Position numbers and translations under genes: made by a program. A DNA stretch of 62,260 nt from a virus. Taxonomy: Duplodnaviria; Caudoviricetes. Position 1 is the stretch's first letter; the number at the start of each line of letters is the position of its first letter. The notes beneath the pieces were generated by a model. The model was not told the DNA's origin. It made no database searches and saw nothing but the letters and a program-made list of their open reading frames with translations. Shown here one piece after another: positions 1 through 62,260 of this stretch. Location of the stretch: positions 1 through 62,260 of the IMG/VR virus record IMGVR_UViG_3300027780_000014; one strand, written 5' to 3'.

Positions 1-162
1 AAGTTGTGTATCTGTAGCTACACTAAGCACTTCATATAATTCTTTATCAGGCCCATAAAAAATATGACCTGTTTTAACTGTGTTTAGAAAAAACGTTCCA
101 ACACCAGATACTACGGCAGAACCGTTAATAACTGTTACTGTACCTACATTATACCAAGCCAT
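1..162 (-). CDS. tail fibre protein, N-terminal part (runs off the left edge)
   Basis: Hand translation from ATG at 162: MAWYNVGTVTVINGSAVVSGVGTFFLNTVKTGHIFYGPDKELYEVLSVATDTQL, a typical fibre N-terminal anchor (WY.GTV.V.NGS..V.G.GT). AAGGT SD upstream. Not in the ORF track. Confidence 0.75.
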   Translation of the reverse strand, partial: MAWYNVGTVTVINGSAVVSGVGTFFLNTVKTGHIFYGPDKELYEVLSVATDTQL

Positions 163-202
163 ACCATCTTACCTTATATTTAATTACTTTTAACGTAAAA
201 AT

Positions 203-1117
203 TTAATCAATGTCTTGAAAAACAGTAGAACTATTGACTGCATCTTTAGTAAATTGAAGTATCGCATCCCAATCAGAGAAAGCGTTATTATAATCGTATA
301 TGTATTGTTTTACTCTAACAATCTCATTATTAACAATTGTTGCTCCATACCACGTAGAATATGCCCCTACCTTATGTGGGAGATCAAAAGCTGCTTCAAC
401 ATATAATGGATCCCCAGTAAAATATAAATCATAGTGCTCTGGAAAAATAAAATTAGCATCGTATACTTTATTATAACTCCTACAAATTACGCTACATTCA
501 GTTGGAAGTAACGGATGTGTTTCATCGCACAAAACATACCGTTTATCATAAATTTTATTACTTGTTAAACAGTATTTTGTTGCAATTGCTCCAATATGCC
601 CTTCTGGGCAACGAAGCAACGGTTGTTTATTTGAATACTTTAAAACAGTAATTACTTTTTCTTGTAAGACTGAATGAAATAAGTCACTAGACATTGCACT
701 AAAATCTGTTTGATCCTCATTTGGAAATTTTTCTGTAATTATGTCTCTGAGTCTCTGAGGGCAGTTATGCATTAAGTAAGAAGTTTTATCTTGCCCGTCT
801 ACTGTGCATACCTCTTCAATTTCATGATTAATTGGCTCTTCTTCGCCTATATCAAAGCATTCACAATCTAACAATGTCTGTATTTGGCTTCTGATTTTTT
901 CATCAGTTACAGGATTAACTACAAGTATTGTAGTTTGTATACTGTCATGTCTATGGTCATGTTGAATTTTATTGTTATGTAATTCAGTGTGGTAATTAGT
1001 ACTTTTATCTAAAGTTGGAACTACTTCTCCATTAACTTTTGAAAGACGTTCTTTACATATTTTAACTGTAACAATACTATCAATACCTTTGTCTTTTTGA
1101 TCTAGTATTTCATACAT
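203..1117 (-). CDS. hypothetical protein (tail gene cluster)
   Basis: 304-aa ORF with GAGGT SD, co-directional with tail genes; no motif recognised. Confidence 0.75.
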   Translation of the reverse strand: MYEILDQKDKGIDSIVTVKICKERLSKVNGEVVPTLDKSTNYHTELHNNKIQHDHRHDSIQTTILVVNPVTDEKIRSQIQTLLDCECFDIGEEEPINHEIEEVCTVDGQDKTSYLMHNCPQRLRDIITEKFPNEDQTDFSAMSSDLFHSVLQEKVITVLKYSNKQPLLRCPEGHIGAIATKYCLTSNKIYDKRYVLCDETHPLLPTECSVICRSYNKVYDANFIFPEHYDLYFTGDPLYVEAAFDLPHKVGAYSTWYGATIVNNEIVRVKQYIYDYNNAFSDWDAILQFTKDAVNSSTVFQDID

Positions 1118-1125
1118 ACTTTACC

Positions 1126-2217
1126 TCAATCATAGTAAGAAGCTCTTGATATCATAAAAGGATTAGAATTTGCAGTATTTCTTGAATCATTTTTATAAGG
1201 ATAATAAAAACCTGCAGGAGTTCCTGAACTTGCAAATGCTGCAGTAAGCGCAGTACCACCTACTGCTATAATAAAAAAAGGTAATGATGCACCAAAAGTT
1301 GCAAAAGCTAACGCAGCAGCAAGTATTGCACTTAAAAGTCCTGATTTATTTTCATCTGTATCCCAAGCGTGGCCAGATGCATATATAGAATATGATGACT
1401 GGAAATAAAATCCACTATTTATACGAAAAGCACTACGATAAAAACACCACCATAAATCAGCTCTAGACCATGCATAAAAAAACGAGTTGTATCCCTGCGA
1501 TTGAAACCCCTCGCCGTCACTAGCTGCTTGCCATTCACTACATGAGTGTGCAATAGAAGGGCAATAATACATCATATCAGATGCTGGAACTGTATTATCT
1601 GCACCAACTACTCCTGTTGCAAAAGATAACGGCGCAACATTTACACTTAAATTTACAGTATATGCGGAACTTCCACCAGTATTTGCCATAGAAGGTGAAG
1701 AAGCATTATTTCCTCCTACTACTTTTAATGGCAAAATTCTAGAATCGTAAGTTCTATTATTAGAGCTATTAAATGTTTGTATCCCGTAATCATCTGAAGA
1801 AGTAGCTGCTGCATAAGACATTTCATTAAGTGGTAAAAAACAATATAACGTAGGAGCTGAATGCCCGTAAGTTTGAATAACCCACATTTCCCAGTTAGTT
1901 CCTATCCTAGTAGTAAGAATAACTGATGCATACGGAGCGTTACTTCCTGTACTAATAGGTTTTATAAAACACATAGGGGGAGGGCTATTAGAATTGGCAC
2001 GTGCTGATAAACTATATTTAAAAATGTTGCCATTAACTTGAGTTCCAGCTAAGCCAGTAGGGGTACTTGGGCTATGTTGAGTACTTGTGCCGCCTGACAT
2101 AGCTGGTATTCTTGTTGAATTAAATAATGTAGCTTTACCAGCAAAATGATAATGAGCAAACTCTGAATCAATAAGAATATCATTATCTGTATTTTTTGCA
2201 ATTATTCCATATGTCAT
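1126..2217 (-). CDS. putative tail-tip/receptor-binding protein (MxYG type) with hydrophobic C-terminal segment
   Basis: Starts MTYGIIAKNTDNDILIDS, with an internal second DYGIQTFNSSNNRTYDS repeat as in proteins that follow J-like genes; S/T/N/G-rich. Confidence 0.6.
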   Translation of the reverse strand: MTYGIIAKNTDNDILIDSEFAHYHFAGKATLFNSTRIPAMSGGTSTQHSPSTPTGLAGTQVNGNIFKYSLSARANSNSPPPMCFIKPISTGSNAPYASVILTTRIGTNWEMWVIQTYGHSAPTLYCFLPLNEMSYAAATSSDDYGIQTFNSSNNRTYDSRILPLKVVGGNNASSPSMANTGGSSAYTVNLSVNVAPLSFATGVVGADNTVPASDMMYYCPSIAHSCSEWQAASDGEGFQSQGYNSFFYAWSRADLWWCFYRSAFRINSGFYFQSSYSIYASGHAWDTDENKSGLLSAILAAALAFATFGASLPFFIIAVGGTALTAAFASSGTPAGFYYPYKNDSRNTANSNPFMISRASYYD

Positions 2218-2218
2218 A

Positions 2219-2509
2219 TTATTTTCCCCATACTACAAAAAAAGTTTCTACTGTATTTGATGTATTTGGTGCTGTAGTTGTTAAAGTAGATCCAGACAAT
2301 GTATATGTGTGTACATACGCCTCATCATCACCCGTAACTTGATTTAACATTTGGCGAGTAACAAGCCGTGTATTCATAACAGGTACATTAGTGTATGTCT
2401 GATTTGTATTAGCTGGTGTTTTATAATATCCAAGTACAGTCCATGTTTGGTCTAATGATGAAAACCGTAAAGACCCATCTGATTCATATATTTCAAATCC
2501 GTACGCCAT
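2219..2509 (-). CDS. small tail-tip protein (MxYG type)
   Basis: MAYGFEIYESDGSLRFSS start; overlaps the stop of the upstream J-like gene by 1 nt. Confidence 0.6.
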   Translation of the reverse strand: MAYGFEIYESDGSLRFSSLDQTWTVLGYYKTPANTNQTYTNVPVMNTRLVTRQMLNQVTGDDEAYVHTYTLSGSTLTTTAPNTSNTVETFFVVWGK

Positions 2510-3855
2510 TACGTAAGATTTCCTATTTTAACGCGTAAATTTGTGCCTTCCCAAACTTCAATACTGTCTGAATCTATTATCATTCTACTACCTGTGCCTG
2601 TTGCGTAAGTACCAGCTCCTACATCAGGTGGGGTAAGGTTAAGTTGATTAGCATTAATTGTAGCAGCAGCTATAAGAGCATTTGTAGCGTTAACATATCC
2701 TATTACGTCATCTGTACCTATTGTAAGATTACTAATATTTGCAGCGTCTATAGTTGCATTCATAATAATCGTATCGCTTATGTACGTACCCGGAGCATTC
2801 CACGTTCCACCACTGTTTACACAAGCTGTTTGACCTGATGCTGATTCACCTCCTATGCTACTAGTGCAAAGACCAGGGGATGTAATAACTCTAAATGGTG
2901 CTACTATGTCGCTAGTTCCTGCTACTTTAAATGAGTTTGCATTAATAATAAACTCACTAAATCCTGCACTAGTAATATCAGTATTTGCAGTATTAAATAA
3001 ACCAAAACCAGCTACATTCCCATTTACATCTGTTTTAATAGTGTACTTGGCTTGCATGGTTCCTAATCCAGGCTGAACAGATGAGCCAATTGTTTCTTCT
3101 ATTGCAGCTACTCTTAAACCATATTCTGTAGCTAACGCAGAACCTGCTGCGCTAGTTATAACGCCTGTATCGGCATCTACTACTACACCAGCATAGCTTA
3201 ACTTTGTTTGATTAGTTGAACTTGTAATCATAGCCTGTAATGCTATTTGTCCTGCTTCATCTAAGTAATCTATAATTTTATTACTTGTAGAAATATCATT
3301 AGACTTAGCAAAAGCAGCTAACTCAAGTTGATCTGTGTTGTATAAAACTGTATTTAATTTTTGAACCATTTGAGCAGAAGTGTTGTTTTCTAAGTCAGTA
3401 ATTAATCCTTCAAGAGCAGTACTGTCAAAAGATAATACACCTGTATCTAAACGAAAACCTAAGTATGCTATTGCTGCATCTGTTACAGTCTTATTATTAG
3501 TATAAATGCCTTCATGTGCATTTAAGTTAGCCTGCATAGCAGCTAACATATTTACAGTTAATTGAGAGTAATGTCTGGCAGAGTAAAGACTATCTTCTAC
3601 TACAACGTTAGGATCTGCATTTCCCCATAATAATGCAAGATCTCTATAGTTTTTAGACTCAATAGCTTTTAAACCAGCAGCAATGTTAGCAGTTTCTGCA
3701 GCAGCTACACTAGCACCAACAGCATTAGCATAAGTAGTAGCTGTGTTTGCAAATGTTTCTGCAACAGCTACTTGGTTTTGAACATTCACAGCTGAGGTTG
3801 CTGCAGAATTAGCTTCTGCTTCTGTTAGTCTTAAATACTCTGCGGCTGTAGTCAT
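2509..3855 (-). CDS. tail protein with J-like (DUF1983-like) C-terminal region
   Basis: Ala-rich coiled-coil N-terminus, then KYTIKTDVNGNVAGFGL...SEFIINANSF...PF, ending LRVKIGNL, characteristic of host-specificity J C-termini. Confidence 0.7.
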   Translation of the reverse strand: MTTAAEYLRLTEAEANSAATSAVNVQNQVAVAETFANTATTYANAVGASVAAAETANIAAGLKAIESKNYRDLALLWGNADPNVVVEDSLYSARHYSQLTVNMLAAMQANLNAHEGIYTNNKTVTDAAIAYLGFRLDTGVLSFDSTALEGLITDLENNTSAQMVQKLNTVLYNTDQLELAAFAKSNDISTSNKIIDYLDEAGQIALQAMITSSTNQTKLSYAGVVVDADTGVITSAAGSALATEYGLRVAAIEETIGSSVQPGLGTMQAKYTIKTDVNGNVAGFGLFNTANTDITSAGFSEFIINANSFKVAGTSDIVAPFRVITSPGLCTSSIGGESASGQTACVNSGGTWNAPGTYISDTIIMNATIDAANISNLTIGTDDVIGYVNATNALIAAATINANQLNLTPPDVGAGTYATGTGSRMIIDSDSIEVWEGTNLRVKIGNLT

Positions 3856-3864
3856 TTTTTATCT

Positions 3865-5457
3865 CTAAACAATATATGAATCATAATGGGAAGATTTTTC
3901 AGTATCATCATCGCTCCATATTACAGAGTTATTATCATCAATGGAAGATTCTACTTCTTGGCTAGGTCTCCAAGAGTTTAAAGAGCCCAGCATAGATATA
4001 GTGTCTATAAAATCGTCATGTTTGCTTTTAAATCCTGCAGCTGACGCTAATGAAAGCTCTTCCATTGCTTCTACTATAATAGGGTCTTGTTTCATTTCTT
4101 CCGGAAACCATATTTTTTTAGTTTTAAACCAAGGTAAAACAATATTAAATCTTTGCATTTTATTTGTAGCTGGCCGTATACCGGGCCTGTTACTGTTGCC
4201 TTCAGACGCTAATGTAAAGTAATTATTGCGGTTAGTCATTTCTCTTTGTATCCACTGAATAAATCCGCCTTGTTGTCCTGTTACTTCTACACCCACTTGC
4301 TGAGGTTTGTACATTTGAGCCAATCTAAACAAGTCATCAATGTTTTGATCCATTAATTGCCGTTTGCATATTCCGTCTACCCATAACCAGTCGCCATTAC
4401 TATTGAGTGCCCAAACCGATATAACACTAAAATCGGCACTACTTTTCTCACTTGTAGCAAAATCACTAGTAATATAAAAATTATAAGCGCCTTTATTATT
4501 AAGAAGCCCTTTACGCTCATACCAAATTAGATCGCCATCTTGAACCAGTCTGTCTTCATCAGACATAATACGTAACATGAGCTCTTGGTTAAATGAAGCA
4601 ATTTGACCAGTTTTAACTGCTCTGTTGTATTGCTCCTCAATGTACTCAAAAGTAAACCGATCTTCCCAAGCGCCTCTGAATTCTTCTTTAGTACAAGGAA
4701 ACTTTTCACAAACTGGGAAAACGTTCACACTCCATGCACCACTCTCTACAGCTTTGTAAAGTGGATCTTTTGAATTAAACGGCGTACCTGACCATATAAT
4801 TCTGCGCCTTTGTGGATGTAAAGCATAGTTAATGGCTTTATAAACTGTATCTTCAATAGATTTAATAACAGTTGGAGATCTTGCATCCTCATCTGAAACT
4901 AAATCATCTAATATGGCTAACGTTGGGCGCTTACCCATTTCCTTACTACCACGTACACCTGTGCTAGCTCCATAGCCTTTAACAATAAAAGTTTTGCCTT
5001 CCGCGTTCCGGAACTCCCATCTAATATCGGTGAATTTAGTATAAGGAACATAAATTTTAAGAAAATCACTATTTTCATAACGGTACTCCAAATTTTTTCT
5101 CATATTTTTAACACCGTTCTCAATACTGTCTGAGACATACAGTGCTAATTCGACTTCAAATTCCGGAAATCCGCCATAAGTAGCTATATAAAGAAAGAGA
5201 TACTCTCCCATTAAAGTAGTTTTAGCGGATCCTCGAAATAACATGTTTAATACGTCAGCATCGCCTGTGGCAATTTGATCTAACATTTTGTAATGAAGCA
5301 CTGGAGTCATGTTCTCCTCGCCTTCTGCGCCATTTACCAACTTTATAAAGTTAACAAATTCTAGTGCAAAATTAGAGGGTACATAGTACGGATCTGTGTC
5401 AAAACTTACCGCATGTACCAGACTTTCTACTGATTTTGGATTTTGTGTTAAAGACAT
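3865..5457 (-). CDS. terL: terminase large subunit (N4 gp68-like)
   Basis: FRGSAKTT Walker A, LAILDD Walker B, nuclease motifs DFATSEKSSADFS and KHDDFIDT. Confidence 0.95.
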   Translation of the reverse strand: MSLTQNPKSVESLVHAVSFDTDPYYVPSNFALEFVNFIKLVNGAEGEENMTPVLHYKMLDQIATGDADVLNMLFRGSAKTTLMGEYLFLYIATYGGFPEFEVELALYVSDSIENGVKNMRKNLEYRYENSDFLKIYVPYTKFTDIRWEFRNAEGKTFIVKGYGASTGVRGSKEMGKRPTLAILDDLVSDEDARSPTVIKSIEDTVYKAINYALHPQRRRIIWSGTPFNSKDPLYKAVESGAWSVNVFPVCEKFPCTKEEFRGAWEDRFTFEYIEEQYNRAVKTGQIASFNQELMLRIMSDEDRLVQDGDLIWYERKGLLNNKGAYNFYITSDFATSEKSSADFSVISVWALNSNGDWLWVDGICKRQLMDQNIDDLFRLAQMYKPQQVGVEVTGQQGGFIQWIQREMTNRNNYFTLASEGNSNRPGIRPATNKMQRFNIVLPWFKTKKIWFPEEMKQDPIIVEAMEELSLASAAGFKSKHDDFIDTISMLGSLNSWRPSQEVESSIDDNNSVIWSDDDTEKSSHYDSYIV

Positions 5458-5633
5458 AGGCTTTCTTGCTCAAAAATAAAAACAACATGTGCTGCTTCCA
5501 TCTTTTTTAATAAAAAAATAAATTCATCTGCACTAGCAGATTTAATAATTCTTTTAGATTCTATTAATTCTATAAAAACTACTAAATCTTTTACACAGAA
5601 GAAAAAGTTTTTTATTTTAAAAAAATCGAACAC
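5448..5633 (-). CDS. hypothetical protein (start uncertain)
   Basis: Fills the gap between terL and the upstream gene; the frame stays open to a CTG at 5684. Confidence 0.45.
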   Translation of the reverse strand: MFDFFKIKNFFFCVKDLVVFIELIESKRIIKSASADEFIFLLKKMEAAHVVFIFEQESLCL

Positions 5634-5661
5634 TTCGCCATCAAAAGCAAAAGTGCTCCCG

Positions 5662-5973
5662 TTAAGTTTTGTTAAATAGTCCAGAAAAGTTTTCCCAGTC
5701 TGCAGGTTGTCTTTTATCTACAGCTACAGCTGTATTAGGGGCAGATTTAGTAAAATCTATATTACTTAATTCTGGTTTATTTGACGGAGGTAGATCCATA
5801 TTAAAACTGCCAGGATCGGCGATAGGTGTATTTACAGCCATATTAAACATCTCAGGGCTTTGCTGCTCTAAATTACTAACACCTGTAGCATATTGCTCAA
5901 GGGGCAAGTTACCAGCAAGGTATTGCTTGTGCATACTAGATAAAATACTCTGCAGCCCAGAGATTTCTGCCAT
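5662..5973 (-). CDS. hypothetical protein
   Basis: 103 aa, TAATG-coupled to the upstream gene. Confidence 0.7.
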   Translation of the reverse strand: MAEISGLQSILSSMHKQYLAGNLPLEQYATGVSNLEQQSPEMFNMAVNTPIADPGSFNMDLPPSNKPELSNIDFTKSAPNTAVAVDKRQPADWENFSGLFNKT

Positions 5974-6680
5974 TACTCTACCACCTCACCTTCTAAAATT
6001 TGGCTATGTGCTACTTCTTTAGCATTCATCATTCCTGACTTTATCATATCCCGCTGGCTTGCAGCTAGTGCCATAGTAGCTTGTCTTAGATCATTAATAG
6101 TCTTATCTTCCTTCATACCAACGTCCAGCTCTATCTTAGTAATCTCAGGACGCTTTAAATGGGTCAGAAGACTATTCGCGGCATCGCTACGAACCTTCTC
6201 ACTATTAGCATGAACCATCAACTCCGCTTGTACGTTAAGTGCTCTTTGAAACACATCTGCATTAAGGATATGAGAAGGTATTAAAGTTTGTTCATATATT
6301 TTATTAACTAGCTGATTTTTATTATATGCAGAAGCATAAGCACTAACTCTATGGTCATCCACACCATCATCGAGCAATCGCTTATACCGCTTAGGAAAGG
6401 TTTTTACATATGACTCTAAGTTACTAGAACCAAGCATCTTATAACTTACATACTTAACGGCGGAGATATAATCCTCCACCTTGTACCGGCCTTGAGCCAA
6501 AACACTCGCATAGCCGACTAGGTTATCCCGCAGTTCTTCTCTAGTGGATTGGTCTTGTAGTAGGGAATTGATATTGCCCATAAGCTCGTCGCTTATACGG
6601 CCTTTCATAGCTTTAGGCAGAGTAGCCTTAAACTCTTCTTTTGAGAGGTAAACTTCAGTTACTGCAGTAGATTGATCCAT
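5973..6680 (-). CDS. N4 gp69-like protein, putative terminase small subunit
   Basis: Y..AVKYVSYK.LG, YNKNQLVNKIYEQ and SEKVRSDAANSLLTHLKRPE motifs resemble the conserved N4-like gene upstream of terL. Confidence 0.8.
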   Translation of the reverse strand: MDQSTAVTEVYLSKEEFKATLPKAMKGRISDELMGNINSLLQDQSTREELRDNLVGYASVLAQGRYKVEDYISAVKYVSYKMLGSSNLESYVKTFPKRYKRLLDDGVDDHRVSAYASAYNKNQLVNKIYEQTLIPSHILNADVFQRALNVQAELMVHANSEKVRSDAANSLLTHLKRPEITKIELDVGMKEDKTINDLRQATMALAASQRDMIKSGMMNAKEVAHSQILEGEVVE

Positions 6681-6736
6681 AGGTATAACCGTTTATATTT
6701 ATAACACAGTTATAGTCTATTATAATTTATATAATA

Positions 6737-6792
6737 AAGATACTCGAAGAAGACAGCTCTCGCTTCGCTTCGCTGTCTCCTTCTCGTATCTT
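6737..6792. repeat. long imperfect inverted repeat in the putative terminal region
   Basis: AAGATAC..GAAG.AGACAGC pairs with GCTGTCT.CTTC..GTATCTT; the loop contains GCTTCGCTTCGC. Confidence 0.8.
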
Positions 6793-6984
6793 CCTTAACA
6801 GGAGTAGTATAAGTACATACTATAATAGGAATATTAACATTACAAGTAATATATTATATATACATATAGATAAGATAATACTAATACAGGTATTTAAAGA
6901 AAAATAATAATTAGGTATGGTTGTAGTACTAATGACCCACAGAACTAACAGCAGAGACACCCCCCCTCTTAATAACGAGTAACG

Positions 6985-7021
6985 TCCCTTGTTCCATATG
7001 GAGTGGCATAACATCGTGCCA
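6985..7021 (+). promoter_or_regulatory. early motif copy 1 (TTCCATATGG plus TGGCA/TGCCA hairpin), candidate early promoter
   Basis: Shared with 7368-7404 and 7858-7876; lies just before the first + strand gene. Confidence 0.6.
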
Positions 7022-7039
7022 TAACCAGGAGAATACCTT

Positions 7040-7258
7040 ATGTTTAAATTCATCTCAGCTACCATCACCTCAGTGTGTGCATCATTCACCGACATCTTAA
7101 CGTTGGTGGACATAGCAGTGGACGAAAGCATCCACGAGTCACTAGACTCAGCATCAGTTGGTATCAACAAGTTGAGCACTACGCATCAACAGCGTATAGC
7201 GCACCTACATGCCATAACTGCACGTAGAGCAGGCATCCCAGCCAAAGCAGCTAAATAA
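7040..7258 (+). CDS. first early protein (N4 gp1 position)
   Basis: AGGAG SD, amphipathic S/T-rich helices, followed by a terminator. The gp1 analogy is positional. Confidence 0.65.
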   Translation: MFKFISATITSVCASFTDILTLVDIAVDESIHESLDSASVGINKLSTTHQQRIAHLHAITARRAGIPAKAAK

Positions 7259-7279
7259 ACTACCATCTACCGTAGTTCT

Positions 7280-7306
7280 AATCCAACCTTCGGGTTGGTT
7301 TTTTTT
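7280..7306 (+). terminator. intrinsic terminator
   Basis: CCAACC-TTCG-GGTTGG followed by T8. Confidence 0.9.
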
Positions 7307-7367
7307 ATAGACACTTCAACACCACACACAACACAAGAGAGTTAAGATTGTTATATCTTGTTGAATC

Positions 7368-7404
7368 CTCACTCCTTTCCATATGGGATGGCACAATCCG
7401 TGTC
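7368..7404 (+). promoter_or_regulatory. early motif copy 2, candidate early promoter
   Basis: CTCACTCCTTTCCATATGG then a GGCAC/GTGTC hairpin. Confidence 0.6.
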
Positions 7405-7419
7405 TTTAATTAAAGGAAC

Positions 7420-7782
7420 ATGATCATGAAGAAAGCACAAGCAAATAAGACTGTACAAGCCAATGGTTCGCAAGCACCAGGCATTTACGTAAACACACAG
7501 TCAGGTGAGCAAGCAGGTATCATTAATCTGCACTCTAGCATTAGGCAGTTTTGGGATAAGATCGTCCCATCTGCCTTAGAGAAGATGCAGGGTGACCTGT
7601 TCCTTACTACCCACGATAAGGGTGTGACCATTTGCAAGAAAGGGGAAAATGGAAACACTGTGCATATTGGGTGGGTAAATGGCGCCGAAGACGGTAAAGC
7701 TGTCTTCTTAGAAAAGTTTGGTACCGAGGTATTACGCTTCAGTGTACCTACCACAGCTGCAGATATGGGTGACCTTATCTAA
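7420..7782 (+). CDS. early protein, possible gp2/Drc-like ssDNA-binding RNAPII activator
   Basis: Second early unit, AAGGA SD, size and flexible K/Q/N N-terminus followed by a YVN strand. Function is inferred mainly from position. Confidence 0.5.
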   Translation: MIMKKAQANKTVQANGSQAPGIYVNTQSGEQAGIINLHSSIRQFWDKIVPSALEKMQGDLFLTTHDKGVTICKKGENGNTVHIGWVNGAEDGKAVFLEKFGTEVLRFSVPTTAADMGDLI

Positions 7783-7787
7783 AGCGT

Positions 7788-7823
7788 AGAGGGATTGGGC
7801 GTAAGCTCAGTCTCTCTTTTTTT
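7788..7823 (+). terminator. intrinsic terminator
   Basis: AGAGGGATTGGGC-GTAA-GCTCAGTCTCTCT followed by a T run. Confidence 0.88.
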
Positions 7824-7857
7824 ATCATAAGTTAGTTACTTTCCACTGACCTCCTCT

Positions 7858-7876
7858 CTCACTCCTTTCCACTTGG
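7858..7876 (+). promoter_or_regulatory. early motif copy 3, candidate early promoter
   Basis: CTCACTCCTTTCCA is identical to 7368-7381 (14 bp), followed by CTTGG. Confidence 0.6.
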
Positions 7877-7913
7877 TACCGGAATTGTAAAATTAATAAA
7901 TATAAGGATTAAT

Positions 7914-8162
7914 ATGAAATATCCAAAGTTTATAGTAGATATGTATAAAGAGTCATGTATTTATGGCGCCAATGTGACCATAGATGATGTAGAGCTGGAG
8001 TGTGCAGCTTACGAATCAGAACTGGGATACAGTATGGATCCAGCTTTTGAATCTAATTGGTACGAAGATTTGTATCAATATGTAGAATCTGAAAAAGATC
8101 GCGCAGCTGATATGAAAGCTGATAACGAATGGCTGGCTTCAGCTGGCTGGGGAGAAATGTAA
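7914..8162 (+). CDS. small acidic early protein
   Basis: AAGGA SD; about 19 D/E versus 6 K/R in 82 aa; ends LASAGWGEM. Confidence 0.8.
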   Translation: MKYPKFIVDMYKESCIYGANVTIDDVELECAAYESELGYSMDPAFESNWYEDLYQYVESEKDRAADMKADNEWLASAGWGEM

Positions 8163-8240
8163 TGCAACATGGCTAGGAAAGCTAGTCGTTGGAGACCAGG
8201 CACAAGTCTGGTCTATAGAATTATTAACTTGGAGAATATT

Positions 8241-8510
8241 ATGCGTCCAAAAATAAAAAGTAGACCACATCAGGTCTCAACACAAAAGGTAATTAAGCTA
8301 TTCGGCTTAGTTACAGTAATACTAGGAATTTCAGCAGTAATTGCTCTTGTTATCCTTGTAGGAATCAAGGAATATAAAGGGTATAAGGCGTACAAAGTAA
8401 CCTGGGATTCCCAGAACGAATGTATAGCCTACATGGTGCGATTAGGCATCGAAAGACGTGATATAGAGCGGTCTGGCAAAGGCTGCATAATTGTAGGAGA
8501 AGAGTCATGA
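8241..8510 (+). CDS. membrane-anchored hypothetical protein
   Basis: GGAG SD supports the ATG at 8241 (track start 8169); one long hydrophobic helix. Confidence 0.7.
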   Translation: MRPKIKSRPHQVSTQKVIKLFGLVTVILGISAVIALVILVGIKEYKGYKAYKVTWDSQNECIAYMVRLGIERRDIERSGKGCIIVGEES

Positions 8511-8668
8511 AATTGGCTGAAGATTACTGGCACGAGGAAACTGATGACCGGGAAGAGTTTAACCGGTTGTTTCCGCGTAAGAATGCCCTAAAACTGATGG
8601 GGCGTTCTACTATTGGTGAGGAAACTTACGAAAACCAGGACTCAGAGCTCGAAATTGAGCCTGGGTGA
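8507..8668 (+). CDS. small acidic hypothetical protein (53 aa)
   Basis: Hand translation MKLAEDYWHEETDDREEF...EIEPG; AGGAG SD, ATGA overlap; below the track cutoff. Confidence 0.65.
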   Translation: MKLAEDYWHEETDDREEFNRLFPRKNALKLMGRSTIGEETYENQDSELEIEPG

Positions 8669-8750
8669 GACGCAAAGAGCTTATCCATACCAAGTGTAGG
8701 GGTAAGCTTAAAAGTTCTAAGATAGTTACGTAAGATAGTTAGGAGGTAAT

Positions 8751-8927
8751 ATGGAAGAAGAGTATTTTAACATACGTGGGTACCAATTTAAGTTCGTGAA
8801 CCAAGGTCTATTGTTTTTCTCAAATGGAGATTGGAGATTGGATGGCGAATACGATACCTTCAAGCAGGCTTATGAGGCTGCGGAGGATATCGTAAATGAT
8901 TACCACGATATGCAGGCATACATGTGA
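8751..8927 (+). CDS. small acidic hypothetical protein (58 aa)
   Basis: AGGAGG SD; MEEEYFNIRGYQFKF...DYHDMQAYM; below the track cutoff. Confidence 0.75.
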   Translation: MEEEYFNIRGYQFKFVNQGLLFFSNGDWRLDGEYDTFKQAYEAAEDIVNDYHDMQAYM

Positions 8928-9153
8928 ATGTAAGAAGCTTGCAGTAAAAATAAACCTGTTAAAACCTGTTAGTATTGATGAAATTAGCAGTTTTATGCAA
9001 AAGACCAACGGAGTGTGCGATCTTATGGCCTCAGCCTACTGGGACATGAGAACAATCCAAATCAATTGGGGTACTTCATCCGAAATACTCACAATACACC
9101 GCACAGCATTAGAAGATGTTTTGCAACACGTTAGTGAAGACGTGCCTTTCTAA
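8896..9153 (+). CDS. hypothetical protein
   Basis: GGAGG upstream; ends EDVPF. Confidence 0.6.
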   Translation: MITTICRHTCECKKLAVKINLLKPVSIDEISSFMQKTNGVCDLMASAYWDMRTIQINWGTSSEILTIHRTALEDVLQHVSEDVPF

Positions 9154-9162
9154 GGAATTCTC

Positions 9163-10026
9163 ATGAACGAACAAAAACTACTGGAGACTACGTTCTCTAG
9201 ACGAGGTCTTATGGCCTCGTTAAAAGATGATGTAGATATTGAAAGTATTACAGATTTAGTATTTTCAATAGAAACTTACTTAAACCAAGAGTATTCCTAT
9301 GATAGTAAGAATGCTCGTGTAAAAGCAATCAAAGTAGAATCTATTGACATCGCTTATCAGTTAGCGGCGTCAGTAATTAAATGTAACGGTGAAATTACTC
9401 CTATACAGAGTATTTGCACGTCTATGGCACCGTTGCTTCACACTAAACTAATTGAGGGTGTACGTACAGCTGCTGAAATCTTAGCAGTATGTGAAGGTAA
9501 ATTGTATGACTTGCTAGCTCATGATTATGAAAGTAATCCTACTGGTACTCTAGCTCTTGAGCCAAAGCTTAAGCCTAGTTTAAGTGTCTTGTCGAAAATT
9601 GATGAGTTTATGTACATACCACCAATGGTGTTACCTCCTAAACCTTGGAAGTTTAACCAGGGGGGTGGGCATTATACTCAACAAGAGTCCTGCATCTTAG
9701 GGCAGCATAACCATCATAAAGAAAAGCAAAGCTTAGACTGTTTAAATATCTTGCAGTCTATTAAATGGGAGCTCGATCCTGAAATCCTACAACTTAGGGA
9801 GAAACCTAATAAAACTTTAGATACCCCAGAAAAATCTATGCAGTTTGATCTTATGAAAACTACTAGTTCTAGAGTATATAAAGAATATACAGATATTCCA
9901 TTTTACTTCATGTGGAAATTTGATAAACGGGGGAGAATGTACTCTTCAGGTTATCACATCAATTTCCAGTCCACTGACTATAAGAAAGCTTTATTAAGCT
10001 TTGTAAAACAAGAGGTTATAATATAA
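9163..10026 (+). CDS. RNA polymerase II subunit 1 (N4 gp15-like)
   Basis: PPMVLPPKPW and FYFMWKFDKRGRMYSSGYHIN (DxRGR motif of T7-like RNAPs). Confidence 0.93.
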   Translation: MNEQKLLETTFSRRGLMASLKDDVDIESITDLVFSIETYLNQEYSYDSKNARVKAIKVESIDIAYQLAASVIKCNGEITPIQSICTSMAPLLHTKLIEGVRTAAEILAVCEGKLYDLLAHDYESNPTGTLALEPKLKPSLSVLSKIDEFMYIPPMVLPPKPWKFNQGGGHYTQQESCILGQHNHHKEKQSLDCLNILQSIKWELDPEILQLREKPNKTLDTPEKSMQFDLMKTTSSRVYKEYTDIPFYFMWKFDKRGRMYSSGYHINFQSTDYKKALLSFVKQEVII

Positions 10027-11009
10027 TGCAAAAATTCACTGGATTAGAGTATATAAAGATTGCAGCTGCTAATGAGTTTGGTAAAGACAAACTCTCTTGG
10101 CAAGATAGATTGTATTGGTTTGATTACAACGTTAGTAATCTTAACAGTATGACTCCTGCAGCTTCTAACCCGTTTTTATTTACTAAAGCTATTAATGCAT
10201 ACAATGATGCAATAGCTGGTAAACCAACGGGTTACATAATGGCCTTAGATGCTACTGCATCAGGGCTACAAATTATGGCCTGTTTATCAGGCTGCCTTAA
10301 AACTGCAGCTGCTGTCAATTTGATTGATACAGGTGACAGGGAAGATGTTTACACAGAAGTGGCTACTGGAATGAATCTTATTTTAGATCCAATTGATGCT
10401 GTTGTACGGGCTGATGTAAAAAAGCCTGTAATGACCCATTTCTATAATAAATCACGACAAGGCAGTCTAAGAGGTGAGCGAGAAAATGCTTTTCATGAAG
10501 TATTAAACTCTTTGTTTTCTGGTGCAGAAGACGTAATGAATATAATCAATGAGTGTTGGGACAACTCAGCTTTGTATCACAAATGGGTAACGCCAGATGG
10601 CCATGTATCTAAAGTCAAAGTGACTGAAGCAATGGATACACGCATTGAGGTTGATGAGCTAGATCATACAACCTTTACTTACCGATATACGAGTAACCAG
10701 CCTAGTACTAGACATACATCGCTATGTCCTAACTATATTCATAGTCTAGACGCCTGGGTAGCTCGTATGATGGTAAGAATGGCGCATAACCAGGGATTTC
10801 AATTAGCTCATATTCATGACTCATTTTGGGCATCACCTAACCATATGAATAAGGTGCGTGATAACTACCGAGTAATATTAGCCAAGTTAGCTGACTCAGA
10901 TGCGCTTAATAAGTTTATGCTAGATGTTACGGGTGATAATGTGTTATTAATAAAAGACTCACCTGATCTAAGTAAACATATATTAAACTCAGAATATGCA
11001 CTATCGTAG
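10026..11009 (+). CDS. RNA polymerase II subunit 2 (N4 gp16-like)
   Basis: Motif A LDATASGLQ, motif B R...KKPVMT..Y, PNYIHSLDA and motif C IHDSF. Confidence 0.95.
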   Translation: MQKFTGLEYIKIAAANEFGKDKLSWQDRLYWFDYNVSNLNSMTPAASNPFLFTKAINAYNDAIAGKPTGYIMALDATASGLQIMACLSGCLKTAAAVNLIDTGDREDVYTEVATGMNLILDPIDAVVRADVKKPVMTHFYNKSRQGSLRGERENAFHEVLNSLFSGAEDVMNIINECWDNSALYHKWVTPDGHVSKVKVTEAMDTRIEVDELDHTTFTYRYTSNQPSTRHTSLCPNYIHSLDAWVARMMVRMAHNQGFQLAHIHDSFWASPNHMNKVRDNYRVILAKLADSDALNKFMLDVTGDNVLLIKDSPDLSKHILNSEYALS

Positions 11010-11020
11010 ATCAAAAATAT

Positions 11021-11039
11021 AAGGGTGCTCCGCACCCTT
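11021..11039 (+). promoter_or_regulatory. GTGC-TCC-GCAC hairpin copy 1
   Basis: AAGGGTGC-TCC-GCACCCTT perfect 8-bp stem; the bottom-strand loop C-GGA-G matches N4 vRNAP promoter hairpins. Confidence 0.7.
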
Positions 11040-11085
11040 TTTTAAACTCTAATGTTTTTAATAGCATTTATCCATTTTAAACTCT

Positions 11086-11112
11086 AGTACCCCTTAATTG
11101 GGGTATTTTTTT
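11086..11112 (+). terminator. intrinsic terminator
   Basis: AGTACCCC-TTAATT-GGGGTATT followed by a T run. Confidence 0.8.
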
Positions 11113-11133
11113 AACTCATTATGAGGTGAAACT

Positions 11134-11688
11134 ATGGCCAATATATATCCAGGTAAGAAGTGTCGCAAGAAGGTTGCTGATATGACTGAAGAGGAACATA
11201 AGCAACATCGTGTGTATGCCAATGCAGCTACTAGAGCTCATGCGGCACGTCGTTTACCGAAACGCCTGTCTATTTATCCAGGTAAGAGGAGCCACAAACT
11301 GGTTGCAGACATGACTAAAAGTGAGCTTAAACAACATAGGATATATTGCAACTCGATCTATAATAAAATGAGTTTAGCGGATCCAGCTATAAAAGTTAAA
11401 GCTGCGAAATATGCGAAAGAGTGGCGATTAAAAAACCCTGAAAAAGCTAAGGCCCAGAAATCGAAGTGTTTAGCCAAAAGGCTAAAAGACCCTATTAGGT
11501 ATGAAACTTACCTAGCTAAGGGCAGAGAAGTGGCCAGTATATATATTGAGAACGTGTCTGATTACTACGTTAGAAGTATTCTCTGTAGACAGACTGGCAC
11601 TCCAGCTTATGAAATACCTACTGACGTTGTTGAACAACGTAGAATTAAAATTGTACTTGGAAGATTAATAAAATTCGAAAATCAATAA
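11134..11688 (+). CDS. basic protein with duplicated N-terminal motif
   Basis: Two copies of IYPGK.....VADMT..E.KQHR.Y.N; GAGGTG SD. Confidence 0.8.
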   Translation: MANIYPGKKCRKKVADMTEEEHKQHRVYANAATRAHAARRLPKRLSIYPGKRSHKLVADMTKSELKQHRIYCNSIYNKMSLADPAIKVKAAKYAKEWRLKNPEKAKAQKSKCLAKRLKDPIRYETYLAKGREVASIYIENVSDYYVRSILCRQTGTPAYEIPTDVVEQRRIKIVLGRLIKFENQ

Positions 11689-11697
11689 GGAAATATT

Positions 11698-12237
11698 ATG
11701 AAAAACTTAAACGTAAGTCAGTTAGTAACAAGTATCAAAAAACTTAGCCGTACATCTACAGGTCAGAAGTACATGTTTGCCAAGTTGTTGAACATGGCGG
11801 CTAACACCATTGATTGGGAAGTCACTCAGTATGTGACATTCGATGCAATGATTAAGGCTGAGATCCCTAATCTTAATGCAGAGGTGTATAACCTTATCTA
11901 TGGGTACACATGTATGCAGAAGTTTAACTGGCCAGAGAAAGAGCAGAAGTACTGTTTAGAGCGTCTTGGATGGACTAAGTTTGTAGCTGCTATCAATAAG
12001 GAGACCGTTAAGCTAGGACATGTGGCATTTGTTAAGAAGTATAAAAAGATACCCATGAGCAAGTTAGTTGATACAGGCACTCAGGCTAACACTGGTGAGA
12101 GATCCTACGCCTTTAGCTTACCTGACAAATTAGCTAACAAACTTGATGGTATACTAAGTCAACATGGCATAACGGTTATAAATGGACGTAAACATGGTCT
12201 TCGTGACTCTGTTATTTCTTTAATAAGTACATTGTAA
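11698..12237 (+). CDS. hypothetical protein
   Basis: 179 aa, AAGGA SD. Confidence 0.8.
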   Translation: MKNLNVSQLVTSIKKLSRTSTGQKYMFAKLLNMAANTIDWEVTQYVTFDAMIKAEIPNLNAEVYNLIYGYTCMQKFNWPEKEQKYCLERLGWTKFVAAINKETVKLGHVAFVKKYKKIPMSKLVDTGTQANTGERSYAFSLPDKLANKLDGILSQHGITVINGRKHGLRDSVISLISTL

Positions 12238-12247
12238 AGAGGAAATT

Positions 12248-12583
12248 ATGTTAACAATTTTAAGTAAAGGGCTTTTAACTTTTCCATTATTAGTACTAAT
12301 AGTGGCTATTTTTCATTTAGCTAACGGGGGTAGTATAAACCCTGAATTAACATTTGTATTTATGTGTGCTTTCTTTGCAATTATTACTAAATTACTAACA
12401 GTAGTATTTGGTTTGTTTGAAAGAGTAGCTAATGATTTATTAGAATTAGCATCAGACATAGATGAAAAAGATGATGACGAAATATTCGCATGTTTACATG
12501 ACGAAGAAGACATTAAAGGATTTCTCCAAGACCTAGAAAGTGAGATAATAAGGAGTATCGAAGCTAGAAAGGATCGTGAATGA
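12248..12583 (+). CDS. two-TM membrane protein with acidic tail
   Basis: Two hydrophobic segments followed by a D/E-rich C-terminus. Confidence 0.75.
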   Translation: MLTILSKGLLTFPLLVLIVAIFHLANGGSINPELTFVFMCAFFAIITKLLTVVFGLFERVANDLLELASDIDEKDDDEIFACLHDEEDIKGFLQDLESEIIRSIEARKDRE

Positions 12584-12807
12584 AAATACCTAATGATTTA
12601 CCGACACCTATTGGTGAGGACACTAGACCAAAAGATCGTATTAAACGAGCATTATCTAGTGCTTGTGTAGAAGAAGAGTGGGATACCACTAAACGAGAGT
12701 GGACTCCAACAGAACCTGATAATAAACATCTTATTTTAGGTGAATCTGCTTGGAATAATAAATACGTCAGTGAAGTTAATTACCGGGGTATTAAAAATAA
12801 TAAGTAA
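12580..12807 (+). CDS. hypothetical protein
   Basis: ATGA overlap, AAGGA SD. Confidence 0.65.
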   Translation: MKIPNDLPTPIGEDTRPKDRIKRALSSACVEEEWDTTKREWTPTEPDNKHLILGESAWNNKYVSEVNYRGIKNNK

Positions 12808-12817
12808 GAGGTAATAG

Positions 12818-13231
12818 ATGGAATCAAAAAATCTTGGATTTAAACCTAAAATACCTGAATCGTTTAGTACTGCTGTACGTAACCAAGAATCTTGGATTGA
12901 TTCAGATCTAGGTCTGTTGATGGAGCTACGTGCACTCTCTGTTTCATTTGTAGACTGCGGTAAAATTCTTAAAAGAAGGCCAGCTTCCTGCACTATGGCT
13001 GTCTCAACTAATAAACTCTACGAAGCTATTAGTAAAAAACGTAAACAACTAATAAATAACACAATTTACCTTAACCAAGGTGTGGAACGCTTCGAGGTTA
13101 TAGACCATACATGGGCAGGTACAGGTAGAATGGTAAACATGACGCATTATGACGTTAGTGTCGAGTTGTCGTATCAAGATGATGGTAAAACATTAAAAGT
13201 ATTCCTAAAGGATAAAGACAATGAAAGTTAA
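12818..13231 (+). CDS. HTH-like protein fused to a small phage domain
   Basis: N-terminal W....L..L......GKILKR..SC (Myb/GcrA-like); C-terminal RFEVID...GR...VELSYQDDGKTLKVF. Confidence 0.6.
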   Translation: MESKNLGFKPKIPESFSTAVRNQESWIDSDLGLLMELRALSVSFVDCGKILKRRPASCTMAVSTNKLYEAISKKRKQLINNTIYLNQGVERFEVIDHTWAGTGRMVNMTHYDVSVELSYQDDGKTLKVFLKDKDNES

Positions 13232-13610
13232 CATAGGGGAATACCCTGATCCAGAAATCGAGGTAAGAATAGACAAAGAAGACACATGGAGCATGGACTA
13301 TACCCTAGCACATGTAATCCTACCGATGCTCAAACAGTTAAAAGAATCTAAACATGGTAGCCCCTTTACCGATGATGAAGATGTGCCAGAGGAACTGCGT
13401 AGCACAGTAGATGGCCCTAAAATAAATAAGTGGGACACAGATAGCAACTTCCATGCCCGTTGGAACTGGATAATGGATGAAATGATCTGGGCCTTTGAAC
13501 AGAAGTGTGAAGACGATTGGATGTTCAAAGACAATTTGAAAGAACATCAAAAACGAATGACTAAAGCATTTAAAATGTTCGGCAGGTACTATGAGAATCT
13601 GTGGGATTAA
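13221..13610 (+). CDS. conserved phage hypothetical protein
   Basis: DTWSMDYTLAHVILPMLKQLK...HG.P...RWNWIMDEMIWAFE...FGRYYENLWD pattern, common in phages. Confidence 0.8.
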   Translation: MKVNIGEYPDPEIEVRIDKEDTWSMDYTLAHVILPMLKQLKESKHGSPFTDDEDVPEELRSTVDGPKINKWDTDSNFHARWNWIMDEMIWAFEQKCEDDWMFKDNLKEHQKRMTKAFKMFGRYYENLWD

Positions 13611-13623
13611 CAAAAACAGTTAA

Positions 13624-13662
13624 TTGTTTCTTATATTTTACTTTGTATAATTTAAGAAACAA
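13624..13662 (+). promoter_or_regulatory. sigma70-like promoter bracketed by a 10-bp inverted repeat
   Basis: TTGTTT-N16-TATAAT; arms TTGTTTCTTA (13624-13633) and TAAGAAACAA (13653-13662). Confidence 0.55.
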
Positions 13663-13692
13663 AAAAGACATAAATCACAAAAAGGCTAATCT

Positions 13693-13995
13693 ATGAATAG
13701 AACTTGGAGTTATGACCAAACTAAAATATTAAAGGAAAAGTACGGAGTACTTCCAGTAGTAGCTTTAGCTTTGGTTTTAAGTAAAACTGAAACAGCTGTT
13801 TTAAAAAAAGCTAGTAAAATGGGTTTAAAGTCTAATCTTCCCCATAAAGTCAAACTACCTTTAAGCACTATTAAAAATCTTAGAGAAAGAGGCTTTGGTA
13901 CAAGACAAATAGCTCGTTTAATAGGCTGTTCGCATGGTGGTGTAGCTTACGCTGAAAAACATCATTATTTTAAACGAAGAGATAACGAATCATGA
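13693..13995 (+). CDS. double helix-turn-helix DNA-binding protein
   Basis: W(S/T)....IL...Y......LA..L.KT..AV..KA.KMGL (Myb-like) plus RGFGTRQIARLIGCS HTH. Confidence 0.7.
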   Translation: MNRTWSYDQTKILKEKYGVLPVVALALVLSKTETAVLKKASKMGLKSNLPHKVKLPLSTIKNLRERGFGTRQIARLIGCSHGGVAYAEKHHYFKRRDNES

Positions 13996-14282
13996 GATTA
14001 AGAAAAACAATTGATGAACCTAAAACTGATCCAGCTTATACAGATTCAGCAATAGAATCTCAAGTAGGTGGTAATCATTATCAAGTCCTTGGAGTGCAAC
14101 CACTTGAAGCTACTTATGCTAACTTTGGTTACATAGGCTTACGTGCTTCTGTTCACACTAAAGTATGTAAATACTTAACTCGTGATAAAGGCACTCATAA
14201 AGAAGACATTACAAAAGCAATACATGTATTGCAAATGCAATTGGAATTCCTGGAAAGGAGTGAAAATGAATGTCTTCTTTAA
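13992..14282 (+). CDS. DUF3310 / SaV-like protein
   Basis: QVGGNHY...QPLE...KYLTR.KG...EDI.KA.H motif. Confidence 0.8.
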   Translation: MRLRKTIDEPKTDPAYTDSAIESQVGGNHYQVLGVQPLEATYANFGYIGLRASVHTKVCKYLTRDKGTHKEDITKAIHVLQMQLEFLERSENECLL

Positions 14283-14428
14283 AAGACAAGTTAATTAAAG
14301 CACGTAAAGTTGAAGACATTCGTCATGAAATGACTACTTATGAAAACGCTATTAAAGGTGGAAGTAAGTACACTGAATACTATCAACGTAAAGTGAAAGA
14401 ATTACTTGTAAAATTAAACGCAATTTAA
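14270..14428 (+). CDS. small hypothetical protein (52 aa)
   Basis: AAGGAG SD; MSSLKDKLIKARKVEDIRHE...; below the track cutoff. Confidence 0.6.
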   Translation: MSSLKDKLIKARKVEDIRHEMTTYENAIKGGSKYTEYYQRKVKELLVKLNAI

Positions 14429-14445
14429 ATTTATTAAAACTAAAC

Positions 14446-14472
14446 AAGAGACACCCAAGGGTGTCTTTTTTT
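14446..14472 (+). terminator. intrinsic terminator
   Basis: AGACACC-CAAG-GGTGTCT followed by a T run. Confidence 0.85.
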
Positions 14473-14474
14473 AT

Positions 14475-14489
14475 ACGTGCTCCGCACGT
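14475..14489 (+). promoter_or_regulatory. GTGC-TCC-GCAC hairpin copy 2
   Basis: ACGTGC-TCC-GCACGT then TTTA, directly after a terminator and before the AAA gene. Confidence 0.75.
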
Positions 14490-14521
14490 TTTAACCATTT
14501 AAATATTATTTAGGAAATACT

Positions 14522-15535
14522 ATGGAACTTTCAACTAAAGACATTCCAGAAGCGATTGTCAACGTATTATATGCAGGCAAAGTACCTTTCTTGAAGGGAA
14601 GCCCTGGCATCGGTAAATCTGACATTATTAAGCAGGTTGCTGAAGAACTTAATCTAAAAGTAATTGACTTTCGTTTAAGTCAAGCAGACCCAACTGACTT
14701 ACAGGGTTTTCCTGGAGTTGAAAATGGCCGTGCTACATTCTTACCAGCTGCTTTGTTTCCTATTGAAGGAGACACAGTACCTGAAGGATACAATGGCTGG
14801 TTGCTATTTTTAGACGAAATGAACAGTGCTCCATTAAGTGTGCAAGCTGCAGCTTATAAGCTCTGTCTTGATAGACAAGTAGGTCAAAATAACCTACATA
14901 AAAATGTAGCTGTTATAGGTGCAGGCAACCTAGCTACAGATAAAGCTATCACTCAACGTATAGGTACTGCTATGCAGAGTCGGCTTATACATCTAAACAT
15001 GGGTGTAGATCCAGATCATTGGCTCAAGTGGGCTAACGTAGCTGGTATCGACCATCGTATTACATCATTCATTGAGTACAGGAAAGAATTGTTATTTAAA
15101 TTCAATCCATCACATGCTGATGATACGTTTGCTTGTCCACGTACATGGGCATTCTTATCCGACATAATTAAGGGTAAGGAAAAGCTTAGCCATATTGATG
15201 TAGTTACAGCTGCAGGTACTGTAGGTGAAGGCTGCGCATTAGAGTTCAAAGGCTTTAGTGAGATCTTTCAAAGTCTACCTAAAATCAAGGACATCATTAG
15301 TAAACCTAGTACTGTCAAAATACCTAATGAGCCAAGTGTGCATTACGCATTAGCTGGTCTCATTGCGTACGAAGTAACGACAGAAAACATTGATAACCTA
15401 TCCAAATTCGTAGAGCGCTTACCGGCTGATTTTCAAGTAGTCACTTGGAAGTCTGCAGTACGTCGTAACGCTGAAATAATGGAAGCACCATACATTGATG
15501 CATGGGTTACTAAAAACGCTCAGGAGATGCTATGA
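14522..15535 (+). CDS. MoxR-like AAA+ ATPase (N4 gp24-like)
   Basis: GSPGIGKS, LLFLDE, AGN, SRL and CPRTW motifs. Confidence 0.92.
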   Translation: MELSTKDIPEAIVNVLYAGKVPFLKGSPGIGKSDIIKQVAEELNLKVIDFRLSQADPTDLQGFPGVENGRATFLPAALFPIEGDTVPEGYNGWLLFLDEMNSAPLSVQAAAYKLCLDRQVGQNNLHKNVAVIGAGNLATDKAITQRIGTAMQSRLIHLNMGVDPDHWLKWANVAGIDHRITSFIEYRKELLFKFNPSHADDTFACPRTWAFLSDIIKGKEKLSHIDVVTAAGTVGEGCALEFKGFSEIFQSLPKIKDIISKPSTVKIPNEPSVHYALAGLIAYEVTTENIDNLSKFVERLPADFQVVTWKSAVRRNAEIMEAPYIDAWVTKNAQEML

Positions 15536-16467
15536 GACATTATCTAACAGCTTTAGATGCCACAGTAGATCATAACGTATTTAAAAACGTTTCTGAATCA
15601 GATTATGCTTTGATGCATCTTGACGATACACCAAAAAAAGTCAAAGACATGTGTGTTATATCTAACCATGTGTCAGCTAGATTTGATAAAGAAGATTTAA
15701 GAAGGTTTTATTATAGTAATAATTACGCTGGAGCTTCTTATAAATTATTTCAAAATAATGATTTTGAATTACAGGTTAATCATAGTGTAAATGATTTACT
15801 TCACGTTGAAGCTCTTGATATTTTAATAGCTCCTTCAAAACGTTTTAAACATTGGCTTAGAAATATTACTGCTCATAGTAATAATAGTAATGATGTTATT
15901 AAAGTACCTAAAAATAATATAGATAACGAATCTTTTATGATTGTTGATTTATCAAATCAGCACAACGGACGTGTAAGATTTGATATATCTCAAAAAGGTA
16001 CTCAACTATTTAAACAAAATAAATTTAGTTACAAATATTGCCATCAAACTGATTCAGTACGTAATTTTTACATGCCTCCTAATAAAGAAGCACGTAAAGA
16101 ATATCGTGAAAAAATAGACGCTTTAATAAAAAAAGTAACTTTATTAAGTTATCTAAAAGATGACGGAAGCGATGTTAAAATGCCTGAAGGATTAAACAAC
16201 ATTGCACGAGAAAAGTGGCAAAAGCATAATGACGAGCCTGAGTGGGCCCATAAACAAGCTTATGAATACATTCAAAACAATTACGATGGGCAACTTGCTC
16301 TTAAATCTTTTATAGAGCGTAAAAATTTGCGTCATAGCTATAGTCTTGGACGTGATGTCATTAGAGAAATGATTAAACATTACAGTCAATATAGACATGA
16401 AATTGAAGTAGATTATTTTACTTGTGATGTTCATGAGTACTGGCGTTCAGAACTTAAATTAAAATAA
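15532..16467 (+). CDS. hypothetical protein between AAA and vWA genes
   Basis: 311 aa, AGGAG SD, ATGA overlap; no motif recognised. Confidence 0.8.
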   Translation: MRHYLTALDATVDHNVFKNVSESDYALMHLDDTPKKVKDMCVISNHVSARFDKEDLRRFYYSNNYAGASYKLFQNNDFELQVNHSVNDLLHVEALDILIAPSKRFKHWLRNITAHSNNSNDVIKVPKNNIDNESFMIVDLSNQHNGRVRFDISQKGTQLFKQNKFSYKYCHQTDSVRNFYMPPNKEARKEYREKIDALIKKVTLLSYLKDDGSDVKMPEGLNNIAREKWQKHNDEPEWAHKQAYEYIQNNYDGQLALKSFIERKNLRHSYSLGRDVIREMIKHYSQYRHEIEVDYFTCDVHEYWRSELKLK

Positions 16468-16477
16468 GGGGAAAATT

Positions 16478-17635
16478 GTGGAATATCCAGCAGTTGAAAT
16501 TACTCCAGCTCTACAAAAAGAGTTAGATAAAACAAAAATTGGCTTAATGATGCAAGGAGGAACTTTCCTCATAGCTGTTGGTTTAATGATGCAGCATGTA
16601 TTTACAGAAATTGTAAGTACTGCTGCTACAGATGGTAAAAGAATCTATTTTAATCCAGCATTTTTTACCGGCTTATCTAAGCAAGAACGCATTGGTGTTT
16701 TAGCTCATGAAATTATGCACATTGCTTTAATGCACCCACTTCGTAAAGGAGAGCGTGATCATAATTTATACAACCAAGCAGGTGATTACGTTATAAACGA
16801 TATATTGCGAAATTCTGGTTATGTTTTACCTGAGCCACACTTATATGATGCAAAGTATCATGGGTGGAGCACTGAAGAAGTTTACAACGACCTTCTTCAA
16901 CATCAAGGTAAGCAAGATAAACCTAACATTCTTGATGGAGATATTGATTTCTCTGAAGATGCAGACACTGAAACTAAAGGCGATATTGCTACTAGTATTC
17001 AAGACACTGTAATGAAAGCCAGAGCACAGGCTAAAATGGAAGGTGGTGAAGAAGCGGGTAAAATACCTGGTGAAGTAGATCGTTTAATTAATGATTTAAT
17101 CAATCCAGTATTAGACTGGAGTCAATTGCTAGCAAGGTTTATGGATAGCAATACTAAAAATGATCATACTTGGAAACGTCCTAACAGACGTTACTTCCCT
17201 ACTCATTACATGCCTACTATGTACTCAGAAACTATAGCGCATCTTACAGTTGCTATAGATACATCTGGATCTGTAACTGATCCTATGATGTCTGAAATAC
17301 TTACAGAAGTTAAAAGTATCTATGATACGTATCAACCAAGTAATATGACTATACTTGATTGTGATGAAATCATTCATAACATACACGAAGTAGACGACAG
17401 CACAGATATTATGAAGCTTAAGTTTACTGGAGGAGGCGGAACATCATTTTATCCAGTATTAGATTACTGCAAAGAAAATGCTACAAATGTTTTGCTTTAT
17501 TTTACAGATCTTTATGCAGAATCTATTACTGCAGAAGATGGATACGAATTTGAAACTATGTGGATTTGTTATTCAGAACAAGAAGCACCAGAATACGGGG
17601 AGACCATATATTATGAGTCAAAACACGCATGGTAA
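16478..17635 (+). CDS. metallopeptidase-vWA protein (DUF2201-like, N4 gp25-like)
   Basis: TAATDG, HEIMH, A.DY.IN; MIDAS DTSGS...GGGGT...FTD. Confidence 0.92.
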   Translation: MEYPAVEITPALQKELDKTKIGLMMQGGTFLIAVGLMMQHVFTEIVSTAATDGKRIYFNPAFFTGLSKQERIGVLAHEIMHIALMHPLRKGERDHNLYNQAGDYVINDILRNSGYVLPEPHLYDAKYHGWSTEEVYNDLLQHQGKQDKPNILDGDIDFSEDADTETKGDIATSIQDTVMKARAQAKMEGGEEAGKIPGEVDRLINDLINPVLDWSQLLARFMDSNTKNDHTWKRPNRRYFPTHYMPTMYSETIAHLTVAIDTSGSVTDPMMSEILTEVKSIYDTYQPSNMTILDCDEIIHNIHEVDDSTDIMKLKFTGGGGTSFYPVLDYCKENATNVLLYFTDLYAESITAEDGYEFETMWICYSEQEAPEYGETIYYESKHAW

Positions 17636-17858
17636 ATTGCTTGCTACAGTTAGTCTAGGGTATGGAACTAAGTTCCTATTACCTGTAGACGATGCAGTAG
17701 CAATAATGAAATCTTTAAAAACTGCAGAAATAATGACAGGTTATGGAGATACTTTAGCTATTGAAGGATTTGATTTTGATAGTAAAATATCTATGGAATT
17801 AGTTAGCGAAGTTAACGTTAATAAAATAAGAATTAAACAAACCATTTCAGGAGATTGA
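17613..17858 (+). CDS. hypothetical protein
   Basis: GGGGAG SD supports the ATG at 17613 (MSQNTHGK) rather than the track start at 17478. Confidence 0.7.
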   Translation: MSQNTHGKLLATVSLGYGTKFLLPVDDAVAIMKSLKTAEIMTGYGDTLAIEGFDFDSKISMELVSEVNVNKIRIKQTISGD

Positions 17859-17859
17859 T

Positions 17860-18360
17860 ATGGATAAATTATCTATGACAACTCTTCTGAATTCAATACA
17901 AGCAAAGTTTGTTTTACCTGCTATTAAAAACAGAAAACAATTTCTGCTTAATTATCTTAAAAGTATGACTGAAGAAAATTCAAAATATTTAACGTTTATA
18001 CTTCAAGAAAGTAATGGCAATCAATCTTTTATTAATACTTCTGATGATGCATGTTATTTAACTGATGAAGTTAAAACTATTTGTTTATTTGATTTACCTG
18101 ATTTTAATCAAGTAGAAATAAAAAAACATTTGCAACTTATAGATAATTTAAAAGATTCTATAAAAGAAATTCAAGTGTATTTATGTTATTTAAATAACAA
18201 GAGTGACAATGTTGTAGATATTGCGTACGCATTACCTGCTCACATTAATCAACTTGTTCCAATGGTAACACCTGAAACTTATTATATTAAAGATTTACGT
18301 GATCCAAAAACGTACGCTTTATTAAATGAGCTACAAATAAAACTATTATTATTATCATAA
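17860..18360 (+). CDS. hypothetical protein
   Basis: AGGAG SD, 166 aa. Confidence 0.75.
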   Translation: MDKLSMTTLLNSIQAKFVLPAIKNRKQFLLNYLKSMTEENSKYLTFILQESNGNQSFINTSDDACYLTDEVKTICLFDLPDFNQVEIKKHLQLIDNLKDSIKEIQVYLCYLNNKSDNVVDIAYALPAHINQLVPMVTPETYYIKDLRDPKTYALLNELQIKLLLLS

Positions 18361-18373
18361 GTGCTCCGCACTT
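18359..18373 (+). promoter_or_regulatory. GTGC-TCC-GCAC hairpin copy 3
   Basis: AAGTGC-TCC-GCACTT then TTT, intergenic. Confidence 0.75.
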
Positions 18374-18394
18374 TTTCATGAAAAGGGGAACATC

Positions 18395-18856
18395 ATGGGT
18401 TGCGACATTCATTTATTCAAAGAATACCGTTCACCTGATATACATAACAACAAATGGATAAGTTACGACCATTGGTATAGTGAAGGTACAGAGATGGGTA
18501 GAGCTTTTGACGATTCTGCACCATCTAGAAACTATGATGCTTTTGGCATGTTAGCTGAAGGTGTGCGTGGTGAATATCCATACAGTGTAGAATGCAAAGG
18601 TCTTCCTGATGATGTAACTCATCTTGTGCGTACTGAGCACAAAAGTTGGGGAGTAGATGCCCATTCTGTTACTTATTTTACAGAAGTTGAGTTAAATGCT
18701 TTAATCATTAGATTATCTATAATGACTGCAGATGATACAGTAAACAGACAGAAGGCTTATTTACACCATATGTTACAGTATATGAATCAAATACCTTTTG
18801 AATTTCACATAGAAGAAAGTACAGAAAAACGAATTGTATTTTGGTTTGATAATTAA
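18395..18856 (+). CDS. conserved phage protein (MGCDIH family)
   Basis: MGCDIH...RNY..FG.LA.GVR...KGLPDD...HS....EL...RIVFWFDN. Confidence 0.85.
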   Translation: MGCDIHLFKEYRSPDIHNNKWISYDHWYSEGTEMGRAFDDSAPSRNYDAFGMLAEGVRGEYPYSVECKGLPDDVTHLVRTEHKSWGVDAHSVTYFTEVELNALIIRLSIMTADDTVNRQKAYLHHMLQYMNQIPFEFHIEESTEKRIVFWFDN

Positions 18857-18865
18857 GGAATTAAC

Positions 18866-19069
18866 ATGGGTAAACGATTTGAAAATCCTGAAGGAATTGT
18901 CATGATGATGACTCTTAAAGGAATGCACCAAGTACATTCACATAATGTAAACGGTGTGCACATTTTTAAAACTACTGATAAACAACGTGCATTAAATCAC
19001 TTTAAAGATATGGTAATGGAAATGGAGGTTTTACATGATAGCGGAAATGTTAATGTGTCTAGCTCTTAA
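18866..19069 (+). CDS. hypothetical protein
   Basis: AAGGA SD. Confidence 0.6.
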   Translation: MGKRFENPEGIVMMMTLKGMHQVHSHNVNGVHIFKTTDKQRALNHFKDMVMEMEVLHDSGNVNVSSS

Positions 19070-19451
19070 TGGGTACCACGAAGCTAGAGGAGAACCTACA
19101 GCAGGTGAGATAGCTGTAAACCATGTTGTCATGAACCGTGTTGCTGATCACCGCTATAAAAACAATGTGTGTGATGTAGTTAAATCTGGAAAATATAGAA
19201 ATGAGCAACCTGTAAGACATGCTTGCCATTTCAGCTGGTGGTGTGACGGAAAGTCTGACGAACCTTACGATATAAAAGCTTGGTTATATTCTAACCAACT
19301 TGCTAGTTTAATAATTTCAGGCATGCATCCCGATATAACTGATGGAGCGACTCATTACCATAAAATAGGTTACTATCCAAAATGGATTAACGATATTGGT
19401 ATGATTCGTGTTGGTCTTATAGGTGATCACATCTTTTATAGATGGGAATAG
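19035..19451 (+). CDS. SleB/Hydrolase_2 cell wall hydrolase
   Basis: CLALNGYHEARGE...AV.HVVMNRV...FSW.CDG...TDGATHYH...IGDHIFY. Confidence 0.92.
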   Translation: MIAEMLMCLALNGYHEARGEPTAGEIAVNHVVMNRVADHRYKNNVCDVVKSGKYRNEQPVRHACHFSWWCDGKSDEPYDIKAWLYSNQLASLIISGMHPDITDGATHYHKIGYYPKWINDIGMIRVGLIGDHIFYRWE

Positions 19452-19488
19452 CAATATATAATATGTGCTCCAAAATTAGGAGCAATAA

Positions 19489-19599
19489 GTGAAAATAACC
19501 GAAGACGACCTTAGTATAGAGTCAGCTACGTGTTTTGTAGTGGGAGTAATACTATTAATAATACTAAAACTAATGGATTGGATAAATCTACCGCTATAG
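19489..19599 (+). CDS. small membrane protein (36 aa)
   Basis: AGGAG SD plus GTG; MKITEDDLSIESATCFVVGVILLIILKLMDWINLPL. Confidence 0.5.
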   Translation: MKITEDDLSIESATCFVVGVILLIILKLMDWINLPL

Positions 19600-19721
19600 A
19601 AATTAAGCATTTTATGGAATATATGATGCAACATTACACTTTAGTTGAAATCCAAGAAATATTAAGCAGTGATAGCTTATATAATTTTTATACGCTTATA
19701 TCTATTAAATCATACGCATGA
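19530..19721 (+). CDS. hypothetical protein (true start possibly TTG 19578)
   Basis: ORF track; fills the gap before the polymerase. Confidence 0.4.
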   Translation: MFCSGSNTINNTKTNGLDKSTAIEIKHFMEYMMQHYTLVEIQEILSSDSLYNFYTLISIKSYA

Positions 19722-19800
19722 CCGACCGCAATTGATCGCGGTTTTCCTGTAGGACTTGTCCACCTATGGTCACAACGGACTCCTAATTTCTGAGGTATCT

Positions 19801-21294
19801 ATGAAACATCTGTATACCGATCCGGATAAATTTCCGGAAGCTGCTCTATTAATAAAAGGAGTAGCATTTAAGTATTTTGATATAAAAAAACATTACGCAG
19901 ATCCATTAAACATCTGCTTAAAAGCCCTGCCATTAGAATACAATTCTCTAAATAAAGCCCCTGCTAAAATGATTAAAGAAGTTTTGCCGGCTATTCTAGC
20001 TAATCTAGATGCTGAAGGCATAACCACAGTAATTATTGCAGACACTGCTTATTTTAAAGCTGCTACACGTCAATCTAAGGCTGAGCCACATTATGGTTAC
20101 AAAATGCCTTGTACAGTAGCCGGGTACGAACACATGTGTGTGTTTTTGACTGCTAACTACCAAGGATTGTTTTATAACCCACGTATACAAGAAAAAATTG
20201 ACCTCAGCTTGTCAGCAGTTGCAACTCATTTAGATGGCAGTTACCAAAAGCCAGGTCAAAATATTATACACTCATCAACGTATGTTACAGATTTAAGTGA
20301 AATAGAAAAAACATTAAAAATGTTAAAAAAACATACTTTTCTTACTTGTGACGTAGAAACTTATGGCTTAAGCATTGATAAATCTCGCATAGCTACTATT
20401 GCATTTGCATGGAACCAGCATGAAGGTGTGTGTATAAATATTAACCATCATCTTACTCGTACATTTGAAGACGATGCTGCAATAAAAAAGATGCTTAGAG
20501 ATTACTTTATAACCTCTAATGCTACACATATATATCACAATGCTACATTTGACATACGCTGTATTATTTATGATTTTTTTATGAAAGATAGTACTGATTT
20601 TGTTGGAATGATAGATGCTTTAGATGTCATGTATAAAAAAGTGCACGACACTAAGTTAATTACGTATTTAGCTACTAACAATACTGCAGAAAATAAATTG
20701 TCACTAAAAGACAATTCAATTGAGTTTGCTGGTAACTACGCCCAGGAAGATATTAAAGATATTAATTTGATACGCACTGTAATACTTATGGAATACAATT
20801 TAACTGACTGTTTAAGTACTTGCTACTTGTTCAATAAATATTACGACAAAATGGTTGCTGATGATCAGCTAGACATTTACAACAATATTTTTATACGTTC
20901 ATTAAAAAATATTACTCAAATGGAGCTTACGGGTATGCCTATGGATATGGGTGCAATTGTAAAAGTGTCTGACGATCTTAAACAAATTATGAAAGAACGC
21001 ACAGATAGCTTAATGAATGAGGAGCTAGTCAAAGATTACTTGTGGTTAGAGCAAAAGAAAGCATTTATTATAAAAAATACTCTTCTTAAGAAGAATTTTA
21101 AACCTTTAGATGATTTTAAATCTGTTTTAAACACTAGTAGTCCTAAACAAATTGGAAACCTTTTGTATGAATTCCTGGGGTTACCTGTACTAGACACAAC
21201 TGATACAGGTAAGCCAGCAACTGGTAAAAAAGCCATAAAAAAACTGTACGATTCTTTAATAACTAAATTTAAAATAAATGAGGATGAATTATGA
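19801..21294 (+). CDS. polA: family A DNA polymerase, N-terminal part (N-domain, 3'-5' exonuclease, part of thumb)
   Basis: GAGGT SD before ATG 19801; Exo I DVETYG, Exo II HNATFD, Exo III YNLTD, MELTGM and SPKQI..LLYEFLGLP...T.TGKPATG. Confidence 0.9.
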   Translation: MKHLYTDPDKFPEAALLIKGVAFKYFDIKKHYADPLNICLKALPLEYNSLNKAPAKMIKEVLPAILANLDAEGITTVIIADTAYFKAATRQSKAEPHYGYKMPCTVAGYEHMCVFLTANYQGLFYNPRIQEKIDLSLSAVATHLDGSYQKPGQNIIHSSTYVTDLSEIEKTLKMLKKHTFLTCDVETYGLSIDKSRIATIAFAWNQHEGVCININHHLTRTFEDDAAIKKMLRDYFITSNATHIYHNATFDIRCIIYDFFMKDSTDFVGMIDALDVMYKKVHDTKLITYLATNNTAENKLSLKDNSIEFAGNYAQEDIKDINLIRTVILMEYNLTDCLSTCYLFNKYYDKMVADDQLDIYNNIFIRSLKNITQMELTGMPMDMGAIVKVSDDLKQIMKERTDSLMNEELVKDYLWLEQKKAFIIKNTLLKKNFKPLDDFKSVLNTSSPKQIGNLLYEFLGLPVLDTTDTGKPATGKKAIKKLYDSLITKFKINEDEL

Positions 21295-21701
21295 GTCAAT
21301 TCAAACTTTCTGATTTAGGTGAAAAATTTAAAACACAAATTCTAGAAGTTTCTCAAGATGTATTTGATATACATTGGGAACTTGTAGATTACAATTTAAA
21401 AACTAATGCTATATCAGGGGATCTAGTTGTTCTTATAGAATATACAGATGAAGAAGATGATTTTAATAAACTTAAAACTACTCTTCTATTATCTAATATG
21501 GATGTTAACGTAGGTAGTATAACTGCAGGTTATAAAACAGCCACACTTTGGCCCGTAACTGAAGTTAATCCATCTATTGCACGTTATATTATTCGTACTT
21601 TTATTTCTTTAGATGATTTCCCAGAGATTGCTTTAGGTAATTATATTAAAGACGCACAGGAAACTCTTACTTATGAGTGGACAAAAAAAGATCAAGACTA
21701 A
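21291..21701 (+). CDS. acidic hypothetical protein inserted between the polymerase halves
   Basis: GAGGA SD, ATGA overlap; no HNH, GIY-YIG or LAGLIDADG motif seen. Confidence 0.75.
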   Translation: MSQFKLSDLGEKFKTQILEVSQDVFDIHWELVDYNLKTNAISGDLVVLIEYTDEEDDFNKLKTTLLLSNMDVNVGSITAGYKTATLWPVTEVNPSIARYIIRTFISLDDFPEIALGNYIKDAQETLTYEWTKKDQD

Positions 21702-22788
21702 AGAAGAGGCTATCAAAGTAGCTAGAATTCTTAAGTACTTAATAGAAATAAATGAAGTCAGTAAATTATTGACTGCGTTTATTCCTGCTTTTATGTTTAA
21801 AACGATACTCAAAATGGGTAAATGGTTTTTACATGGTAATTTTCACATGGGAGGTACTAAATCAGGTCGTTTAAGCTCATCTAAAGTTAACTTACAGCAA
21901 TTACCTTCTACTGGTAGTAAGTATGCTAAAGCTATTAAAAGTTGTTTTAAAGCTCCCGATGGCTGGGTAATTGTAGGTGCCGACTTTTTTAGTCTGGAAG
22001 ACAGAATATCTGCTCTTACTACTAAAGATCCAAATAAACTAAAAGTTTACACTGATGGTTATGACGGTCACTGCATGAGGGCATTCGCTTACTTTAGTAA
22101 GCAGATGCCCGATATTGTAGACACTGTTAGTTCTATTAATTCTATTGAAACAAAGTATGAAGCGCTTAGACAAAGATCTAAAGGGCCAACATTTGCACTT
22201 ACTTATCAGGGCACTTCACATACTTTAATAAACACTTTGGGTATTCCTAAAGCAGAAGCACTAGAGATTGAAAAAAATTATCATGAGCTTTACAAAGTTT
22301 CAGATGAATGGGTTCAACAAAAGCTAATTCAGGCTTCCAAAGACGGCTATGTAACAGGCGCATTTGGTCTTCGACTAAGAACTCCACTGTTAGCTAAAAC
22401 CATCTTAAACACGCGTCATACGCCGTTTGAAGCTCAAGCAGAGGGACGAACTGCAGGTAATGCTCTAGGTCAGTCTTACGGATTGTTAAATAACAGAGCA
22501 GCTAACGAATTTATGGACAAAGTGCATGCATCTGAATACAGATATAACATTTTACCCATAGCTCACATACATGATGCGCAATACTACATGGTAAAAGCTG
22601 AACCAAAGCTAATTTGTTGGTTAAATACTAACCTAGTAGATAGCATGTCTTGGCAAGATTTACCCGAACTTGAACATGATTGTGTTAAACTAGGTGCTTC
22701 ATTAGAAATATATTATCCTGATATGAGTAATAAGATTACAATATCTAATGATTCTACTGAAGCAGAAATAATACAAGCAGTGCTTTAA
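21673..22788 (+). CDS. polA: family A DNA polymerase, C-terminal catalytic part
   Basis: T.SGRLSSS..NLQQLP, motif A ADFFSLEDRI, motif B RQRSKGPTFALTYQG, motif C IHDA. Confidence 0.93.
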   Translation: MSGQKKIKTKEEAIKVARILKYLIEINEVSKLLTAFIPAFMFKTILKMGKWFLHGNFHMGGTKSGRLSSSKVNLQQLPSTGSKYAKAIKSCFKAPDGWVIVGADFFSLEDRISALTTKDPNKLKVYTDGYDGHCMRAFAYFSKQMPDIVDTVSSINSIETKYEALRQRSKGPTFALTYQGTSHTLINTLGIPKAEALEIEKNYHELYKVSDEWVQQKLIQASKDGYVTGAFGLRLRTPLLAKTILNTRHTPFEAQAEGRTAGNALGQSYGLLNNRAANEFMDKVHASEYRYNILPIAHIHDAQYYMVKAEPKLICWLNTNLVDSMSWQDLPELEHDCVKLGASLEIYYPDMSNKITISNDSTEAEIIQAVL

Positions 22789-22799
22789 AAGTGCTACAG

Positions 22800-22945
22800 T
22801 TAGTGTGCTCTCGTTGATGAGCATACATGCAGGGTTTTCCCCTCTCTGAAGTTAAAAAATCAATAAGCCAGGGTTAGTGTTTTTCCCCATAGTGCTGTAG
22901 TCCCCGCAGCAGGTGACAGAGGGGACACTTTACTGTCCCTACTAT
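22800..22945 (+). ncRNA. candidate structured small RNA
   Basis: About 200-bp intergenic gap with several GC-rich stems and two TTTTCCCC motifs; no family recognised. Confidence 0.3.
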
Positions 22946-22960
22946 AAAACAAAATGTAAA

Positions 22961-22973
22961 TGTGCTCCGCACA
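22961..22973 (+). promoter_or_regulatory. GTGC-TCC-GCAC hairpin copy 4
   Basis: TGTGC-TCC-GCACA before the nuclease/primase operon. Confidence 0.7.
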
Positions 22974-22994
22974 ATTCTATGAAGAGAAATACAT

Positions 22995-23969
22995 ATGTTC
23001 ACAAATACATCAAATTTGCCTATTAGTGTCGCTGTATGGTTAGCACACGATGACTACGATCACTCTAGTGACCCATATCATGTAAGCGCCACTAGCCTTC
23101 TTAAACCTATTAAAAGCCTTGTATTAAGCAACCGTGTAGCTACTAACTCTGATACAGATGTAGCAGATTTAATAGCTAGTAGAATGGGTACTGCAGTACA
23201 TACTGCAATAGAGAATGCCTGGTTAAATTCTTCTCGAACAGAAACATTACACAAATTAAATTATTCACAAAAACTTGTAAATAACATAGTTATTAACCCA
23301 TCACCTAGTCAGATTACAGAAGACAGTGTGCCTATTTACATGGAGCTACGTGGCTCTACAAAAGTAGGTAAATACACTGTTTCTGGTAAGTTTGACTTTG
23401 TATCTGGCGGAGTTCTTGAAGATTTTAAAACTACTGGTACGTATGGTTACATAAACCAGTCTAATGCTGAAAAGTACATTCAACAAGGAAGTATCTACAG
23501 ATGGCTACATCCTGAAATAATTACTGAAGACTATATGTACATTCAATACATATTTACTGACTGGAGTGCTGCTAAAGCAAGACAAGATAAAAACTATCCA
23601 TCCAGTAGAATTGTGCCTCAACGGTACGTCCTTAAATCTGTACAAGATACAGAAGCATTTGTAGTATCACGCATCAATATGATTGACATGTATCAAGATG
23701 CTGCTCAATCAGAAATTCCTGACTGTACTCCTGAAGAGTTATGGGAAAGAGCTCCTGTATTTAAATATTATAAAAACCCTGAAAGTAGAGCTAGATCTAC
23801 TAAAAATTTTACAACATACCACGAAGCGCATGAACGCATGTTACAAGATGGTTCTGTAGGCGTAGTTGTAGAAATTAAGGGAGAAGTTAAATTTTGTAGT
23901 TACTGTCCTGCTGTTAGCATATGTAAACAAGCTAAAGGCTACATAGCTGCAGGTAGATTAGTAGTTTAA
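22995..23969 (+). CDS. PD-(D/E)XK Cas4-like exonuclease (N4 gp42-like)
   Basis: GTAVH, GKFD...EDFK, Q.SIY and C-terminal C...CSYC.....C. Confidence 0.85.
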   Translation: MFTNTSNLPISVAVWLAHDDYDHSSDPYHVSATSLLKPIKSLVLSNRVATNSDTDVADLIASRMGTAVHTAIENAWLNSSRTETLHKLNYSQKLVNNIVINPSPSQITEDSVPIYMELRGSTKVGKYTVSGKFDFVSGGVLEDFKTTGTYGYINQSNAEKYIQQGSIYRWLHPEIITEDYMYIQYIFTDWSAAKARQDKNYPSSRIVPQRYVLKSVQDTEAFVVSRINMIDMYQDAAQSEIPDCTPEELWERAPVFKYYKNPESRARSTKNFTTYHEAHERMLQDGSVGVVVEIKGEVKFCSYCPAVSICKQAKGYIAAGRLVV

Positions 23970-23980
23970 AAGGAAACAAT

Positions 23981-26131
23981 ATGAAAAGTTTTGAAGATAT
24001 GGACTATTTTGTCCCACAAGAAAAACTAGTTAGAACTTTAATTCAAAAAACACAAAATAATAATCCTTTATTTTTTCGTATATTAACTGTTTATTATTTT
24101 TCTAAAATAGCTTCAATGATGCGTGTCAATGTTAAGACAATGCACCAGGGAACTATACCTGTAAACACATACGCTATTAATCTTAGTGTGTCTGGCTCAG
24201 GTAAAGGTTTTAGTACTAATATTCTTGAAGAAAATGTTATTCATTTATTTAAAGAACGTTTCTTAAGTGAAACATTTCCAGCATTAGCGCTCCACAATAT
24301 ACATAAAGAAGCTATACGTAGAGCTCCAAGACGCAATATGTCTACCGATGAAATGGAAGAGAAATTAACCAAAGAATTTGAAATGCTTGGCCCATTGTTG
24401 TTTAGCTTTGATTCAGGTACTTCACCTGCTATCAAGCAAATGCGTCAAAAATTACTAATGGCAGGTATTGGCAGCATTAATTTAGAAATTGACGAAATTG
24501 GCTCTAACCTTGTTTACAATACTGATGTATTAAATTCATTCTTAGAGTTGTACGACGTAGGTAAAATTAAAGCTAAGCTAATTAAAAATACTGCAGAAAA
24601 TCTGCGTAGTGAAGAAATTGACGGTAAAACACCAACTAACATGATGCTTTATGGAACTCCCAGTAAGCTAATGAATGGTGGAAAGACTGAAGAAGAATAT
24701 CTATCTATGCTTGACACAGGTTACGCAAGACGTTGTTTGTTTGGTTACTCTACTAAAGTATTAACAGACATCAATGTTACTCCAGAAGACTTGTATGACA
24801 TGCTAACTGATAGCTCGTCAGACACTGTATTAGATGATTTAGCAATTAGTATGCACAAACTTGCAGATCCTATTAATTTTAATAGTGAGCTAGCGTTATT
24901 AAAACCTGAGTCTCTTATTCTTTTAGAGTATAAGCAACTATGTGAAAGTCGTGCTCGCAATATGCGTGAATTTGAAGAAATTCAAAAAGCAGAGATGAGC
25001 CATAGATATTTTAAAGCACTTAAACTTGCTGGAGCTTATGCATTTATTGATAGTAGCTCAACAGTGACCTCCGGCCACTTATATAGTGCATTTAAGTTAG
25101 TGGAAGACTCTGGTGATGCATTCGGAAGAATGCTTAACAGACCACGTACACACGAGCGTGTAGCTATATACTTAGCAGATGTTCGCAAAGAAGTAACCCA
25201 TGTAGATCTTATGGAAGATTTACCTTTCTTTAGAGGAGGTGCGGCTCATCGCAAAGATATAATGAGCCAAGCTATTGCATGGGGTTATCGTAATAACATA
25301 GTTATACGTACTTCCTACTCAGATAGTATTGAGTTCTTTAAGGGAGAGACAATGGACGAGTCAGATTTATCTAACTTAAGAATATCTTATTCTACAGACA
25401 TTGTTAATAATTATGAGCCTGAGTATGCACCTTGGGATCAGCTGCACCATTTAGTTAGTTCTGCTGATTATCATTACGCAGCTCATCACTTTCAAGATAA
25501 GTATCGTACTTCTGATAAAGCCATACCTGGTTTTAATCTAGTTATTCTAGATATAGATGAAGGTACTTCATTGAAGCAAGCTAAAATGCTTTTAAAAGAT
25601 TATAAAGCATTCTTTGCTACAACTAAGCGACATACAGACGAGCTTAATCGTTTTAGAATTATAATGCCTCTTACACATACTGTTAAATTAAATACTGCAC
25701 TATATTCTAAATTTATGACTAACTTGTTTGAATGGCTACCATTTGAAACTGACCGTTCGACTAAAGATATTGCACGTAAGTGGGAATCTTTTCCAGGGGA
25801 ACATTCTTACCAGGAGGGTAAGTTACTTGATGCATTAATGTTTATCCCTGATACAAATAAACAAGCAGAACAACGTCAGAAAATTATGGATCATGCTTCT
25901 CTATCTAATTTAGAAAGATGGCTGTTGCTTAACGCAGGTGTGGGTAGTAGATCTAACACACTTATTAAATATACATATGTCTTAGTAGATGGTGGTCATA
26001 CAATCGAAGGCATTCGTAATGCTGTAATAGCTTTTAACCAAAAGATGGACAATCCATTACCTCAAGAAGAGCTTGAAAAAACAATTTTAACTACGGCCAT
26101 GTCGGCTGTAACTAAACGGGATTCGGAGTAA
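23981..26131 (+). CDS. DNA primase (N4 gp43-like) with N-terminal P-loop region
   Basis: SGSGKG and LEIDE in the N-half; LDID, TTKRH, RFRII and PriCT-like G.RS..L...N.....PL..EEL in the C-half. Confidence 0.87.
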   Translation: MKSFEDMDYFVPQEKLVRTLIQKTQNNNPLFFRILTVYYFSKIASMMRVNVKTMHQGTIPVNTYAINLSVSGSGKGFSTNILEENVIHLFKERFLSETFPALALHNIHKEAIRRAPRRNMSTDEMEEKLTKEFEMLGPLLFSFDSGTSPAIKQMRQKLLMAGIGSINLEIDEIGSNLVYNTDVLNSFLELYDVGKIKAKLIKNTAENLRSEEIDGKTPTNMMLYGTPSKLMNGGKTEEEYLSMLDTGYARRCLFGYSTKVLTDINVTPEDLYDMLTDSSSDTVLDDLAISMHKLADPINFNSELALLKPESLILLEYKQLCESRARNMREFEEIQKAEMSHRYFKALKLAGAYAFIDSSSTVTSGHLYSAFKLVEDSGDAFGRMLNRPRTHERVAIYLADVRKEVTHVDLMEDLPFFRGGAAHRKDIMSQAIAWGYRNNIVIRTSYSDSIEFFKGETMDESDLSNLRISYSTDIVNNYEPEYAPWDQLHHLVSSADYHYAAHHFQDKYRTSDKAIPGFNLVILDIDEGTSLKQAKMLLKDYKAFFATTKRHTDELNRFRIIMPLTHTVKLNTALYSKFMTNLFEWLPFETDRSTKDIARKWESFPGEHSYQEGKLLDALMFIPDTNKQAEQRQKIMDHASLSNLERWLLLNAGVGSRSNTLIKYTYVLVDGGHTIEGIRNAVIAFNQKMDNPLPQEELEKTILTTAMSAVTKRDSE

Positions 26132-26135
26132 TTAC

Positions 26136-26858
26136 ATGAAATTAAACGACAACCTGGTACTTATATCAGGTAAGAGTGCCACGGGTAAATCAGCTAGTCT
26201 GATGAACATTCAAGATCCTGATGGGGTCATTTATTTAAATTGTGAAAATAATAAAAAATTACCTTTTCGGAGTAACTTTAAAGAGTTTGGCATTACAGAC
26301 CCATTACAGGTCTATGAAGCTTTTGAAGAAGCCGAAAAAATGGACGATTACCATACCATTGTTGTAGATAGTTTAACCTACATGATGGATATGTTTGAAT
26401 CATATTACGTGCTTAACTCATCTAATACGATGAAAGCATGGGGCGATTATGCCCAATTCTTCAAGAAGTTAATGAGTAAATATGTTGCTGAATCCTCTAA
26501 GAATGTGATCTTTATTGCTCACACCTCTGACATCATGAATGATGCCGAGATGGCGATGGAAACACTTGTTAAAGTGAAAGGTTCTCTCATGAACCAAGGC
26601 ATTGAGTCCTATTTCTCTACTATAGTTAGTACAAAGAAGGTAAATCTCAAGCATTTGAAAAAGTATGAGAGCGACTTACTGGAAATTACTCCAGATGAAG
26701 AAGAACTAGGCTTTAAATACGTCTTCCAAACTCGTATCACCAAAGATACAGTTAACGAGCGTATGCGAGCTCCGCTCAGTATGTGGTCTACTAACGAGAC
26801 ATTTACTGATAACAATATACAGTTGGTTATTAACCGACTTCACGAATACTATATCTAA
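26136..26858 (+). CDS. AAA_24/Sak4-like ATPase (N4 gp44-like)
   Basis: GKSATGKS, IVVDSLT, FIAH motifs; position between primase and SSB. Confidence 0.87.
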   Translation: MKLNDNLVLISGKSATGKSASLMNIQDPDGVIYLNCENNKKLPFRSNFKEFGITDPLQVYEAFEEAEKMDDYHTIVVDSLTYMMDMFESYYVLNSSNTMKAWGDYAQFFKKLMSKYVAESSKNVIFIAHTSDIMNDAEMAMETLVKVKGSLMNQGIESYFSTIVSTKKVNLKHLKKYESDLLEITPDEEELGFKYVFQTRITKDTVNERMRAPLSMWSTNETFTDNNIQLVINRLHEYYI

Positions 26859-26874
26859 TACAGGTACTAAAATT

Positions 26875-27618
26875 ATGGATTTTCTAGAAAAATTAAAAAC
26901 TTCTGCAGCAATTGCCGGTGAAACCAACACATTAGGTGGAGGTGGTGGCATTCTTGAATCAGGTGCTTATGAAATGACAGTTGAAACTGCTTATTTCGAT
27001 ACATCATCAGGTGGTGCAACAAGCTTAAATCTTGTATTTAAGTCTAATGATGGTCAAACATTACGTCAGACTATTTACGTGACATCTGGCACTGCTAAAG
27101 GCGGATTAAACACCTATGTTGATAAACGGACAGGTACAAAAAAGTATCTTCCTGGATTTAATACAGCTAACTCTATTTGTTTGTTGGCTACTGGTGAAGA
27201 AATTTCTGCTCAAGAAATTGAAACTAAAACTCTTAAAATCATGGACTGGAATGAGCGCAAAGAAGTGCCTCAGCAAAAGTCAGTGGTTATGACTCTCTTA
27301 GGTAAAGATATTACTCTTGGCGTTAAGAAAGTTATTGAGAATAAACGTGAACAAGATGCATCTGGTGCATGGGTTTCTGCTTCAAGCGGTGAAACACGCA
27401 CTCTTAACGAGATTGATAAAGTCTTTCGTGCAGGTGATCATATGACTACTCCTGAGATTCTTGATGAAGCTGCTAACGCAGATTTCTACACAAGTTGGGT
27501 AGCCAAGAACACAGGTGTTAATCGTGATAAGTCTAGTGCTAAAGCAGGTGAATTTGTTGCTACTGCATCTGCATCTAGTGATACGTCAGCAGCTCCTAAA
27601 AAGAGTTTGTTCGCCTAA
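26875..27618 (+). CDS. ssb: single-stranded DNA-binding protein (N4 gp45-like)
   Basis: LGGG...LESG.Y, YVTSG.AKGG, YLPGF, NEIDKVF and a KKSLFA tail. Confidence 0.88.
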   Translation: MDFLEKLKTSAAIAGETNTLGGGGGILESGAYEMTVETAYFDTSSGGATSLNLVFKSNDGQTLRQTIYVTSGTAKGGLNTYVDKRTGTKKYLPGFNTANSICLLATGEEISAQEIETKTLKIMDWNERKEVPQQKSVVMTLLGKDITLGVKKVIENKREQDASGAWVSASSGETRTLNEIDKVFRAGDHMTTPEILDEAANADFYTSWVAKNTGVNRDKSSAKAGEFVATASASSDTSAAPKKSLFA

Positions 27619-28004
27619 TGCAGAAGACATTCTCTTCTCCGTTGAGTGTTCTGGTTAATAGGCGAGGAAGGAAGTTTATCCTGAATCTAAATAACTATAG
27701 GAACACTCACTATCAGACACTTAATAAAGCAAAAATCGTATATAAAGAAGATATGCGAGACCAACTCGTTGGTTCTAAGTTTAAGTGTCCGATAGAGGTT
27801 GAGTATTGTCTAATGCCCAAAACAGCCCGTAGAACGGACTTAGGCAATGTGCTGTCTGTTCATCAGAAGTACTTTGAAGACGCTCTTGTAGAGCTCGGAT
27901 GCATACCTGATGACGACTATAAGCACATAGTCCGTACTACTTTTGTATTTGGTAAAAAAGATAAAGATAATCCACAAGTCATCATTAAAGTTAAGGAGTT
28001 GTGA
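27618..28004 (+). CDS. RusA-like Holliday junction resolvase
   Basis: LNLNNYRN, RTDLGN, K...DAL...G.IPDD motifs. Confidence 0.85.
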   Translation: MQKTFSSPLSVLVNRRGRKFILNLNNYRNTHYQTLNKAKIVYKEDMRDQLVGSKFKCPIEVEYCLMPKTARRTDLGNVLSVHQKYFEDALVELGCIPDDDYKHIVRTTFVFGKKDKDNPQVIIKVKEL

Positions 28005-28402
28005 TGGACATTAAAATGAAAACCGAAGATGTGCAAGAAGCCATCCGAGAGTACTATATAAGACGGGGGTATTCTAGGGATCAATTAATAGATATCCACG
28101 TTAAGGGAGGTCGCAAAGTTAAAGGCAATGATGTGCCTAATAACGGTACGGTAGAATTAACTTTAAAGGACGCATACATTTGTCCTATTGAAGATGACAT
28201 TATACCTCCTCCAACATTTAACGCAGCATCTGAAGATGTAACTAGCATTGTTAACGACTTAGAAAATATTATGGATAATATACCTCCTGAATTGTCTGAA
28301 GACAAACAGTTAGAAATGTTGTTAGAAATTGCCGGTGATTTACCAATGAATGTAGCTGAACCAGTTACAGCTGGTAGTAAATTTAAGAGTCTATTCTCAT
28401 GA
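28001..28402 (+). CDS. hypothetical protein with acidic linker and KSLFS tail
   Basis: AAGGAG SD; last large middle gene. Confidence 0.75.
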   Translation: MMDIKMKTEDVQEAIREYYIRRGYSRDQLIDIHVKGGRKVKGNDVPNNGTVELTLKDAYICPIEDDIIPPPTFNAASEDVTSIVNDLENIMDNIPPELSEDKQLEMLLEIAGDLPMNVAEPVTAGSKFKSLFS

Positions 28403-28563
28403 AATCATTTATAACAAATATAAAAGTACTGCTAACTACTGGTTTAATCTTTGGATTAATTGTAGCTGCACCTTTTATGATTGTTATAGCCGGTATTTTT
28501 TTCTCATTATTAGCAGCCTGGTTTGTGGCCAAGCTGCTATTTATGAATGACGATAGCAATTAA
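28399..28563 (+). CDS. small membrane protein (54 aa)
   Basis: MKSFITNIKVLLTTGLIFGLIVAAPFMIVIAGIFFSLLAAWFVAKLLFMNDDSN; ATGA overlap; stop overlaps the vRNAP stop. Confidence 0.65.
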   Translation: MKSFITNIKVLLTTGLIFGLIVAAPFMIVIAGIFFSLLAAWFVAKLLFMNDDSN

Positions 28564-31500
28564 TCTTTGCTGGGTAAGAAATTCTTACCCATTTCAATAC
28601 CACTTTGAGTAAACGCATCGTCTAAATGAGCAAAAGGACTCTTTAATATATTTAAACTCATATCACTTGGATCATCTATATTCATATTTATAAAATCTTC
28701 AAGAAATATTAACATTAACCCTTCAACAGGTCTTCCTTTCATCATTTTATAGATTACTCGTAACATCCTCATAGGATATTTAGTAAACATAGTAATTCCA
28801 GTCTCATTCATGTACTGAAGAATTTGATGATCAGGCATGTCATAGTTAACAAACAAATCCCTTACAAGGTTTTCTGTTTCATCCTTACCAATCCCTTCTA
28901 TTTCAGTCTTATATTTAAAGACTGCCTGCCTTGCAACAAAATCACTATATTGAGTAGTTTTTAACAGTAGCTTAAACATTGATGTGTCATCTGACATATA
29001 TGTATATCTACTAACATTTTTTACACCACTATAAACTTTTTCTAAAGTTTTATTTTTACTAGCAAATTTATCCATCTTTCCAGAAAGAGCGCTTGCATAA
29101 GAATATGGATCAGATTCAACATCTATTTCTTCTGTTATGCTCTGAAACATGCCTCTTTTTATTAATTCGCGTACTGAGCTGTTATTAATAGATTTCCAAT
29201 AAGAATCTATTGAACTTTGCGCATCTTTCATACCTTGGACATCATTTAAAGCTTTTGCAGTTTTTAAAGATGATTTAGCTACAAATAAAGCTCGTTTAGT
29301 AGTCATGTAATCATTTAAATCTTTTGCAGCTCTTAACTGTTCTTTGATCATATACTCTATCGGAACACCATTTAACCAGCCAACAATAGTATTAGAAAAA
29401 ATGTTGTGATACAAAACAGATCCTGTTTTTATAACAATATTCTTTTTAGCCATAGAAACTATTTCTTTCCAAATTACTTCGGCAATTTTAACTACCCTGT
29501 GATTTAGAAAAGGTAAATTAGCAATACTTAAAGATCTTTGACCAAATAACACATCAATATATTTTTCATCTATAACTATTGAATCTGTACCAAATATTTT
29601 TACAATCATTCTTCTAGTTTCTGCAGGAAGTAAGCTGTATAACTCACGATGTTTTGCTTTACCAGATTTAAGACCTATTTTAACAAATTCATCAGATCTC
29701 TTTAAAAAGTTTTCATCTGCGTCGGCTTTCATAAGCCTTAAAGCTTCTTCATTTACTAATGAAGTTTGAACTTTATCTTCCATGCTACCTACTGCAGCAC
29801 TTAAAACAAAATTAGCTCTCATATCCTGTTTTAATACATTAACTTTTGTATGATCAGTCATCATATAACGAAAATCTACAATATTTTGATAAGTATCAAA
29901 AACTGGTACCATTACATTATCAGTAGTTTTATAATCAGGATTGTTTACATGTTTTGCATATTCTTTAATATTAGCAGCAACCGCATTTTTTATAGCTAAT
30001 TTAGAAGAAACATAATTATAGCTTTCACCACTTGTAGCAGTAAGCATTTGACTTAACAATGTGCCAGCTGCTTTCATGCCTGTAGTAGAAATTATACCTC
30101 TGTTATAATCTTGCAAAGTTACAAAGTCACTAGTATAAAGCGCTTTTTGCCCTTTAGATGGATCTGAAATAGAATCTGTAGGAATAGACGAAACTAGTTT
30201 ATATCCCATTTTTCTCATTTTTTCTTCTTCAGAAAGTAAAGCTACTTTTACAGAGATATTTGGATTTGTAATTGATTTAATAAAACCTTTTACTGTGTGC
30301 GTTTTATCATTTTTAAAGTTTCTTTCTAACGAATCTTTTTTAGCACTTATAGCTTGAGCCATAAACACTACAGCGCCGTTGTTTTTAGGATCAGCTTTAA
30401 TCTCTCTATCAATAATATCTGCTGTATGTATATTTACGTATTGTGCTGTATTGTCTACAGCATATAAAGTAGCTAATTCATCAATTAAAGCTTCCATTGC
30501 TACTAAATCTTTAGGCATTTTAGTATCTGATACAATACCTTTAGAATTAGCTATCATGTACGCGTTCATACGTAACATTGAAGTTCTAGTAACACCAGTA
30601 GCCATCATGACGCCAAGACCTTCACTTTGTTTTACGTAATGTGCTCCTATAGTTCCTAACGCTAACAATTGTTTACGTATATCTTTTATTCTTTTAGAAC
30701 GTACACCATTAGTGTTACGAAGTATGTTCATTAACTTCGGAAAATCTTCCCTGTTTAAGTTAGGTATTAAACTATATAACTCAGTTTTTAAAATAGATTT
30801 AGTAAATGCTTCCCAATCTCTTTTTACCATTTCAGTTTTAAAACTAATTTCAATATGATCTTTAGTACCTTCAATCACAGATTTACGATTTTGGTCAATT
30901 TTTGTGTTTGATATAGCAAGCATATGCTCAACTTTACGATCCATGTCATTCATAGGGCCGGCTATCGTTCTTAAAATATACACTAACAAGCTATTTTTAC
31001 TTATACGTAAACGTTTACGTGACAATTCTAAACTTGCTCTAAATGGCATATCTACCATTACTACTTGGCCATTTTCTTCTAAAGGTAACTGGGGTACTTC
31101 AGCTTCTAAAGCTGCACCTACTACGTTAGTTAGATTACGAACTACTAAACCTCCTGGGCCTGAGTATTGAGAACTTTTTAACATAGCTTTTTGCATAGGT
31201 GTAAACACCCATTGAGTAATTTTTCTTGAAATAGGCCCATCTAATGCACCCATTGCTCCCATTAATCTTTTGGTGTTAAAACGGCTTTTAGAATCTACTC
31301 TATTTAAAGCAACTACCATTTGTATTAATGCTTCGTCAGCTGTTTTTCCTTGGTTCTTAACTCTACCAATTATTGCGTCAACCATTTTAAGAAAAAGCTC
31401 TTGTATACGGCCACCTAAAGTTGTAGCTGCAGTTCTTTCAGCTTTAAAAGGCATTTCTGACATTTCTGACATTAACCTAGCATCTGTTAATCCAAAAGCC

Positions 31501-34500
31501 ACAAATTCATGTATGCCTCTAGGACTAGCTTTATTTTTATTACCTGCAGTCCAAAAAACTCCTTCTTGTCCAAATATGTAATTGTATGTAGCTTTAGCAT
31601 TTGCCAGCTCTGCTTCTTTATCATATTTATGACCAATTAAGAATTCATCTTCTGACATAAATGCTTTCCAACCTTCTCCTTTATATTTAGCATCTAAATA
31701 TCTACGAGTACGTTCTCGTAAATTAATAATTTGATTAGCTACAGGTGCTAGCTTTGCATCATCAAACATAAATCTGCTAACTGCGTGTGCTAACTCGTGT
31801 ACATAAGTAGTGCGTTCAGAACCATGATTAAGAAGAATATTACTACCACTGTTTACACCAAAATTAAGTAATATGTCTTGATCTTCAAGAGCTCCAACAT
31901 TTTTGTTGCCAGCTCTTCTCATTTTTAAACTAAAATCACCTAAAGCATTAAGCCCTGGTGCAATTACAGTAGCTAATAATTTTCTTAAATGTGATAAATG
32001 CTCTACTGAATCTACTGAATTACCTTGTCTGTCGCCCCTACCTAAAGTATCAAAAATGTCTAATGCATTATGCCCAGACAATATTTCACTATCTGACTCT
32101 ACAAAAGTCTCTGGATTAATATCAGAATCAACACTTGAGTTTAATGGTTTTGGTTTGTTTTGTTCAAAAAACTGTTCAACATCTTTTGTTAAAAACAACT
32201 CATCTAATAAATCAAATTCAGGGTCTTGTATAACGTCAGGATTTAAAATATTGTCCTTAGCTGATGTCTCTATTCCTAAATGATCTGATCTACGAAGTAT
32301 TTCTTTAAACAACACTTCTTTATTTTCATTCATAAGTTTTTGTGTTTCTTTAACACTTTTTAACATTGCTGCTAAGTTTGTATTAAATAATACGTTACCT
32401 TCTGAATCATCTTTTACTATTTCACTAAATTTTCTACGTGCTGCTGGATTAGCTACAAAAGCAGCAATTGAATTCTCAAGCATAAGTACAGCATTATCAA
32501 ACATTGAGTATTCATAGTTAATTGCAAGAATTGCTTCATTGTAATCTTGAGCATGAGAAGTAGCGTTAAGTATGTTAGAAAAAATTGCATCAAACATATG
32601 CATTACAGGAGCTTTACCTAAAATAGTGCGCATAACTGCATCATCAATGCCCTGTATAAGCCTAGCTATTAAGCTAACACCAGGAGTTTGATCTAAGCTT
32701 ACAGATATACCAGAACTTGTGCTTTTAGCGCCTCTAGCGCTGTTTGGTAGCCTTACTGTAACTTTATCAACGCCACTATCGTATGTACGTTTCTTATCTC
32801 TTTTATAACCGTAAAGTCTTTCACTATCTTTGCTTGTATCAAAGAATTTTATAAATGGTTGCAAGCCTTTTAAAGTAGGATCATTATCTAAAAGTTCCTG
32901 CATGTCGTTAGTTGTGTAATCAATACCGGCATTTGCTCTATACCCTTTTTCTGCAATTTCTTGAAATACTTTCCATACATGAAATACAGTATTACCTACG
33001 TCATTAAGCTGACCCCCTAATCCAGCAAAGTCATTACCTATTTTAGACATACTGCTAATTAAAGCTCCTCCATAAACTTTATTAACCATAACACGGAACT
33101 TAATTTCTTCTGGGCTTCTGCCGTACAAACGATACCCGGCAGGTACAGCGTTACCTTCAGCATCTGTTGAAGCAGGTTTCCATTTAGTATCTAAAATAAA
33201 ACTTTTATAATTAGCTTCACTTATTCTATCTTCACTAATTGCACGAACTTTAAATGGATTTTTACCACCCATTGTTTTGTAATCTGTCTGCAATACTGCA
33301 TTTAATAATGCTAAAGCCTCTTTACGTACATTAAAATCAGTGTCTGTAAGCTTTTCATAAAGCATAGTTACTGCAGAATCTATGTAACTTTCTTTTAATG
33401 CTGCTTCACCTGCACCGTAGTTACTTTGCAATACTGGATCTTTAGCTTGATCACGGTCAGGGTATCCTAAAAGATTAATAAGACTTGCAACTTCTGGCAC
33501 GTTTGCATTGTGCTCAGATGCTTTAATATCTTCTGCCCACAAATTAGCAAGCATTACATAGTTATCAGCATTCTTTTTACCGTACTTAATGAAACTAGTG
33601 TCAGTGTCGTATAAACCACCAGCTCTTAATTTTATTAAAGCAGATTCAGTAAATAAACCAGCATTAAGAAGACTTAAAATTAAACCACTAGTAGTCGCGT
33701 CTGTTTCTATGCTTATGTTAACTGTGACATTTTTATTGCCGGTCTCTACTGCTTTATAGTATTTACCTAGCGCTATTAAACCCTCTACTGCTAAAGTACC
33801 TTCTAAACCATATTTAGCTGCAACAACAAAAGGATTAGCACCTTTTTGTACTTCTCTACCTGCTTTTCCAATATCGTTTCTTTTGTTTACAACACCATCG
33901 CCTATTACACGTTCAAAGTTTTTATTTATCTCTAAGAAACTATTTTTATCAACAGAAAGCTTAGGATTCTCTAAAAGAGCTTGAGTTATAGCAACTTTAA
34001 GCATTTGCATGTGATATGCATTATCTAGATCCAAATCTTGTTGAAAGCTCTCTCCTGTAGTGCTATCTGTTGGATATATAAGATGCCTAATTATCTTAGA
34101 AGACTGAGGAGATACAGCCGATTGTGCCATACCACTTCTGCTGTTATTCCAGCTGTTATAAGTATAGTAAAAATCATCTTGTTTCTTTTCTGCTAATATG
34201 TCAAAAAACGTTATAGCATCTTCAATTTCTCGCAGTATGCTGTTATTAACAGCTTCTGCAGCTTCTTTTGCATAAAGTGGTACATCCTCCAAACTTTCTT
34301 TGTATCCTGAAATATCTTTTAAAGCTTGAATAGTTTCTTCACGAGAGTCTCCGTTTAATAACTCTATAAATTCTGGTTTAAATCTCCACTCAACAGATTG
34401 TGCATAATCAAGATCCTCACTAACTTTCTTAGGAATCTTAATATTAGTGTTTAAATATCTAGTATTTTCATTAGTTTTACTAGGAATAAGAGATGGAAAA

Positions 34501-37500
34501 TCCTTTTGTGATTCTAAATTAAATAATTTATCCATAACACTTGAAGTAGAAGATTCTATTCCAGCATCTGTAATAGAATAATCATCAATCATTTTACGTA
34601 CTTTTGGTGCTACTATTTCTTTTTTACCTACTTTAACTACCGCTACTCTTACAAACTGTACTGTGTTTTCGCTTTCAGCTGTTCCAATACTAGATTCTTC
34701 ATTAGCATTGTTAATGTTCTTACTGCCTTTACCATCATAATTAATAGTCTCTACATCTAATGCGGAGCGGGGCAGCGAAGGTCGTGTTACTAAGCCCATT
34801 TCTTCAAGCATAAGAATTGAGTGTAAACCTAATGACGTAACTAATTGTGCTTCTAAGTTTTTATTTGCTGCACCTGTACCTTTTAAACCCAATTGTTTAA
34901 CAATCATAGAGCCTATAAGATCAGCCATATTTGATTGAGTTGTACCTATTCTACGAAATGGTGCCATCTGTCGGTTAGTTAATTTAGTTCTGCTATCTAA
35001 ACCTAATAATTGTTTTACAGCAGCGTCATCATTCCATAGTAAACCAGTGCCCATAGTGCTCAAATAACTGTAAGCGCTCATAGCCATAATGCTTAATATA
35101 TTTGGATCCAGGTATCCTGTATTAACAATATTTCCATCTTTATCTGTGTAACTTATTTGCTTTAAAAGATAGTTTATTGGATCTTCAACAAGACGGTCTT
35201 CTTTTCCTTTTTCACCCGTCCAGCTATGGTCTATAGCTTGATTCCCAGTTTCACTAACACTGTCTACGGTGTATTTAATTACTTTAGCGCTAGCTTTAAC
35301 AAATTCATCATTAAACCTTACAAGAATGTTAACAGTTTTTAATTCTTCTTTGCTCATGTTTAAAAATGCAGAGTTCTTTTTAATAGCATTAAAAACATTA
35401 CGAACTGTTTTAAATAAATTGCGCTTGTTTAAAGTCTCTTTGATTACTTCATCAGACTTAGTTTCTTTTTCTTTTTTGGCTTGGAAAACACTAGCTATTG
35501 TCTTACCTAATCCAAGTGCAACATCATAAGATGTTTGCCAAATAGTATTCTGTACAAACTGTACATTCTTAGCCCCAGGGTTAACAGCAGCTACATGCTC
35601 TGGATCAATGGATGTGCCTTTAAGCATATCATTGACTAATTCGTACACCTCTAACTCTGCTACTGAAGCAGTGGTATCTACTTTCTTTTGTTCAGCAGCT
35701 ACTACTTTATTGAGCTCAGTTATTTCTTTGTTCCAAGTGTCAATAATTTTAGCGTATTTAGGGTCGTTCTTTTTACCTTCATTAAATAAACTATTTAACT
35801 TATCTTGTACAACAAGTACTGCTCTTTTAGCTAAAAGCAAACCTACTGAAGTATTACCCACATTGGGGTCAATTGTTTCAGGTGCTTTACCTATATTCTT
35901 ATCATTAAATACCACTCTTAAAGCTACAAGATTAGCCTGTGCTTCCATTTCAATAGCTGTATTGCTTAGATACTTATTATTTTTTGCTTCTTCAGTTGTT
36001 AAACCACTATCTGTTGCATGTGATCTGCTTTTGTCAGACATGTAGTCATTAATGTGCAACACGCCTTTATTAACAGGCTTATCATGCTGTTTAAAATGAT
36101 ACATTTCGTGTTGTATAACAAAATTAACAACTTCTTCTTCAGTCATGCTTTCTAATAAAGCTAAAAAGTCTATGCCGTATTTAGCGTTCATAAACGTTGT
36201 TACAATACTTTTTTGTTGTCCAGTAGGTGTTGTACTGTTTTTAAGATATTCTAAAACTTCTGCTTTAGTTAACCCTTCTTTAACGCGTATAACACGATTT
36301 ACAACATCAGCCCTAGCTAGTGCTCCATCTAAGCCCTCTATAACTCGTAATATTGTAGGCATTGTTTTTGCATTAGATACAAGTGGCTCTTCAGCCACTG
36401 TAGCCTCTTCTGAGGCGACTGTATCAGCTACCTTAGTTGGGCGCTTAACTTGCTTAGTAGTTGTCTCAGAGGGCTCTATAAGAGCTCCTAAGTCCTCTGT
36501 AGTTACAGAGCTAGTTGTAGCTTTAGAACCTTTACCGTCATCACCTAGATATTTCTTTATTGCAAGAAGATCTGAAATAGCATCTTTGTACTGTGCTTTC
36601 TCTTTACTTGTACGCACAGTAAGGTTTTGAATATTTCTTGCTCTATCACGCAATCGTGCACGTAACGTTTCTAAAACATCATTACCTATGTTTTTTAAAG
36701 CTTTACCTGCTCTTTTGCCTGTTTTAAATAAGTAATCACCTGGACTAACAGTTGGTTCGACTGAACTAACATTTGGTTCATTATATCCAGCAATACTACT
36801 TGCTAAACGCGCTACTCGTCTATTTGCGCTAGCTAATTTTTCTTTGCTAGTTATATTCTTTGCTAATAATTCAGCTGATTGTGCATTATCTGTATTATTA
36901 TTTATCGCTAATTGTGATTCATCAACAGCTTTTGTATATTTTAATACATCAGCTTCTGCATCTTTTAAATTCTTTGGTGCTGCTTCTCTTACTCTTTTTT
37001 GTAAAGGGGTTTCAGAACGTGGCTTAGCAGCTTTATTTTCTGTTGTTGGCTCTACAGTAGCTTGATCAGTATCTATTTCCCAAGGAGGAAGTTCAGTTTC
37101 TACGCTTTTACCATCGTCACCTAAATATTCGTTAATACCTAAGATATCAGAACGAGCACTTTTTTGACTTGCTTTAATACTGTTAGCTGCTTGTGGAGAT
37201 ATAATATTACCAGACTTTACTCTAGCATTATTTTTTTCCATTCTAATACGTAAATTTTCTCTTACTTTTCCAAGTTCTTCATCACTATAATCTGTTAAAG
37301 CTTTACCGGTACGGCCTCCTAAATTAGATGACCCAAAAGTATACCCAACAGCAGGTGCGCTAGTACCATTTACTGTGTTATTAACTTGAGCTAAGTAACT
37401 AGCAATTATTTTATTTTCTTTTGCAACTTGGTTCTGTAATGATTTAATTTGCCCATCATTAGTAGAGTTCCATACTTTACCTACGCTATCTTCTGTAAAT

Positions 37501-39899
37501 CCAAATTTAGCAGTATCTAGTATCTTAAATTCAGTGATATGGCCTTTTTCATCTTGAGAAACAATCTCAATTTTAGATGGTACACCAGGAGTCTTACCTG
37601 CTTTTAAATCTCGGTTATGCTGCCATACAGCTTGAAAAGTATCAGCTTTAACTTTCATATACTCAGCAAACTGAGTAAATTTACCTAAGTTTTGAGAAGC
37701 TGTAATTGTATCTCCACTAGCAGCTGCAGCTTCAATACCACGAACATGCTGCAAAACACCTATGAATACACCGTTTTCTCCATCTATTACATTACTTGAT
37801 ACTTCTTGCATGTCTTTAACACGCTTAATGTACTCAGTTACAATAGAACGTTCTTCTTGGCTAACGTCACCTTCTTCTAAAAGAACTGTGGCTTGCTCCT
37901 CTGTAATAGTATCAGAGGTTTTCATGCTGTAAAGAATGCTACCTTTAAGCTTTTCACGGCTTTCTGGAGAAAGGGCGGCTACTATTCCCTTTTTAAGATT
38001 TTTTTCAATCTCTAGCGCAATATCATCTTCATTTAATCCTGCACCAGTTTCTTGTCTCTTAGTAAGATTATCAGTAATAGCAACTTCTATATCTACTAAT
38101 TTTTGAAAGTCTGCTAATAATTCAGGGGATGTTTTATCAGGATTAGCTTCAATATCAGCTAATGCTTCAGTTATTAATGTAGATATAGTAGACGCGTATT
38201 TTGTAGCAGCTTCTACTGTGCCTTGAATGTCTTCAGCATTATCTTGTGAAAACTTTAATGCTTTAAATACAAGACTGTCTGGATCACTTCTTTTTTCCAG
38301 TCTACCTTCTTCTAGTTTTTCTAAGGCTTTACCTGCAGATTCTCGTATATTTTTTACTAAGTCACTTTCTTTAACATCTGTACTTACTCTTTTAGTACCT
38401 TTAACAACATCTTTTATACCTACAGCAGCTTGAGCTGGAGATACTGCTATTGCCTCTATCATTCCTTGTTCAATTATTTTAACTTTATCAAGTCCCTCAA
38501 GACCGCCTGCAACACCTGCTTGTTCAGATAGTTCTGTTCCAGCTCCTGATACAAACTCTTGTACAGGTTGTATAGCAAGGCCAGCTGTTTTTGCAGCTAT
38601 GTTACTAGTGTATTGTGTAAGTATTTTAGCGCCTTTAGGAGCACCAGAACCAAGCTTAGTTGTAATTTTGTTTATTAAATTAGTAGGTATTACTTTTACA
38701 CCTTTTAAAGCTATTTTATCTGAGAAGAAATCAAAAAATACTGCAGCCCCGGCACCTGTGTTTAAAATTTCTTTATCTTTTCCTGTTGCTCTATATCCAT
38801 TTATTTTTACAAATTCCTCCATCATAGTGTCAGCATGCTTACTATAAGCTGCCATAACTGTAGGAGCACTAGTAAAAGGATTAACCATTGCTAACATTTG
38901 AGGTAAAGAGTTTGCAAACATCTCTATTGCAGAACCTGGGTTATCTAAAGCTACTGTAAATATACCATCTGCCATTACCCCAATACTTTTTGCATAATTG
39001 CCATTTTCATAAAACTCACTCGCTTCTACTGCGTATGGTTCTACTTGTCTTTGAATTTTACGTTGTCCTGCTTTATTTACTTTAGATGCTACTACTTCAG
39101 AAACGTTTTCAAGAAAATCGTAAGTAGCAACTGCACCATCAATGTTACTTTCAGCTCTTTCTCTTACTTGACGCTTAGTAGGAGTTCTCTCTAAAGCCCA
39201 TTCAATTTCTGATAAGTTAGATTTTGCTTGCCAACTATCTGGTGATTCATTTAAAGCTGCTAATGCGGCATCACGTTGAGCAACTAATTCATCATTATAT
39301 GAACTATCTAGCATATTAGTTATAGATTCTAATTCTGCAGACAAGTTAGCAATTTCTGTTGGATCAGTTGCTTCAGCTAGCAAAGATTGCAGTTCTTTAT
39401 CTCTTAATAAAAATGGAGCTAAATTTGCAGTGTCTGCTTCTTCGTCTATCATGTCACTAGCTGGCGCTTGTACCCAGCCTGTAGTTAAGTCAGTTATGCC
39501 ACTTCCTAAATTAAGAGCAACGTTACCAACGTATTTAAAAGGATTATCTATTTCTTGAATAAACGCATCTTTATCTGCAACTAATTCTGCTGCTCCTCCT
39601 TGCGAATTAAGAAAATCATCTTGAGATTGCGTTGTTCCTGCGAATATGTCTCGATAAGTTTTATTTAAGGCAAGGTTTTTTTCTTTTTCTGTTCTAGCAC
39701 TTAATAGATTCTCTGCTTTACTAATAGGAGCATTATCAAATGCACTAGTGTTTCCACTAGCTACATCCATTGCTTCTTGAAAGTAATCACGTGTGGCAGG
39801 CTGCACAGAAGTATCTCTGGCTTTTAAACTAGATTCTGCAAGTTTAATTTCTTGATTAGGATCGTTTAATGGAGTATTCAATAAATCGTTCTGAGCCAT
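28560..39899 (-). CDS. virion-encapsidated RNA polymerase (N4 gp50-like)
   Basis: 3779 aa, no Cys found on reading; motif A ETDATTSG, motif B RDQAKDPVLQSNYGAG, motif C MFDAI; C-terminal QYSDFVAR and FVNYD. Confidence 0.96.
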   Translation of the reverse strand: MAQNDLLNTPLNDPNQEIKLAESSLKARDTSVQPATRDYFQEAMDVASGNTSAFDNAPISKAENLLSARTEKEKNLALNKTYRDIFAGTTQSQDDFLNSQGGAAELVADKDAFIQEIDNPFKYVGNVALNLGSGITDLTTGWVQAPASDMIDEEADTANLAPFLLRDKELQSLLAEATDPTEIANLSAELESITNMLDSSYNDELVAQRDAALAALNESPDSWQAKSNLSEIEWALERTPTKRQVRERAESNIDGAVATYDFLENVSEVVASKVNKAGQRKIQRQVEPYAVEASEFYENGNYAKSIGVMADGIFTVALDNPGSAIEMFANSLPQMLAMVNPFTSAPTVMAAYSKHADTMMEEFVKINGYRATGKDKEILNTGAGAAVFFDFFSDKIALKGVKVIPTNLINKITTKLGSGAPKGAKILTQYTSNIAAKTAGLAIQPVQEFVSGAGTELSEQAGVAGGLEGLDKVKIIEQGMIEAIAVSPAQAAVGIKDVVKGTKRVSTDVKESDLVKNIRESAGKALEKLEEGRLEKRSDPDSLVFKALKFSQDNAEDIQGTVEAATKYASTISTLITEALADIEANPDKTSPELLADFQKLVDIEVAITDNLTKRQETGAGLNEDDIALEIEKNLKKGIVAALSPESREKLKGSILYSMKTSDTITEEQATVLLEEGDVSQEERSIVTEYIKRVKDMQEVSSNVIDGENGVFIGVLQHVRGIEAAAASGDTITASQNLGKFTQFAEYMKVKADTFQAVWQHNRDLKAGKTPGVPSKIEIVSQDEKGHITEFKILDTAKFGFTEDSVGKVWNSTNDGQIKSLQNQVAKENKIIASYLAQVNNTVNGTSAPAVGYTFGSSNLGGRTGKALTDYSDEELGKVRENLRIRMEKNNARVKSGNIISPQAANSIKASQKSARSDILGINEYLGDDGKSVETELPPWEIDTDQATVEPTTENKAAKPRSETPLQKRVREAAPKNLKDAEADVLKYTKAVDESQLAINNNTDNAQSAELLAKNITSKEKLASANRRVARLASSIAGYNEPNVSSVEPTVSPGDYLFKTGKRAGKALKNIGNDVLETLRARLRDRARNIQNLTVRTSKEKAQYKDAISDLLAIKKYLGDDGKGSKATTSSVTTEDLGALIEPSETTTKQVKRPTKVADTVASEEATVAEEPLVSNAKTMPTILRVIEGLDGALARADVVNRVIRVKEGLTKAEVLEYLKNSTTPTGQQKSIVTTFMNAKYGIDFLALLESMTEEEVVNFVIQHEMYHFKQHDKPVNKGVLHINDYMSDKSRSHATDSGLTTEEAKNNKYLSNTAIEMEAQANLVALRVVFNDKNIGKAPETIDPNVGNTSVGLLLAKRAVLVVQDKLNSLFNEGKKNDPKYAKIIDTWNKEITELNKVVAAEQKKVDTTASVAELEVYELVNDMLKGTSIDPEHVAAVNPGAKNVQFVQNTIWQTSYDVALGLGKTIASVFQAKKEKETKSDEVIKETLNKRNLFKTVRNVFNAIKKNSAFLNMSKEELKTVNILVRFNDEFVKASAKVIKYTVDSVSETGNQAIDHSWTGEKGKEDRLVEDPINYLLKQISYTDKDGNIVNTGYLDPNILSIMAMSAYSYLSTMGTGLLWNDDAAVKQLLGLDSRTKLTNRQMAPFRRIGTTQSNMADLIGSMIVKQLGLKGTGAANKNLEAQLVTSLGLHSILMLEEMGLVTRPSLPRSALDVETINYDGKGSKNINNANEESSIGTAESENTVQFVRVAVVKVGKKEIVAPKVRKMIDDYSITDAGIESSTSSVMDKLFNLESQKDFPSLIPSKTNENTRYLNTNIKIPKKVSEDLDYAQSVEWRFKPEFIELLNGDSREETIQALKDISGYKESLEDVPLYAKEAAEAVNNSILREIEDAITFFDILAEKKQDDFYYTYNSWNNSRSGMAQSAVSPQSSKIIRHLIYPTDSTTGESFQQDLDLDNAYHMQMLKVAITQALLENPKLSVDKNSFLEINKNFERVIGDGVVNKRNDIGKAGREVQKGANPFVVAAKYGLEGTLAVEGLIALGKYYKAVETGNKNVTVNISIETDATTSGLILSLLNAGLFTESALIKLRAGGLYDTDTSFIKYGKKNADNYVMLANLWAEDIKASEHNANVPEVASLINLLGYPDRDQAKDPVLQSNYGAGEAALKESYIDSAVTMLYEKLTDTDFNVRKEALALLNAVLQTDYKTMGGKNPFKVRAISEDRISEANYKSFILDTKWKPASTDAEGNAVPAGYRLYGRSPEEIKFRVMVNKVYGGALISSMSKIGNDFAGLGGQLNDVGNTVFHVWKVFQEIAEKGYRANAGIDYTTNDMQELLDNDPTLKGLQPFIKFFDTSKDSERLYGYKRDKKRTYDSGVDKVTVRLPNSARGAKSTSSGISVSLDQTPGVSLIARLIQGIDDAVMRTILGKAPVMHMFDAIFSNILNATSHAQDYNEAILAINYEYSMFDNAVLMLENSIAAFVANPAARRKFSEIVKDDSEGNVLFNTNLAAMLKSVKETQKLMNENKEVLFKEILRRSDHLGIETSAKDNILNPDVIQDPEFDLLDELFLTKDVEQFFEQNKPKPLNSSVDSDINPETFVESDSEILSGHNALDIFDTLGRGDRQGNSVDSVEHLSHLRKLLATVIAPGLNALGDFSLKMRRAGNKNVGALEDQDILLNFGVNSGSNILLNHGSERTTYVHELAHAVSRFMFDDAKLAPVANQIINLRERTRRYLDAKYKGEGWKAFMSEDEFLIGHKYDKEAELANAKATYNYIFGQEGVFWTAGNKNKASPRGIHEFVAFGLTDARLMSEMSEMPFKAERTAATTLGGRIQELFLKMVDAIIGRVKNQGKTADEALIQMVVALNRVDSKSRFNTKRLMGAMGALDGPISRKITQWVFTPMQKAMLKSSQYSGPGGLVVRNLTNVVGAALEAEVPQLPLEENGQVVMVDMPFRASLELSRKRLRISKNSLLVYILRTIAGPMNDMDRKVEHMLAISNTKIDQNRKSVIEGTKDHIEISFKTEMVKRDWEAFTKSILKTELYSLIPNLNREDFPKLMNILRNTNGVRSKRIKDIRKQLLALGTIGAHYVKQSEGLGVMMATGVTRTSMLRMNAYMIANSKGIVSDTKMPKDLVAMEALIDELATLYAVDNTAQYVNIHTADIIDREIKADPKNNGAVVFMAQAISAKKDSLERNFKNDKTHTVKGFIKSITNPNISVKVALLSEEEKMRKMGYKLVSSIPTDSISDPSKGQKALYTSDFVTLQDYNRGIISTTGMKAAGTLLSQMLTATSGESYNYVSSKLAIKNAVAANIKEYAKHVNNPDYKTTDNVMVPVFDTYQNIVDFRYMMTDHTKVNVLKQDMRANFVLSAAVGSMEDKVQTSLVNEEALRLMKADADENFLKRSDEFVKIGLKSGKAKHRELYSLLPAETRRMIVKIFGTDSIVIDEKYIDVLFGQRSLSIANLPFLNHRVVKIAEVIWKEIVSMAKKNIVIKTGSVLYHNIFSNTIVGWLNGVPIEYMIKEQLRAAKDLNDYMTTKRALFVAKSSLKTAKALNDVQGMKDAQSSIDSYWKSINNSSVRELIKRGMFQSITEEIDVESDPYSYASALSGKMDKFASKNKTLEKVYSGVKNVSRYTYMSDDTSMFKLLLKTTQYSDFVARQAVFKYKTEIEGIGKDETENLVRDLFVNYDMPDHQILQYMNETGITMFTKYPMRMLRVIYKMMKGRPVEGLMLIFLEDFINMNIDDPSDMSLNILKSPFAHLDDAFTQSGIEMGKNFLPSKD

Positions 39900-39917
39900 G
39901 TTTTTTGCCTACAATAG

Positions 39918-39943
39918 AAAAAGGGGCATTATCTGCCCCCTTA
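39918..39943 (-). terminator. intrinsic terminator upstream of vRNAP
   Basis: Minus strand GGGGCA-GATAA-TGCCCC followed by a T run. Confidence 0.7.
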
Positions 39944-39985
39944 GTTTACTTAAATGTGCTAATCATCTCAAGTTATCTTAGGATC

Positions 39986-41776
39986 TTACTCAACACCTAA
40001 AGCTTTGTTTATCATTCTTACAGCATTACTAGTGTTTCTAACACCTGAAGCTTTTAATGCACCCGCATTAGCTGTTGAGACTTCACTACTACGAGCCATC
40101 TCGGCTTTTAGTATATCCTCATCTCGTAAATCTTTAGCTTCTATTAGCTTATCTAGATTAGCTCCTCGTTCTTTTAAATTAGTTTGATTGCCAAGGAACT
40201 TTAGAAAATTAGCAACATTTACTGTTTTATCTGCCCATGTCTTACCCGCTTCAGTATTTGCGTCTATTGAGAGTATGATTTCTGAGTCTGTAAATCCGTT
40301 TGATTTTGCCTCTCTTATCAGTGTTCGTAATTCATCTTGAGCTACATTGCCTCTTCTCCATCCTTCTTGATTATCATCAAATCCCATTGCTACCATATGA
40401 GAATACGCACTTCCTTGAGCATCTTGAGAAGCTTTTAGAGCTGCTGGATCAACCTGATAACTTACTACTGCATCTCGGTAATCTTCTACTATTCTAGCTG
40501 TAACAGTCTTTAAAGTTTTATCGGCAGCAGAAGTTGCTGTAGCTAAATCAGTAGTTGCTTTCTTACTTAATTCTATCCCCTGATCACGAGTAATCTGTCT
40601 TAATTGGTTTGCTAAAACTCTTTCTTGCTCACCTAATGAGCCAAATTCTTCACCTAATGAAGATGTTTCTGCTGTATTAAATTGGGTATTTCTATCAGCA
40701 AAGCTATCACCTGTACCAATATACCCAGCAGCCATTGCTCTTTCAGCAAAATCAGTTTTTGAAGCATCATCTAATTGATCTGAGAACGTTAAATTACCCA
40801 TCTCATCAATGCCAATCATGCCTCTAAACTGTTCAGGTATACCTTGTTTAGCTGTTTCTAGTGCAGTTAAGTTAGTAGCCTTCTCACTTGCTATACGCTC
40901 TCGTGTGGATACAGCAACATTGTCTAATACTTTCTGTAGTGCAAAAGGTCTGCGTTCATCAAATGTACTAAGTACACTAGCTTCACTAATATTTGGATTA
41001 TTTTTAGCAGCTTCTAACAATTTATCTCGTTCAGCTTCTAACGCTTTTATACCGTTTCCGGATGCAACACGCATAGAGCTAACAGCGCCCTGATCAAATA
41101 ACTTTTGATCTTTATCTTTTGTAGCCGCTATTTGATTAGTAATTCTTGTCTGGTTTTCAGTGAAATTCAATGATCCAGGCACTAGGGCATCAAGTGCAGC
41201 TTCTAGTCCAGCAACGTTCATACCAGCTTGTTTTTGTACTTGTGCATCTGTAGCAGTTTGTGCCTCTTTATCTAGTGCAGTTTTTAAACCAGCACTTCCT
41301 TGCGTAATTTGTGAAGAAACATCTAACCAAGAGTCTTTCTCATTAGCTGCTGCTACTTGGTTATTTATGGCTTTAACTTCATCAACAGTTGTAGCGTTAG
41401 CATAGCCAGTGCTTATTTGTTCATTAAATTGATCTTGAAACTCACCACGCATTACACCACGTTCTTTATTAAAAGATTGGCTTAGAGCATCTGCATCAAT
41501 ACGTTTACCGTATCCTTCTAAACCTGTGGCAGAAATATCACCTTGCATAGCATTTAATTCAGATAAAGTGCCAGCACCTTCTAACCGACGACGTAAAGCT
41601 GCAGTGTTTACATCGCTATCTTCTTGAAGTCGAGTCTCTACTCCCTTATCGTAAGCTGTAAGACCACCTTGGATTGTCTGCATTGATTGTTTCCACAGAT
41701 CTCCTGCAGTACTCATTGCGTTAACTGCAGTAGCTCCACTTGGAGTGCTTAATTGTGTCCATTTAGGATATGCCAT
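39986..41776 (-). CDS. internal virion/ejection protein (N4 gp51 position)
   Basis: AGGA SD supports MAYPKWTQ at 41776; helical, A/Q-rich, no Cys seen; adjacent to vRNAP. Confidence 0.75.
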   Translation of the reverse strand: MAYPKWTQLSTPSGATAVNAMSTAGDLWKQSMQTIQGGLTAYDKGVETRLQEDSDVNTAALRRRLEGAGTLSELNAMQGDISATGLEGYGKRIDADALSQSFNKERGVMRGEFQDQFNEQISTGYANATTVDEVKAINNQVAAANEKDSWLDVSSQITQGSAGLKTALDKEAQTATDAQVQKQAGMNVAGLEAALDALVPGSLNFTENQTRITNQIAATKDKDQKLFDQGAVSSMRVASGNGIKALEAERDKLLEAAKNNPNISEASVLSTFDERRPFALQKVLDNVAVSTRERIASEKATNLTALETAKQGIPEQFRGMIGIDEMGNLTFSDQLDDASKTDFAERAMAAGYIGTGDSFADRNTQFNTAETSSLGEEFGSLGEQERVLANQLRQITRDQGIELSKKATTDLATATSAADKTLKTVTARIVEDYRDAVVSYQVDPAALKASQDAQGSAYSHMVAMGFDDNQEGWRRGNVAQDELRTLIREAKSNGFTDSEIILSIDANTEAGKTWADKTVNVANFLKFLGNQTNLKERGANLDKLIEAKDLRDEDILKAEMARSSEVSTANAGALKASGVRNTSNAVRMINKALGVE

Positions 41777-41795
41777 ACTATATATTCCTGTAATG

Positions 41796-42344
41796 CTAAG
41801 CTTTACGTTGTTGAACGCCACGCTCACTGACATAACGATCAGCAGCAGCTTTTGCTTGTTCTGGACTCATACCAGATTCAGCCATTCTAAATTGTTGCCT
41901 ATCAAACATTTGATCATTTTGTAACGCTCTTTGAGCGGCATACTGATCACCATAAGATTTTTGCCTAAAATCTAAATCTGCAGCACCTAGTTGCATTGAT
42001 TTGTTACCTAAATACATAGAGCCTAAAGCTGATATGCCAGCAATACCTGTTGCTGCTTTACCTCCTACACCACCCCAGCCCCAAGGAGTAGTTTGACCCA
42101 AAGTACTATTGCCACCGTTAAGTAGGTTACCAGCAGCATTTTTAGAGCCGTAGCCGCCATAACCGGGATGTCCACCACCCATTGAAGGTTGGTAATTTTG
42201 CAATTGAGCTTGAGCTGGTGAATACATTCTAAGCTGATCTTGAGGCTGCTGCGAGTTTATTGTACTAATATTCCCTGGAGCCATGTTATCTAAAAAACCC
42301 ATTTGTTGTCTAAAAGGGCTGTTGTAACCGTTGTTAATAGCCAT
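41796..42344 (-). CDS. small ejection protein (N4 gp52 position)
   Basis: Gly-rich, central hydrophobic GWGG...GIAGISALGSMYLG segment, then a Q-rich helix. Confidence 0.75.
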   Translation of the reverse strand: MAINNGYNSPFRQQMGFLDNMAPGNISTINSQQPQDQLRMYSPAQAQLQNYQPSMGGGHPGYGGYGSKNAAGNLLNGGNSTLGQTTPWGWGGVGGKAATGIAGISALGSMYLGNKSMQLGAADLDFRQKSYGDQYAAQRALQNDQMFDRQQFRMAESGMSPEQAKAAADRYVSERGVQQRKA

Positions 42345-42395
42345 TAAGGTACTCCTAAATACTTTATTAATAGTAGTTTACATTGTTATTACTAG

Positions 42396-44381
42396 TTAAG
42401 CTAATGGACTTAACTGAGGTAGCGTTAATTTAGTATCAAAATAATCTCTTATTTGATCATATACTAATACACCTGGATTAGTATTTAAAGTTCGTGCATA
42501 AAAAGTGCTGGGCTCTTCGTAAGTGTTTATGTTTGAAAGATTAGCAGAAAGCATGAGATCACTATAATCTGGCTCTTCTAACAATTCTCTTTGTTCTTCT
42601 AACTCTTTCCATTGTTCTGCAGAAGTCTTTAAAAAATCCTGTAATTCATCTGATAACTCTTCCATTTGTTGAGCTTGATAAGCAGTTCCTACTGCGCTTA
42701 CAGCATTTATTAAATTTATCGGGTTTGATAAAGCAAATGTATCAGGGTTAAATCCACCTTCAGGATTAGCTGTTACTACTATTATAGCTAATTGTACCGC
42801 AGCTCTTAGCCACGGATCATCAATTGCAACCATTACTTGTTCTAATGCAAAACTAATAACTACAGCCTTTATAAATGCTGCATAAAAAGCAGTTGCAGTA
42901 AATCCACCATCAACAGCTGTAAAATATAATGTTATTAATACAAAAATTGCTAAGATTACAAGTCTTTTAATCTTTCCCCACAGTTCTTGGTACCATTTTA
43001 AATAAAATTCGTACAAGCTGTGACTAACTACTACAAAACTTTCTGAAAATATTTGCTCTTTATAATGAAGTAAAGGTAAATTTGCTAATACTCCGTGTAT
43101 AAGGGGTATACAAAAATTATCGTAGTCTAATGAAGCAGGGTCAGTTGATACTGCTATAGCTACAGATTGTCTTCTACCTGAAGGGTAATCTACCGTTGTA
43201 CTTGCGCTAATTCCTGTTATAACCAATCTACGGTATGTATTTTCCCCGTATGCACTAGGCGCTGTTAAAGTTATTGTTCCACCAGCTGCAACTGTACTTC
43301 CGTAAGACGTGCTATACCCTGATACAACTGTATTAGCTATTCCATTAAAATTTAACTGAAAGTTGTAATCACTTTCTGAAATATTTACAGAATAATTAGT
43401 AGCAGTCCAGTTAACAGCACCGGTACCTGGATCCAAATGATTTAAATATATAGCATCAAAAAACTCAAATAAATACGCTTTGCCTGCCTGAGTACCTGTA
43501 TTAATGTTAACTGCATTTAATAAAAATATATCAGTTATAGCGTTGTCTTCATCACCAACATCTGTTGGTACACCTTCCTTCATAGCTTCAAATACTTTTT
43601 TAAAAGGAAAAGCTATAGTGTCTAGTAATCTTGATGCGTCGTCATACTCTTCTTTACGTGATGCTGCGTCTATATACACGCCGTCTAACATTAAAGGATA
43701 AATTGGATATGCTACAAAATCATTAGCATTTGCGTACGTGCTAAAAATGTCATGAAAAAGATTTGCATCTTTAACAGCCGGGTGATACAACTTTATTTTA
43801 GGCAATCCCAGGTGTAAGTAAGTATATATTAATACTTTTGTATTATACCCAGCAGGTCTAATACCTACTTTATTAGTAGTACTAATAACTGTGTTGCTAC
43901 TGTTTCTAACAGTTTCTACGTATGAAAAAGTAGTGTCATCTATTATTGCAGCAGCAGTGTACGCTTTAGTAAGCGTTGCACCGTATTCTGTGTAAGTAAA
44001 AGAGTGTACTGAGGTATCGTAAGTGCCAATAGGACTTTGTAACGAATCAAGAAGCTGTATAGCTGTAGGAGTGTTGTACTCAGTGTTAGTTATTGCAGGG
44101 ACGCCTTCAGGAAAAGCTAAACTTATAAAATAACTTTCATCTCTTAATGGACTAGACTGAGTAACTGTAGGAAGTTTGTGCACATAAGATTGCTTAGCTG
44201 CCTTTAAATATGATCTAGCAGAAGTATACTTATTATTAATTACTGCACGTCTAACAGCTTCACAAGGAGTTAATCCTCTCATTGAAGCCGTCATTACTGC
44301 CCCACGTATAGTAGGGATTGTTTCTACTATTTCCCCAAATATAGGGGAAGTATATGCAAACGCATCTCGATGCCACCCCAT
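42396..44381 (-). CDS. tail-associated structural protein (N4 gp53-like)
   Basis: Synteny; YLFEFF, KWYQ, hydrophobic segments and E.P..FY.RTL near the C-terminus. Confidence 0.75.
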   Translation of the reverse strand: MGWHRDAFAYTSPIFGEIVETIPTIRGAVMTASMRGLTPCEAVRRAVINNKYTSARSYLKAAKQSYVHKLPTVTQSSPLRDESYFISLAFPEGVPAITNTEYNTPTAIQLLDSLQSPIGTYDTSVHSFTYTEYGATLTKAYTAAAIIDDTTFSYVETVRNSSNTVISTTNKVGIRPAGYNTKVLIYTYLHLGLPKIKLYHPAVKDANLFHDIFSTYANANDFVAYPIYPLMLDGVYIDAASRKEEYDDASRLLDTIAFPFKKVFEAMKEGVPTDVGDEDNAITDIFLLNAVNINTGTQAGKAYLFEFFDAIYLNHLDPGTGAVNWTATNYSVNISESDYNFQLNFNGIANTVVSGYSTSYGSTVAAGGTITLTAPSAYGENTYRRLVITGISASTTVDYPSGRRQSVAIAVSTDPASLDYDNFCIPLIHGVLANLPLLHYKEQIFSESFVVVSHSLYEFYLKWYQELWGKIKRLVILAIFVLITLYFTAVDGGFTATAFYAAFIKAVVISFALEQVMVAIDDPWLRAAVQLAIIVVTANPEGGFNPDTFALSNPINLINAVSAVGTAYQAQQMEELSDELQDFLKTSAEQWKELEEQRELLEEPDYSDLMLSANLSNINTYEEPSTFYARTLNTNPGVLVYDQIRDYFDTKLTLPQLSPLA

Positions 44382-44392
44382 TTAATACTCCA

Positions 44393-45298
44393 CTAAGGTG
44401 TTAGGCTTGAGTATTCTAAGCCAGAGCTTTTAACAGCATTTTTTAATACGTTACCAATTGATGCATTATCAATAGGAAGAGTGTAAGTAGTACTAGTTGG
44501 ATCAGATCCTTTAGCAATCTGCCAAATTTCGCTGACTAACTTAGCTGCTTTTTGTTCTGCATCTCGTGCAAATCCATCTTTTTGAGCAGTGTAAAGATCT
44601 TGCTGTCTAGTTACTAATATTGTTTGCTGAACTTCAGTTAATGCTTTCTTTTCAAGCATAGTTTTTTCAGCAGTTAATTTAAGAGCTTGTTGAGCTTTTA
44701 TTATTAAATCTTGAGTAGAGTTTAAGTCTGTTCTAGTAGTATGGGCTTCTTGTTCTAGTTTCTGTGCATCAGATAGTGCTACTGCACTTGTAATCTGTTC
44801 ACGTTGTTTAGTAGATGTGTCTAAACCATCTTGTAACTGAGTATTAGCCCTGGTAGTACCGTCAACAGCTTCAGCCATTTGTACATGTAACAAGTCAATT
44901 TGACTGTCCATTTGCACTCGTTGTTTAAGGCTAGTAGTTAAAGTATCTGTTAGTTGGGTATTAGCACGAGCAGTACCATCTAACTGTTCTTGTATTTGGG
45001 TATCTAATAAAACCACACGTGAGTTTATCTCTTCACGCTGTTTTGCATTAGTAATTAAAGTGTCATTTAATTGAGTAAGAGCAAGCTCTGCTTGCTGCTC
45101 ACCTAATACAAAAGATACTGATTGTTGCATTGCAGATTGCACAGCACCAAGATAAACAGTTGCATATTCAGCACCTTTTATACGACCTTTCGTATATTGA
45201 TCGTCTAAGTGAGCAGTTACTGCTGCCATTAACTTATCAAATACACCTGTACCTGATAAGGTTCCTGCAGTAATTTCTGTTATATCAATAGTGGGCAT
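44393..45298 (-). CDS. tail tube-like coiled-coil protein (N4 gp54-like)
   Basis: GTGVFDKLM...HL..QY.KGRI.GAEYA.VY and Q..LY..Q..GF.RDAEQKAAK motifs. Confidence 0.85.
   Translation of the reverse strand: MPTIDITEITAGTLSGTGVFDKLMAAVTAHLDDQYTKGRIKGAEYATVYLGAVQSAMQQSVSFVLGEQQAELALTQLNDTLITNAKQREEINSRVVLLDTQIQEQLDGTARANTQLTDTLTTSLKQRVQMDSQIDLLHVQMAEAVDGTTRANTQLQDGLDTSTKQREQITSAVALSDAQKLEQEAHTTRTDLNSTQDLIIKAQQALKLTAEKTMLEKKALTEVQQTILVTRQQDLYTAQKDGFARDAEQKAAKLVSEIWQIAKGSDPTSTTYTLPIDNASIGNVLKNAVKSSGLEYSSLTP
44726..45076 (-). repeat. three tandem 39-aa (117-bp) repeats within the tail tube gene
   Basis: TQL.D.L.T..KQR.....L...Q..E..DGT.RAN x3. Confidence 0.85.
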
Positions 45299-45307
45299 AA
45301 TATTACC

Positions 45308-45610
45308 TTAAAATTTAATAGTAGATGTATACGTAGCATCTACAGCAACTGCATTTACATTGATGACATGAGCTACATTAGTAGAAGTTAAAACTTCGTA
45401 TCGCCATATGCCTTTTTTGTTTAAAACATCTGAGAAAGATATTTCACCTGCTGCTAATAAAGTAGGAACAGCATCAGTCGTTAAAGAGATGCTGCCAAAT
45501 ATACCATCAGGATCTACTGATCTTACGCTTATAGCATCTGCTGCTACCTCAGCTGTTTTTAGTTGAGGACGTGTAATTGTAAAAGAAACAGTAGAATCCA
45601 CGGTATACAT
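45308..45610 (-). CDS. hypothetical beta-rich protein
   Basis: 100 aa, AGGA SD; DPDG...LNKKGIWRYEV, possibly Ig-like. Confidence 0.65.
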   Translation of the reverse strand: MYTVDSTVSFTITRPQLKTAEVAADAISVRSVDPDGIFGSISLTTDAVPTLLAAGEISFSDVLNKKGIWRYEVLTSTNVAHVINVNAVAVDATYTSTIKF

Positions 45611-45622
45611 ATATTTTTCCTA

Positions 45623-46192
45623 TTATTCGTCGTTAACTAATGCTTGCTGACGAGTTAAATTACGTAGTTCTTCTGGTGTTAAAGGAGATAAAATTTCAAT
45701 ACTAAACTCTGGTACTAATTTACTTTTACGAGTTTTAGCACCACTAGGACTAGTAGATGTGTGAAATACAGAACATTTACGTTCTTTAATCATGTTATAA
45801 ATAATGTTTGGTACATGCCAACCATCTGGTGCATCAAACGGTACAAACTTTTTAAATGTACCCAATTTAGCTGAACCTACAGAAAAGATTTCTCCTTCCC
45901 AGTTCTTCTTGTTTGGATTCATACATGTAATTCGGATACGTATAAGAGCAGCTGCTTCTTTACGTTTTTCAACAATTAACTGTGACATACTTAATTTAGT
46001 AGATCTTACTGGCTCTACTACTTCTTCAACTGGGGATAATTTTGCATCCACTAGCTTACGTAACTTAGCTACTCCAGTGTTATGTCGATACTCAATGCCT
46101 AACTGATCTGCTCTTGCACGAAGAGATTCAATTTCAGTTGGAATTTCATTTTCGTCTTGTTCAATTTCTAGGTGTTGACTTGTTTCGTTCAT
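45623..46192 (-). CDS. N4 gp55-like conserved protein
   Basis: L.ARAD.LGI.Y, LIRIRITCMNPNK...EGEIF.V, GWHVP and L.PLT.EEL. Confidence 0.85.
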   Translation of the reverse strand: MNETSQHLEIEQDENEIPTEIESLRARADQLGIEYRHNTGVAKLRKLVDAKLSPVEEVVEPVRSTKLSMSQLIVEKRKEAAALIRIRITCMNPNKKNWEGEIFSVGSAKLGTFKKFVPFDAPDGWHVPNIIYNMIKERKCSVFHTSTSPSGAKTRKSKLVPEFSIEILSPLTPEELRNLTRQQALVNDE

Positions 46193-46234
46193 TTTACATC
46201 TACCTTTTAGAAGAGGGTGATACCTCTGTATATG

Positions 46235-46260
46235 AAAAAACCTCCCCGTTAAGGGAGGTT
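46235..46260 (-). terminator. terminator after the major capsid gene
   Basis: Minus strand AACCTCCC-TTAACG-GGGAGGTT followed by a T run. Confidence 0.85.
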
Positions 46261-46276
46261 ATATTATACCGCTACT

Positions 46277-47458
46277 TTATACTTCAGCAACAGTCTTAAG
46301 TAATGCTAAGCGCTCTGCTCGCAAAATCATAGTACCGTAGTACCACTTGATGCTGTAGAAGCCAGTCTCGCCGTATGGGTCAGAAGAACTGTGGTTCTCA
46401 CTAGGACGTACGTGCTTGATCTTAAACTTAACAGTCTTACCATCAGTTTGGAAACCGACAGTAGTAAACGCGCCATCACCAACAACTAACATTGGAAACA
46501 CGTCGTACTGAGCACTAGTTGAATGATAACCGGCATCATCAGCAGTTACTGCAGCGCCAACACCAGCAAACTTCATCATCTCAGGAACTTCAACGATGCG
46601 GAAAGCATCTACTGCACCAATTTCACCACGAATTACAGTGCCAGCCTGTGCGTACTGTGCAACAGGAATAAAAGCCTTGTTATTGTGGTAATCAGTCATT
46701 TTCATGAGTGCAGGAACTAACTCAGATCCAACGTACATAACACGAGCAGCGTTAACTACTTTAGTGTCTACCATCCGCGAACCAGAGATAACTTTGGTTT
46801 GCTTAGGCGTACGGTTATTGTTTAGCTCAATGCTTAACTTAACTAGATCATCATAATCTACTTTAGTAATACCAGCAGTTTCGCCAGACAATGTTGCATT
46901 ACTAGTTGCAACACCTGCGTAACGAACTACACCAGCACCGTTTAACAAATCAATCTGAAGTTGGTCTTCAGTGATTTCGTTAGCAGCTTTAACAGACTCA
47001 GTAGTAAGATGCTGCATTAGCTCTGAATCAGAATCAAAGTCCATAGACTCCTGAGAGTACTCATCGAAGAAACCAAACTTCTCAATAGTACCTTCTAATT
47101 CTAAACGCTTCATACCAACGCGGTTAACACGGCCACCAGCTTCAGTTAAAGCAGGGATTTTAGCAGTAATAACACCGACGTCTTTAGAAGAGCCATACAA
47201 GTTACCGTTTGCATAAGAAGCACCGGCACCATCAAGACCTTGTCCAGTGACGTTACGATCGTCTAAAATAGGCATGTAATGGAAACGTTTAATGGTTTTA
47301 CCCATGTTCTTAGGCATTGCAGTAACGTCAGCTAACTGGCCAAAGTATTGCTCTTTTGCGGCTTCTACGAGAGCCTTTTTCGCGTAGAAATCCGTCCTAA
47401 TCTGACCACCAACGTCAGAGGCTGTCCCACCTTTGGGATCGTTATATGTCAAACTCAT
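46277..47458 (-). CDS. major capsid protein (N4 gp56-like)
   Basis: YNDP.GG, MPKNMGK.IK..HY.P.LDDRN, GNLYGSSKD and DPYGETGF.SIKWYYG; start 47458 or 47464. Confidence 0.96.
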   Translation of the reverse strand: MSLTYNDPKGGTASDVGGQIRTDFYAKKALVEAAKEQYFGQLADVTAMPKNMGKTIKRFHYMPILDDRNVTGQGLDGAGASYANGNLYGSSKDVGVITAKIPALTEAGGRVNRVGMKRLELEGTIEKFGFFDEYSQESMDFDSDSELMQHLTTESVKAANEITEDQLQIDLLNGAGVVRYAGVATSNATLSGETAGITKVDYDDLVKLSIELNNNRTPKQTKVISGSRMVDTKVVNAARVMYVGSELVPALMKMTDYHNNKAFIPVAQYAQAGTVIRGEIGAVDAFRIVEVPEMMKFAGVGAAVTADDAGYHSTSAQYDVFPMLVVGDGAFTTVGFQTDGKTVKFKIKHVRPSENHSSSDPYGETGFYSIKWYYGTMILRAERLALLKTVAEV

Positions 47459-47485
47459 AATCATACACCTTCTATTAAATAGTGA

Positions 47486-48688
47486 TTAAACAAACTTACT
47501 AGCAGACATCTTCTCAAATTCTTCATCACTCATACTGAGCACGTCAAATTGAGGAGCTGTTTTACTAGTCTTACTTTTCGTAGAACCTGCAGCTTTTCGC
47601 TTATTAGCCAGCTTTGGGTCTACGGGATTGTTTGTCTTATTAACACTATTTGATTTAGATGTACTAACTGGTTGGGTTGGGGTGGCCTGTACAGGGTCAC
47701 CAAAACCTCCATTAGAATTGATCGCATCGCCTACTTGTTTATAAGCCTCAATATCAGAAAGACCACTTAGTCTCCCTAAAATTCGCTCCCGTTCTACTAC
47801 TTCACTTACTTTTTTGTATATCCCAGATCCAACATGCTCGTTGATAACCTTAATTATATTAGGGTCTTTGGCGATCATATCTTTGGACGCTTCGTCCCAC
47901 TTATTACCAATGATATCAATAGTAGTGTTAAAAGAACTTGTGTCTCGAATGTCATCGAGTATTCCGTCTAGTGCTACTTCGTTATCAGAGACATTGTAAG
48001 CATTGGGTTTATACGCAATATTTTCAGTGTCAATATCTAATGGATCAAGTCCACTATCCTTCACTAACTTCTTGACTGCTTCAGGATCTTTTTTACTGAG
48101 ATCAATCAAGTAGCTAAGTTTCTCTTCGTCTAGCAAGCCATGGTTGTCTAACATTTTAACCATTTTAAGATTAGGCTTTAAAGCAGCCATCTTCTTGTTA
48201 TAGTTAGCACCCATTTGCATCAATGACCTGGCATCTTCTACCGTGTCTACTTTGATGTCCTTACCATTAGCCTTAAATGGGCTAAGTAACTCTTCATACT
48301 GAACTTTATAGTCTATTTCCCCTTTAGAGTCAATATCAGCTTCTGTACTGTCTCTAGAACCATCGTCTGAAGGGTTTTCAGTATCGTTAGTATCATCTGT
48401 AACAACTTCTTCAGATGCAGCTTCAGGGACTGTACCAGCCCCTTCAGCTGCTTCATCTGTACTGTCATCATCAGATGCATGTTCTTCATCATTGTCTTCA
48501 TTTTCTTCTTCCTCAGTTTCTTCAGTTTCTTCTAAGGTATTTTCTTCTACCTCATCTTCGACTTCGTCTTCTGGAGGTGAAGTAGCAATTTCTTCTTCTG
48601 ATTCTAACCGAGCCATTTCTGCTGCAATAGCATCATTAACTTCGTCATCAGGTAAATCTAAAGGATTAACAGCAGCTGATTCTGACAT
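47486..48688 (-). CDS. N4 gp57-like protein (scaffold-like; often annotated tape measure)
   Basis: Very acidic N-terminus, PFKANGK, LMQMGANY.KKM and MSDEEF. Confidence 0.87.
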   Translation of the reverse strand: MSESAAVNPLDLPDDEVNDAIAAEMARLESEEEIATSPPEDEVEDEVEENTLEETEETEEEENEDNDEEHASDDDSTDEAAEGAGTVPEAASEEVVTDDTNDTENPSDDGSRDSTEADIDSKGEIDYKVQYEELLSPFKANGKDIKVDTVEDARSLMQMGANYNKKMAALKPNLKMVKMLDNHGLLDEEKLSYLIDLSKKDPEAVKKLVKDSGLDPLDIDTENIAYKPNAYNVSDNEVALDGILDDIRDTSSFNTTIDIIGNKWDEASKDMIAKDPNIIKVINEHVGSGIYKKVSEVVERERILGRLSGLSDIEAYKQVGDAINSNGGFGDPVQATPTQPVSTSKSNSVNKTNNPVDPKLANKRKAAGSTKSKTSKTAPQFDVLSMSDEEFEKMSASKFV

Positions 48689-48689
48689 G

Positions 48690-49022
48690 TTACAGCTCCT
48701 CTGCTAAAAGTTCTTGACGAGTTTCTTCGTCTTCTTTAATTCCCTGCTCTGCCATTCGACCTATTTGCATAACAGTATTTAGGTATTGTCTAAAATGACC
48801 AACAGCTGTAATTCCATCATCAATAGTTTTTTGTAAACTATCACTTTGCATAGCAGGATCAGCACGTAAAATAACTAAACGACTTGCTTCATCTACAAAA
48901 TAACCAGTATCTACTAACCCTTGAAAATCTTTATTACTTATAAGACGTAATAAACTTTCCATTTTAGCTACGTCTTTACGTGCAGAGTCAATACTAACTT
49001 CAATTTGCTCAATTTCATTCAT
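48690..49022 (-). CDS. N4 gp58-like protein
   Basis: RL..N.DF..L...GYF..EA.RLV; position between portal and gp57. Confidence 0.82.
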   Translation of the reverse strand: MNEIEQIEVSIDSARKDVAKMESLLRLISNKDFQGLVDTGYFVDEASRLVILRADPAMQSDSLQKTIDDGITAVGHFRQYLNTVMQIGRMAEQGIKEDEETRQELLAEEL

Positions 49023-49087
49023 TTCAATTTACCTTTGTGTCCCCCAGCTTTACCTGTAGGTTATCTTGGTTAAGTTTAAATACGAGG

Positions 49088-51154
49088 TTATTGTGCCTCG
49101 GCACCTTTTAACATTCCGTCTGCAGCTTTTAAATCTAACTGCGCACGTCTGTCAAAATCTTTCTTCTGTAACTCTTTATCTACATCAACTCCAGATTCAC
49201 GTTCTAAAAACGCTAAATCTTCAGTATCTGATTTACTCTCTAAGTTACGAGTTTTAGCCATCTTAAGTTGGACGTCTACTTGATTTTCTTGGGCTTTAGC
49301 ATTTTCGTTAGCAACTTGTGCTCTTAACAGCTCAACTTCTAATGTAGCTCTTTCTTCTTCAAGTGGATTAGGTTGTGGCTGATATTCTTTAATTCGTTTA
49401 GCTAATGCTGGCATTTTACGAAGCATAGCAATTTCTTCCAATAGCATCTGACCCATAGATGGATCCATAGAGTTACCCATAGTCTGTAGCATAAATGCTA
49501 ACTCTTGAGCTTTCTCGTTATCTGTTTCAGCAGTGCTAATAGTTAATCTAAGATCAAAGTTACCTGCTAAATCATCTCTACGTACTTGAACAAACTCGTC
49601 GTTTGTAATGCGTATAGTTTCTTCTTCCGATAAAAATTCTGCATTCATTGCTAAAATCTTACGGCCAGCTTCACTAATACAAGTAGCTAATCGACGTAAG
49701 ATACCTAGCTCACGCTTACTTGTAGCGTCTAGTGTTCCACGAATGCCGGTAGCTGTATTGCCAAGTGCTTGACCACTTAAGCCAGAAGAAAATGCTTTAA
49801 CACCTGTTAGTGATTCTGCTTCTTGATTTTGTAGCCCTATCATTGTTTCAGCTGACTTAGGAATTTCCGGGTAAGCACCCATATGAAATGCCTGACGTGG
49901 ATCTACCTGGGCGTTAAATTCATAATCTAAACCTCGCTCATACTTACGACGGTTAGTTACATCAAGAGCATCTTTACGTATTCCTAGTTGTCCGTTAGCT
50001 GAGCGGCCCATGATATCAATCATGCCACGAGTTACAGCACCTACAATTTTTTGATTATCTTCTAGTAATGCACCATCTGGTTCACCATAGCTAGAGTTAC
50101 GCTTAGGTAACATCTGAGCCATGACAAACGGAATCTTTTGATCTGGGAATGGATTCGATTCCATTCTAATTATTGTGTCACCTACATAAGTAGCAACAAT
50201 AGGCTCTACTATGCCTGTTTTATTAATATCCCAATAACCCCAATACTCATACGCAACAAACTTCTGACGAGGTTTATCTTTAAAATTAAATACAGCTTCT
50301 TCCATAGTAGAGTGATGATCTGGCTCAGATAATAGTGAGTTACCAGAAACATTAATTTTATCTAGATTAGTATATCTACCATCTTTCTTAAGATCAGAAA
50401 GATCTGTTTCAAAGCTGTAAATTAAAAATTGTGCTTTTTCTAGATCACCTTTACAAGTAGGATCTACTAACACGTTATCTATATTACATACTTCAAGAGT
50501 AGGACAATTTTTAATGATTTGAGTTTCCTCAACCATCTCTGTCCCTATTTGTATTTGTTCTACCGGGGGCATTCCCTGAGCAGCCATCTGAGCTGCCATC
50601 ATTGGATCCTGTATTTGGATCTCTTCCATAATAGGTTGTTCTACTTCTACAATCTTGTCTTCGTAATCCCAACCAACTCTTACAATAACTGTACCTTCGT
50701 CAACAGCAGCTCTTATAAATTCATCAATAAAACGATTCTTTTTAATTTTAGTATTAAACTGGTTGTTTAAAACTAATTGATTTTGTATAGCACTTGCTTT
50801 GTCTTCAAAAGTAATGGGCTCTACATTAAATACATCATCTGTAGATAAGAATGGTTCGCTAAGCGCAGCATAGCGCCATTCAGCTTGTTTGCGAATTAAC
50901 TTAGGCGCTACAGCGCTACGCCCCGTGCGCTTTGCAATCTTAGCACTGCCTTCTATATTAAGATTATCTGTCCATGTCCTAACTTTGGCTAACTGTAATT
51001 GATGAGCAGGCAAAGCTTCAGTGTAGTCAGCTTTAAGATCAGCTACTTTAGGAGCATTTTCCCAATCAGCTAATTCAACAGTACTTTCACTGTATAGATT
51101 TTTATCAGATGTTTCATCTGAATATATCACTTGATCATCAAACTTTTCGGACAT
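49088..51154 (-). CDS. portal protein (N4 gp59-like)
   Basis: PKLIRKQAEWRYAALSEPF, AESLTGVKAFS and KRELGILRRLA. Confidence 0.95.
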   Translation of the reverse strand: MSEKFDDQVIYSDETSDKNLYSESTVELADWENAPKVADLKADYTEALPAHQLQLAKVRTWTDNLNIEGSAKIAKRTGRSAVAPKLIRKQAEWRYAALSEPFLSTDDVFNVEPITFEDKASAIQNQLVLNNQFNTKIKKNRFIDEFIRAAVDEGTVIVRVGWDYEDKIVEVEQPIMEEIQIQDPMMAAQMAAQGMPPVEQIQIGTEMVEETQIIKNCPTLEVCNIDNVLVDPTCKGDLEKAQFLIYSFETDLSDLKKDGRYTNLDKINVSGNSLLSEPDHHSTMEEAVFNFKDKPRQKFVAYEYWGYWDINKTGIVEPIVATYVGDTIIRMESNPFPDQKIPFVMAQMLPKRNSSYGEPDGALLEDNQKIVGAVTRGMIDIMGRSANGQLGIRKDALDVTNRRKYERGLDYEFNAQVDPRQAFHMGAYPEIPKSAETMIGLQNQEAESLTGVKAFSSGLSGQALGNTATGIRGTLDATSKRELGILRRLATCISEAGRKILAMNAEFLSEEETIRITNDEFVQVRRDDLAGNFDLRLTISTAETDNEKAQELAFMLQTMGNSMDPSMGQMLLEEIAMLRKMPALAKRIKEYQPQPNPLEEERATLEVELLRAQVANENAKAQENQVDVQLKMAKTRNLESKSDTEDLAFLERESGVDVDKELQKKDFDRRAQLDLKAADGMLKGAEAQ

Positions 51155-51219
51155 GTCGTCTATACCTTAAATAATTGCTGTATCGTACCACATACTAGAT
51201 ACATAATATAATCTTGAGC

Positions 51220-51660
51220 CTATTTCAACTTAATGCCGCTAAGCTTTCCTGAGACTAATTTAGTAAGTAATCCACGCATACCAAACTTAACAACATATAC
51301 ACCTATAACCAAATACTGATACCAGTCTGGCATAGAAGCAAATGATTCAAATGCTGCTGTAACTTCTTCTTGATAACCTACAAATGAAGCTGCTATAGGG
51401 ATTAACAATAGCCCAATCATAATTTCGTCTAATAGTGATTTATCCATTTGCTTCATGGCTACAAGATCTAAATTAAAATCTTGAGTTTGTCCATTATCTG
51501 CCAACTTATGAGCAGCTTTAGCATTAGCAACTTTTACATCTGCTTCTGCTTCAATACCTATAATAGCTGCAGCAGACTTAGCCTTAGCAACATTATTCTT
51601 ACCTTCAAGATATGTTTTACCAAGACTTGCAATAGGATTTAAAAAACTTAAGAAACTCAT
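51220..51660 (-). CDS. putative holin-like membrane protein (3TM type)
   Basis: DE + TM, then MPDWYQYL...V..FG.RG; adjacent to the endolysin. Confidence 0.6.
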   Translation of the reverse strand: MSFLSFLNPIASLGKTYLEGKNNVAKAKSAAAIIGIEAEADVKVANAKAAHKLADNGQTQDFNLDLVAMKQMDKSLLDEIMIGLLLIPIAASFVGYQEEVTAAFESFASMPDWYQYLVIGVYVVKFGMRGLLTKLVSGKLSGIKLK

Positions 51661-51662
51661 AA

Positions 51663-52049
51663 CTAGTCCTTAATTTCAAAATGAGGCATATCTTGCCACG
51701 AATTCCACAAACCACCCCATTTAAGCTCGTAGCCTAATTGAGCAGATGCTTGTAACATAGCTGTAGCAATATGAGTAAGATGCAAATGATCCCAACTAGC
51801 TTTCCCATCTACGTACGCATATACATCTACTGCTTTACCTGTTTGATGGTAGGACTTATTAGTCCTTCCATCGCACTTAGATTTGCCGGCAGTAAATAAC
51901 GCTGCTTGATCTTCAGTAGTTCGCAATCCTCCAGAAGAAGGAATACCAAAATCAATGTTAGATAACTTAATAGCAACTTCTACAATATCCATAAGCCTGC
52001 TATCAATGCCGGCCATATTTATTACACTGTTCTTACCTAATTGAAACAT
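51663..52049 (-). CDS. endolysin, M15 L-Ala-D-Glu peptidase
   Basis: GLRT..DQ, SYHQTGKAVD, WGG.W and DMPHFE. Confidence 0.93.
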   Translation of the reverse strand: MFQLGKNSVINMAGIDSRLMDIVEVAIKLSNIDFGIPSSGGLRTTEDQAALFTAGKSKCDGRTNKSYHQTGKAVDVYAYVDGKASWDHLHLTHIATAMLQASAQLGYELKWGGLWNSWQDMPHFEIKD

Positions 52050-52051
52050 AA

Positions 52052-52336
52052 TTATCCCCTCATCATAAATACTGCAATGCTTGTAGCAGCTGAAACCAAA
52101 GCTGCTATTAATATTCTAACAAACCATTCATTAGCCCCAGTAGACTTATCTACTACAGCTAGCTTTACAGCATGTTTATCTAAGGTATCGCTATGTTTAT
52201 TTAAACGATTATCTTGTGTGTTGTTATGATTAAGTATTCCATCAATTTTAGTATCAATTTCAACTAGTTTGACCATAGCGTCTGCTAGTTTATCAATCTT
52301 GGCTTCTAACCTGTCGAACCTAGCATCAACTTCCAT
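52052..52336 (-). CDS. coiled-coil plus C-terminal TM protein (holin/XhlA-like)
   Basis: AGGTG SD supports MEVDARFDRLEAKIDKL at 52336; single C-terminal TM. Confidence 0.65.
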   Translation of the reverse strand: MEVDARFDRLEAKIDKLADAMVKLVEIDTKIDGILNHNNTQDNRLNKHSDTLDKHAVKLAVVDKSTGANEWFVRILIAALVSAATSIAVFMMRG

Positions 52337-53540
52337 GCGAATCACCTGTGGTATTTTGACTAATTCTATCACTGTTGAGCTCCGTAATACCGACTTTGTG
52401 CCGTATATATTCACCGTGTTCACAGTGAAGAACTACGCACGTCATAGATCTATCAGATCCATATCCAGAATCAGCATGCCAATTGTCTACTGGACTCAAT
52501 ACATTCCAGCTTTCAACCACCATACCACCAATCTCTTTAGCCGTCTTGTGATGGATATGGCCCATCCAACAAAAACGATGTTCAGTTTCACCCCATTGCT
52601 TAGACATAGTGCGAGTAACGTGCTCATATACTTTTTGAGGTGTCATTCTATCACCATGATGTGTAACTATTAAATTTGATCCAAACTTATACGATACAAA
52701 CTTAGACACATTATCTAGCACCTCTACACGAGGATCGTCCTCATACAAAACTTTCATCATAATATTAAGAGACAATGCAGCATCTCTATCATGATTACCA
52801 CGGGCATTTAAAATTATTACTTTTTCATGCTTCTTTAGCATCATAGTAACAACTAATCTTATTAGAGCTCCTGCTGATTCATATGCTCTACTAAAATGCC
52901 CATCAACATCTAATATATGTCCACTTTGTGTGGTGTTAGTAGCATCATTTGCGTGTAAAAAATCACCTAAATTTACTAGTAATCCAGTCTGGGAATCTAC
53001 TCCCCTGGTTATCAGCTTATCAAAAGCTTCTACTAACAAAGACTCTGCTTTGTCAATGTTGTAATCTTCTCCGCCTGTAATTGCGGCATGTGCCAACATC
53101 CCTAGATGATGGTCTCCTATAACATAACACGACATTAAGTCAGTATTAGTATTAATAGGTTTAGTAATAACAGTATGTTTACCTGTTAAATCTTCTGCTA
53201 AACCTTGAGCAAATGCTTTTATAGCTTCAAGCTCTGCTCCTTTCTTTAAGTCTGTTTTGACCCATTGACGTGATAAGTTTCCTTTATCATCATAATAACT
53301 ACTAACACCTTTAACAATATGTGTATCAGGTGCTGTGTGCGTCATGTCGTGTTCAGGCGAATAACCTTGCTTAGCCGCTTTTGCTTGCACTCTGCGTATA
53401 CATGAATACACAGTGGCTTCTGATAATTTTAAATTCTTTGCTGCCTGTGCTTTAGTCTTGGTTAATATAAGTGCTTCTAGTATTTCTAACTGTCTGGGCG
53501 ATGCCCATTCCTTCAGTGAACTATAATCCATATTTTTCAA
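52326..53540 (-). CDS. HTH plus calcineurin-like metallophosphoesterase
   Basis: GDHHLG, LGDFLH, GNHD, HHGD and GHIHH; N-terminal AAKNLKLSEATV HTH. Confidence 0.87.
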   Translation of the reverse strand: MKNMDYSSLKEWASPRQLEILEALILTKTKAQAAKNLKLSEATVYSCIRRVQAKAAKQGYSPEHDMTHTAPDTHIVKGVSSYYDDKGNLSRQWVKTDLKKGAELEAIKAFAQGLAEDLTGKHTVITKPINTNTDLMSCYVIGDHHLGMLAHAAITGGEDYNIDKAESLLVEAFDKLITRGVDSQTGLLVNLGDFLHANDATNTTQSGHILDVDGHFSRAYESAGALIRLVVTMMLKKHEKVIILNARGNHDRDAALSLNIMMKVLYEDDPRVEVLDNVSKFVSYKFGSNLIVTHHGDRMTPQKVYEHVTRTMSKQWGETEHRFCWMGHIHHKTAKEIGGMVVESWNVLSPVDNWHADSGYGSDRSMTCVVLHCEHGEYIRHKVGITELNSDRISQNTTGDSHGS

Positions 53541-53609
53541 CTTATAATTAATGTATATATATTATACACATATGTTTACCCTAATTAATAGTTACCTTAA
53601 TTAAGCTAA

Positions 53610-54044
53610 TTATAGAATCCCTTTTATATAAATTAGAACACCGACAAATGCAGCTAAAAAAATTACAATTAATATTGTTATTGCTAAACCTGTTTCTACA
53701 TTGTTCTTTATCTTTTTGTTTCTTATCCTTTGTTTTGCTGCTTCAGCTTTTTGTTTTTCAAAAAACTCATCTCTAAATTGTTGATACTTGTAGTAACCAA
53801 GAAGTCCCTGTTTATTTAACATCCATTCTAATTCTTTTTCTTGCCTTTCTATTGCTTGCTTTGCCTGATAAGCAGCTAGTACGTCACCTGTACCTAGCTT
53901 TGCTTTTTGTTCAATAGCTTGGCTTGCACCAAAGTATTTAGTTAAAGCTGAACCAGCATCTGCTATCTCTTTACCGTTAGATAAAGTTTGTTTAATAACT
54001 TGAAATGCAGCATTGGCTATAGCTAGTTCAGCTAACATATCCAT
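53610..54044 (-). CDS. protein with C-terminal TM anchor
   Basis: AGGAG SD; helical; C-terminal hydrophobic segment. Confidence 0.75.
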   Translation of the reverse strand: MDMLAELAIANAAFQVIKQTLSNGKEIADAGSALTKYFGASQAIEQKAKLGTGDVLAAYQAKQAIERQEKELEWMLNKQGLLGYYKYQQFRDEFFEKQKAEAAKQRIRNKKIKNNVETGLAITILIVIFLAAFVGVLIYIKGIL

Positions 54045-54214
54045 AATCTCCTTGTATACTCTTGTGGAATTCCGTAAGGCTCCCTAGAAGGTTGCACTAC
54101 AAGATACTCCGCATTTACTTTGTAAGTCTGTGGCTCAACAAGAAGCCTTTGACCTACAGGTGCCAAATCAGGTGACACATGTACTGGGTACAATTCTAAA
54201 GGACTAGACCACAT
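54032..54214 (-). CDS. hypothetical protein
   Basis: TAATG-coupled to the upstream gene. Confidence 0.55.
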   Translation of the reverse strand: MWSSPLELYPVHVSPDLAPVGQRLLVEPQTYKVNAEYLVVQPSREPYGIPQEYTRRLWIC

Positions 54215-54444
54215 TAAATACTTTGTTTATTTTGTACACAAAATACAATTGTGGTCTGTATATCTGTATCCTTTTTTAAAGAATAACCAAGTAAAGGACT
54301 AACAACAAATTTGTAATCTAACTTTTTACCTATTTCTGCTAGCTCTAATCTACATGCTTTAAGAGTTGGATAACTATAAACTATTACAGGCATTGCAGGC
54401 TCTTTAGCGTCTATTAATATAGTAGCAATAATAATAGACCACAT
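54214..54444 (-). CDS. small protein with hydrophobic N-terminus and Cys pair
   Basis: MWSIIIATIL...Y.TL.AC...C. Confidence 0.6.
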   Translation of the reverse strand: MWSIIIATILIDAKEPAMPVIVYSYPTLKACRLELAEIGKKLDYKFVVSPLLGYSLKKDTDIQTTIVFCVQNKQSI

Positions 54445-54447
54445 GTA

Positions 54448-54558
54448 TTAATACCCTGGTCTTGCTTTCTTTTTTTTATGCTTTGCGCCTGCCATTACAC
54501 TGCCATCAGGCATTACATGTGTTTTTTTAGGAACAGATTTTTTCTTTGGTGCTGCCAT
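54448..54558 (-). CDS. 36-aa basic peptide with HxMPDGxxMxG motif
   Basis: AGGAG SD; MAAPKKKSVPKKTHVMPDGSVMAGAKHKKKKARPGY; below the track cutoff. Confidence 0.7.
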   Translation of the reverse strand: MAAPKKKSVPKKTHVMPDGSVMAGAKHKKKKARPGY

Positions 54559-54583
54559 ACTATTCTCCTACCATTTAATTTTA

Positions 54584-54838
54584 TTACTCAGGATCTGCTT
54601 CTGCTTCTGGCTCAACCCAATCTGGGTTAGCAGCCCATGTTGTGCCATCAAAAGTGTGTTTGCATCCAGCCCAACCAGAGGGAGATGTTACGCCCTCAAC
54701 CAAGGTACAGTTACTTGTATTCATATCTCCAATAATAAAATTAGGAGTTGTAATAGAATCTGCACCCATAGTAATAGCCACTGAATTAGCAAACATATAC
54801 TTGCTGATGTTTGTGTCGTTCTCAATAATCGTCTTCAT
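54584..54838 (-). CDS. putative tail fibre assembly protein
   Basis: Small protein after a fibre gene, W.G.K..FDGTTW..NPDW. Confidence 0.6.
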   Translation of the reverse strand: MKTIIENDTNISKYMFANSVAITMGADSITTPNFIIGDMNTSNCTLVEGVTSPSGWAGCKHTFDGTTWAANPDWVEPEAEADPE

Positions 54839-54839
54839 G

Positions 54840-56393
54840 TTAAATACCCTTCAATAAAATTGATGTTGCTGATAATGCTTTGCCTACTTCAACTGTTGTT
54901 GCTACGGCAGATGTTCCTAACGTAGCGTCACCTTGAACATAATAAATAGCGCTTGGAGTTAAACCTGATTGATTTTTAGACGTACCTCCTTGTAACGTTA
55001 TTGTGGCAGTTTGCCCGTCAGTATATGCAGCTGTTGTAACACCTAAAAAGTTAGAAGCAGTTATGTTACTGGTCGATGTATCGTAAGCAAAATTACCCAC
55101 ACCAACTTTACCAATACTCCCGCCTGAATTTGAAGAGTACGCATAGACATATGTAGCCAAATTATTTAGTTGTGGATGATGAGCAACGTTGTTTCCACTA
55201 CCATTATCGCTAGCATTAATTATAGTTCCATAACTTATAACTGTTCCATTCAGACCCGCTGGTATTAATTTGTCAACGTTAGGCCAGTTACCACTACGAA
55301 TCAAAAGTGTGTTTGCTGTTAAATGATCAAAAACAATAGAAGGTTGATGATTACTAGCTGATAAATATACTACTGGGGTTCCAATAGTGTAAGACGAACC
55401 AGTTATTTGACCCACTCTACCTGTGCCATAGTTAGAATTGGGGCCATCTTTATACGCCATAACAAACCTGCCTGCGTTTGCGGCATGTGGATCAAATTTA
55501 ATGTCAATATTATCAGCTGACCCAGATGTTATTAACAAAGCTGAACCAAAAGTAATTGAATTGCCAGAAACACTTCCTATTTTTAAATACGTGTGGTTAC
55601 TGCTATCTTTAGACGCTGACATGAACTGTCCAGCAACATGAGGATTAAATGCTATACAACCTAAGTTACCTCCGGGATTCATAGTAGCAGGAGATCCCAT
55701 AGTTATGGACGACCCACTTACTTGAATAATCACAGCTTCATTATTACCGGAACCGTTGTAATCTCTATACGCCATCATAAAGCGCCCAGCAGTGTTAGGG
55801 TCTACAGTTAATTGATTTTTAGTAAACGTGTAAGTAGTTGCTGAGTTAAAAGCAACTCCCGTACCTACAGAAATAGATGTACCTGTAACTGTTAAAACTT
55901 TTGCCATTGCGTAAACAGTAGGTGTATTAGCGTAATAAGTAACAAGAAGACTTCCTGTTACGCTTGGATCTCCCTTCAAACAAAAGCCGCTGAGTGTATT
56001 CGAAGCAAAAGTAACTGGTGTACCCCAAGTAATAGCAGTGCCATTTATAGTCCCAACTATAGCCACACCTGTTGGCAAAGAGGATGGAGTTTTATACGCA
56101 ACAACAATTTTATTGAGACCTGCTGGAGCAATTAGTAAGTCTAACCCATAGCTATTAGTTGAAGGAATCTGATACTCAGTAGTAGCATTATGACGCGCTA
56201 TGTCACTTGATCCAGAAACGGCAACTGTTTCAATAGTTCCGTCTGATTTAAGCACTACAGCTGTGCCATTAGGCAAAGTTCCAGAAGCTACAAACGTAGC
56301 TTCTCCGCCTATAGTGTCACTATCAGCATACTTGGTTGGTTTAACTGAGCCGTCTGTGTTCAACAAAGTTGCTAGGTTTCTTGCCTTACTCAT
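54840..56393 (-). CDS. tail fibre/appendage protein with propeller-like repeats
   Basis: MSKARNLA start; about six G.(V/I).G..I(T/S).G blades; shares its module with 58988-62260. Confidence 0.8.
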   Translation of the reverse strand: MSKARNLATLLNTDGSVKPTKYADSDTIGGEATFVASGTLPNGTAVVLKSDGTIETVAVSGSSDIARHNATTEYQIPSTNSYGLDLLIAPAGLNKIVVAYKTPSSLPTGVAIVGTINGTAITWGTPVTFASNTLSGFCLKGDPSVTGSLLVTYYANTPTVYAMAKVLTVTGTSISVGTGVAFNSATTYTFTKNQLTVDPNTAGRFMMAYRDYNGSGNNEAVIIQVSGSSITMGSPATMNPGGNLGCIAFNPHVAGQFMSASKDSSNHTYLKIGSVSGNSITFGSALLITSGSADNIDIKFDPHAANAGRFVMAYKDGPNSNYGTGRVGQITGSSYTIGTPVVYLSASNHQPSIVFDHLTANTLLIRSGNWPNVDKLIPAGLNGTVISYGTIINASDNGSGNNVAHHPQLNNLATYVYAYSSNSGGSIGKVGVGNFAYDTSTSNITASNFLGVTTAAYTDGQTATITLQGGTSKNQSGLTPSAIYYVQGDATLGTSAVATTVEVGKALSATSILLKGI

Positions 56394-57769
56394 ATTGCAT
56401 ACCTCACTATTACAATGCCTGAACCGCCATTGCCGCCCTGTGTACCAGTATGACCGTGACCACCACCGCCACCACCTGTGTTAGCATTTCCGTTTAGTTC
56501 TGGCTGAATTCTATGTGTACCACCTAAACCACCACCACCTGGCGTTTCTGAACCACTTGTTCCACCAACACCAGCACCATCGTAAGAACCAGCAGCACCA
56601 CCACTTGCATAATAACCATTATCACCTGTGGACGTAGTGGAAGACCAAGCTGAATAATTTCCTCCAAGTCCTGCGTTTCCTCCACCTGTGGAAGTACCAT
56701 TTTGGCCGACACCGCCTGCACCACCGCCACCACCACCTCGATAATGAGGTGCTCCATCATTTACGCTAGAACCGCCAGCATATCCTTGTCCTGATGTACC
56801 AGATCCTCCAGCAGCTCCTCTAACACCACCACCTCCTGAGCCTCCTGACGCACCAATTTTAGTTGTAGAATTGTTTTCATTACCTGAACCACCACCTCCA
56901 ATAGCTGTAAATCCAAACGCTGTTGAGTTATCACCATTACCTACATTTGGCATAGTTGATACACTTGTAGACGCTGAGCCTCCTGCACCTATAATAATAT
57001 TAAAAGTGCCTAAAGCTACACTGTAGTTGGATTGATACACTAATCCGCCAGCTCCTGCACCAGCTGCACCGTTTGAAGTGCCTGCCCCACCGCCACCAGC
57101 AACAATTATAAAATCAATAGTTCCTGCTTTTGAGGTAGTAAAGGTACTAGATGCTGTAAATGTACGGTAGGCATAACCTCCTCCTGCTGATCCAGTACCA
57201 CCAGTAGCAGCAAATGGGCCTACATTAAATCCGTCATTTATTGCACCAATATTAATCCAATTATTTCCATCAGTAGTTATGTCTTTACAAACATATGCTT
57301 CGCCAGTTGTACTATTAATCCACAAATGGCCCACTGCTGGAGGGTTAGTTGTCATTAATGGGTCAGTAGTAGATACGGTTGCATCTGACAAGCTAGCTAG
57401 TGAGGAAGCTCCATCTGCTCCATCTGTTCCTGCAAGAACAGATGCGTTAACACCCATAATAAGTTGTACTTCATCATCGAGATCAAGTGCGGGAGTGAAC
57501 GTAACCGATACACCATCGGTTGCTGTGAAGTCTGTACCAACCAGCATCTTTGCACCGTTGATATAGCAATCTATACTTCCAACAAAATAAGTTAGCCCAG
57601 TTTTAGTAGCTTGGTTTGCAGTAGCAGTAAACTCAACTCGATTAGATACTGTAGATCTAACTTTCCAAGCTGTGCCTGTCCAATCGTAAAACAGACCATT
57701 GATAACCAACGAGTCACCAGAAGTCGGGGCAGATGGAAAGCCACCTGATGTGTACAAATAATCCGTCAT
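56390..57769 (-). CDS. tail fibre-like protein with glycine-rich C-terminal domain
   Basis: FPSAPTSGD, FTATANQ, G.LWIN.TTGE, VAGGGG...NTGGGGGG...GGSGIVIVRY. Confidence 0.82.
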   Translation of the reverse strand: MTDYLYTSGGFPSAPTSGDSLVINGLFYDWTGTAWKVRSTVSNRVEFTATANQATKTGLTYFVGSIDCYINGAKMLVGTDFTATDGVSVTFTPALDLDDEVQLIMGVNASVLAGTDGADGASSLASLSDATVSTTDPLMTTNPPAVGHLWINSTTGEAYVCKDITTDGNNWINIGAINDGFNVGPFAATGGTGSAGGGYAYRTFTASSTFTTSKAGTIDFIIVAGGGGAGTSNGAAGAGAGGLVYQSNYSVALGTFNIIIGAGGSASTSVSTMPNVGNGDNSTAFGFTAIGGGGSGNENNSTTKIGASGGSGGGGVRGAAGGSGTSGQGYAGGSSVNDGAPHYRGGGGGGAGGVGQNGTSTGGGNAGLGGNYSAWSSTTSTGDNGYYASGGAAGSYDGAGVGGTSGSETPGGGGLGGTHRIQPELNGNANTGGGGGGHGHTGTQGGNGGSGIVIVRYAI

Positions 57770-57772
57770 CTT

Positions 57773-58978
57773 CTAATCCTCAGTAATGTCTATGCCAGCA
57801 ACATACGCGCTGTAGCTACGAGCTGGAATATTTACAACGCCTCCAGCAATGGTGAACCTATTACTGAACTGACCCACCGTTTGATGAAGCGCGTAGGGAT
57901 TGTTAGGAAATACAAAAGTTGACCACGTTGGAGTGGAAAAATTTGTATCAATAATTGTCGCTCGGTCATTCTGCTCGCCAAAGATCAGCGCAATTCCGGC
58001 TGCAACCTCACAAGCACCGTTGCCATATTCAGTAGAAGTGTTGGTACCGTTAGCCAGATATATAAGTGCATCAGTGCTAAGATTCCAGTAATACCAACCA
58101 GACCCACCTTGCTCTATGAGAAAAGATACGTTTGAAGTATTAGTGACAACAGTAGCACCATCAGAATAGCTTCCAACATTAAATTTATTATCAGTCTTTA
58201 GAGTCACCACTCCTGTGGAAATAGTACAAGTGGATACATTGGTGTTACCACCTGAATTTTTAGAATACAGTTTTCCGTTGTGATGAACCATGTAACTTCC
58301 CTGATTATCCGCGACTGTCACCATACTTGCGCCAGTAACCGTAAAGTCGCTATCAACCCCAGTCTCAATATGTCTCCTACCTATGAGAGTGGCCGATTTT
58401 ACACAATACATATAAGTTCCATCACTACACATCGCATACTTAGCGGCAGCAATTGAGATAGTCCAATCGAAAGAGTTATTTAATGTTCCATCTTCGTTGT
58501 GGACGAAAACCATTCCGTCTTTTATTCTATAAAACGTTATAACTCCAGTAGTTGAATGCTCATGAACAAATCCAGCTGATCCTGCGTCAGCCACATTTGC
58601 GGCATTTGTAATACTTGTTACGGTAGGCTTTAAAACATCAGCTGCAGACTCTACATATATTGAATTAATTCCTTCCGCACCCCCACTAAAGAACATGCCC
58701 TTGAAAGCGGTGCTTGCTCTGGCTGGAAACTTTAACTTTAACGTAGATGAAACATCCATAATTAAACTCTTAGTTCGCTCTAAATTTCCAAGGGAAGTTC
58801 CCGTATTCATTGTTCTTCCATCAAGATCTAACGTAACTCCCGCACCTAAATTAATACAATCTAGATCTCTTAAAACTGCCCGTTGTGTAGATGATGTTGT
58901 GTGCAGTACTACATCCGTAGCCGTTACTGGCACTACCTGATCTATTACGTTTTTAAATACTTTGACTTGCTCGGCCAT
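57773..58978 (-). CDS. virion appendage protein, beta-rich
   Basis: S/T/G/N-rich, propeller-like segments, GGAG SD. Confidence 0.7.
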   Translation of the reverse strand: MAEQVKVFKNVIDQVVPVTATDVVLHTTSSTQRAVLRDLDCINLGAGVTLDLDGRTMNTGTSLGNLERTKSLIMDVSSTLKLKFPARASTAFKGMFFSGGAEGINSIYVESAADVLKPTVTSITNAANVADAGSAGFVHEHSTTGVITFYRIKDGMVFVHNEDGTLNNSFDWTISIAAAKYAMCSDGTYMYCVKSATLIGRRHIETGVDSDFTVTGASMVTVADNQGSYMVHHNGKLYSKNSGGNTNVSTCTISTGVVTLKTDNKFNVGSYSDGATVVTNTSNVSFLIEQGGSGWYYWNLSTDALIYLANGTNTSTEYGNGACEVAAGIALIFGEQNDRATIIDTNFSTPTWSTFVFPNNPYALHQTVGQFSNRFTIAGGVVNIPARSYSAYVAGIDITED

Positions 58979-58987
58979 GAGAGGCTC

Positions 58988-61900
58988 CTATGTATACATT
59001 AAGATTCTGGCTATAGTTGCCCCAGCAACCGCTGTGGATGTGGTACTGTTTGCTGCGCCTTGATCTAGCCAAGCACCGTCTGTACCATCCGTTAGGTATT
59101 CATAAAGAACACCTTCAGAGGTATCAAACCACTGTTGCCCAATGACACCCGATGCCGGTGCTGTTGCTTGACTGATTAAGACTAAAGCGGCTGTTCCTGC
59201 TGCACCAGTTGGCCCAGTTGGGCCAGCCACAGTTGAGTCAGCACCATCACTGCCATTAGTACCATTAGTACCATTAGTACCGTTAGTACCTGCTGCACCT
59301 GTTGGGCCAGTGGCACCAGCTGCACCTGTTGCTCCTGCTGCACCTGCTTCACTTGTTAGAAGTAAAGTAGTAGCAGACAAAGCTCGGCCTGCCTCTACAT
59401 TAGGTGTTCCAGCAGAAGTGGTTAACGTACCGTCAGTCTGAACATAGTAAGTTGAGTTAGTAACAAGTCCTGTCTGATTAGAAGACACTCCGCCTGCTAG
59501 TACTATAGAAGCTGTTGCAGCATTAGCATATGCAGCTGATGATGTGCCTATAAAATTATCTGCGGTTAGATTCGCAACGCCTGGAGTGCCAAACGTCATC
59601 TGGAGTATCTTAGTAAAACCATTTGTAGCGCCACCGTAATCCGTTCCTGCTACTACTATCCTGCCGCGAGTGCCGTATCTGTCAAATCTCACAGCGTTAG
59701 AATATAATTCTTGACCCGCTACCGTAAAACCAGCTCCAAGTGTAATTGTAGTACCCGATACTGTGGCAATTTTTGCTTGAGTATTCCTCCAGCAGATTAT
59801 GAACTTATTTTCATAGCCATCTAGTGATACGTTAGGGAATGTAGCAGTTGATGTTGAGTATTGTACAGGGGTGCCAAAAGTAATAGACGTTCCCGAAATC
59901 TGACCTGCAACAAGTTTACCAGCTCCGGAGCCGGGTGACCCAGACGCCACAAACAAACCGGCCACAGTCGTACTGAAAGCAACAGCAACACCTGTTCCAC
60001 TATCAGTAGACCAAATATGTTGACTTCCAAAAGTTAAAGTGTTTCCTGATACTGTAATAACATAACAAACATTTACCATGGAACTTGTACCGTACTCCGA
60101 CATTGCCAAGACTGCCCTGCCTGAAGTAAGGGGATCAAATTGTATTCTATGGTAATGCGATGTATTACCTGATGCAGCAACTACTGAGCCTAGCGTCATG
60201 CCTGAATTTGTCAGAGTACCAGCGCGAAACCTATTGCCGCTTGTATACGATGTGACTAAGAACGAACCTGCTACGCTAGGGTCAAACGCAATATCGACAT
60301 CTGATACAGCTAAACCAACGGCACTAAAAACTTCCTGATGGTTGAAGGTGATGGTGTTTGTGCCAGAAACTGTATAAGAGCGTAAATAACCATACTGATT
60401 ATAATGGCCTGCTGAAATATCTGCACCTGTTATTACAAACCGAGAGCCTGAATACCCTGCATCAAATTTAACTCTAACAGTATTTACAACATGTGCACCG
60501 GAAACTATTACTTGTGGTGTACCATAAGTGATTGTTGTCCCTGAAACTGTTCCTATGACGACTTGGGGGTAATAGGGACTAACCGAGGGCTTGTAAGTTA
60601 ATACAAAACGACCTGCATAATTTGGATCCCAATCAACATCAAAATAGTCGGTATTGGTGGTTGATAGAACTTTAGCAGGTGTATAAGCAGTTGCGCTATC
60701 TGCTAGCGGATAGATTTCTGCCACAGCCTCAACAGTGCCATTAGATTTTAGAATTACAGGAGTTCCATTAGGTAACGTACCACTAGCTATGAAATCCTTA
60801 ACACCACCTACCCCATCAGCACCGTCTGTGCCATTAGTACCAGCAGCACCCGTTGTACCAGTAGTACCTTGTATTCCTTGTATTCCTTGAACCCCTTGTG
60901 GGCCTTGAATAGATCCACCACTTACCCATGCAGAAGTACCGTCCCAGACATGAAAGCTATCATCTGCTTGAACAATGTAAGCATCACCTTGAGTGTTACT
61001 TCCTGATGGGAGATTACCAATAGCTGCAACTTCTCCTAAGAAATTAATACCTAGACCAGCAGTACCCTGTATTCCCTGTACACCTTGAGATCCAGCTGCG
61101 CCAGCGACTCCATCTTCTCCAGCAGGGCCAGAAAGTAATAGAGTCGTAGCATTTATTGCAAGACCTGCTTCAACTGAAGGTGTTGCTTCAGAAGTACCTA
61201 GTGTTCCATCACCTTGTATGTAGTAACGAGATCCTGCTGTAAGACCAGATTGATTCTCGCTAACACCACCTTTAAGAATGATAGATGCTGTTTGACTATC
61301 TGTGTAAGCTGCTGATGAAAGTCCAACGTAACTTAAAGAATTTAAAGTGCTAGCTCCTGTTGCTTGCATTTGACCAACATGGGCACTGCCAAGGGGGTTT
61401 CCACCCGCACTAAAATTAGAATTATTTCCTATCTTAGTTACATAAACAAATTTACCACCTGACATAAATGCAAGAGCTGATGCAGTATGATCACTTTCAG
61501 TGTTTATCTCAGTTATAGTATCAAGAGTAATCGTTGTTCCTGAAACTGAACCTGTGTTTACTACTGCATCATTTGTAGAGTCTTCTGAATACATGTACGC
61601 AAATTTACCACTACTATGTGGACTAAACTCTATAGCGTGATCTTTTGCTCCAGTGTCATTTTGTTGAGGAAAAAATTCTATGTAGGAACCTAACGTAATT
61701 GATGTCCCTGAAATAGTACCAGCTACTATTGTTCCATTACGTCGATTGACGCTATTATTCTTACCTCTGTACTGGACTATAAAACTAGTAAGATCAAGTG
61801 GATTAACAGCCATAGCTGCCATTTCTATGCTGTCCCAAGGAAGAGGCACATTAGTGCCTAAACTCATAGTACTACCAGATACTGTGCCAATTTTTAAATT

Positions 61901-62260
61901 TGCATCAGCAAGAATTATAAATTTACTTGTTCCAACGGCTTTTACAAGACCAGTACTCCATCCTGATGGCCCAACTAAAATATCAGATCCAAATGAAACG
62001 CTTGTTCCTGAAACTGTACCTACTTTAATGCGCGTACCGCTGCTTGTGTACATAGCTACTAATTTATTATTATCAACTAGATCAAAAGCACAACTATGAA
62101 AATACGTTGTTGCTGAAGAAACCAGAACTTCTGTACCAAAAGTTATTGATGTTCCTGAAATCGTGCCTATTTTTATGCCAGCAGTATTGTTAGCTTTTCT
62201 ATAGCTTATAGCAAACTTTCCTGAAGAGTTTGGTGCAAAACTTATTTGTCTATTCGTTGT
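58988..62260 (-). CDS. long collagen-containing tail fibre (5' end beyond the right edge)
   Basis: Frame is open from 62260 (TTNRQISFAPNSSGKF...) into the 1021-aa track ORF; Gly-X-Y tracts and two propeller-like modules. Confidence 0.88.
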   Translation of the reverse strand, partial: TTNRQISFAPNSSGKFAISYRKANNTAGIKIGTISGTSITFGTEVLVSSATTYFHSCAFDLVDNNKLVAMYTSSGTRIKVGTVSGTSVSFGSDILVGPSGWSTGLVKAVGTSKFIILADANLKIGTVSGSTMSLGTNVPLPWDSIEMAAMAVNPLDLTSFIVQYRGKNNSVNRRNGTIVAGTISGTSITLGSYIEFFPQQNDTGAKDHAIEFSPHSSGKFAYMYSEDSTNDAVVNTGSVSGTTITLDTITEINTESDHTASALAFMSGGKFVYVTKIGNNSNFSAGGNPLGSAHVGQMQATGASTLNSLSYVGLSSAAYTDSQTASIILKGGVSENQSGLTAGSRYYIQGDGTLGTSEATPSVEAGLAINATTLLLSGPAGEDGVAGAAGSQGVQGIQGTAGLGINFLGEVAAIGNLPSGSNTQGDAYIVQADDSFHVWDGTSAWVSGGSIQGPQGVQGIQGIQGTTGTTGAAGTNGTDGADGVGGVKDFIASGTLPNGTPVILKSNGTVEAVAEIYPLADSATAYTPAKVLSTTNTDYFDVDWDPNYAGRFVLTYKPSVSPYYPQVVIGTVSGTTITYGTPQVIVSGAHVVNTVRVKFDAGYSGSRFVITGADISAGHYNQYGYLRSYTVSGTNTITFNHQEVFSAVGLAVSDVDIAFDPSVAGSFLVTSYTSGNRFRAGTLTNSGMTLGSVVAASGNTSHYHRIQFDPLTSGRAVLAMSEYGTSSMVNVCYVITVSGNTLTFGSQHIWSTDSGTGVAVAFSTTVAGLFVASGSPGSGAGKLVAGQISGTSITFGTPVQYSTSTATFPNVSLDGYENKFIICWRNTQAKIATVSGTTITLGAGFTVAGQELYSNAVRFDRYGTRGRIVVAGTDYGGATNGFTKILQMTFGTPGVANLTADNFIGTSSAAYANAATASIVLAGGVSSNQTGLVTNSTYYVQTDGTLTTSAGTPNVEAGRALSATTLLLTSEAGAAGATGAAGATGPTGAAGTNGTNGTNGTNGSDGADSTVAGPTGPTGAAGTAALVLISQATAPASGVIGQQWFDTSEGVLYEYLTDGTDGAWLDQGAANSTTSTAVAGATIARILMYT
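59195..59350 (-). repeat. collagen-like Gly-X-Y tract with 9-bp tandem repeats
   Basis: GAAGATGAAGATGPTGAAGTNGTNGTNGTNG; (CCATTAGTA)n on +. Further tracts near 60810-60905 and 61055-61130. Confidence 0.9.

Follow-up and report, generated by a model that had tools for sequence, protein, structure and literature searches.

The first genes of an uncultured marine N4-like phage seem to be started from a short plain-sequence signal and not from an N4-style DNA hairpin. The phage is represented by a contig of 62,260 bp that was analyzed over its full length (the window). Three copies of the signal (sites 1 to 3) precede the first three early genes, and on balance we lean towards reading them as hairpin-less early promoters that are used by the injected virion RNA polymerase (vRNAP) and that start transcription at a GG. 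Such a plain-sequence early signal suggests, pending proof, a vRNAP with a new promoter specificity.

In order to locate the motif, both strands of the entire contig were searched with TTCCANNTGG. Only three matches were obtained, all on the + strand and within 885 bp: TTCCATATGG at 6992-7001 and 7377-7386 and TTCCACTTGG at 7867-7876. Their number is not significant by itself (shuffle mean of 1.0, with three or more matches in 7 of 100 shuffles); their placement is, given that three random sites would land on the same strand inside an 885-bp stretch with P = 1.6e-4. Sites 1, 2, and 3 lie 48, 43, and 47 nt ahead of the first three early ATGs (positions 40-50 nt before an ORF start make up 1.5% of strand-positions), the orientation of every site is that of its gene, and sites 2 and 3 follow just after terminators. 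Copies 2 and 3 have the 14-bp stretch CTCACTCCTTTCCA in common (7368-7381 and 7858-7871), and copies 1 and 2 are each followed by TGGCA and a hairpin.

All features of the early region are on the + strand. A run of seven C residues (6960-6966), conserved in all relatives, is found 25 nt upstream of site 1 (CCCTTGTTCCATATGG, 6984-7001), which has a weaker upstream half than sites 2 and 3 and a presumed start GG at 7000-7001. Leader hairpin 1 (TGGCA-N8-TGCCA, 7004-7021) keeps its stem in relatives, with a loop that varies from 4 to 8 nt. It is followed by early gene 1 (7040-7258, 72 aa), which has no family match and occupies the position of N4 gp1, and by terminator 1 (7278-7306), a TTCG-loop hairpin (7278-7298) plus eight T residues whose stem covaries in relatives. 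The second unit consists of site 2 (CTCACTCCTTTCCATATGG, 7368-7386, presumed start GG at 7385-7386), leader hairpin 2 (GGCAC-AATCC-GTGTC, 7390-7404), early gene 2 (7420-7782, 120 aa), which takes the place of N4 gp2 and is only 33-37% identical in relatives, and terminator 2 (7788-7824), a 13-pair hairpin (7788-7817) plus seven T residues. Site 3 (CTCACTCCTTTCCACTTGG, 7858-7876, presumed start GG at 7875-7876) lies behind a tract of 19 pyrimidines in 20 positions and heads an early operon (7914-11009) that ends with RNAP1 (9163-10026) and RNAP2 (10026-11009), homologues of N4 gp15/gp16 (RNAPII). The vRNAP, the presumed reader of sites 1 to 3, is a protein of 3779 aa encoded on the - strand at 28560-39899. 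The sequence-only reading had reported the three copies at 6992, 7377, and 7867, the stretch shared by copies 2 and 3, TGGCA with a hairpin after copies 1 and 2, and a layout of motif-gene-terminator, twice, followed by motif-operon, all of which was confirmed.

Judged from sequence, the conserved feature is the directional 12-mer YTTTCCAYWTGG behind a pyrimidine tract and not the palindrome. The 20 nt ending at TTCC have a mean pyrimidine content of 74% against a background of 46%, and reach 95-100% at site 3. A weight matrix was constructed from 14 unique sites of seven relatives, leaving out this phage's own sites, and scored 7377 at 21.3 bits and 7867 at 19.3 bits, with the next best place in the contig at 7.4; the upstream half of site 1 scored poorly, which counts against the main reading. 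By information content per position, conservation spans only about -10 to +2, compared to roughly 23 bp (-17 to +6) in T7-group promoters, which are read as duplex. The sequence before and at the presumed start is ATAT-GG, ATAT-GG, and ACTT-GG at sites 1, 2, and 3, respectively. The signal would then run for about 12 nt from a coding-strand pyrimidine run through four A/T-rich bases to GG, with no DNA hairpin, and initiation would take place at the GG as in N4 (T-rich -4 to -1, then +1G and +2G). A hairpin from the motif's own palindrome has a stem of just 2-4 bp and is not predicted to form, and a sigma-54 reading of TGGCA-N-TGC was rejected because its spacing varies between relatives. Sharing of CTCACT with the T7 and T3 promoters was considered a coincidence, being in a different register and not kept in relatives.

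Conservation was determined on junction sequences that reach at least 420 nt, of which 15 are distinct. L019, which is nearly identical to this phage and carries all three sites, was left out of the counts, and two regex matches of the form AACCATGTGG (L020 at 1399 and L021 at 1366) were excluded as lying inside ORFs. The site-1 core was present in 9 of the 15 sequences (TTCCATATGG in six and AACCATATGG, AATCATATGG, and TTCCATTAGG in one each), site 2 was invariantly TTCCATATGG in all nine distinct group-1 sequences, and site 3 was present in six of the eight group-1 sequences reaching that place. The core was held at syntenic places in nine distinct close relatives while the surrounding genes diverge (between this phage and L002, the gene 2 protein is 33% and gene 1 42% identical). 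The motif is missing from six of the 15 distinct relatives, which carry a different early cassette, some of them together with a gp69-like protein that is 89-92% identical; this counts against the main reading, and the signal is thus cassette-specific. The motif was not found in G006, G007, and G008, which are fragments (31-66% complete), and the 10-mer also turns up by chance elsewhere in the relatives' genomes, which counts against the main reading. A blastn search of 6600-9200 against a phage collection returned no match, the best RNAP2 match in that collection was 40% identical (all 960 records were below 60%), leaving no close relative among named phages, and a single-protein scan of viral contigs found no close relative.

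Conservation of this kind could also belong to a regulatory site, either an operator for a phage or host protein (for instance for early shut-off) or a transcribed 5′-UTR element, with the start further upstream, such as in the conserved blocks after the terminators or in the junction. This is unlikely. CCATATGG is palindromic in most copies, but AATCATATGG and TTCCATTAGG break the palindrome, and the sites have asymmetric flanks and share one direction. Further conserved blocks do exist upstream of site 2 (TTTTTTTATAGACAC and GATAGTTA) and site 3 (ATCATAAGTTAGTTACT), and the junction at 6681-6966 is highly conserved and has a covarying hairpin; however, no upstream block recurs at all three sites, and the motif is the sole element to occur in each gap. 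With strong terminators before sites 2 and 3, each ribosome-binding site must have a promoter between it and the preceding terminator.

N4 vRNAP (gp50) is described as requiring a template hairpin at promoters P1-P3, with a 5-7 bp stem, a G(A/G)A loop, a C:G closing pair, and -8G (PMC4496689). No N4-type template hairpin (5-7 bp stem, 3-nt loop near -11) was found at or upstream of sites 1 to 3. When the 44 nt that end 2 nt beyond each motif were folded as template strand, energies of -1.6, -1.3, and 0 kcal/mol were obtained (z = +0.2 to +1.1), compared with -8.4 and -7.3 kcal/mol (z = -4.6 and -4.0) for GGA hairpins. Across the early regions of this phage and 13 relatives, no triloop hairpin with a G+C-rich stem (loop TCC, TTC, GGA, or GAA) precedes any early gene, the matches being A+T-rich 4-pair stems only, and no C-TNC-G occurs on the coding strand in the 30 nt before any site.

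The N4-type loop and closing-pair features (G(A/G)A, C:G, -8G) are instead present in GTGC-TCC-GCAC at 11025, 14477, 18361, and 22962. GGA hairpins with stems of 8, 6, 6, 5, and 4 bp and a 3-nt loop lie on the + strand before middle operons, four of them intergenic and the fifth in the end of an ORF. The first of these N4-type GGA (template) hairpins, AAGGGTGC-TCC-GCACCCTT followed by six T residues (11021-11039), likely doubles as early terminator and first middle promoter. ACGTGC-TCC-GCACGT (14475-14489) follows a terminator and precedes the ATPase gene (14522), AAGTGC-TCC-GCACTT (18359-18373) and TGTGC-TCC-GCACA (22961-22973) each lie 22 nt before an ATG (18395 and 22995, respectively), and the variant GAGC-TCC-GCTC (26767-26777) lies within the end of ORF 26136-26858, ahead of gene 26875. 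Two properties of the middle-region hairpins count against the main reading: they satisfy the base requirements of N4 vRNAP (-11G, -10G, -8G, C:G closing pair), and they are identical to the TGC-TCC-GCA hairpin read by N4 vRNAP, an enzyme about as distant from this vRNAP as that of G002 (a relative without the motif).

It is quite unlikely that sites 1 to 3 are promoters for host RNA polymerase (of the sigma-70 family or with an alternative sigma), with the first genes transcribed by the host and the vRNAP reading the N4-type hairpins. Such an arrangement would suit the fit of the middle-region hairpins to N4 vRNAP determinants, and host RNA polymerase is reported to serve the early genes of most phages (PMC4496689), but N4's injected enzyme is described as also driving genome entry by transcription (PMC4496689), which would call for vRNAP promoters close to the leading end, and even the closest GGA hairpin lies 4 kb inward. 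Sigma-70-like sites in 6500-11500 were fewer than in shuffles (10 vs 15.7), with no convincing match. Site 3 does have TTTCCA-16-TAAAAT (9 of 12 matches), and the host may have a promoter consensus of its own; however, TAAAAT is replaced by TAAATC or TAAACA in relatives, and at sites 1 and 2 TTTCCA is not followed by a -10-like hexamer at a distance of 16-18 nt.

RNAPII, a two-subunit enzyme, could also be proposed as the reader, with the sites as linear, T7-style promoters and the vRNAP starting at the GGA hairpins or at a GCTTCGC pair in the junction and reading through into the early genes. Each enzyme would then retain its family's usual promoter type, and the A/T-rich -4 to -1 followed by GG does resemble T7-group promoters. 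Because the RNAPII genes are downstream of site 3, however, the first transcripts cannot be RNAPII products; the enzyme cannot provide the first transcripts of the genes that encode it, and read-through to them would be blocked by two strong terminators. The template strand at 6762-6773 has GCGAAGC twice (the N4 P1 core) in a covarying, conserved hairpin, yet the GCTTCGC units have 2-bp stems only and no G at the predicted +1. N4 RNAPII promoters are furthermore described as A+T-rich and spanning -7 to +2 (PMC4496689), unlike the motif, and we regard the assignment of sites 1 to 3 to RNAPII as quite improbable.

A leader stem-loop follows the GG in all eight site-1 leaders and in all 11 site-2-type leaders, and the hairpin after the motif reads best as RNA. 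The G.T wobble of leader hairpin 2 on the + strand corresponds to a C.A mismatch on the template, which favors an RNA-level structure. Rfam returned nothing above the gathering score in 6500-11300. Genes 1 and 2 are covered by RNA-library contigs, which are assembled, so that 5′ end, strand, and even RNA origin are not readable from them; one relative's contig extends left to 7005 and takes in the leader hairpin. Contigs of runs X1 and X2 both start at 7026 and the X1 gene-2 contig starts at 7415, and these positions were rejected as transcription starts because assembled contigs cannot show 5′ ends. The uncovered sequence to the left of 7005 in X1 and X2 was likewise given no weight. It is very doubtful that the promoter is the hairpin just 3′ of the motif (7004-7021 and 7390-7404), of a relaxed N4/LUZ7 type with a start 11-14 nt past its center and the motif as an upstream element: LUZ7 early starts are reported 13-14 nt downstream of the hairpin center (PMC9163698) and the leaders would be 10-15 nt, comparable to the 10-nt N4 P2-to-gp2 leader, but the loops are 4-8 nt and not 3, the site-2 wobble and hence the mismatch in a template hairpin occur in seven of eight group-1 genomes compared, site 3 has no separate hairpin of such kind, and the relative's RNA-library contig takes in the hairpin from 7005.

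Under the reading that we favor, in which the sites are hairpin-less early promoters, sites 1 to 3 would stand in for N4 P1, P2, and P3 and would most likely be read by the injected vRNAP. The RNA would begin with a 5′ stem-loop, followed by a Shine-Dalgarno site and a start codon 35-40 nt downstream. Units 1 and 2 would each close at an intrinsic terminator, unit 3 would continue through the RNAPII genes up to the hairpin/terminator at 11021, and the N4-type GGA hairpins further right would be RNAPII (middle) promoters, as in LUZ7. We infer promoter function, the start position, and, from synteny, logic, and weak co-variation, the assignment of the sites to this polymerase. The vRNAP polymerase domain of G001, which has the motif, is 53% and 45% identical to that of this phage (two matched segments), whereas that of G002, which lacks the motif and keeps GCTCCGC hairpins, reaches only 27% and 23%; RNAP2 identities are 80% and 69%, respectively. 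These sequences weakly suggest that motif type co-varies with the vRNAP domain, in a comparison of three genomes in which gene 1 co-varies with the motif too.

The vRNAP polymerase domain gave no phmmer hits against PDB sequences. Pfam assigned no family to this vRNAP, which is uninformative because the LUZ7 vRNAP also barely matches N4-derived models. An hhalign comparison with N4 mini-vRNAP (probability 99.4) aligned just N4 residues 132-980, leaving K114, R119, and W129 (the -11 element) with no nameable counterpart; in the low-confidence specificity-loop part, D901 corresponds to D, and R904 has T as its counterpart, next to an insertion of some 14 residues. In a BLAST alignment of the LUZ7 vRNAP, a hairpin user, to N4, only W129 (as Y) and R904 are kept.

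The early-promoter interpretation of the sequence-only reading holds in part. Its likening of the arrangement to N4's three early promoters agrees with the order P1, P2, P3 of the N4 record, conservation of the motif in relatives, which it had set as a test, was found at syntenic places, and it was right that the motif has no GXA triloop hairpin; the GGA hairpins to which it referred lie in the middle region. The swap of promoter types between the two polymerases that it had suggested is unneeded, since LUZ7 RNAPII has already been reported with GC-rich hairpin middle promoters (PMC9163698). The palindromic CCA-NN-TGG that it had proposed as recognition sequence gives way to the directional signal, on account of the broken palindromes in relatives and the asymmetric flanks.

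A broader possibility, which we hold only tentatively, is that the giant vRNAP of this marine clade dropped the hairpin "key" with which N4's enzyme has its active site unlocked and reads a short linear signal, perhaps aided by supercoil-driven opening of the purine/pyrimidine tract, while the GGA mini-hairpin is used by the T7-like second polymerase. Within a single phage family, promoter types would have been matched anew to polymerases, and cassettes with different signals would have been exchanged along with matching vRNAP domains. The hairpin promoter is regarded as the defining trait of virion polymerases in the N4 family; for the N4 enzyme it is an allosteric switch that brings about opening. 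If a clade with hairpin-free first promoters does exist, the hairpin requirement is not universal in N4-family vRNAPs, and N4-type hairpins are no safe marker of early genes when metagenomic schitoviruses are annotated. The pair would also offer a contrasting enzyme and promoter for structural and biochemical work and a compact, new orthogonal promoter and polymerase.

Among known systems, N4 is the closest in plan. RNA synthesis by the N4 vRNAP resists rifampicin and requires gyrase and host SSB. The N4 record (NC_008720) gives the order P1-gp1-terminator, P2-gp2-terminator, and P3-gp15/16. A C-run precedes P1 by about 45 nt, and the initiation regions read ttatGG, ttttGG, and ttttGG, followed by a 5′ stem-loop. 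Sites 1 to 3 likewise lie at the left genome end and head three units in the same order (small gene and terminator, second small gene and terminator, RNAPII genes), with a C-run upstream of the first site, a T/A-rich stretch at the presumed -4 to -1 followed by GG, and a transcript that would open with a stem-loop from the presumed starts. Unlike in N4, -17 to -5 is an unstructured pyrimidine run, and the N4-type hairpin sits before middle operons. LUZ7, an N4-like phage with promoters mapped by ONT-cappable-seq, is reported to have GC-rich hairpins (stem of at least 6 bp, loop of 3-4 nt) about 15 nt upstream of middle-stage starts, attributed to RNAPII (PMC9163698). The GC-rich hairpins before middle operons here are similar, and GTGC-TCC-GCAC would fit such an RNAPII promoter; most LUZ7 early promoters are, however, described as still N4-like hairpins (PMC9163698), which the early sites here are not. 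With the linear promoters of T7-group single-subunit RNA polymerases (-17 to +6; PMC4496689), the sites share a directional sequence abutting the presumed start, A/T-rich bases at the presumed -4 to -1, GG at the presumed +1, and a predicted RNA 5′ stem-loop, but the conserved core is only about 12 nt and the presumed enzyme is a very divergent vRNAP. The sites are short, linear, and hairpin-free like the N4 RNAPII middle promoters (minimal -7 to +2, according to PMC4496689), from which they differ in being C/T-rich rather than A+T-rich and in lying upstream of the RNAPII genes themselves.

The 62,260-bp contig is the entire window and derives from an uncultured N4-like phage, with late genes running leftwards from 6680 (− strand) and early and middle genes running rightwards from 7040 (+ strand). 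The large terminase (3865-5457), a gp69-like protein (phrog_2109; 5973-6680) and the 3779-aa virion RNA polymerase (vRNAP; 28560-39899) are encoded on the − strand, and the two RNAPII subunits, homologues of N4 gp15 and gp16, on the + strand (9163-10026 and 10026-11009). Comparison with named phages by blastn returned no match, and RNAP2 was at most 40% identical to those of named phages (960 matching records). Because a − strand ORF leaving the left end (162 to 1) joins in frame with an ORF entering the right end (62260 to 58988), the contig is probably a circularly permuted complete genome. The non-coding junction between late and early genes (6681-6966) is strongly conserved in blocks (TTTATAACACAGTTATAGTCT, CCTTAACAGGAGTAGTATAA, CTAATACAGGTATTTAGA..ATTAGGTATG, GACACCCCCCC), and probably contains the physical ends of the genome, given a similar C-run at N4's left end. 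The junction also contains a long, imperfect hairpin (6746-6783) with an invariant 14-nt loop (TCTCGCTTCGCTTC) whose template strand reads GCGAAGC, the core of N4 promoter P1, twice. Across eight distinct relatives, 92% of its cells were paired and compensatory changes occurred in 5 of 11 pairs (matched by none of 500 shuffles); candidate roles are an origin, a site for packaging and a further entry point for a polymerase.

Both strands were searched for TTCCANNTGG, which occurs three times, at 6992, 7377 and 7867 (sites 1, 2 and 3), always on the + strand. These are the three early positions claimed in the sequence-only reading, and the shared 14-mer (CTCACTCCTTTCCA) and the TGGCA and hairpin after copies 1 and 2 were likewise confirmed. 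The count by itself was unremarkable (three or more in 7 of 100 shuffles); the placement on one strand within an 885-bp span was unusual (P = 1.6e-4 for random sites). Sites 1, 2 and 3 precede the first three early start codons by 48, 43 and 47 nt; a distance of 40-50 nt to a downstream ORF start applies to only 1.5% of strand-positions. Genes 1 and 2 are each followed by a terminator-like hairpin with a T run (7278-7298 and 7788-7817, respectively). The former (CCTTCGGG) has the same TTCG-loop design as the N4 terminator after gp2 (about 1080-1105), and its stem covaries among relatives (CCAACC, GCTACC, CCTACC).

Relatives were gathered independently of the motif by aligning the gp69-like protein (22 metagenome loci) and RNAP2 (13 viral loci), and the junction set comprised 15 distinct sequences, each of at least 420 nt. 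Conservation among relatives had been proposed as a check, and the core was present at matching places in nine of the 15 (group 1: the window, L019, L020, L021, L040, L027, L025=L002, L022=L023=L018 and L036). Within this group, the site 1 core was kept in all nine (TTCCATATGG in six and, once each, AACCATATGG, AATCATATGG and TTCCATTAGG), site 2 was invariably TTCCATATGG, and site 3 (TTCCAYTTGG) was found in six of the eight sequences reaching that place; in L025 and L022, which lack it, the next gene directly follows the terminator. The proteins adjoining the sites diverge fast, as judged from window and L002 identities of 33% for gene 2 and 42% for gene 1, versus 80% for RNAP2 and 93% for the terminase. 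Scored with a weight matrix derived from 14 unique sites in seven relatives, site 2 of the window reached 21.3 bits and site 3 reached 19.3, with the next best place at 7.4; the upstream half of site 1 scored poorly. Across ten relatives' records, the extended pattern YTTTCCAYWTGG matched only site 2 of G001 (a relative's genome) and one place in a distant phage's 716-aa ORF, and the loose 10-mer had chance occurrences elsewhere in relatives.

The motif was not found in the other six distinct junctions (group 2: L030=L037, L031, L032, L034=L004, L038 and L039), though the gp69-like protein is 89-92% identical in some. The same places in these early regions hold a different cassette with other genes and another upstream signal, in which ..ATGA or ..ATGC comes after a pyrimidine run (e.g., CTTTCTTATTCAATGAACGG), and early modules seem to be swapped as whole units. 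Two more distant marine relatives, L006 and L009 (RNAP2 about 52-56% identical), carry an early-region hairpin with a 9-bp stem (TATACCCTA-TTA-TAGGGTATA; 4626-4646 and 4724-4744, respectively), which may represent yet another early-promoter type.

The recognition sequence had been described as palindromic, a view that the relatives do not bear out: the conserved unit is directional, with asymmetric flanks, the palindrome is broken in two variants, and every copy is oriented as its gene is. The 20 nt up to TTCC averaged 74% pyrimidine versus a background of 46% (95-100% at site 3), and 3' of GG there are two to three variable bases and then a hairpin with a kept stem and a loop of 4 to 8 nt. 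The site 2 leader stem includes a + strand G.T wobble; in L036 a T.G occurs at another position, and L034 has a perfect A-T there. On the template strand, a + strand wobble becomes a C.A mismatch, so this hairpin is best read as the 5' end of an RNA, and leaders folded from GG formed it in 8 of 8 site-1 and 11 of 11 site-2-type cases. Contigs from four metatranscriptome runs were compared with 5000-16000; those 100% identical to the window covered gene 1 (7026-7267 and 7026-7243) and gene 2 (7415-7763), and one relative's contig spanned 7005-7204, leader hairpin included. This cover fits a start no later than about 7003, the contigs themselves showing no start, strand or RNA-versus-DNA origin. 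We regard it as unlikely that the motif is an operator or 5'-UTR element served by a promoter elsewhere.

We infer that sites 1-3 are read by vRNAP, since they occupy the positions of N4's vRNAP promoters, upstream of the RNAPII genes, and a GG start after four A/T-rich bases would be N4-vRNAP-like. According to PMC4496689, transcription by the injected enzyme of N4 also draws the genome into the cell, and this requires promoters close to the end that enters first. Promoters for the host RNA polymerase are quite improbable, as sigma-70-like matches at the sites were absent or not conserved. Similarly improbable are promoters for RNAPII, with vRNAP initiating instead in the junction or at the middle-region GGA hairpins: RNAPII cannot produce the first transcripts from sites that lie ahead of its own genes. 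In two matched segments, the vRNAP polymerase domain was 53% and 45% identical to the window's in the motif-bearing G001, and 27% and 23% in G002, which has no motif and keeps the hairpins of the middle region (RNAP2 69% and RNAP1 73% identical). This co-variation, from three genomes, weakly favours vRNAP. Against vRNAP, gene 1 also tracks the motif, and the equally distant N4 vRNAP reads a hairpin found in this phage's middle region. In comparison with the recognition residues of N4 mini-vRNAP, the −11 element does not align and the specificity loop aligns only at low confidence (R904 opposite T, beside an insertion); LUZ7 vRNAP keeps only some of these residues. The polymerase domain (31950-35462) has diverged much faster than other parts of the genome (RNAP2 80% in G001, 69% in G002). 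Of the earlier claim of vRNAP early promoters with a different recognition sequence, the N4-like position and lack of a hairpin stood, and vRNAP is the putative reader.

The absence of an N4-type triloop was upheld by both triloop search and folding. Triloop hairpins (loop TCC, TTC, GGA or GAA; G+C-rich stem) were not found before early genes in the early regions of the window and 13 relatives, the only matches being A+T-rich 4-pair stems. Template-strand folds of the three sites (−1.6, −1.3 and 0 kcal/mol) were no better than shuffles; the N4 promoters and the window's middle-region hairpins folded as expected. That the downstream hairpin, with its template mismatch, is a relaxed hairpin promoter is very improbable.

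Before the middle operons, GTGCTCCGCAC has exactly four copies (11025, 14477, 18361 and 22962), all intergenic and on the + strand, within hairpins presenting GGA on the template strand (11021-11039, 14475-14489, 18359-18373 and 22961-22973); a fifth, variant hairpin, GAGC-TCC-GCTC, lies at 26767-26777. The middle region yielded no further recurrent motif. These GGA hairpins are kept in G001 (six forward, none reverse) and G002 (four in the early direction), and the first (8-bp stem and T6) looks like the early operon terminator as well. TTTAAACTCTA occurs twice, 35 nt apart (11041-11051 and 11076-11086), between this hairpin and a second one of terminator-like form (11086-11107), and resembling pairs occur in L001 and L002. 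The ORF at 11134-11688 contains an 81-nt direct repeat (11142-11222 and 11271-11351, 72% identical), and its protein is therefore internally duplicated. The GGA hairpins share the 9-mer TGC-TCC-GCA with N4 P3, and their template strand satisfies the N4 vRNAP base requirements (−11G, −10G, −8G and a C:G closing pair) given in PMC4496689; all of them lack G at the predicted +1. Their probable role is as RNAPII promoters. The mapped middle (RNAPII) promoters of LUZ7 are GC-rich hairpins with a stem of at least 6 bp and a loop of 3-4 nt (PMC9163698), so hairpins before middle operons have a precedent, and the suggested swap of promoter types between the two polymerases is unnecessary.

The motif is real and conserved, and its promoter mechanism is putative. 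Early promoters lacking a hairpin were not found described for Schitoviridae by full-text search or in passages of PMC4496689, PMC9163698 and PMC13434306. In N4's own sequence record (L041), P1 (GTTGC-TTC-GCAAC ttatGG) precedes gp1, P2 (AAGAAGC-TCC-GCTTCTT ttGG) precedes gp2 and P3 (AAGCTGC-TCC-GCAGCTT ttGG) precedes gp15/16. Both gp1 and gp2 are followed by terminator-like hairpins, P1 has a C-run about 45 nt ahead of it, and the P1 and P2 transcripts start with GG and immediately fold into a 5-bp hairpin. Unlike N4, the window has no template-strand hairpin at −17 to −5 of sites 1-3; like N4, it has the same order of parts, with a C7 run 25 nt ahead of site 1 and four A/T-rich bases before GG, followed by a leader hairpin.

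Follow-up and report, generated by a model that had tools for sequence, protein, structure and literature searches.

Four hairpins that share one core, GC-TCC-GC on the coding strand and GC-GGA-GC on the template strand, stand in the middle region of the genome of this marine N4-like phage, where they are under selection as hairpins, keep syntenic positions in related genomes and match proven promoters of phage N4. Judging from the sequence, we hold with moderate confidence that they are the middle promoters of the replication and accessory operons, probably used by the phage RNAPII. The features concerned are listed below in coordinates of the window, that is, the whole stretch of 62,260 nt analysed.

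9163-10026, + strand: RNAPII small-subunit gene (phrog_2166 at 7.6e-56)
10026-11009, + strand: RNAPII large-subunit gene (phrog_2051 at 3.9e-104)
11021-11039, + strand: site 1, hairpin AAGGGTGC-TCC-GCACCCTT, 8 bp, then T6
11086-11115, + strand: terminator-like hairpin between site 1 and the first middle gene, stem then T7
14449-14473, + strand: canonical intrinsic terminator closing the first middle operon, stem then T7
14475-14489, + strand: site 2, hairpin ACGTGC-TCC-GCACGT, 6 bp, then TTTT and A
18359-18373, + strand: site 3, hairpin AAGTGC-TCC-GCACTT, 6 bp, then TTTCATG, with G at +14 (18380)
22961-22973, + strand: site 4, hairpin TGTGC-TCC-GCACA, 5 bp, then ATTCTATG, with G at +14 (22981)
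28560-39899, - strand: virion RNA polymerase (vRNAP) gene, 3779 aa, matched by N4 vRNAP chains at 1e-24

The initial annotation had reported an identical 11-mer at four intergenic sites of one strand, and the count bears this out: GTGCTCCGCAC has four exact matches in the window (starts 11025, 14477, 18361 and 22962), all on the + strand, and none in 100 dinucleotide-preserving shuffles of the window (mean 0.00), our null model for motif counts. The full stems likewise agree with that annotation in coordinates and bases. When up to two mismatches were allowed, 10 matches were obtained against 5.22 expected, a number reached by 3 of the 100 shuffles; since only six scattered matches are gained in this way, a wider degenerate family of the motif is absent. 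Among the 118 perfect triloop hairpins of the window (stem of at least 5 bp), GC-TCC-GC is the sole core with four occurrences, and the only other GC-TNC-GC cores are two GCTTCGC in a left-end element at 6751-6778. With stems of 8, 6, 6 and 5 bp at sites 1 to 4 and a loop of 3 nt, the hairpins read GTGC-GGA-GCAC on the template (-) strand, a GGA triloop closed by a C:G pair, and fold there with -3.6 to -8.2 kcal/mol by nearest-neighbour calculation.

All four sites are intergenic, although site 3 shares 2 nt with the TAA that ends the upstream ORF, and intergenic DNA makes up 1569 of the 21,363 nt (7.3%) of the rightward gene block. They lie downstream of the RNAPII genes (9163-11009), which mark the end of the early block, and site 1 begins 12 nt past the stop of the large-subunit gene. 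The window holds no GC-TCC-GC hairpin 5' of the RNAPII genes and none after the last rightward gene (ending at 28402); the early ORFs bear another repeated motif. From the loop centre to the next start codon the distances are 104, 40, 29 and 28 nt at sites 1 to 4, the start codons being those of the gene at 11134, of the ATPase (14522), of the gene at 18395 and of the exonuclease (22995). This placement fits promoters, because every site lies 28-104 nt 5' of a start codon, site 2 trails a strong terminator by 2 nt and the last rightward gene goes without a copy.

Intrinsic terminators, too, consist of a hairpin and a T tract, and site 1 is of terminator grade. The hairpins might accordingly act in the RNA, as intrinsic terminators or as processing or stabilising stem-loops that end the early unit and the first three middle units, a reading we consider quite unlikely. 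Each of them does come after a gene end, T4-T6 follow sites 1-3 with an invariant TT at +8/+9, and the RNA hairpin of site 1 (-11.9 kcal/mol) is on a par with the phage's own terminators, the four canonical ones of which fold with -8.8 to -20.4 kcal/mol and carry T7-8. However, the RNA stems of sites 2, 3 and 4 are weak (-6.9, -5.3 and -4.7 kcal/mol with T4, T5 and no T run, respectively), and the T run of site 4 is missing in every lineage; since sites 2-4 thus make poor terminators, the promoter reading is favoured. Site 2, moreover, would be redundant, standing 2 nt 3' of the terminator at 14449-14473 (-13.4 kcal/mol; none of 200 shuffles folds equally well), and it stays with the downstream operon where the upstream context has been swapped. 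The last rightward gene, left without a copy, also speaks against termination, which needs neither an invariant loop nor four invariant pairs. What the sites share with intrinsic terminators is a stem-loop with a T tract and, at site 1, comparable energy; they differ in the invariant loop and inner stem, in the weak stems of sites 2-4 and in their placement at operon heads. A terminator-scanning tool called none of the four sites on the + strand; its list also contains, on the - strand, the inverted repeat of the terminator at 14449-14473. Downstream of site 1, two exact copies of TTTTAAACTCTA (11040 and 11075) precede the terminator-like hairpin at 11086-11115, which has a dG of -12.1 kcal/mol and a stem that covaries between lineages. 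Because site 1 lies upstream of it, transcription from this site would reach it some 70 nt after the start.

Relatives were collected by scanning viral contigs with the ATPase as query, the same scan with the RNAPII large subunit giving nothing. Covariation was counted over 25 of 29 distinct 27-mers from 23 close-clade sources, leaving out three imperfect copies inside the primase gene and one variant of site 2 whose difference lies outside the stem. In these 25 sequences 90% of stem cells are paired, against 77.5% in shuffles, and none of 500 shuffles reaches the observed value. The fifth stem pair occurs as CG, AU, GC or UA and is never unpaired (0/25), whereas shifting the partner by 1-3 columns lowers pairing to 22-60%. 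G9, C12, the TCC loop, G16 and C19 are invariant in all 25 sequences, and so is the TT at +8/+9, even where those T's stay unpaired. Selection acts on the hairpin structure plus a fixed core. The proposal of selection on a hairpin, drawn originally from the outer stems of one genome, is upheld in that these stems covary both inside the genome and across relatives, with the same four junctions kept. One relative (G001, 96% complete) has exactly four hairpins at these junctions, and another (G002) has three together with a variant site 1. Relatives retain site 1 behind the RNAPII gene, its stem varying from 6 to 8 bp; in the lineage of 79% identity it reads AGGGCAC-TCC-GTGCCCT, the second pair having been swapped from G-C to A-T. 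At site 3 the relatives show the stems GAGTGC/GCACTC, AGAGTGC/GCACTCT and AAGAGAGC/GCTCTCTT, and the stem of site 4 grows to 7 bp in the 79% lineage.

Imperfect pairs bear on the strand that folds. In the 79% lineage, one pair of site 2 reads C.A on the + strand and hence T.G on the template strand; this points to the template strand, and the C.A mismatch that the RNA of this site would carry argues against a role in the RNA. Site 1 of some relatives has the opposite polarity, G.T on the + strand and C.A on the template strand, and the G.U pairing on the + strand in such variants speaks for the RNA-level alternative.

Mosaic relatives delimit the element. At site 2, three comparisons (L045, L047 and L049), which represent two replaced upstream contexts, show the upstream sequence exchanged from -10 outward and 96-100% identity from -9 onward, counted from the loop centre. 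At site 3, a pair of relatives (L002 and L053) keeps at least 87% identity through +14 and falls to 20-30% from +15. The breakpoints at -10/-9 (site 2) and +14/+15 (site 3) frame a stretch from -9 to +14 that behaves as a module, corresponding to 11021-11044 at site 1. Its last base is G in 17 of 34 distinct close-clade contexts, a set that includes the three imperfect copies inside the primase gene, each of which has A there. In the window this base is A at site 1, C at site 2 and G at sites 3 and 4, so that the first two sites, which lack the G, count against a start at that position.

Stable template-strand mini-hairpins spaced 3.5-4.6 kb apart, with mosaic junctions adjoining them, could also be imagined as signals for single-stranded DNA priming or origins, or as recombination hot spots that shuffle gene cassettes. 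We regard such a role as very improbable: nothing ties the phage primase or a recombinase to the motif, junctions beside promoters are equally expected when promoters merely bound exchangeable cassettes, and the available excerpt of the work on phage LUZ7 ties such hairpins to transcription start sites (PMC9163698). As to stability, the template core GCGGAGC fits the d(GCGNAGC) mini-hairpin, a form called an extraordinarily stable compact hairpin in the excerpt at hand of a study of DNA chemistry rather than of phage promoters (PMC13037366); the stability given there is that of the form itself and not of our variant.

The closest proven counterparts of the four hairpins as putative promoters are those of N4, where the vRNAP promoter is described, in the accessible part of a review, as a hairpin of the template strand whose stem has 5-7 bp and whose 3-nt G-N-A loop is closed by C:G, contacted by the enzyme at -8G, -9C, -10G, -11G (a purine position) and -12A (PMC4496689). 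Every one of these contact bases occurs on the template strand of our four hairpins. The promoters P2 (565, AAGAAGC TCC GCTTCTT) and P3 (4554, AAGCTGC TCC GCAGCTT) of the N4 record NC_008720 have a core GC-TCC-GC identical to ours, which confirms the N4-type template core GC-GGA-GC recognised in the initial annotation. The resemblance extends to the template-strand hairpin with its 5'-G-N-A-3' triloop, C:G closure and following T tract, and to an outer stem that varies freely provided that pairing holds; the stems measure 5-7 bp in N4 and 8, 6, 6 and 5 bp here. The position, in contrast, differs as had been stated: the N4 record has hairpin promoters at 96, 565 and 4554 only, hence within its first 4.6 kb, three at the left end upstream of the early genes including RNAPII, whereas ours number four, follow the RNAPII genes and head middle operons. 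The start region departs from N4 as well. TTTT at +7 to +10 (sites 2 and 3) falls as on the N4 ruler, but in N4 P2 and P3 this is followed by GG, and P1-P3 all carry GG at +11/+12, whereas our sites 1-4 read TT, AA, CA and TA there. What was noted earlier on copy 2, TTTT followed by A at +11, is correct, but the N4 spacing ascribed to it holds for the T run alone, since none of our sites has a GG start at +11/+12.

As to the enzyme, the initial annotation had named both vRNAP and RNAPII as candidates. This likeness raises the question of whether the injected virion polymerase, alone or alongside RNAPII, fires the hairpins as N4-type vRNAP promoters, thereby transcribing the replication genes and perhaps pulling the DNA into the cell over the first ~16 kb. 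The core letter-identical to P2 and P3 with every vRNAP contact base, the TTTT of sites 2 and 3, and early genes that lack a canonical long-stem G-N-A hairpin upstream (apart from the two GCTTCGC cores at 6751-6778) would all suit this explanation, which we nevertheless hold to be unlikely. It would leave the RNAPII genes without a vRNAP promoter although they need a pre-existing polymerase, and because no such hairpin stands 5' of these genes, RNAPII is favoured over vRNAP. The GG start present in all three N4 promoters is missing. According to the same part of the N4 review, hairpin extrusion tied to injection, together with the few vRNAP copies injected, confines promoters to the left end (PMC4496689). 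In LUZ7, furthermore, the TCC hairpins sit in the middle region and the early pair fits TAC hairpins. The vRNAP of our phage is also very distant from that of N4: a library search gave 453 relatives, and in 128 aligned polymerase domains D2067, K2153 and D2437, the equivalents of the catalytic residues, never vary (128/128), but the columns of the N4 contact residues are gapped, W129 in 123 and R904 in 112 of the domains, which gives no ground for claiming conserved contacts; a phmmer search against the PDB aligned the polymerase core weakly, at 13.9 bits. Were vRNAP nonetheless the enzyme, vRNAP promoters of this marine clade would span the first ~16 kb and drive the replication genes directly, and RNAPII would serve another promoter class or share one hairpin class with vRNAP.

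For hairpin middle promoters that RNAPII would use, the nearest parallel is LUZ7. In the excerpt of the ONT-cappable-seq study available, transcription at the middle stage begins at four sites, each about 15 bp past a GC-rich hairpin similar to the early ones; the stems have 6 bp or more, the loops 3-4 nt, and the starts are G (PMC9163698). Our scan of the LUZ7 genome located four TCC hairpins 5' of rightward-block genes (8245, 9529, 35259 and 39361), whose stems have 6-7 bp and which all carry G at +14; the first comes straight after the RNAPII large-subunit gene. In other regions of the + strand, TCC hairpins also occur at 66585 (stem 6, C at +14) and 72429 (stem 5, T at +14). From the count, stem length and G start, the four hairpins of the rightward block are presumably the mapped middle promoters. 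The mapped early tandem pair upstream of Drc, as given in that excerpt, agrees with TAC hairpins at 3669 and 3701. Both phages have four hairpins per genome in the middle region, with TCC loops and one copy right after the RNAPII large-subunit gene, and in LUZ7, as at our site 1, a terminator follows that copy. The LUZ7 stems differ in sequence and have a higher GC content, our site 4 with its 5 bp falls short of the minimum of 6 bp given for LUZ7 in the part available (PMC9163698), and LUZ7 belongs to a distant host and genus, no listed phage exceeding 40% identity to ours in the RNAPII large subunit.

The initial annotation had implied novelty relative to N4 and had suggested scanning related Schitoviridae. 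The latter was carried out and found T-N-C triloops common on the coding strand and TCC hairpins in the middle regions of several further lineages; the former largely gives way at the family level, since LUZ7 already has four hairpin middle promoters. Over 25 loci of the family, GC-rich triloop hairpins on the coding strand are strongly biased, with TCC 37 against GGA 2, TTC 29 against GAA 7 and TAC 20 against GTA 4, whereas other loops are symmetric; T-N-C bias is common to the proven N4 promoters, which again tells against the RNA-level alternative. TCC as a middle marker, with TTC and TAC as early markers, was rejected as a general rule, for orthologous middle hairpins in contigs of the enterobacterial type carry TCC, TTC and TAC interchangeably. 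That RNAPII would use the LUZ7 hairpins is suggested by their timing. The RNAPII of N4 uses non-hairpin promoters, according to the portions consulted of both papers (PMC4496689, PMC9163698), and hairpin use by RNAPII is therefore not a family rule. As a weaker variant of the far-reaching vRNAP proposal above, most Schitoviridae would rely in general on T-N-C triloop hairpins, with starts near +14, as RNAPII promoters, and the AT-rich middle promoters of N4 would be the exception.

Several other searches complete the picture. No close named-phage relative was found by DNA, the best RNAPII large-subunit match being 40%, and no Rfam family matched in the window. A homologue of Drc/gp2 was not found: when the ORF at 7420-7782 was compared with LUZ7 Drc and N4 gp1 and gp2 among 34 proteins, it gave 4.7 bits to Drc. 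The same ORF has no match in PDB, Pfam or PHROG and no usable one in the ESM Atlas, and its AF2 model is poor (pLDDT 52.5), so that these comparisons yielded no assignment of it as an RNAPII cofactor. Five contigs start some 2.3 kb 5' of the ATPase. We rejected this position as a physical genome end, because the start block is letter-identical in the lineages of 85% and 79% identity and internal in L005 and L054. The local repeat TTTYAAASWCTA was dismissed as a second promoter class, its 11 genome-wide matches not being enriched over the 8.27 expected. Six marine metatranscriptome runs from two studies contain 5-14% of the words sampled, and contigs from four of the six runs are short (183-733 nt among those listed), leaving starts, ends and strand unreadable, so that they speak neither for nor against promoter activity.

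If the hairpins do work as middle promoters, supercoiling or a cofactor that binds single-stranded DNA would expose the template-strand hairpin, and a phage RNA polymerase of the single-subunit type would read the loop together with the four conserved pairs of the stem. Transcription would start some 11-14 nt past the loop centre, beyond the short T tract, with the G at +14 as the best candidate. The most likely polymerase would be the two-subunit RNAPII encoded in the early block, in keeping with what has been proposed for the LUZ7 hairpin middle promoters. The four promoters would cut the 21-kb rightward block into the units 11134-14282, 14522-18360, 18395-22788 and 22995-28402, and site 1, with its 8 bp and T6, may double as an RNA-level terminator of early transcripts.

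N4-like phages are the classic example of transcription by three successive polymerases, and to our knowledge the middle promoters of these phages are essentially unmapped beyond N4 and LUZ7. By analogy, the layout described here would be one already known from LUZ7, though not from N4 itself, and since the T-N-C strand bias is family-wide, our results suggest that hairpin promoters are common in the middle region, N4 being the exception. The present clade offers a clean case, with four identical hairpins for four operons and stems that covary across lineages. The practical value would be modest, lying in operon annotation of uncultured schitoviruses and in candidate orthogonal promoters. The identity of the middle core with that of the N4 vRNAP promoters sharpens the question of whether vRNAP and RNAPII read one and the same hairpin and whether early use is separated from middle use by the spacing to the start, by a cofactor or by the timing of DNA entry.

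The sequence GTGCTCCGCAC occurs four times in the window, on the + strand only, and no copy appeared in any of 100 shuffles, while a search allowing up to two mismatches gave no gain over chance. At each of the positions where the initial annotation had placed a hairpin, we indeed found one, with stems of 8, 6, 6 and 5 bp, respectively.

Hairpins with a GC-TCC-GC core
11021-11039, + strand, site 1
14475-14489, + strand, site 2
18359-18373, + strand, site 3
22961-22973, + strand, site 4

All four are intergenic, in a rightward gene block of which only 7.3% is intergenic, and the next start codon follows 28-104 nt downstream of each. The four-hairpin feature is real and strongly selected. Other hairpins of related form were also seen. 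A single reverse-oriented copy, AAGTAC-GGA-GTACTT (13738-13752, +; TCC read on the - strand), lies inside ORF 13693-13995 and is retained in the relative L046, where it may serve for antisense transcription or be due to chance. Two imperfect C-TCC-G hairpins (+) lie within genes: that in the primase gene (25064-25080) has G.T pairing on the template strand and recurs in altered form in relatives, and that in the Sak4 gene (26767-26777), about 100 nt ahead of the SSB gene, is missing from the related genomes G001 and G002.

The window, 62,260 bp with a G+C content of about 36%, takes in the whole record and is that of an N4-like phage (Schitoviridae). No close named phage was found, a DNA search giving no match, and the top identity of RNAPII-L to named phages was 40%.

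Principal genes, including those of the virion RNA polymerase (vRNAP) and the early-encoded two-subunit RNA polymerase (RNAPII)
28560-39899, - strand, vRNAP gene, 3779 aa
about 7040 to 28402, rightward gene block: small early ORFs, then RNAPII genes, then replication genes
9163-11009, two RNAPII subunit genes, within the rightward block

Further downstream in this block come an ATPase, an N4 gp25-like gene, DNA polymerase, exonuclease, primase, Sak4, SSB and RusA, the same gene order as in N4. The DNA polymerase consists of two ORFs (19756-21294 and 21673-22788, +), between which, and overlapping, sits a 136-aa ORF of no known family; the 206-nt spacer after the polymerase ORFs, ahead of site 4, is higher in G+C and carries several inverted repeats, and Rfam gave no match for the region 19756-22994.

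With the ATPase gene as query, we collected relatives among viral and metagenome contigs, recovering lineages of about 100, 88, 86, 85 and 79% ATPase identity. All of them retain the hairpin at the same junctions, downstream of RNAPII and upstream of the ATPase, of the 18395 homologue and of the exonuclease; in the 96%-complete genome G001 the count is four, no more. The outer stem pairs covary between lineages, as at site 3, where the stems read AAGTGC/GCACTT, GAGTGC/GCACTC, AGAGTGC/GCACTCT and AAGAGAGC/GCTCTCTT. Paired cells amounted to 90% versus 77.5% in shuffles, none of 500 shuffles being as high, and the fifth stem pair showed four pair types and no unpaired case (25/29 distinct 27-mers for both). 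Neither the loop nor any of four inner positions of the stem varied, nor did the TT at +8/+9 (counted from the loop centre). Separately, the common start of five contigs from two lineages (L002, L003, L004, L011 and L055) was considered as a genome end and rejected, the start block being internal in L005 and L054; the shared sequence is a block identical in the 85% and 79% lineages, and the common start is an assembly break at this shared recombinant block.

Do these hairpins act in DNA or in RNA? Folded as RNA, sites 2-4 reach -6.9, -5.3 and -4.7 kcal/mol, followed by T4, T5 and no T run, respectively, in comparison with -8.8 to -20.4 kcal/mol and T7-8 for four ordinary terminators of the phage. 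Site 2 begins 2 nt past one such terminator, and the last rightward operon has no hairpin copy at its end. Where other sequence has replaced that upstream of site 2 (L045, L047 and L049), identity is 96-100% from -9 on and random before -10; where the replacement lies downstream of site 3 (L002), identity is kept to +14 and random from +15. Therefore, the conserved unit spans -9 to +14. Furthermore, one stem change at site 2 of the 79% lineage yields C.A on the + strand and T.G on the template strand. Folding, placement, swaps and stem change favour a DNA promoter module, and we consider it quite probable that the hairpins are promoters of some phage polymerase; some other role in DNA has a very slim chance. 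Against a DNA promoter module stand a site-1 variant in relatives with a G.T pair on the + strand and the terminator-grade fold of site 1 itself (-11.9 kcal/mol, T6); for the hairpins as a whole, an element working at the RNA level is improbable. Another terminator, whose stem covaries across lineages, lies between site 1 and gene 11134, and a transcript begun at site 1 would be about 70 nt long or an attenuated leader. Because of this terminator, the fold and the G.T variant, a dual role of site 1 is plausible. The stretch from site 1 to the first middle gene (11040-11115, +) holds two exact copies of TTTTAAACTCTA besides the covarying terminator.

When the N4 record was scanned in full for hairpins of the form C-T(T/C)C-G, GC-rich stems were seen at just three positions: 96 (GTTGC TTC GCAAC), 565 (AAGAAGC TCC GCTTCTT) and 4554 (AAGCTGC TCC GCAGCTT), each followed by T's and with GG at +11/+12. 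They agree with the vRNAP promoters of N4, of which three have been described, in the leftmost 10% of its genome. PMC4496689 gives the vRNAP contact bases as -8G, -9C, -10G, -11G and -12A. Every one of them is also present on the template strand here (GTGC-GGA-GCAC), so the motif was rightly recognised at the outset as of the N4 vRNAP-promoter type, the TCC loop being that of N4 565 and 4554. The placement, equally, is unlike that of N4, as had been claimed: no copy lies ahead of the RNAPII genes. Transcription of those genes requires an enzyme already present at infection, and upstream of them there is no G-N-A hairpin but a different repeat.

Early-region elements
6751-6778, + strand, left-end element, between divergent late and early genes
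6987-7001, 7374-7386 and 7864-7876, + strand, repeat CCTT(G/T)TTCCAyaTGG, ahead of the three leftmost early transcription units

A 5-bp hairpin (7390-7404) comes after the second of these copies. Conserved in four relatives ahead of their homologues of ORF 7420, the repeat is a candidate early promoter of other than the G-N-A hairpin type. The left-end element has a 7-bp stem that covaries by lineage (AGACAGC/GCTGTCT versus GTAAGGC/GCCTTAC) and a 14-nt loop in which the N4 P1 core, GCTTCGC, stands twice with overlap; possible roles are those of a variant vRNAP promoter, an origin and a packaging signal. The arrangement of these genes and motifs speaks for use of the four hairpins by RNAPII. 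Recognition by vRNAP is rather unlikely, and we lean towards RNAPII middle promoters. The polymerase domain of this vRNAP lies at about aa 1480-2680. In aligned vRNAP polymerase domains, catalytic equivalents were invariant (128/128) and the N4 promoter-contact residues fell in gappy columns. ORF 7420-7782 (+) is early and monocistronic, with terminators on both sides. It evolves very fast, identity being 72% and 37% in relatives that have a 99-100% identical ATPase, and, from its position, is a candidate RNAPII cofactor; no homologue of the cofactors Drc (LUZ7) or gp2 (N4) could be assigned, and this ORF has no demonstrable homology to either.

For Pseudomonas phage LUZ7, PMC9163698 reports, from long-read 5' mapping, nine early start sites, most at N4-like hairpins, with a tandem pair 33 nt apart. 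The middle start sites, four in all, lie about 15 bp past GC-rich hairpins (stems of at least 6 bp, 3-4 nt loops, G starts). Scanning the LUZ7 genome, we found TAC hairpins at 3669 and 3701, 32 nt apart and upstream of the Drc gene, and four TCC hairpins (8245, 9529, 35259 and 39361; stems 6-7 bp) upstream of rightward-block genes, all four with G at +14; we infer that these are the mapped promoters. Two more + strand TCC hairpins elsewhere (66585 and 72429) have no G at +14. Hairpin 8245 comes directly past the RNAPII large-subunit gene and is followed by a terminator, the same order as at site 1. Within our close clade, 17 of 34 distinct contexts have G at +14, the 34 including three imperfect primase-internal copies, all with A; this G is nearly constant at sites 3 and 4 and not found at the window's sites 1 and 2.

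Finally, GC-rich triloop hairpins were surveyed in the rightward regions of 25 loci. Coding-strand loops numbered TCC 37 versus GGA 2, TTC 29 versus GAA 7, TAC 20 versus GTA 4 and TCT 12 versus AGA 2, the remaining loop types being balanced in orientation. Of the distinct TCC hairpins in intergenic positions, 19 lay downstream of the RNAPII genes and three upstream, two of the latter being N4 P2 and P3. Additionally, middle regions of enterobacterial-type contigs carry AA..CC-TNC-GG..TT hairpins, followed by GCTTTGG with GG at +14/+15, whose loop centre (C/T/A) differs at orthologous sites and of which we found no description in the literature searched.

Enterobacterial-type AA..CC-T(C/T/A)C-GG..TT hairpins
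L007, L009, L012, L016, L018, L020, L064 and L072, intergenic, downstream of RNAPII genes

The four hairpins probably belong to a promoter kind already known at the early stage in N4 and at both the early and the middle stage in LUZ7, and they are of moderate interest for their core identity with the N4 vRNAP promoter and for the family-wide pattern. Given the loop orientations and positions in the survey, middle-region hairpins look common in Schitoviridae, with N4 as the exception.
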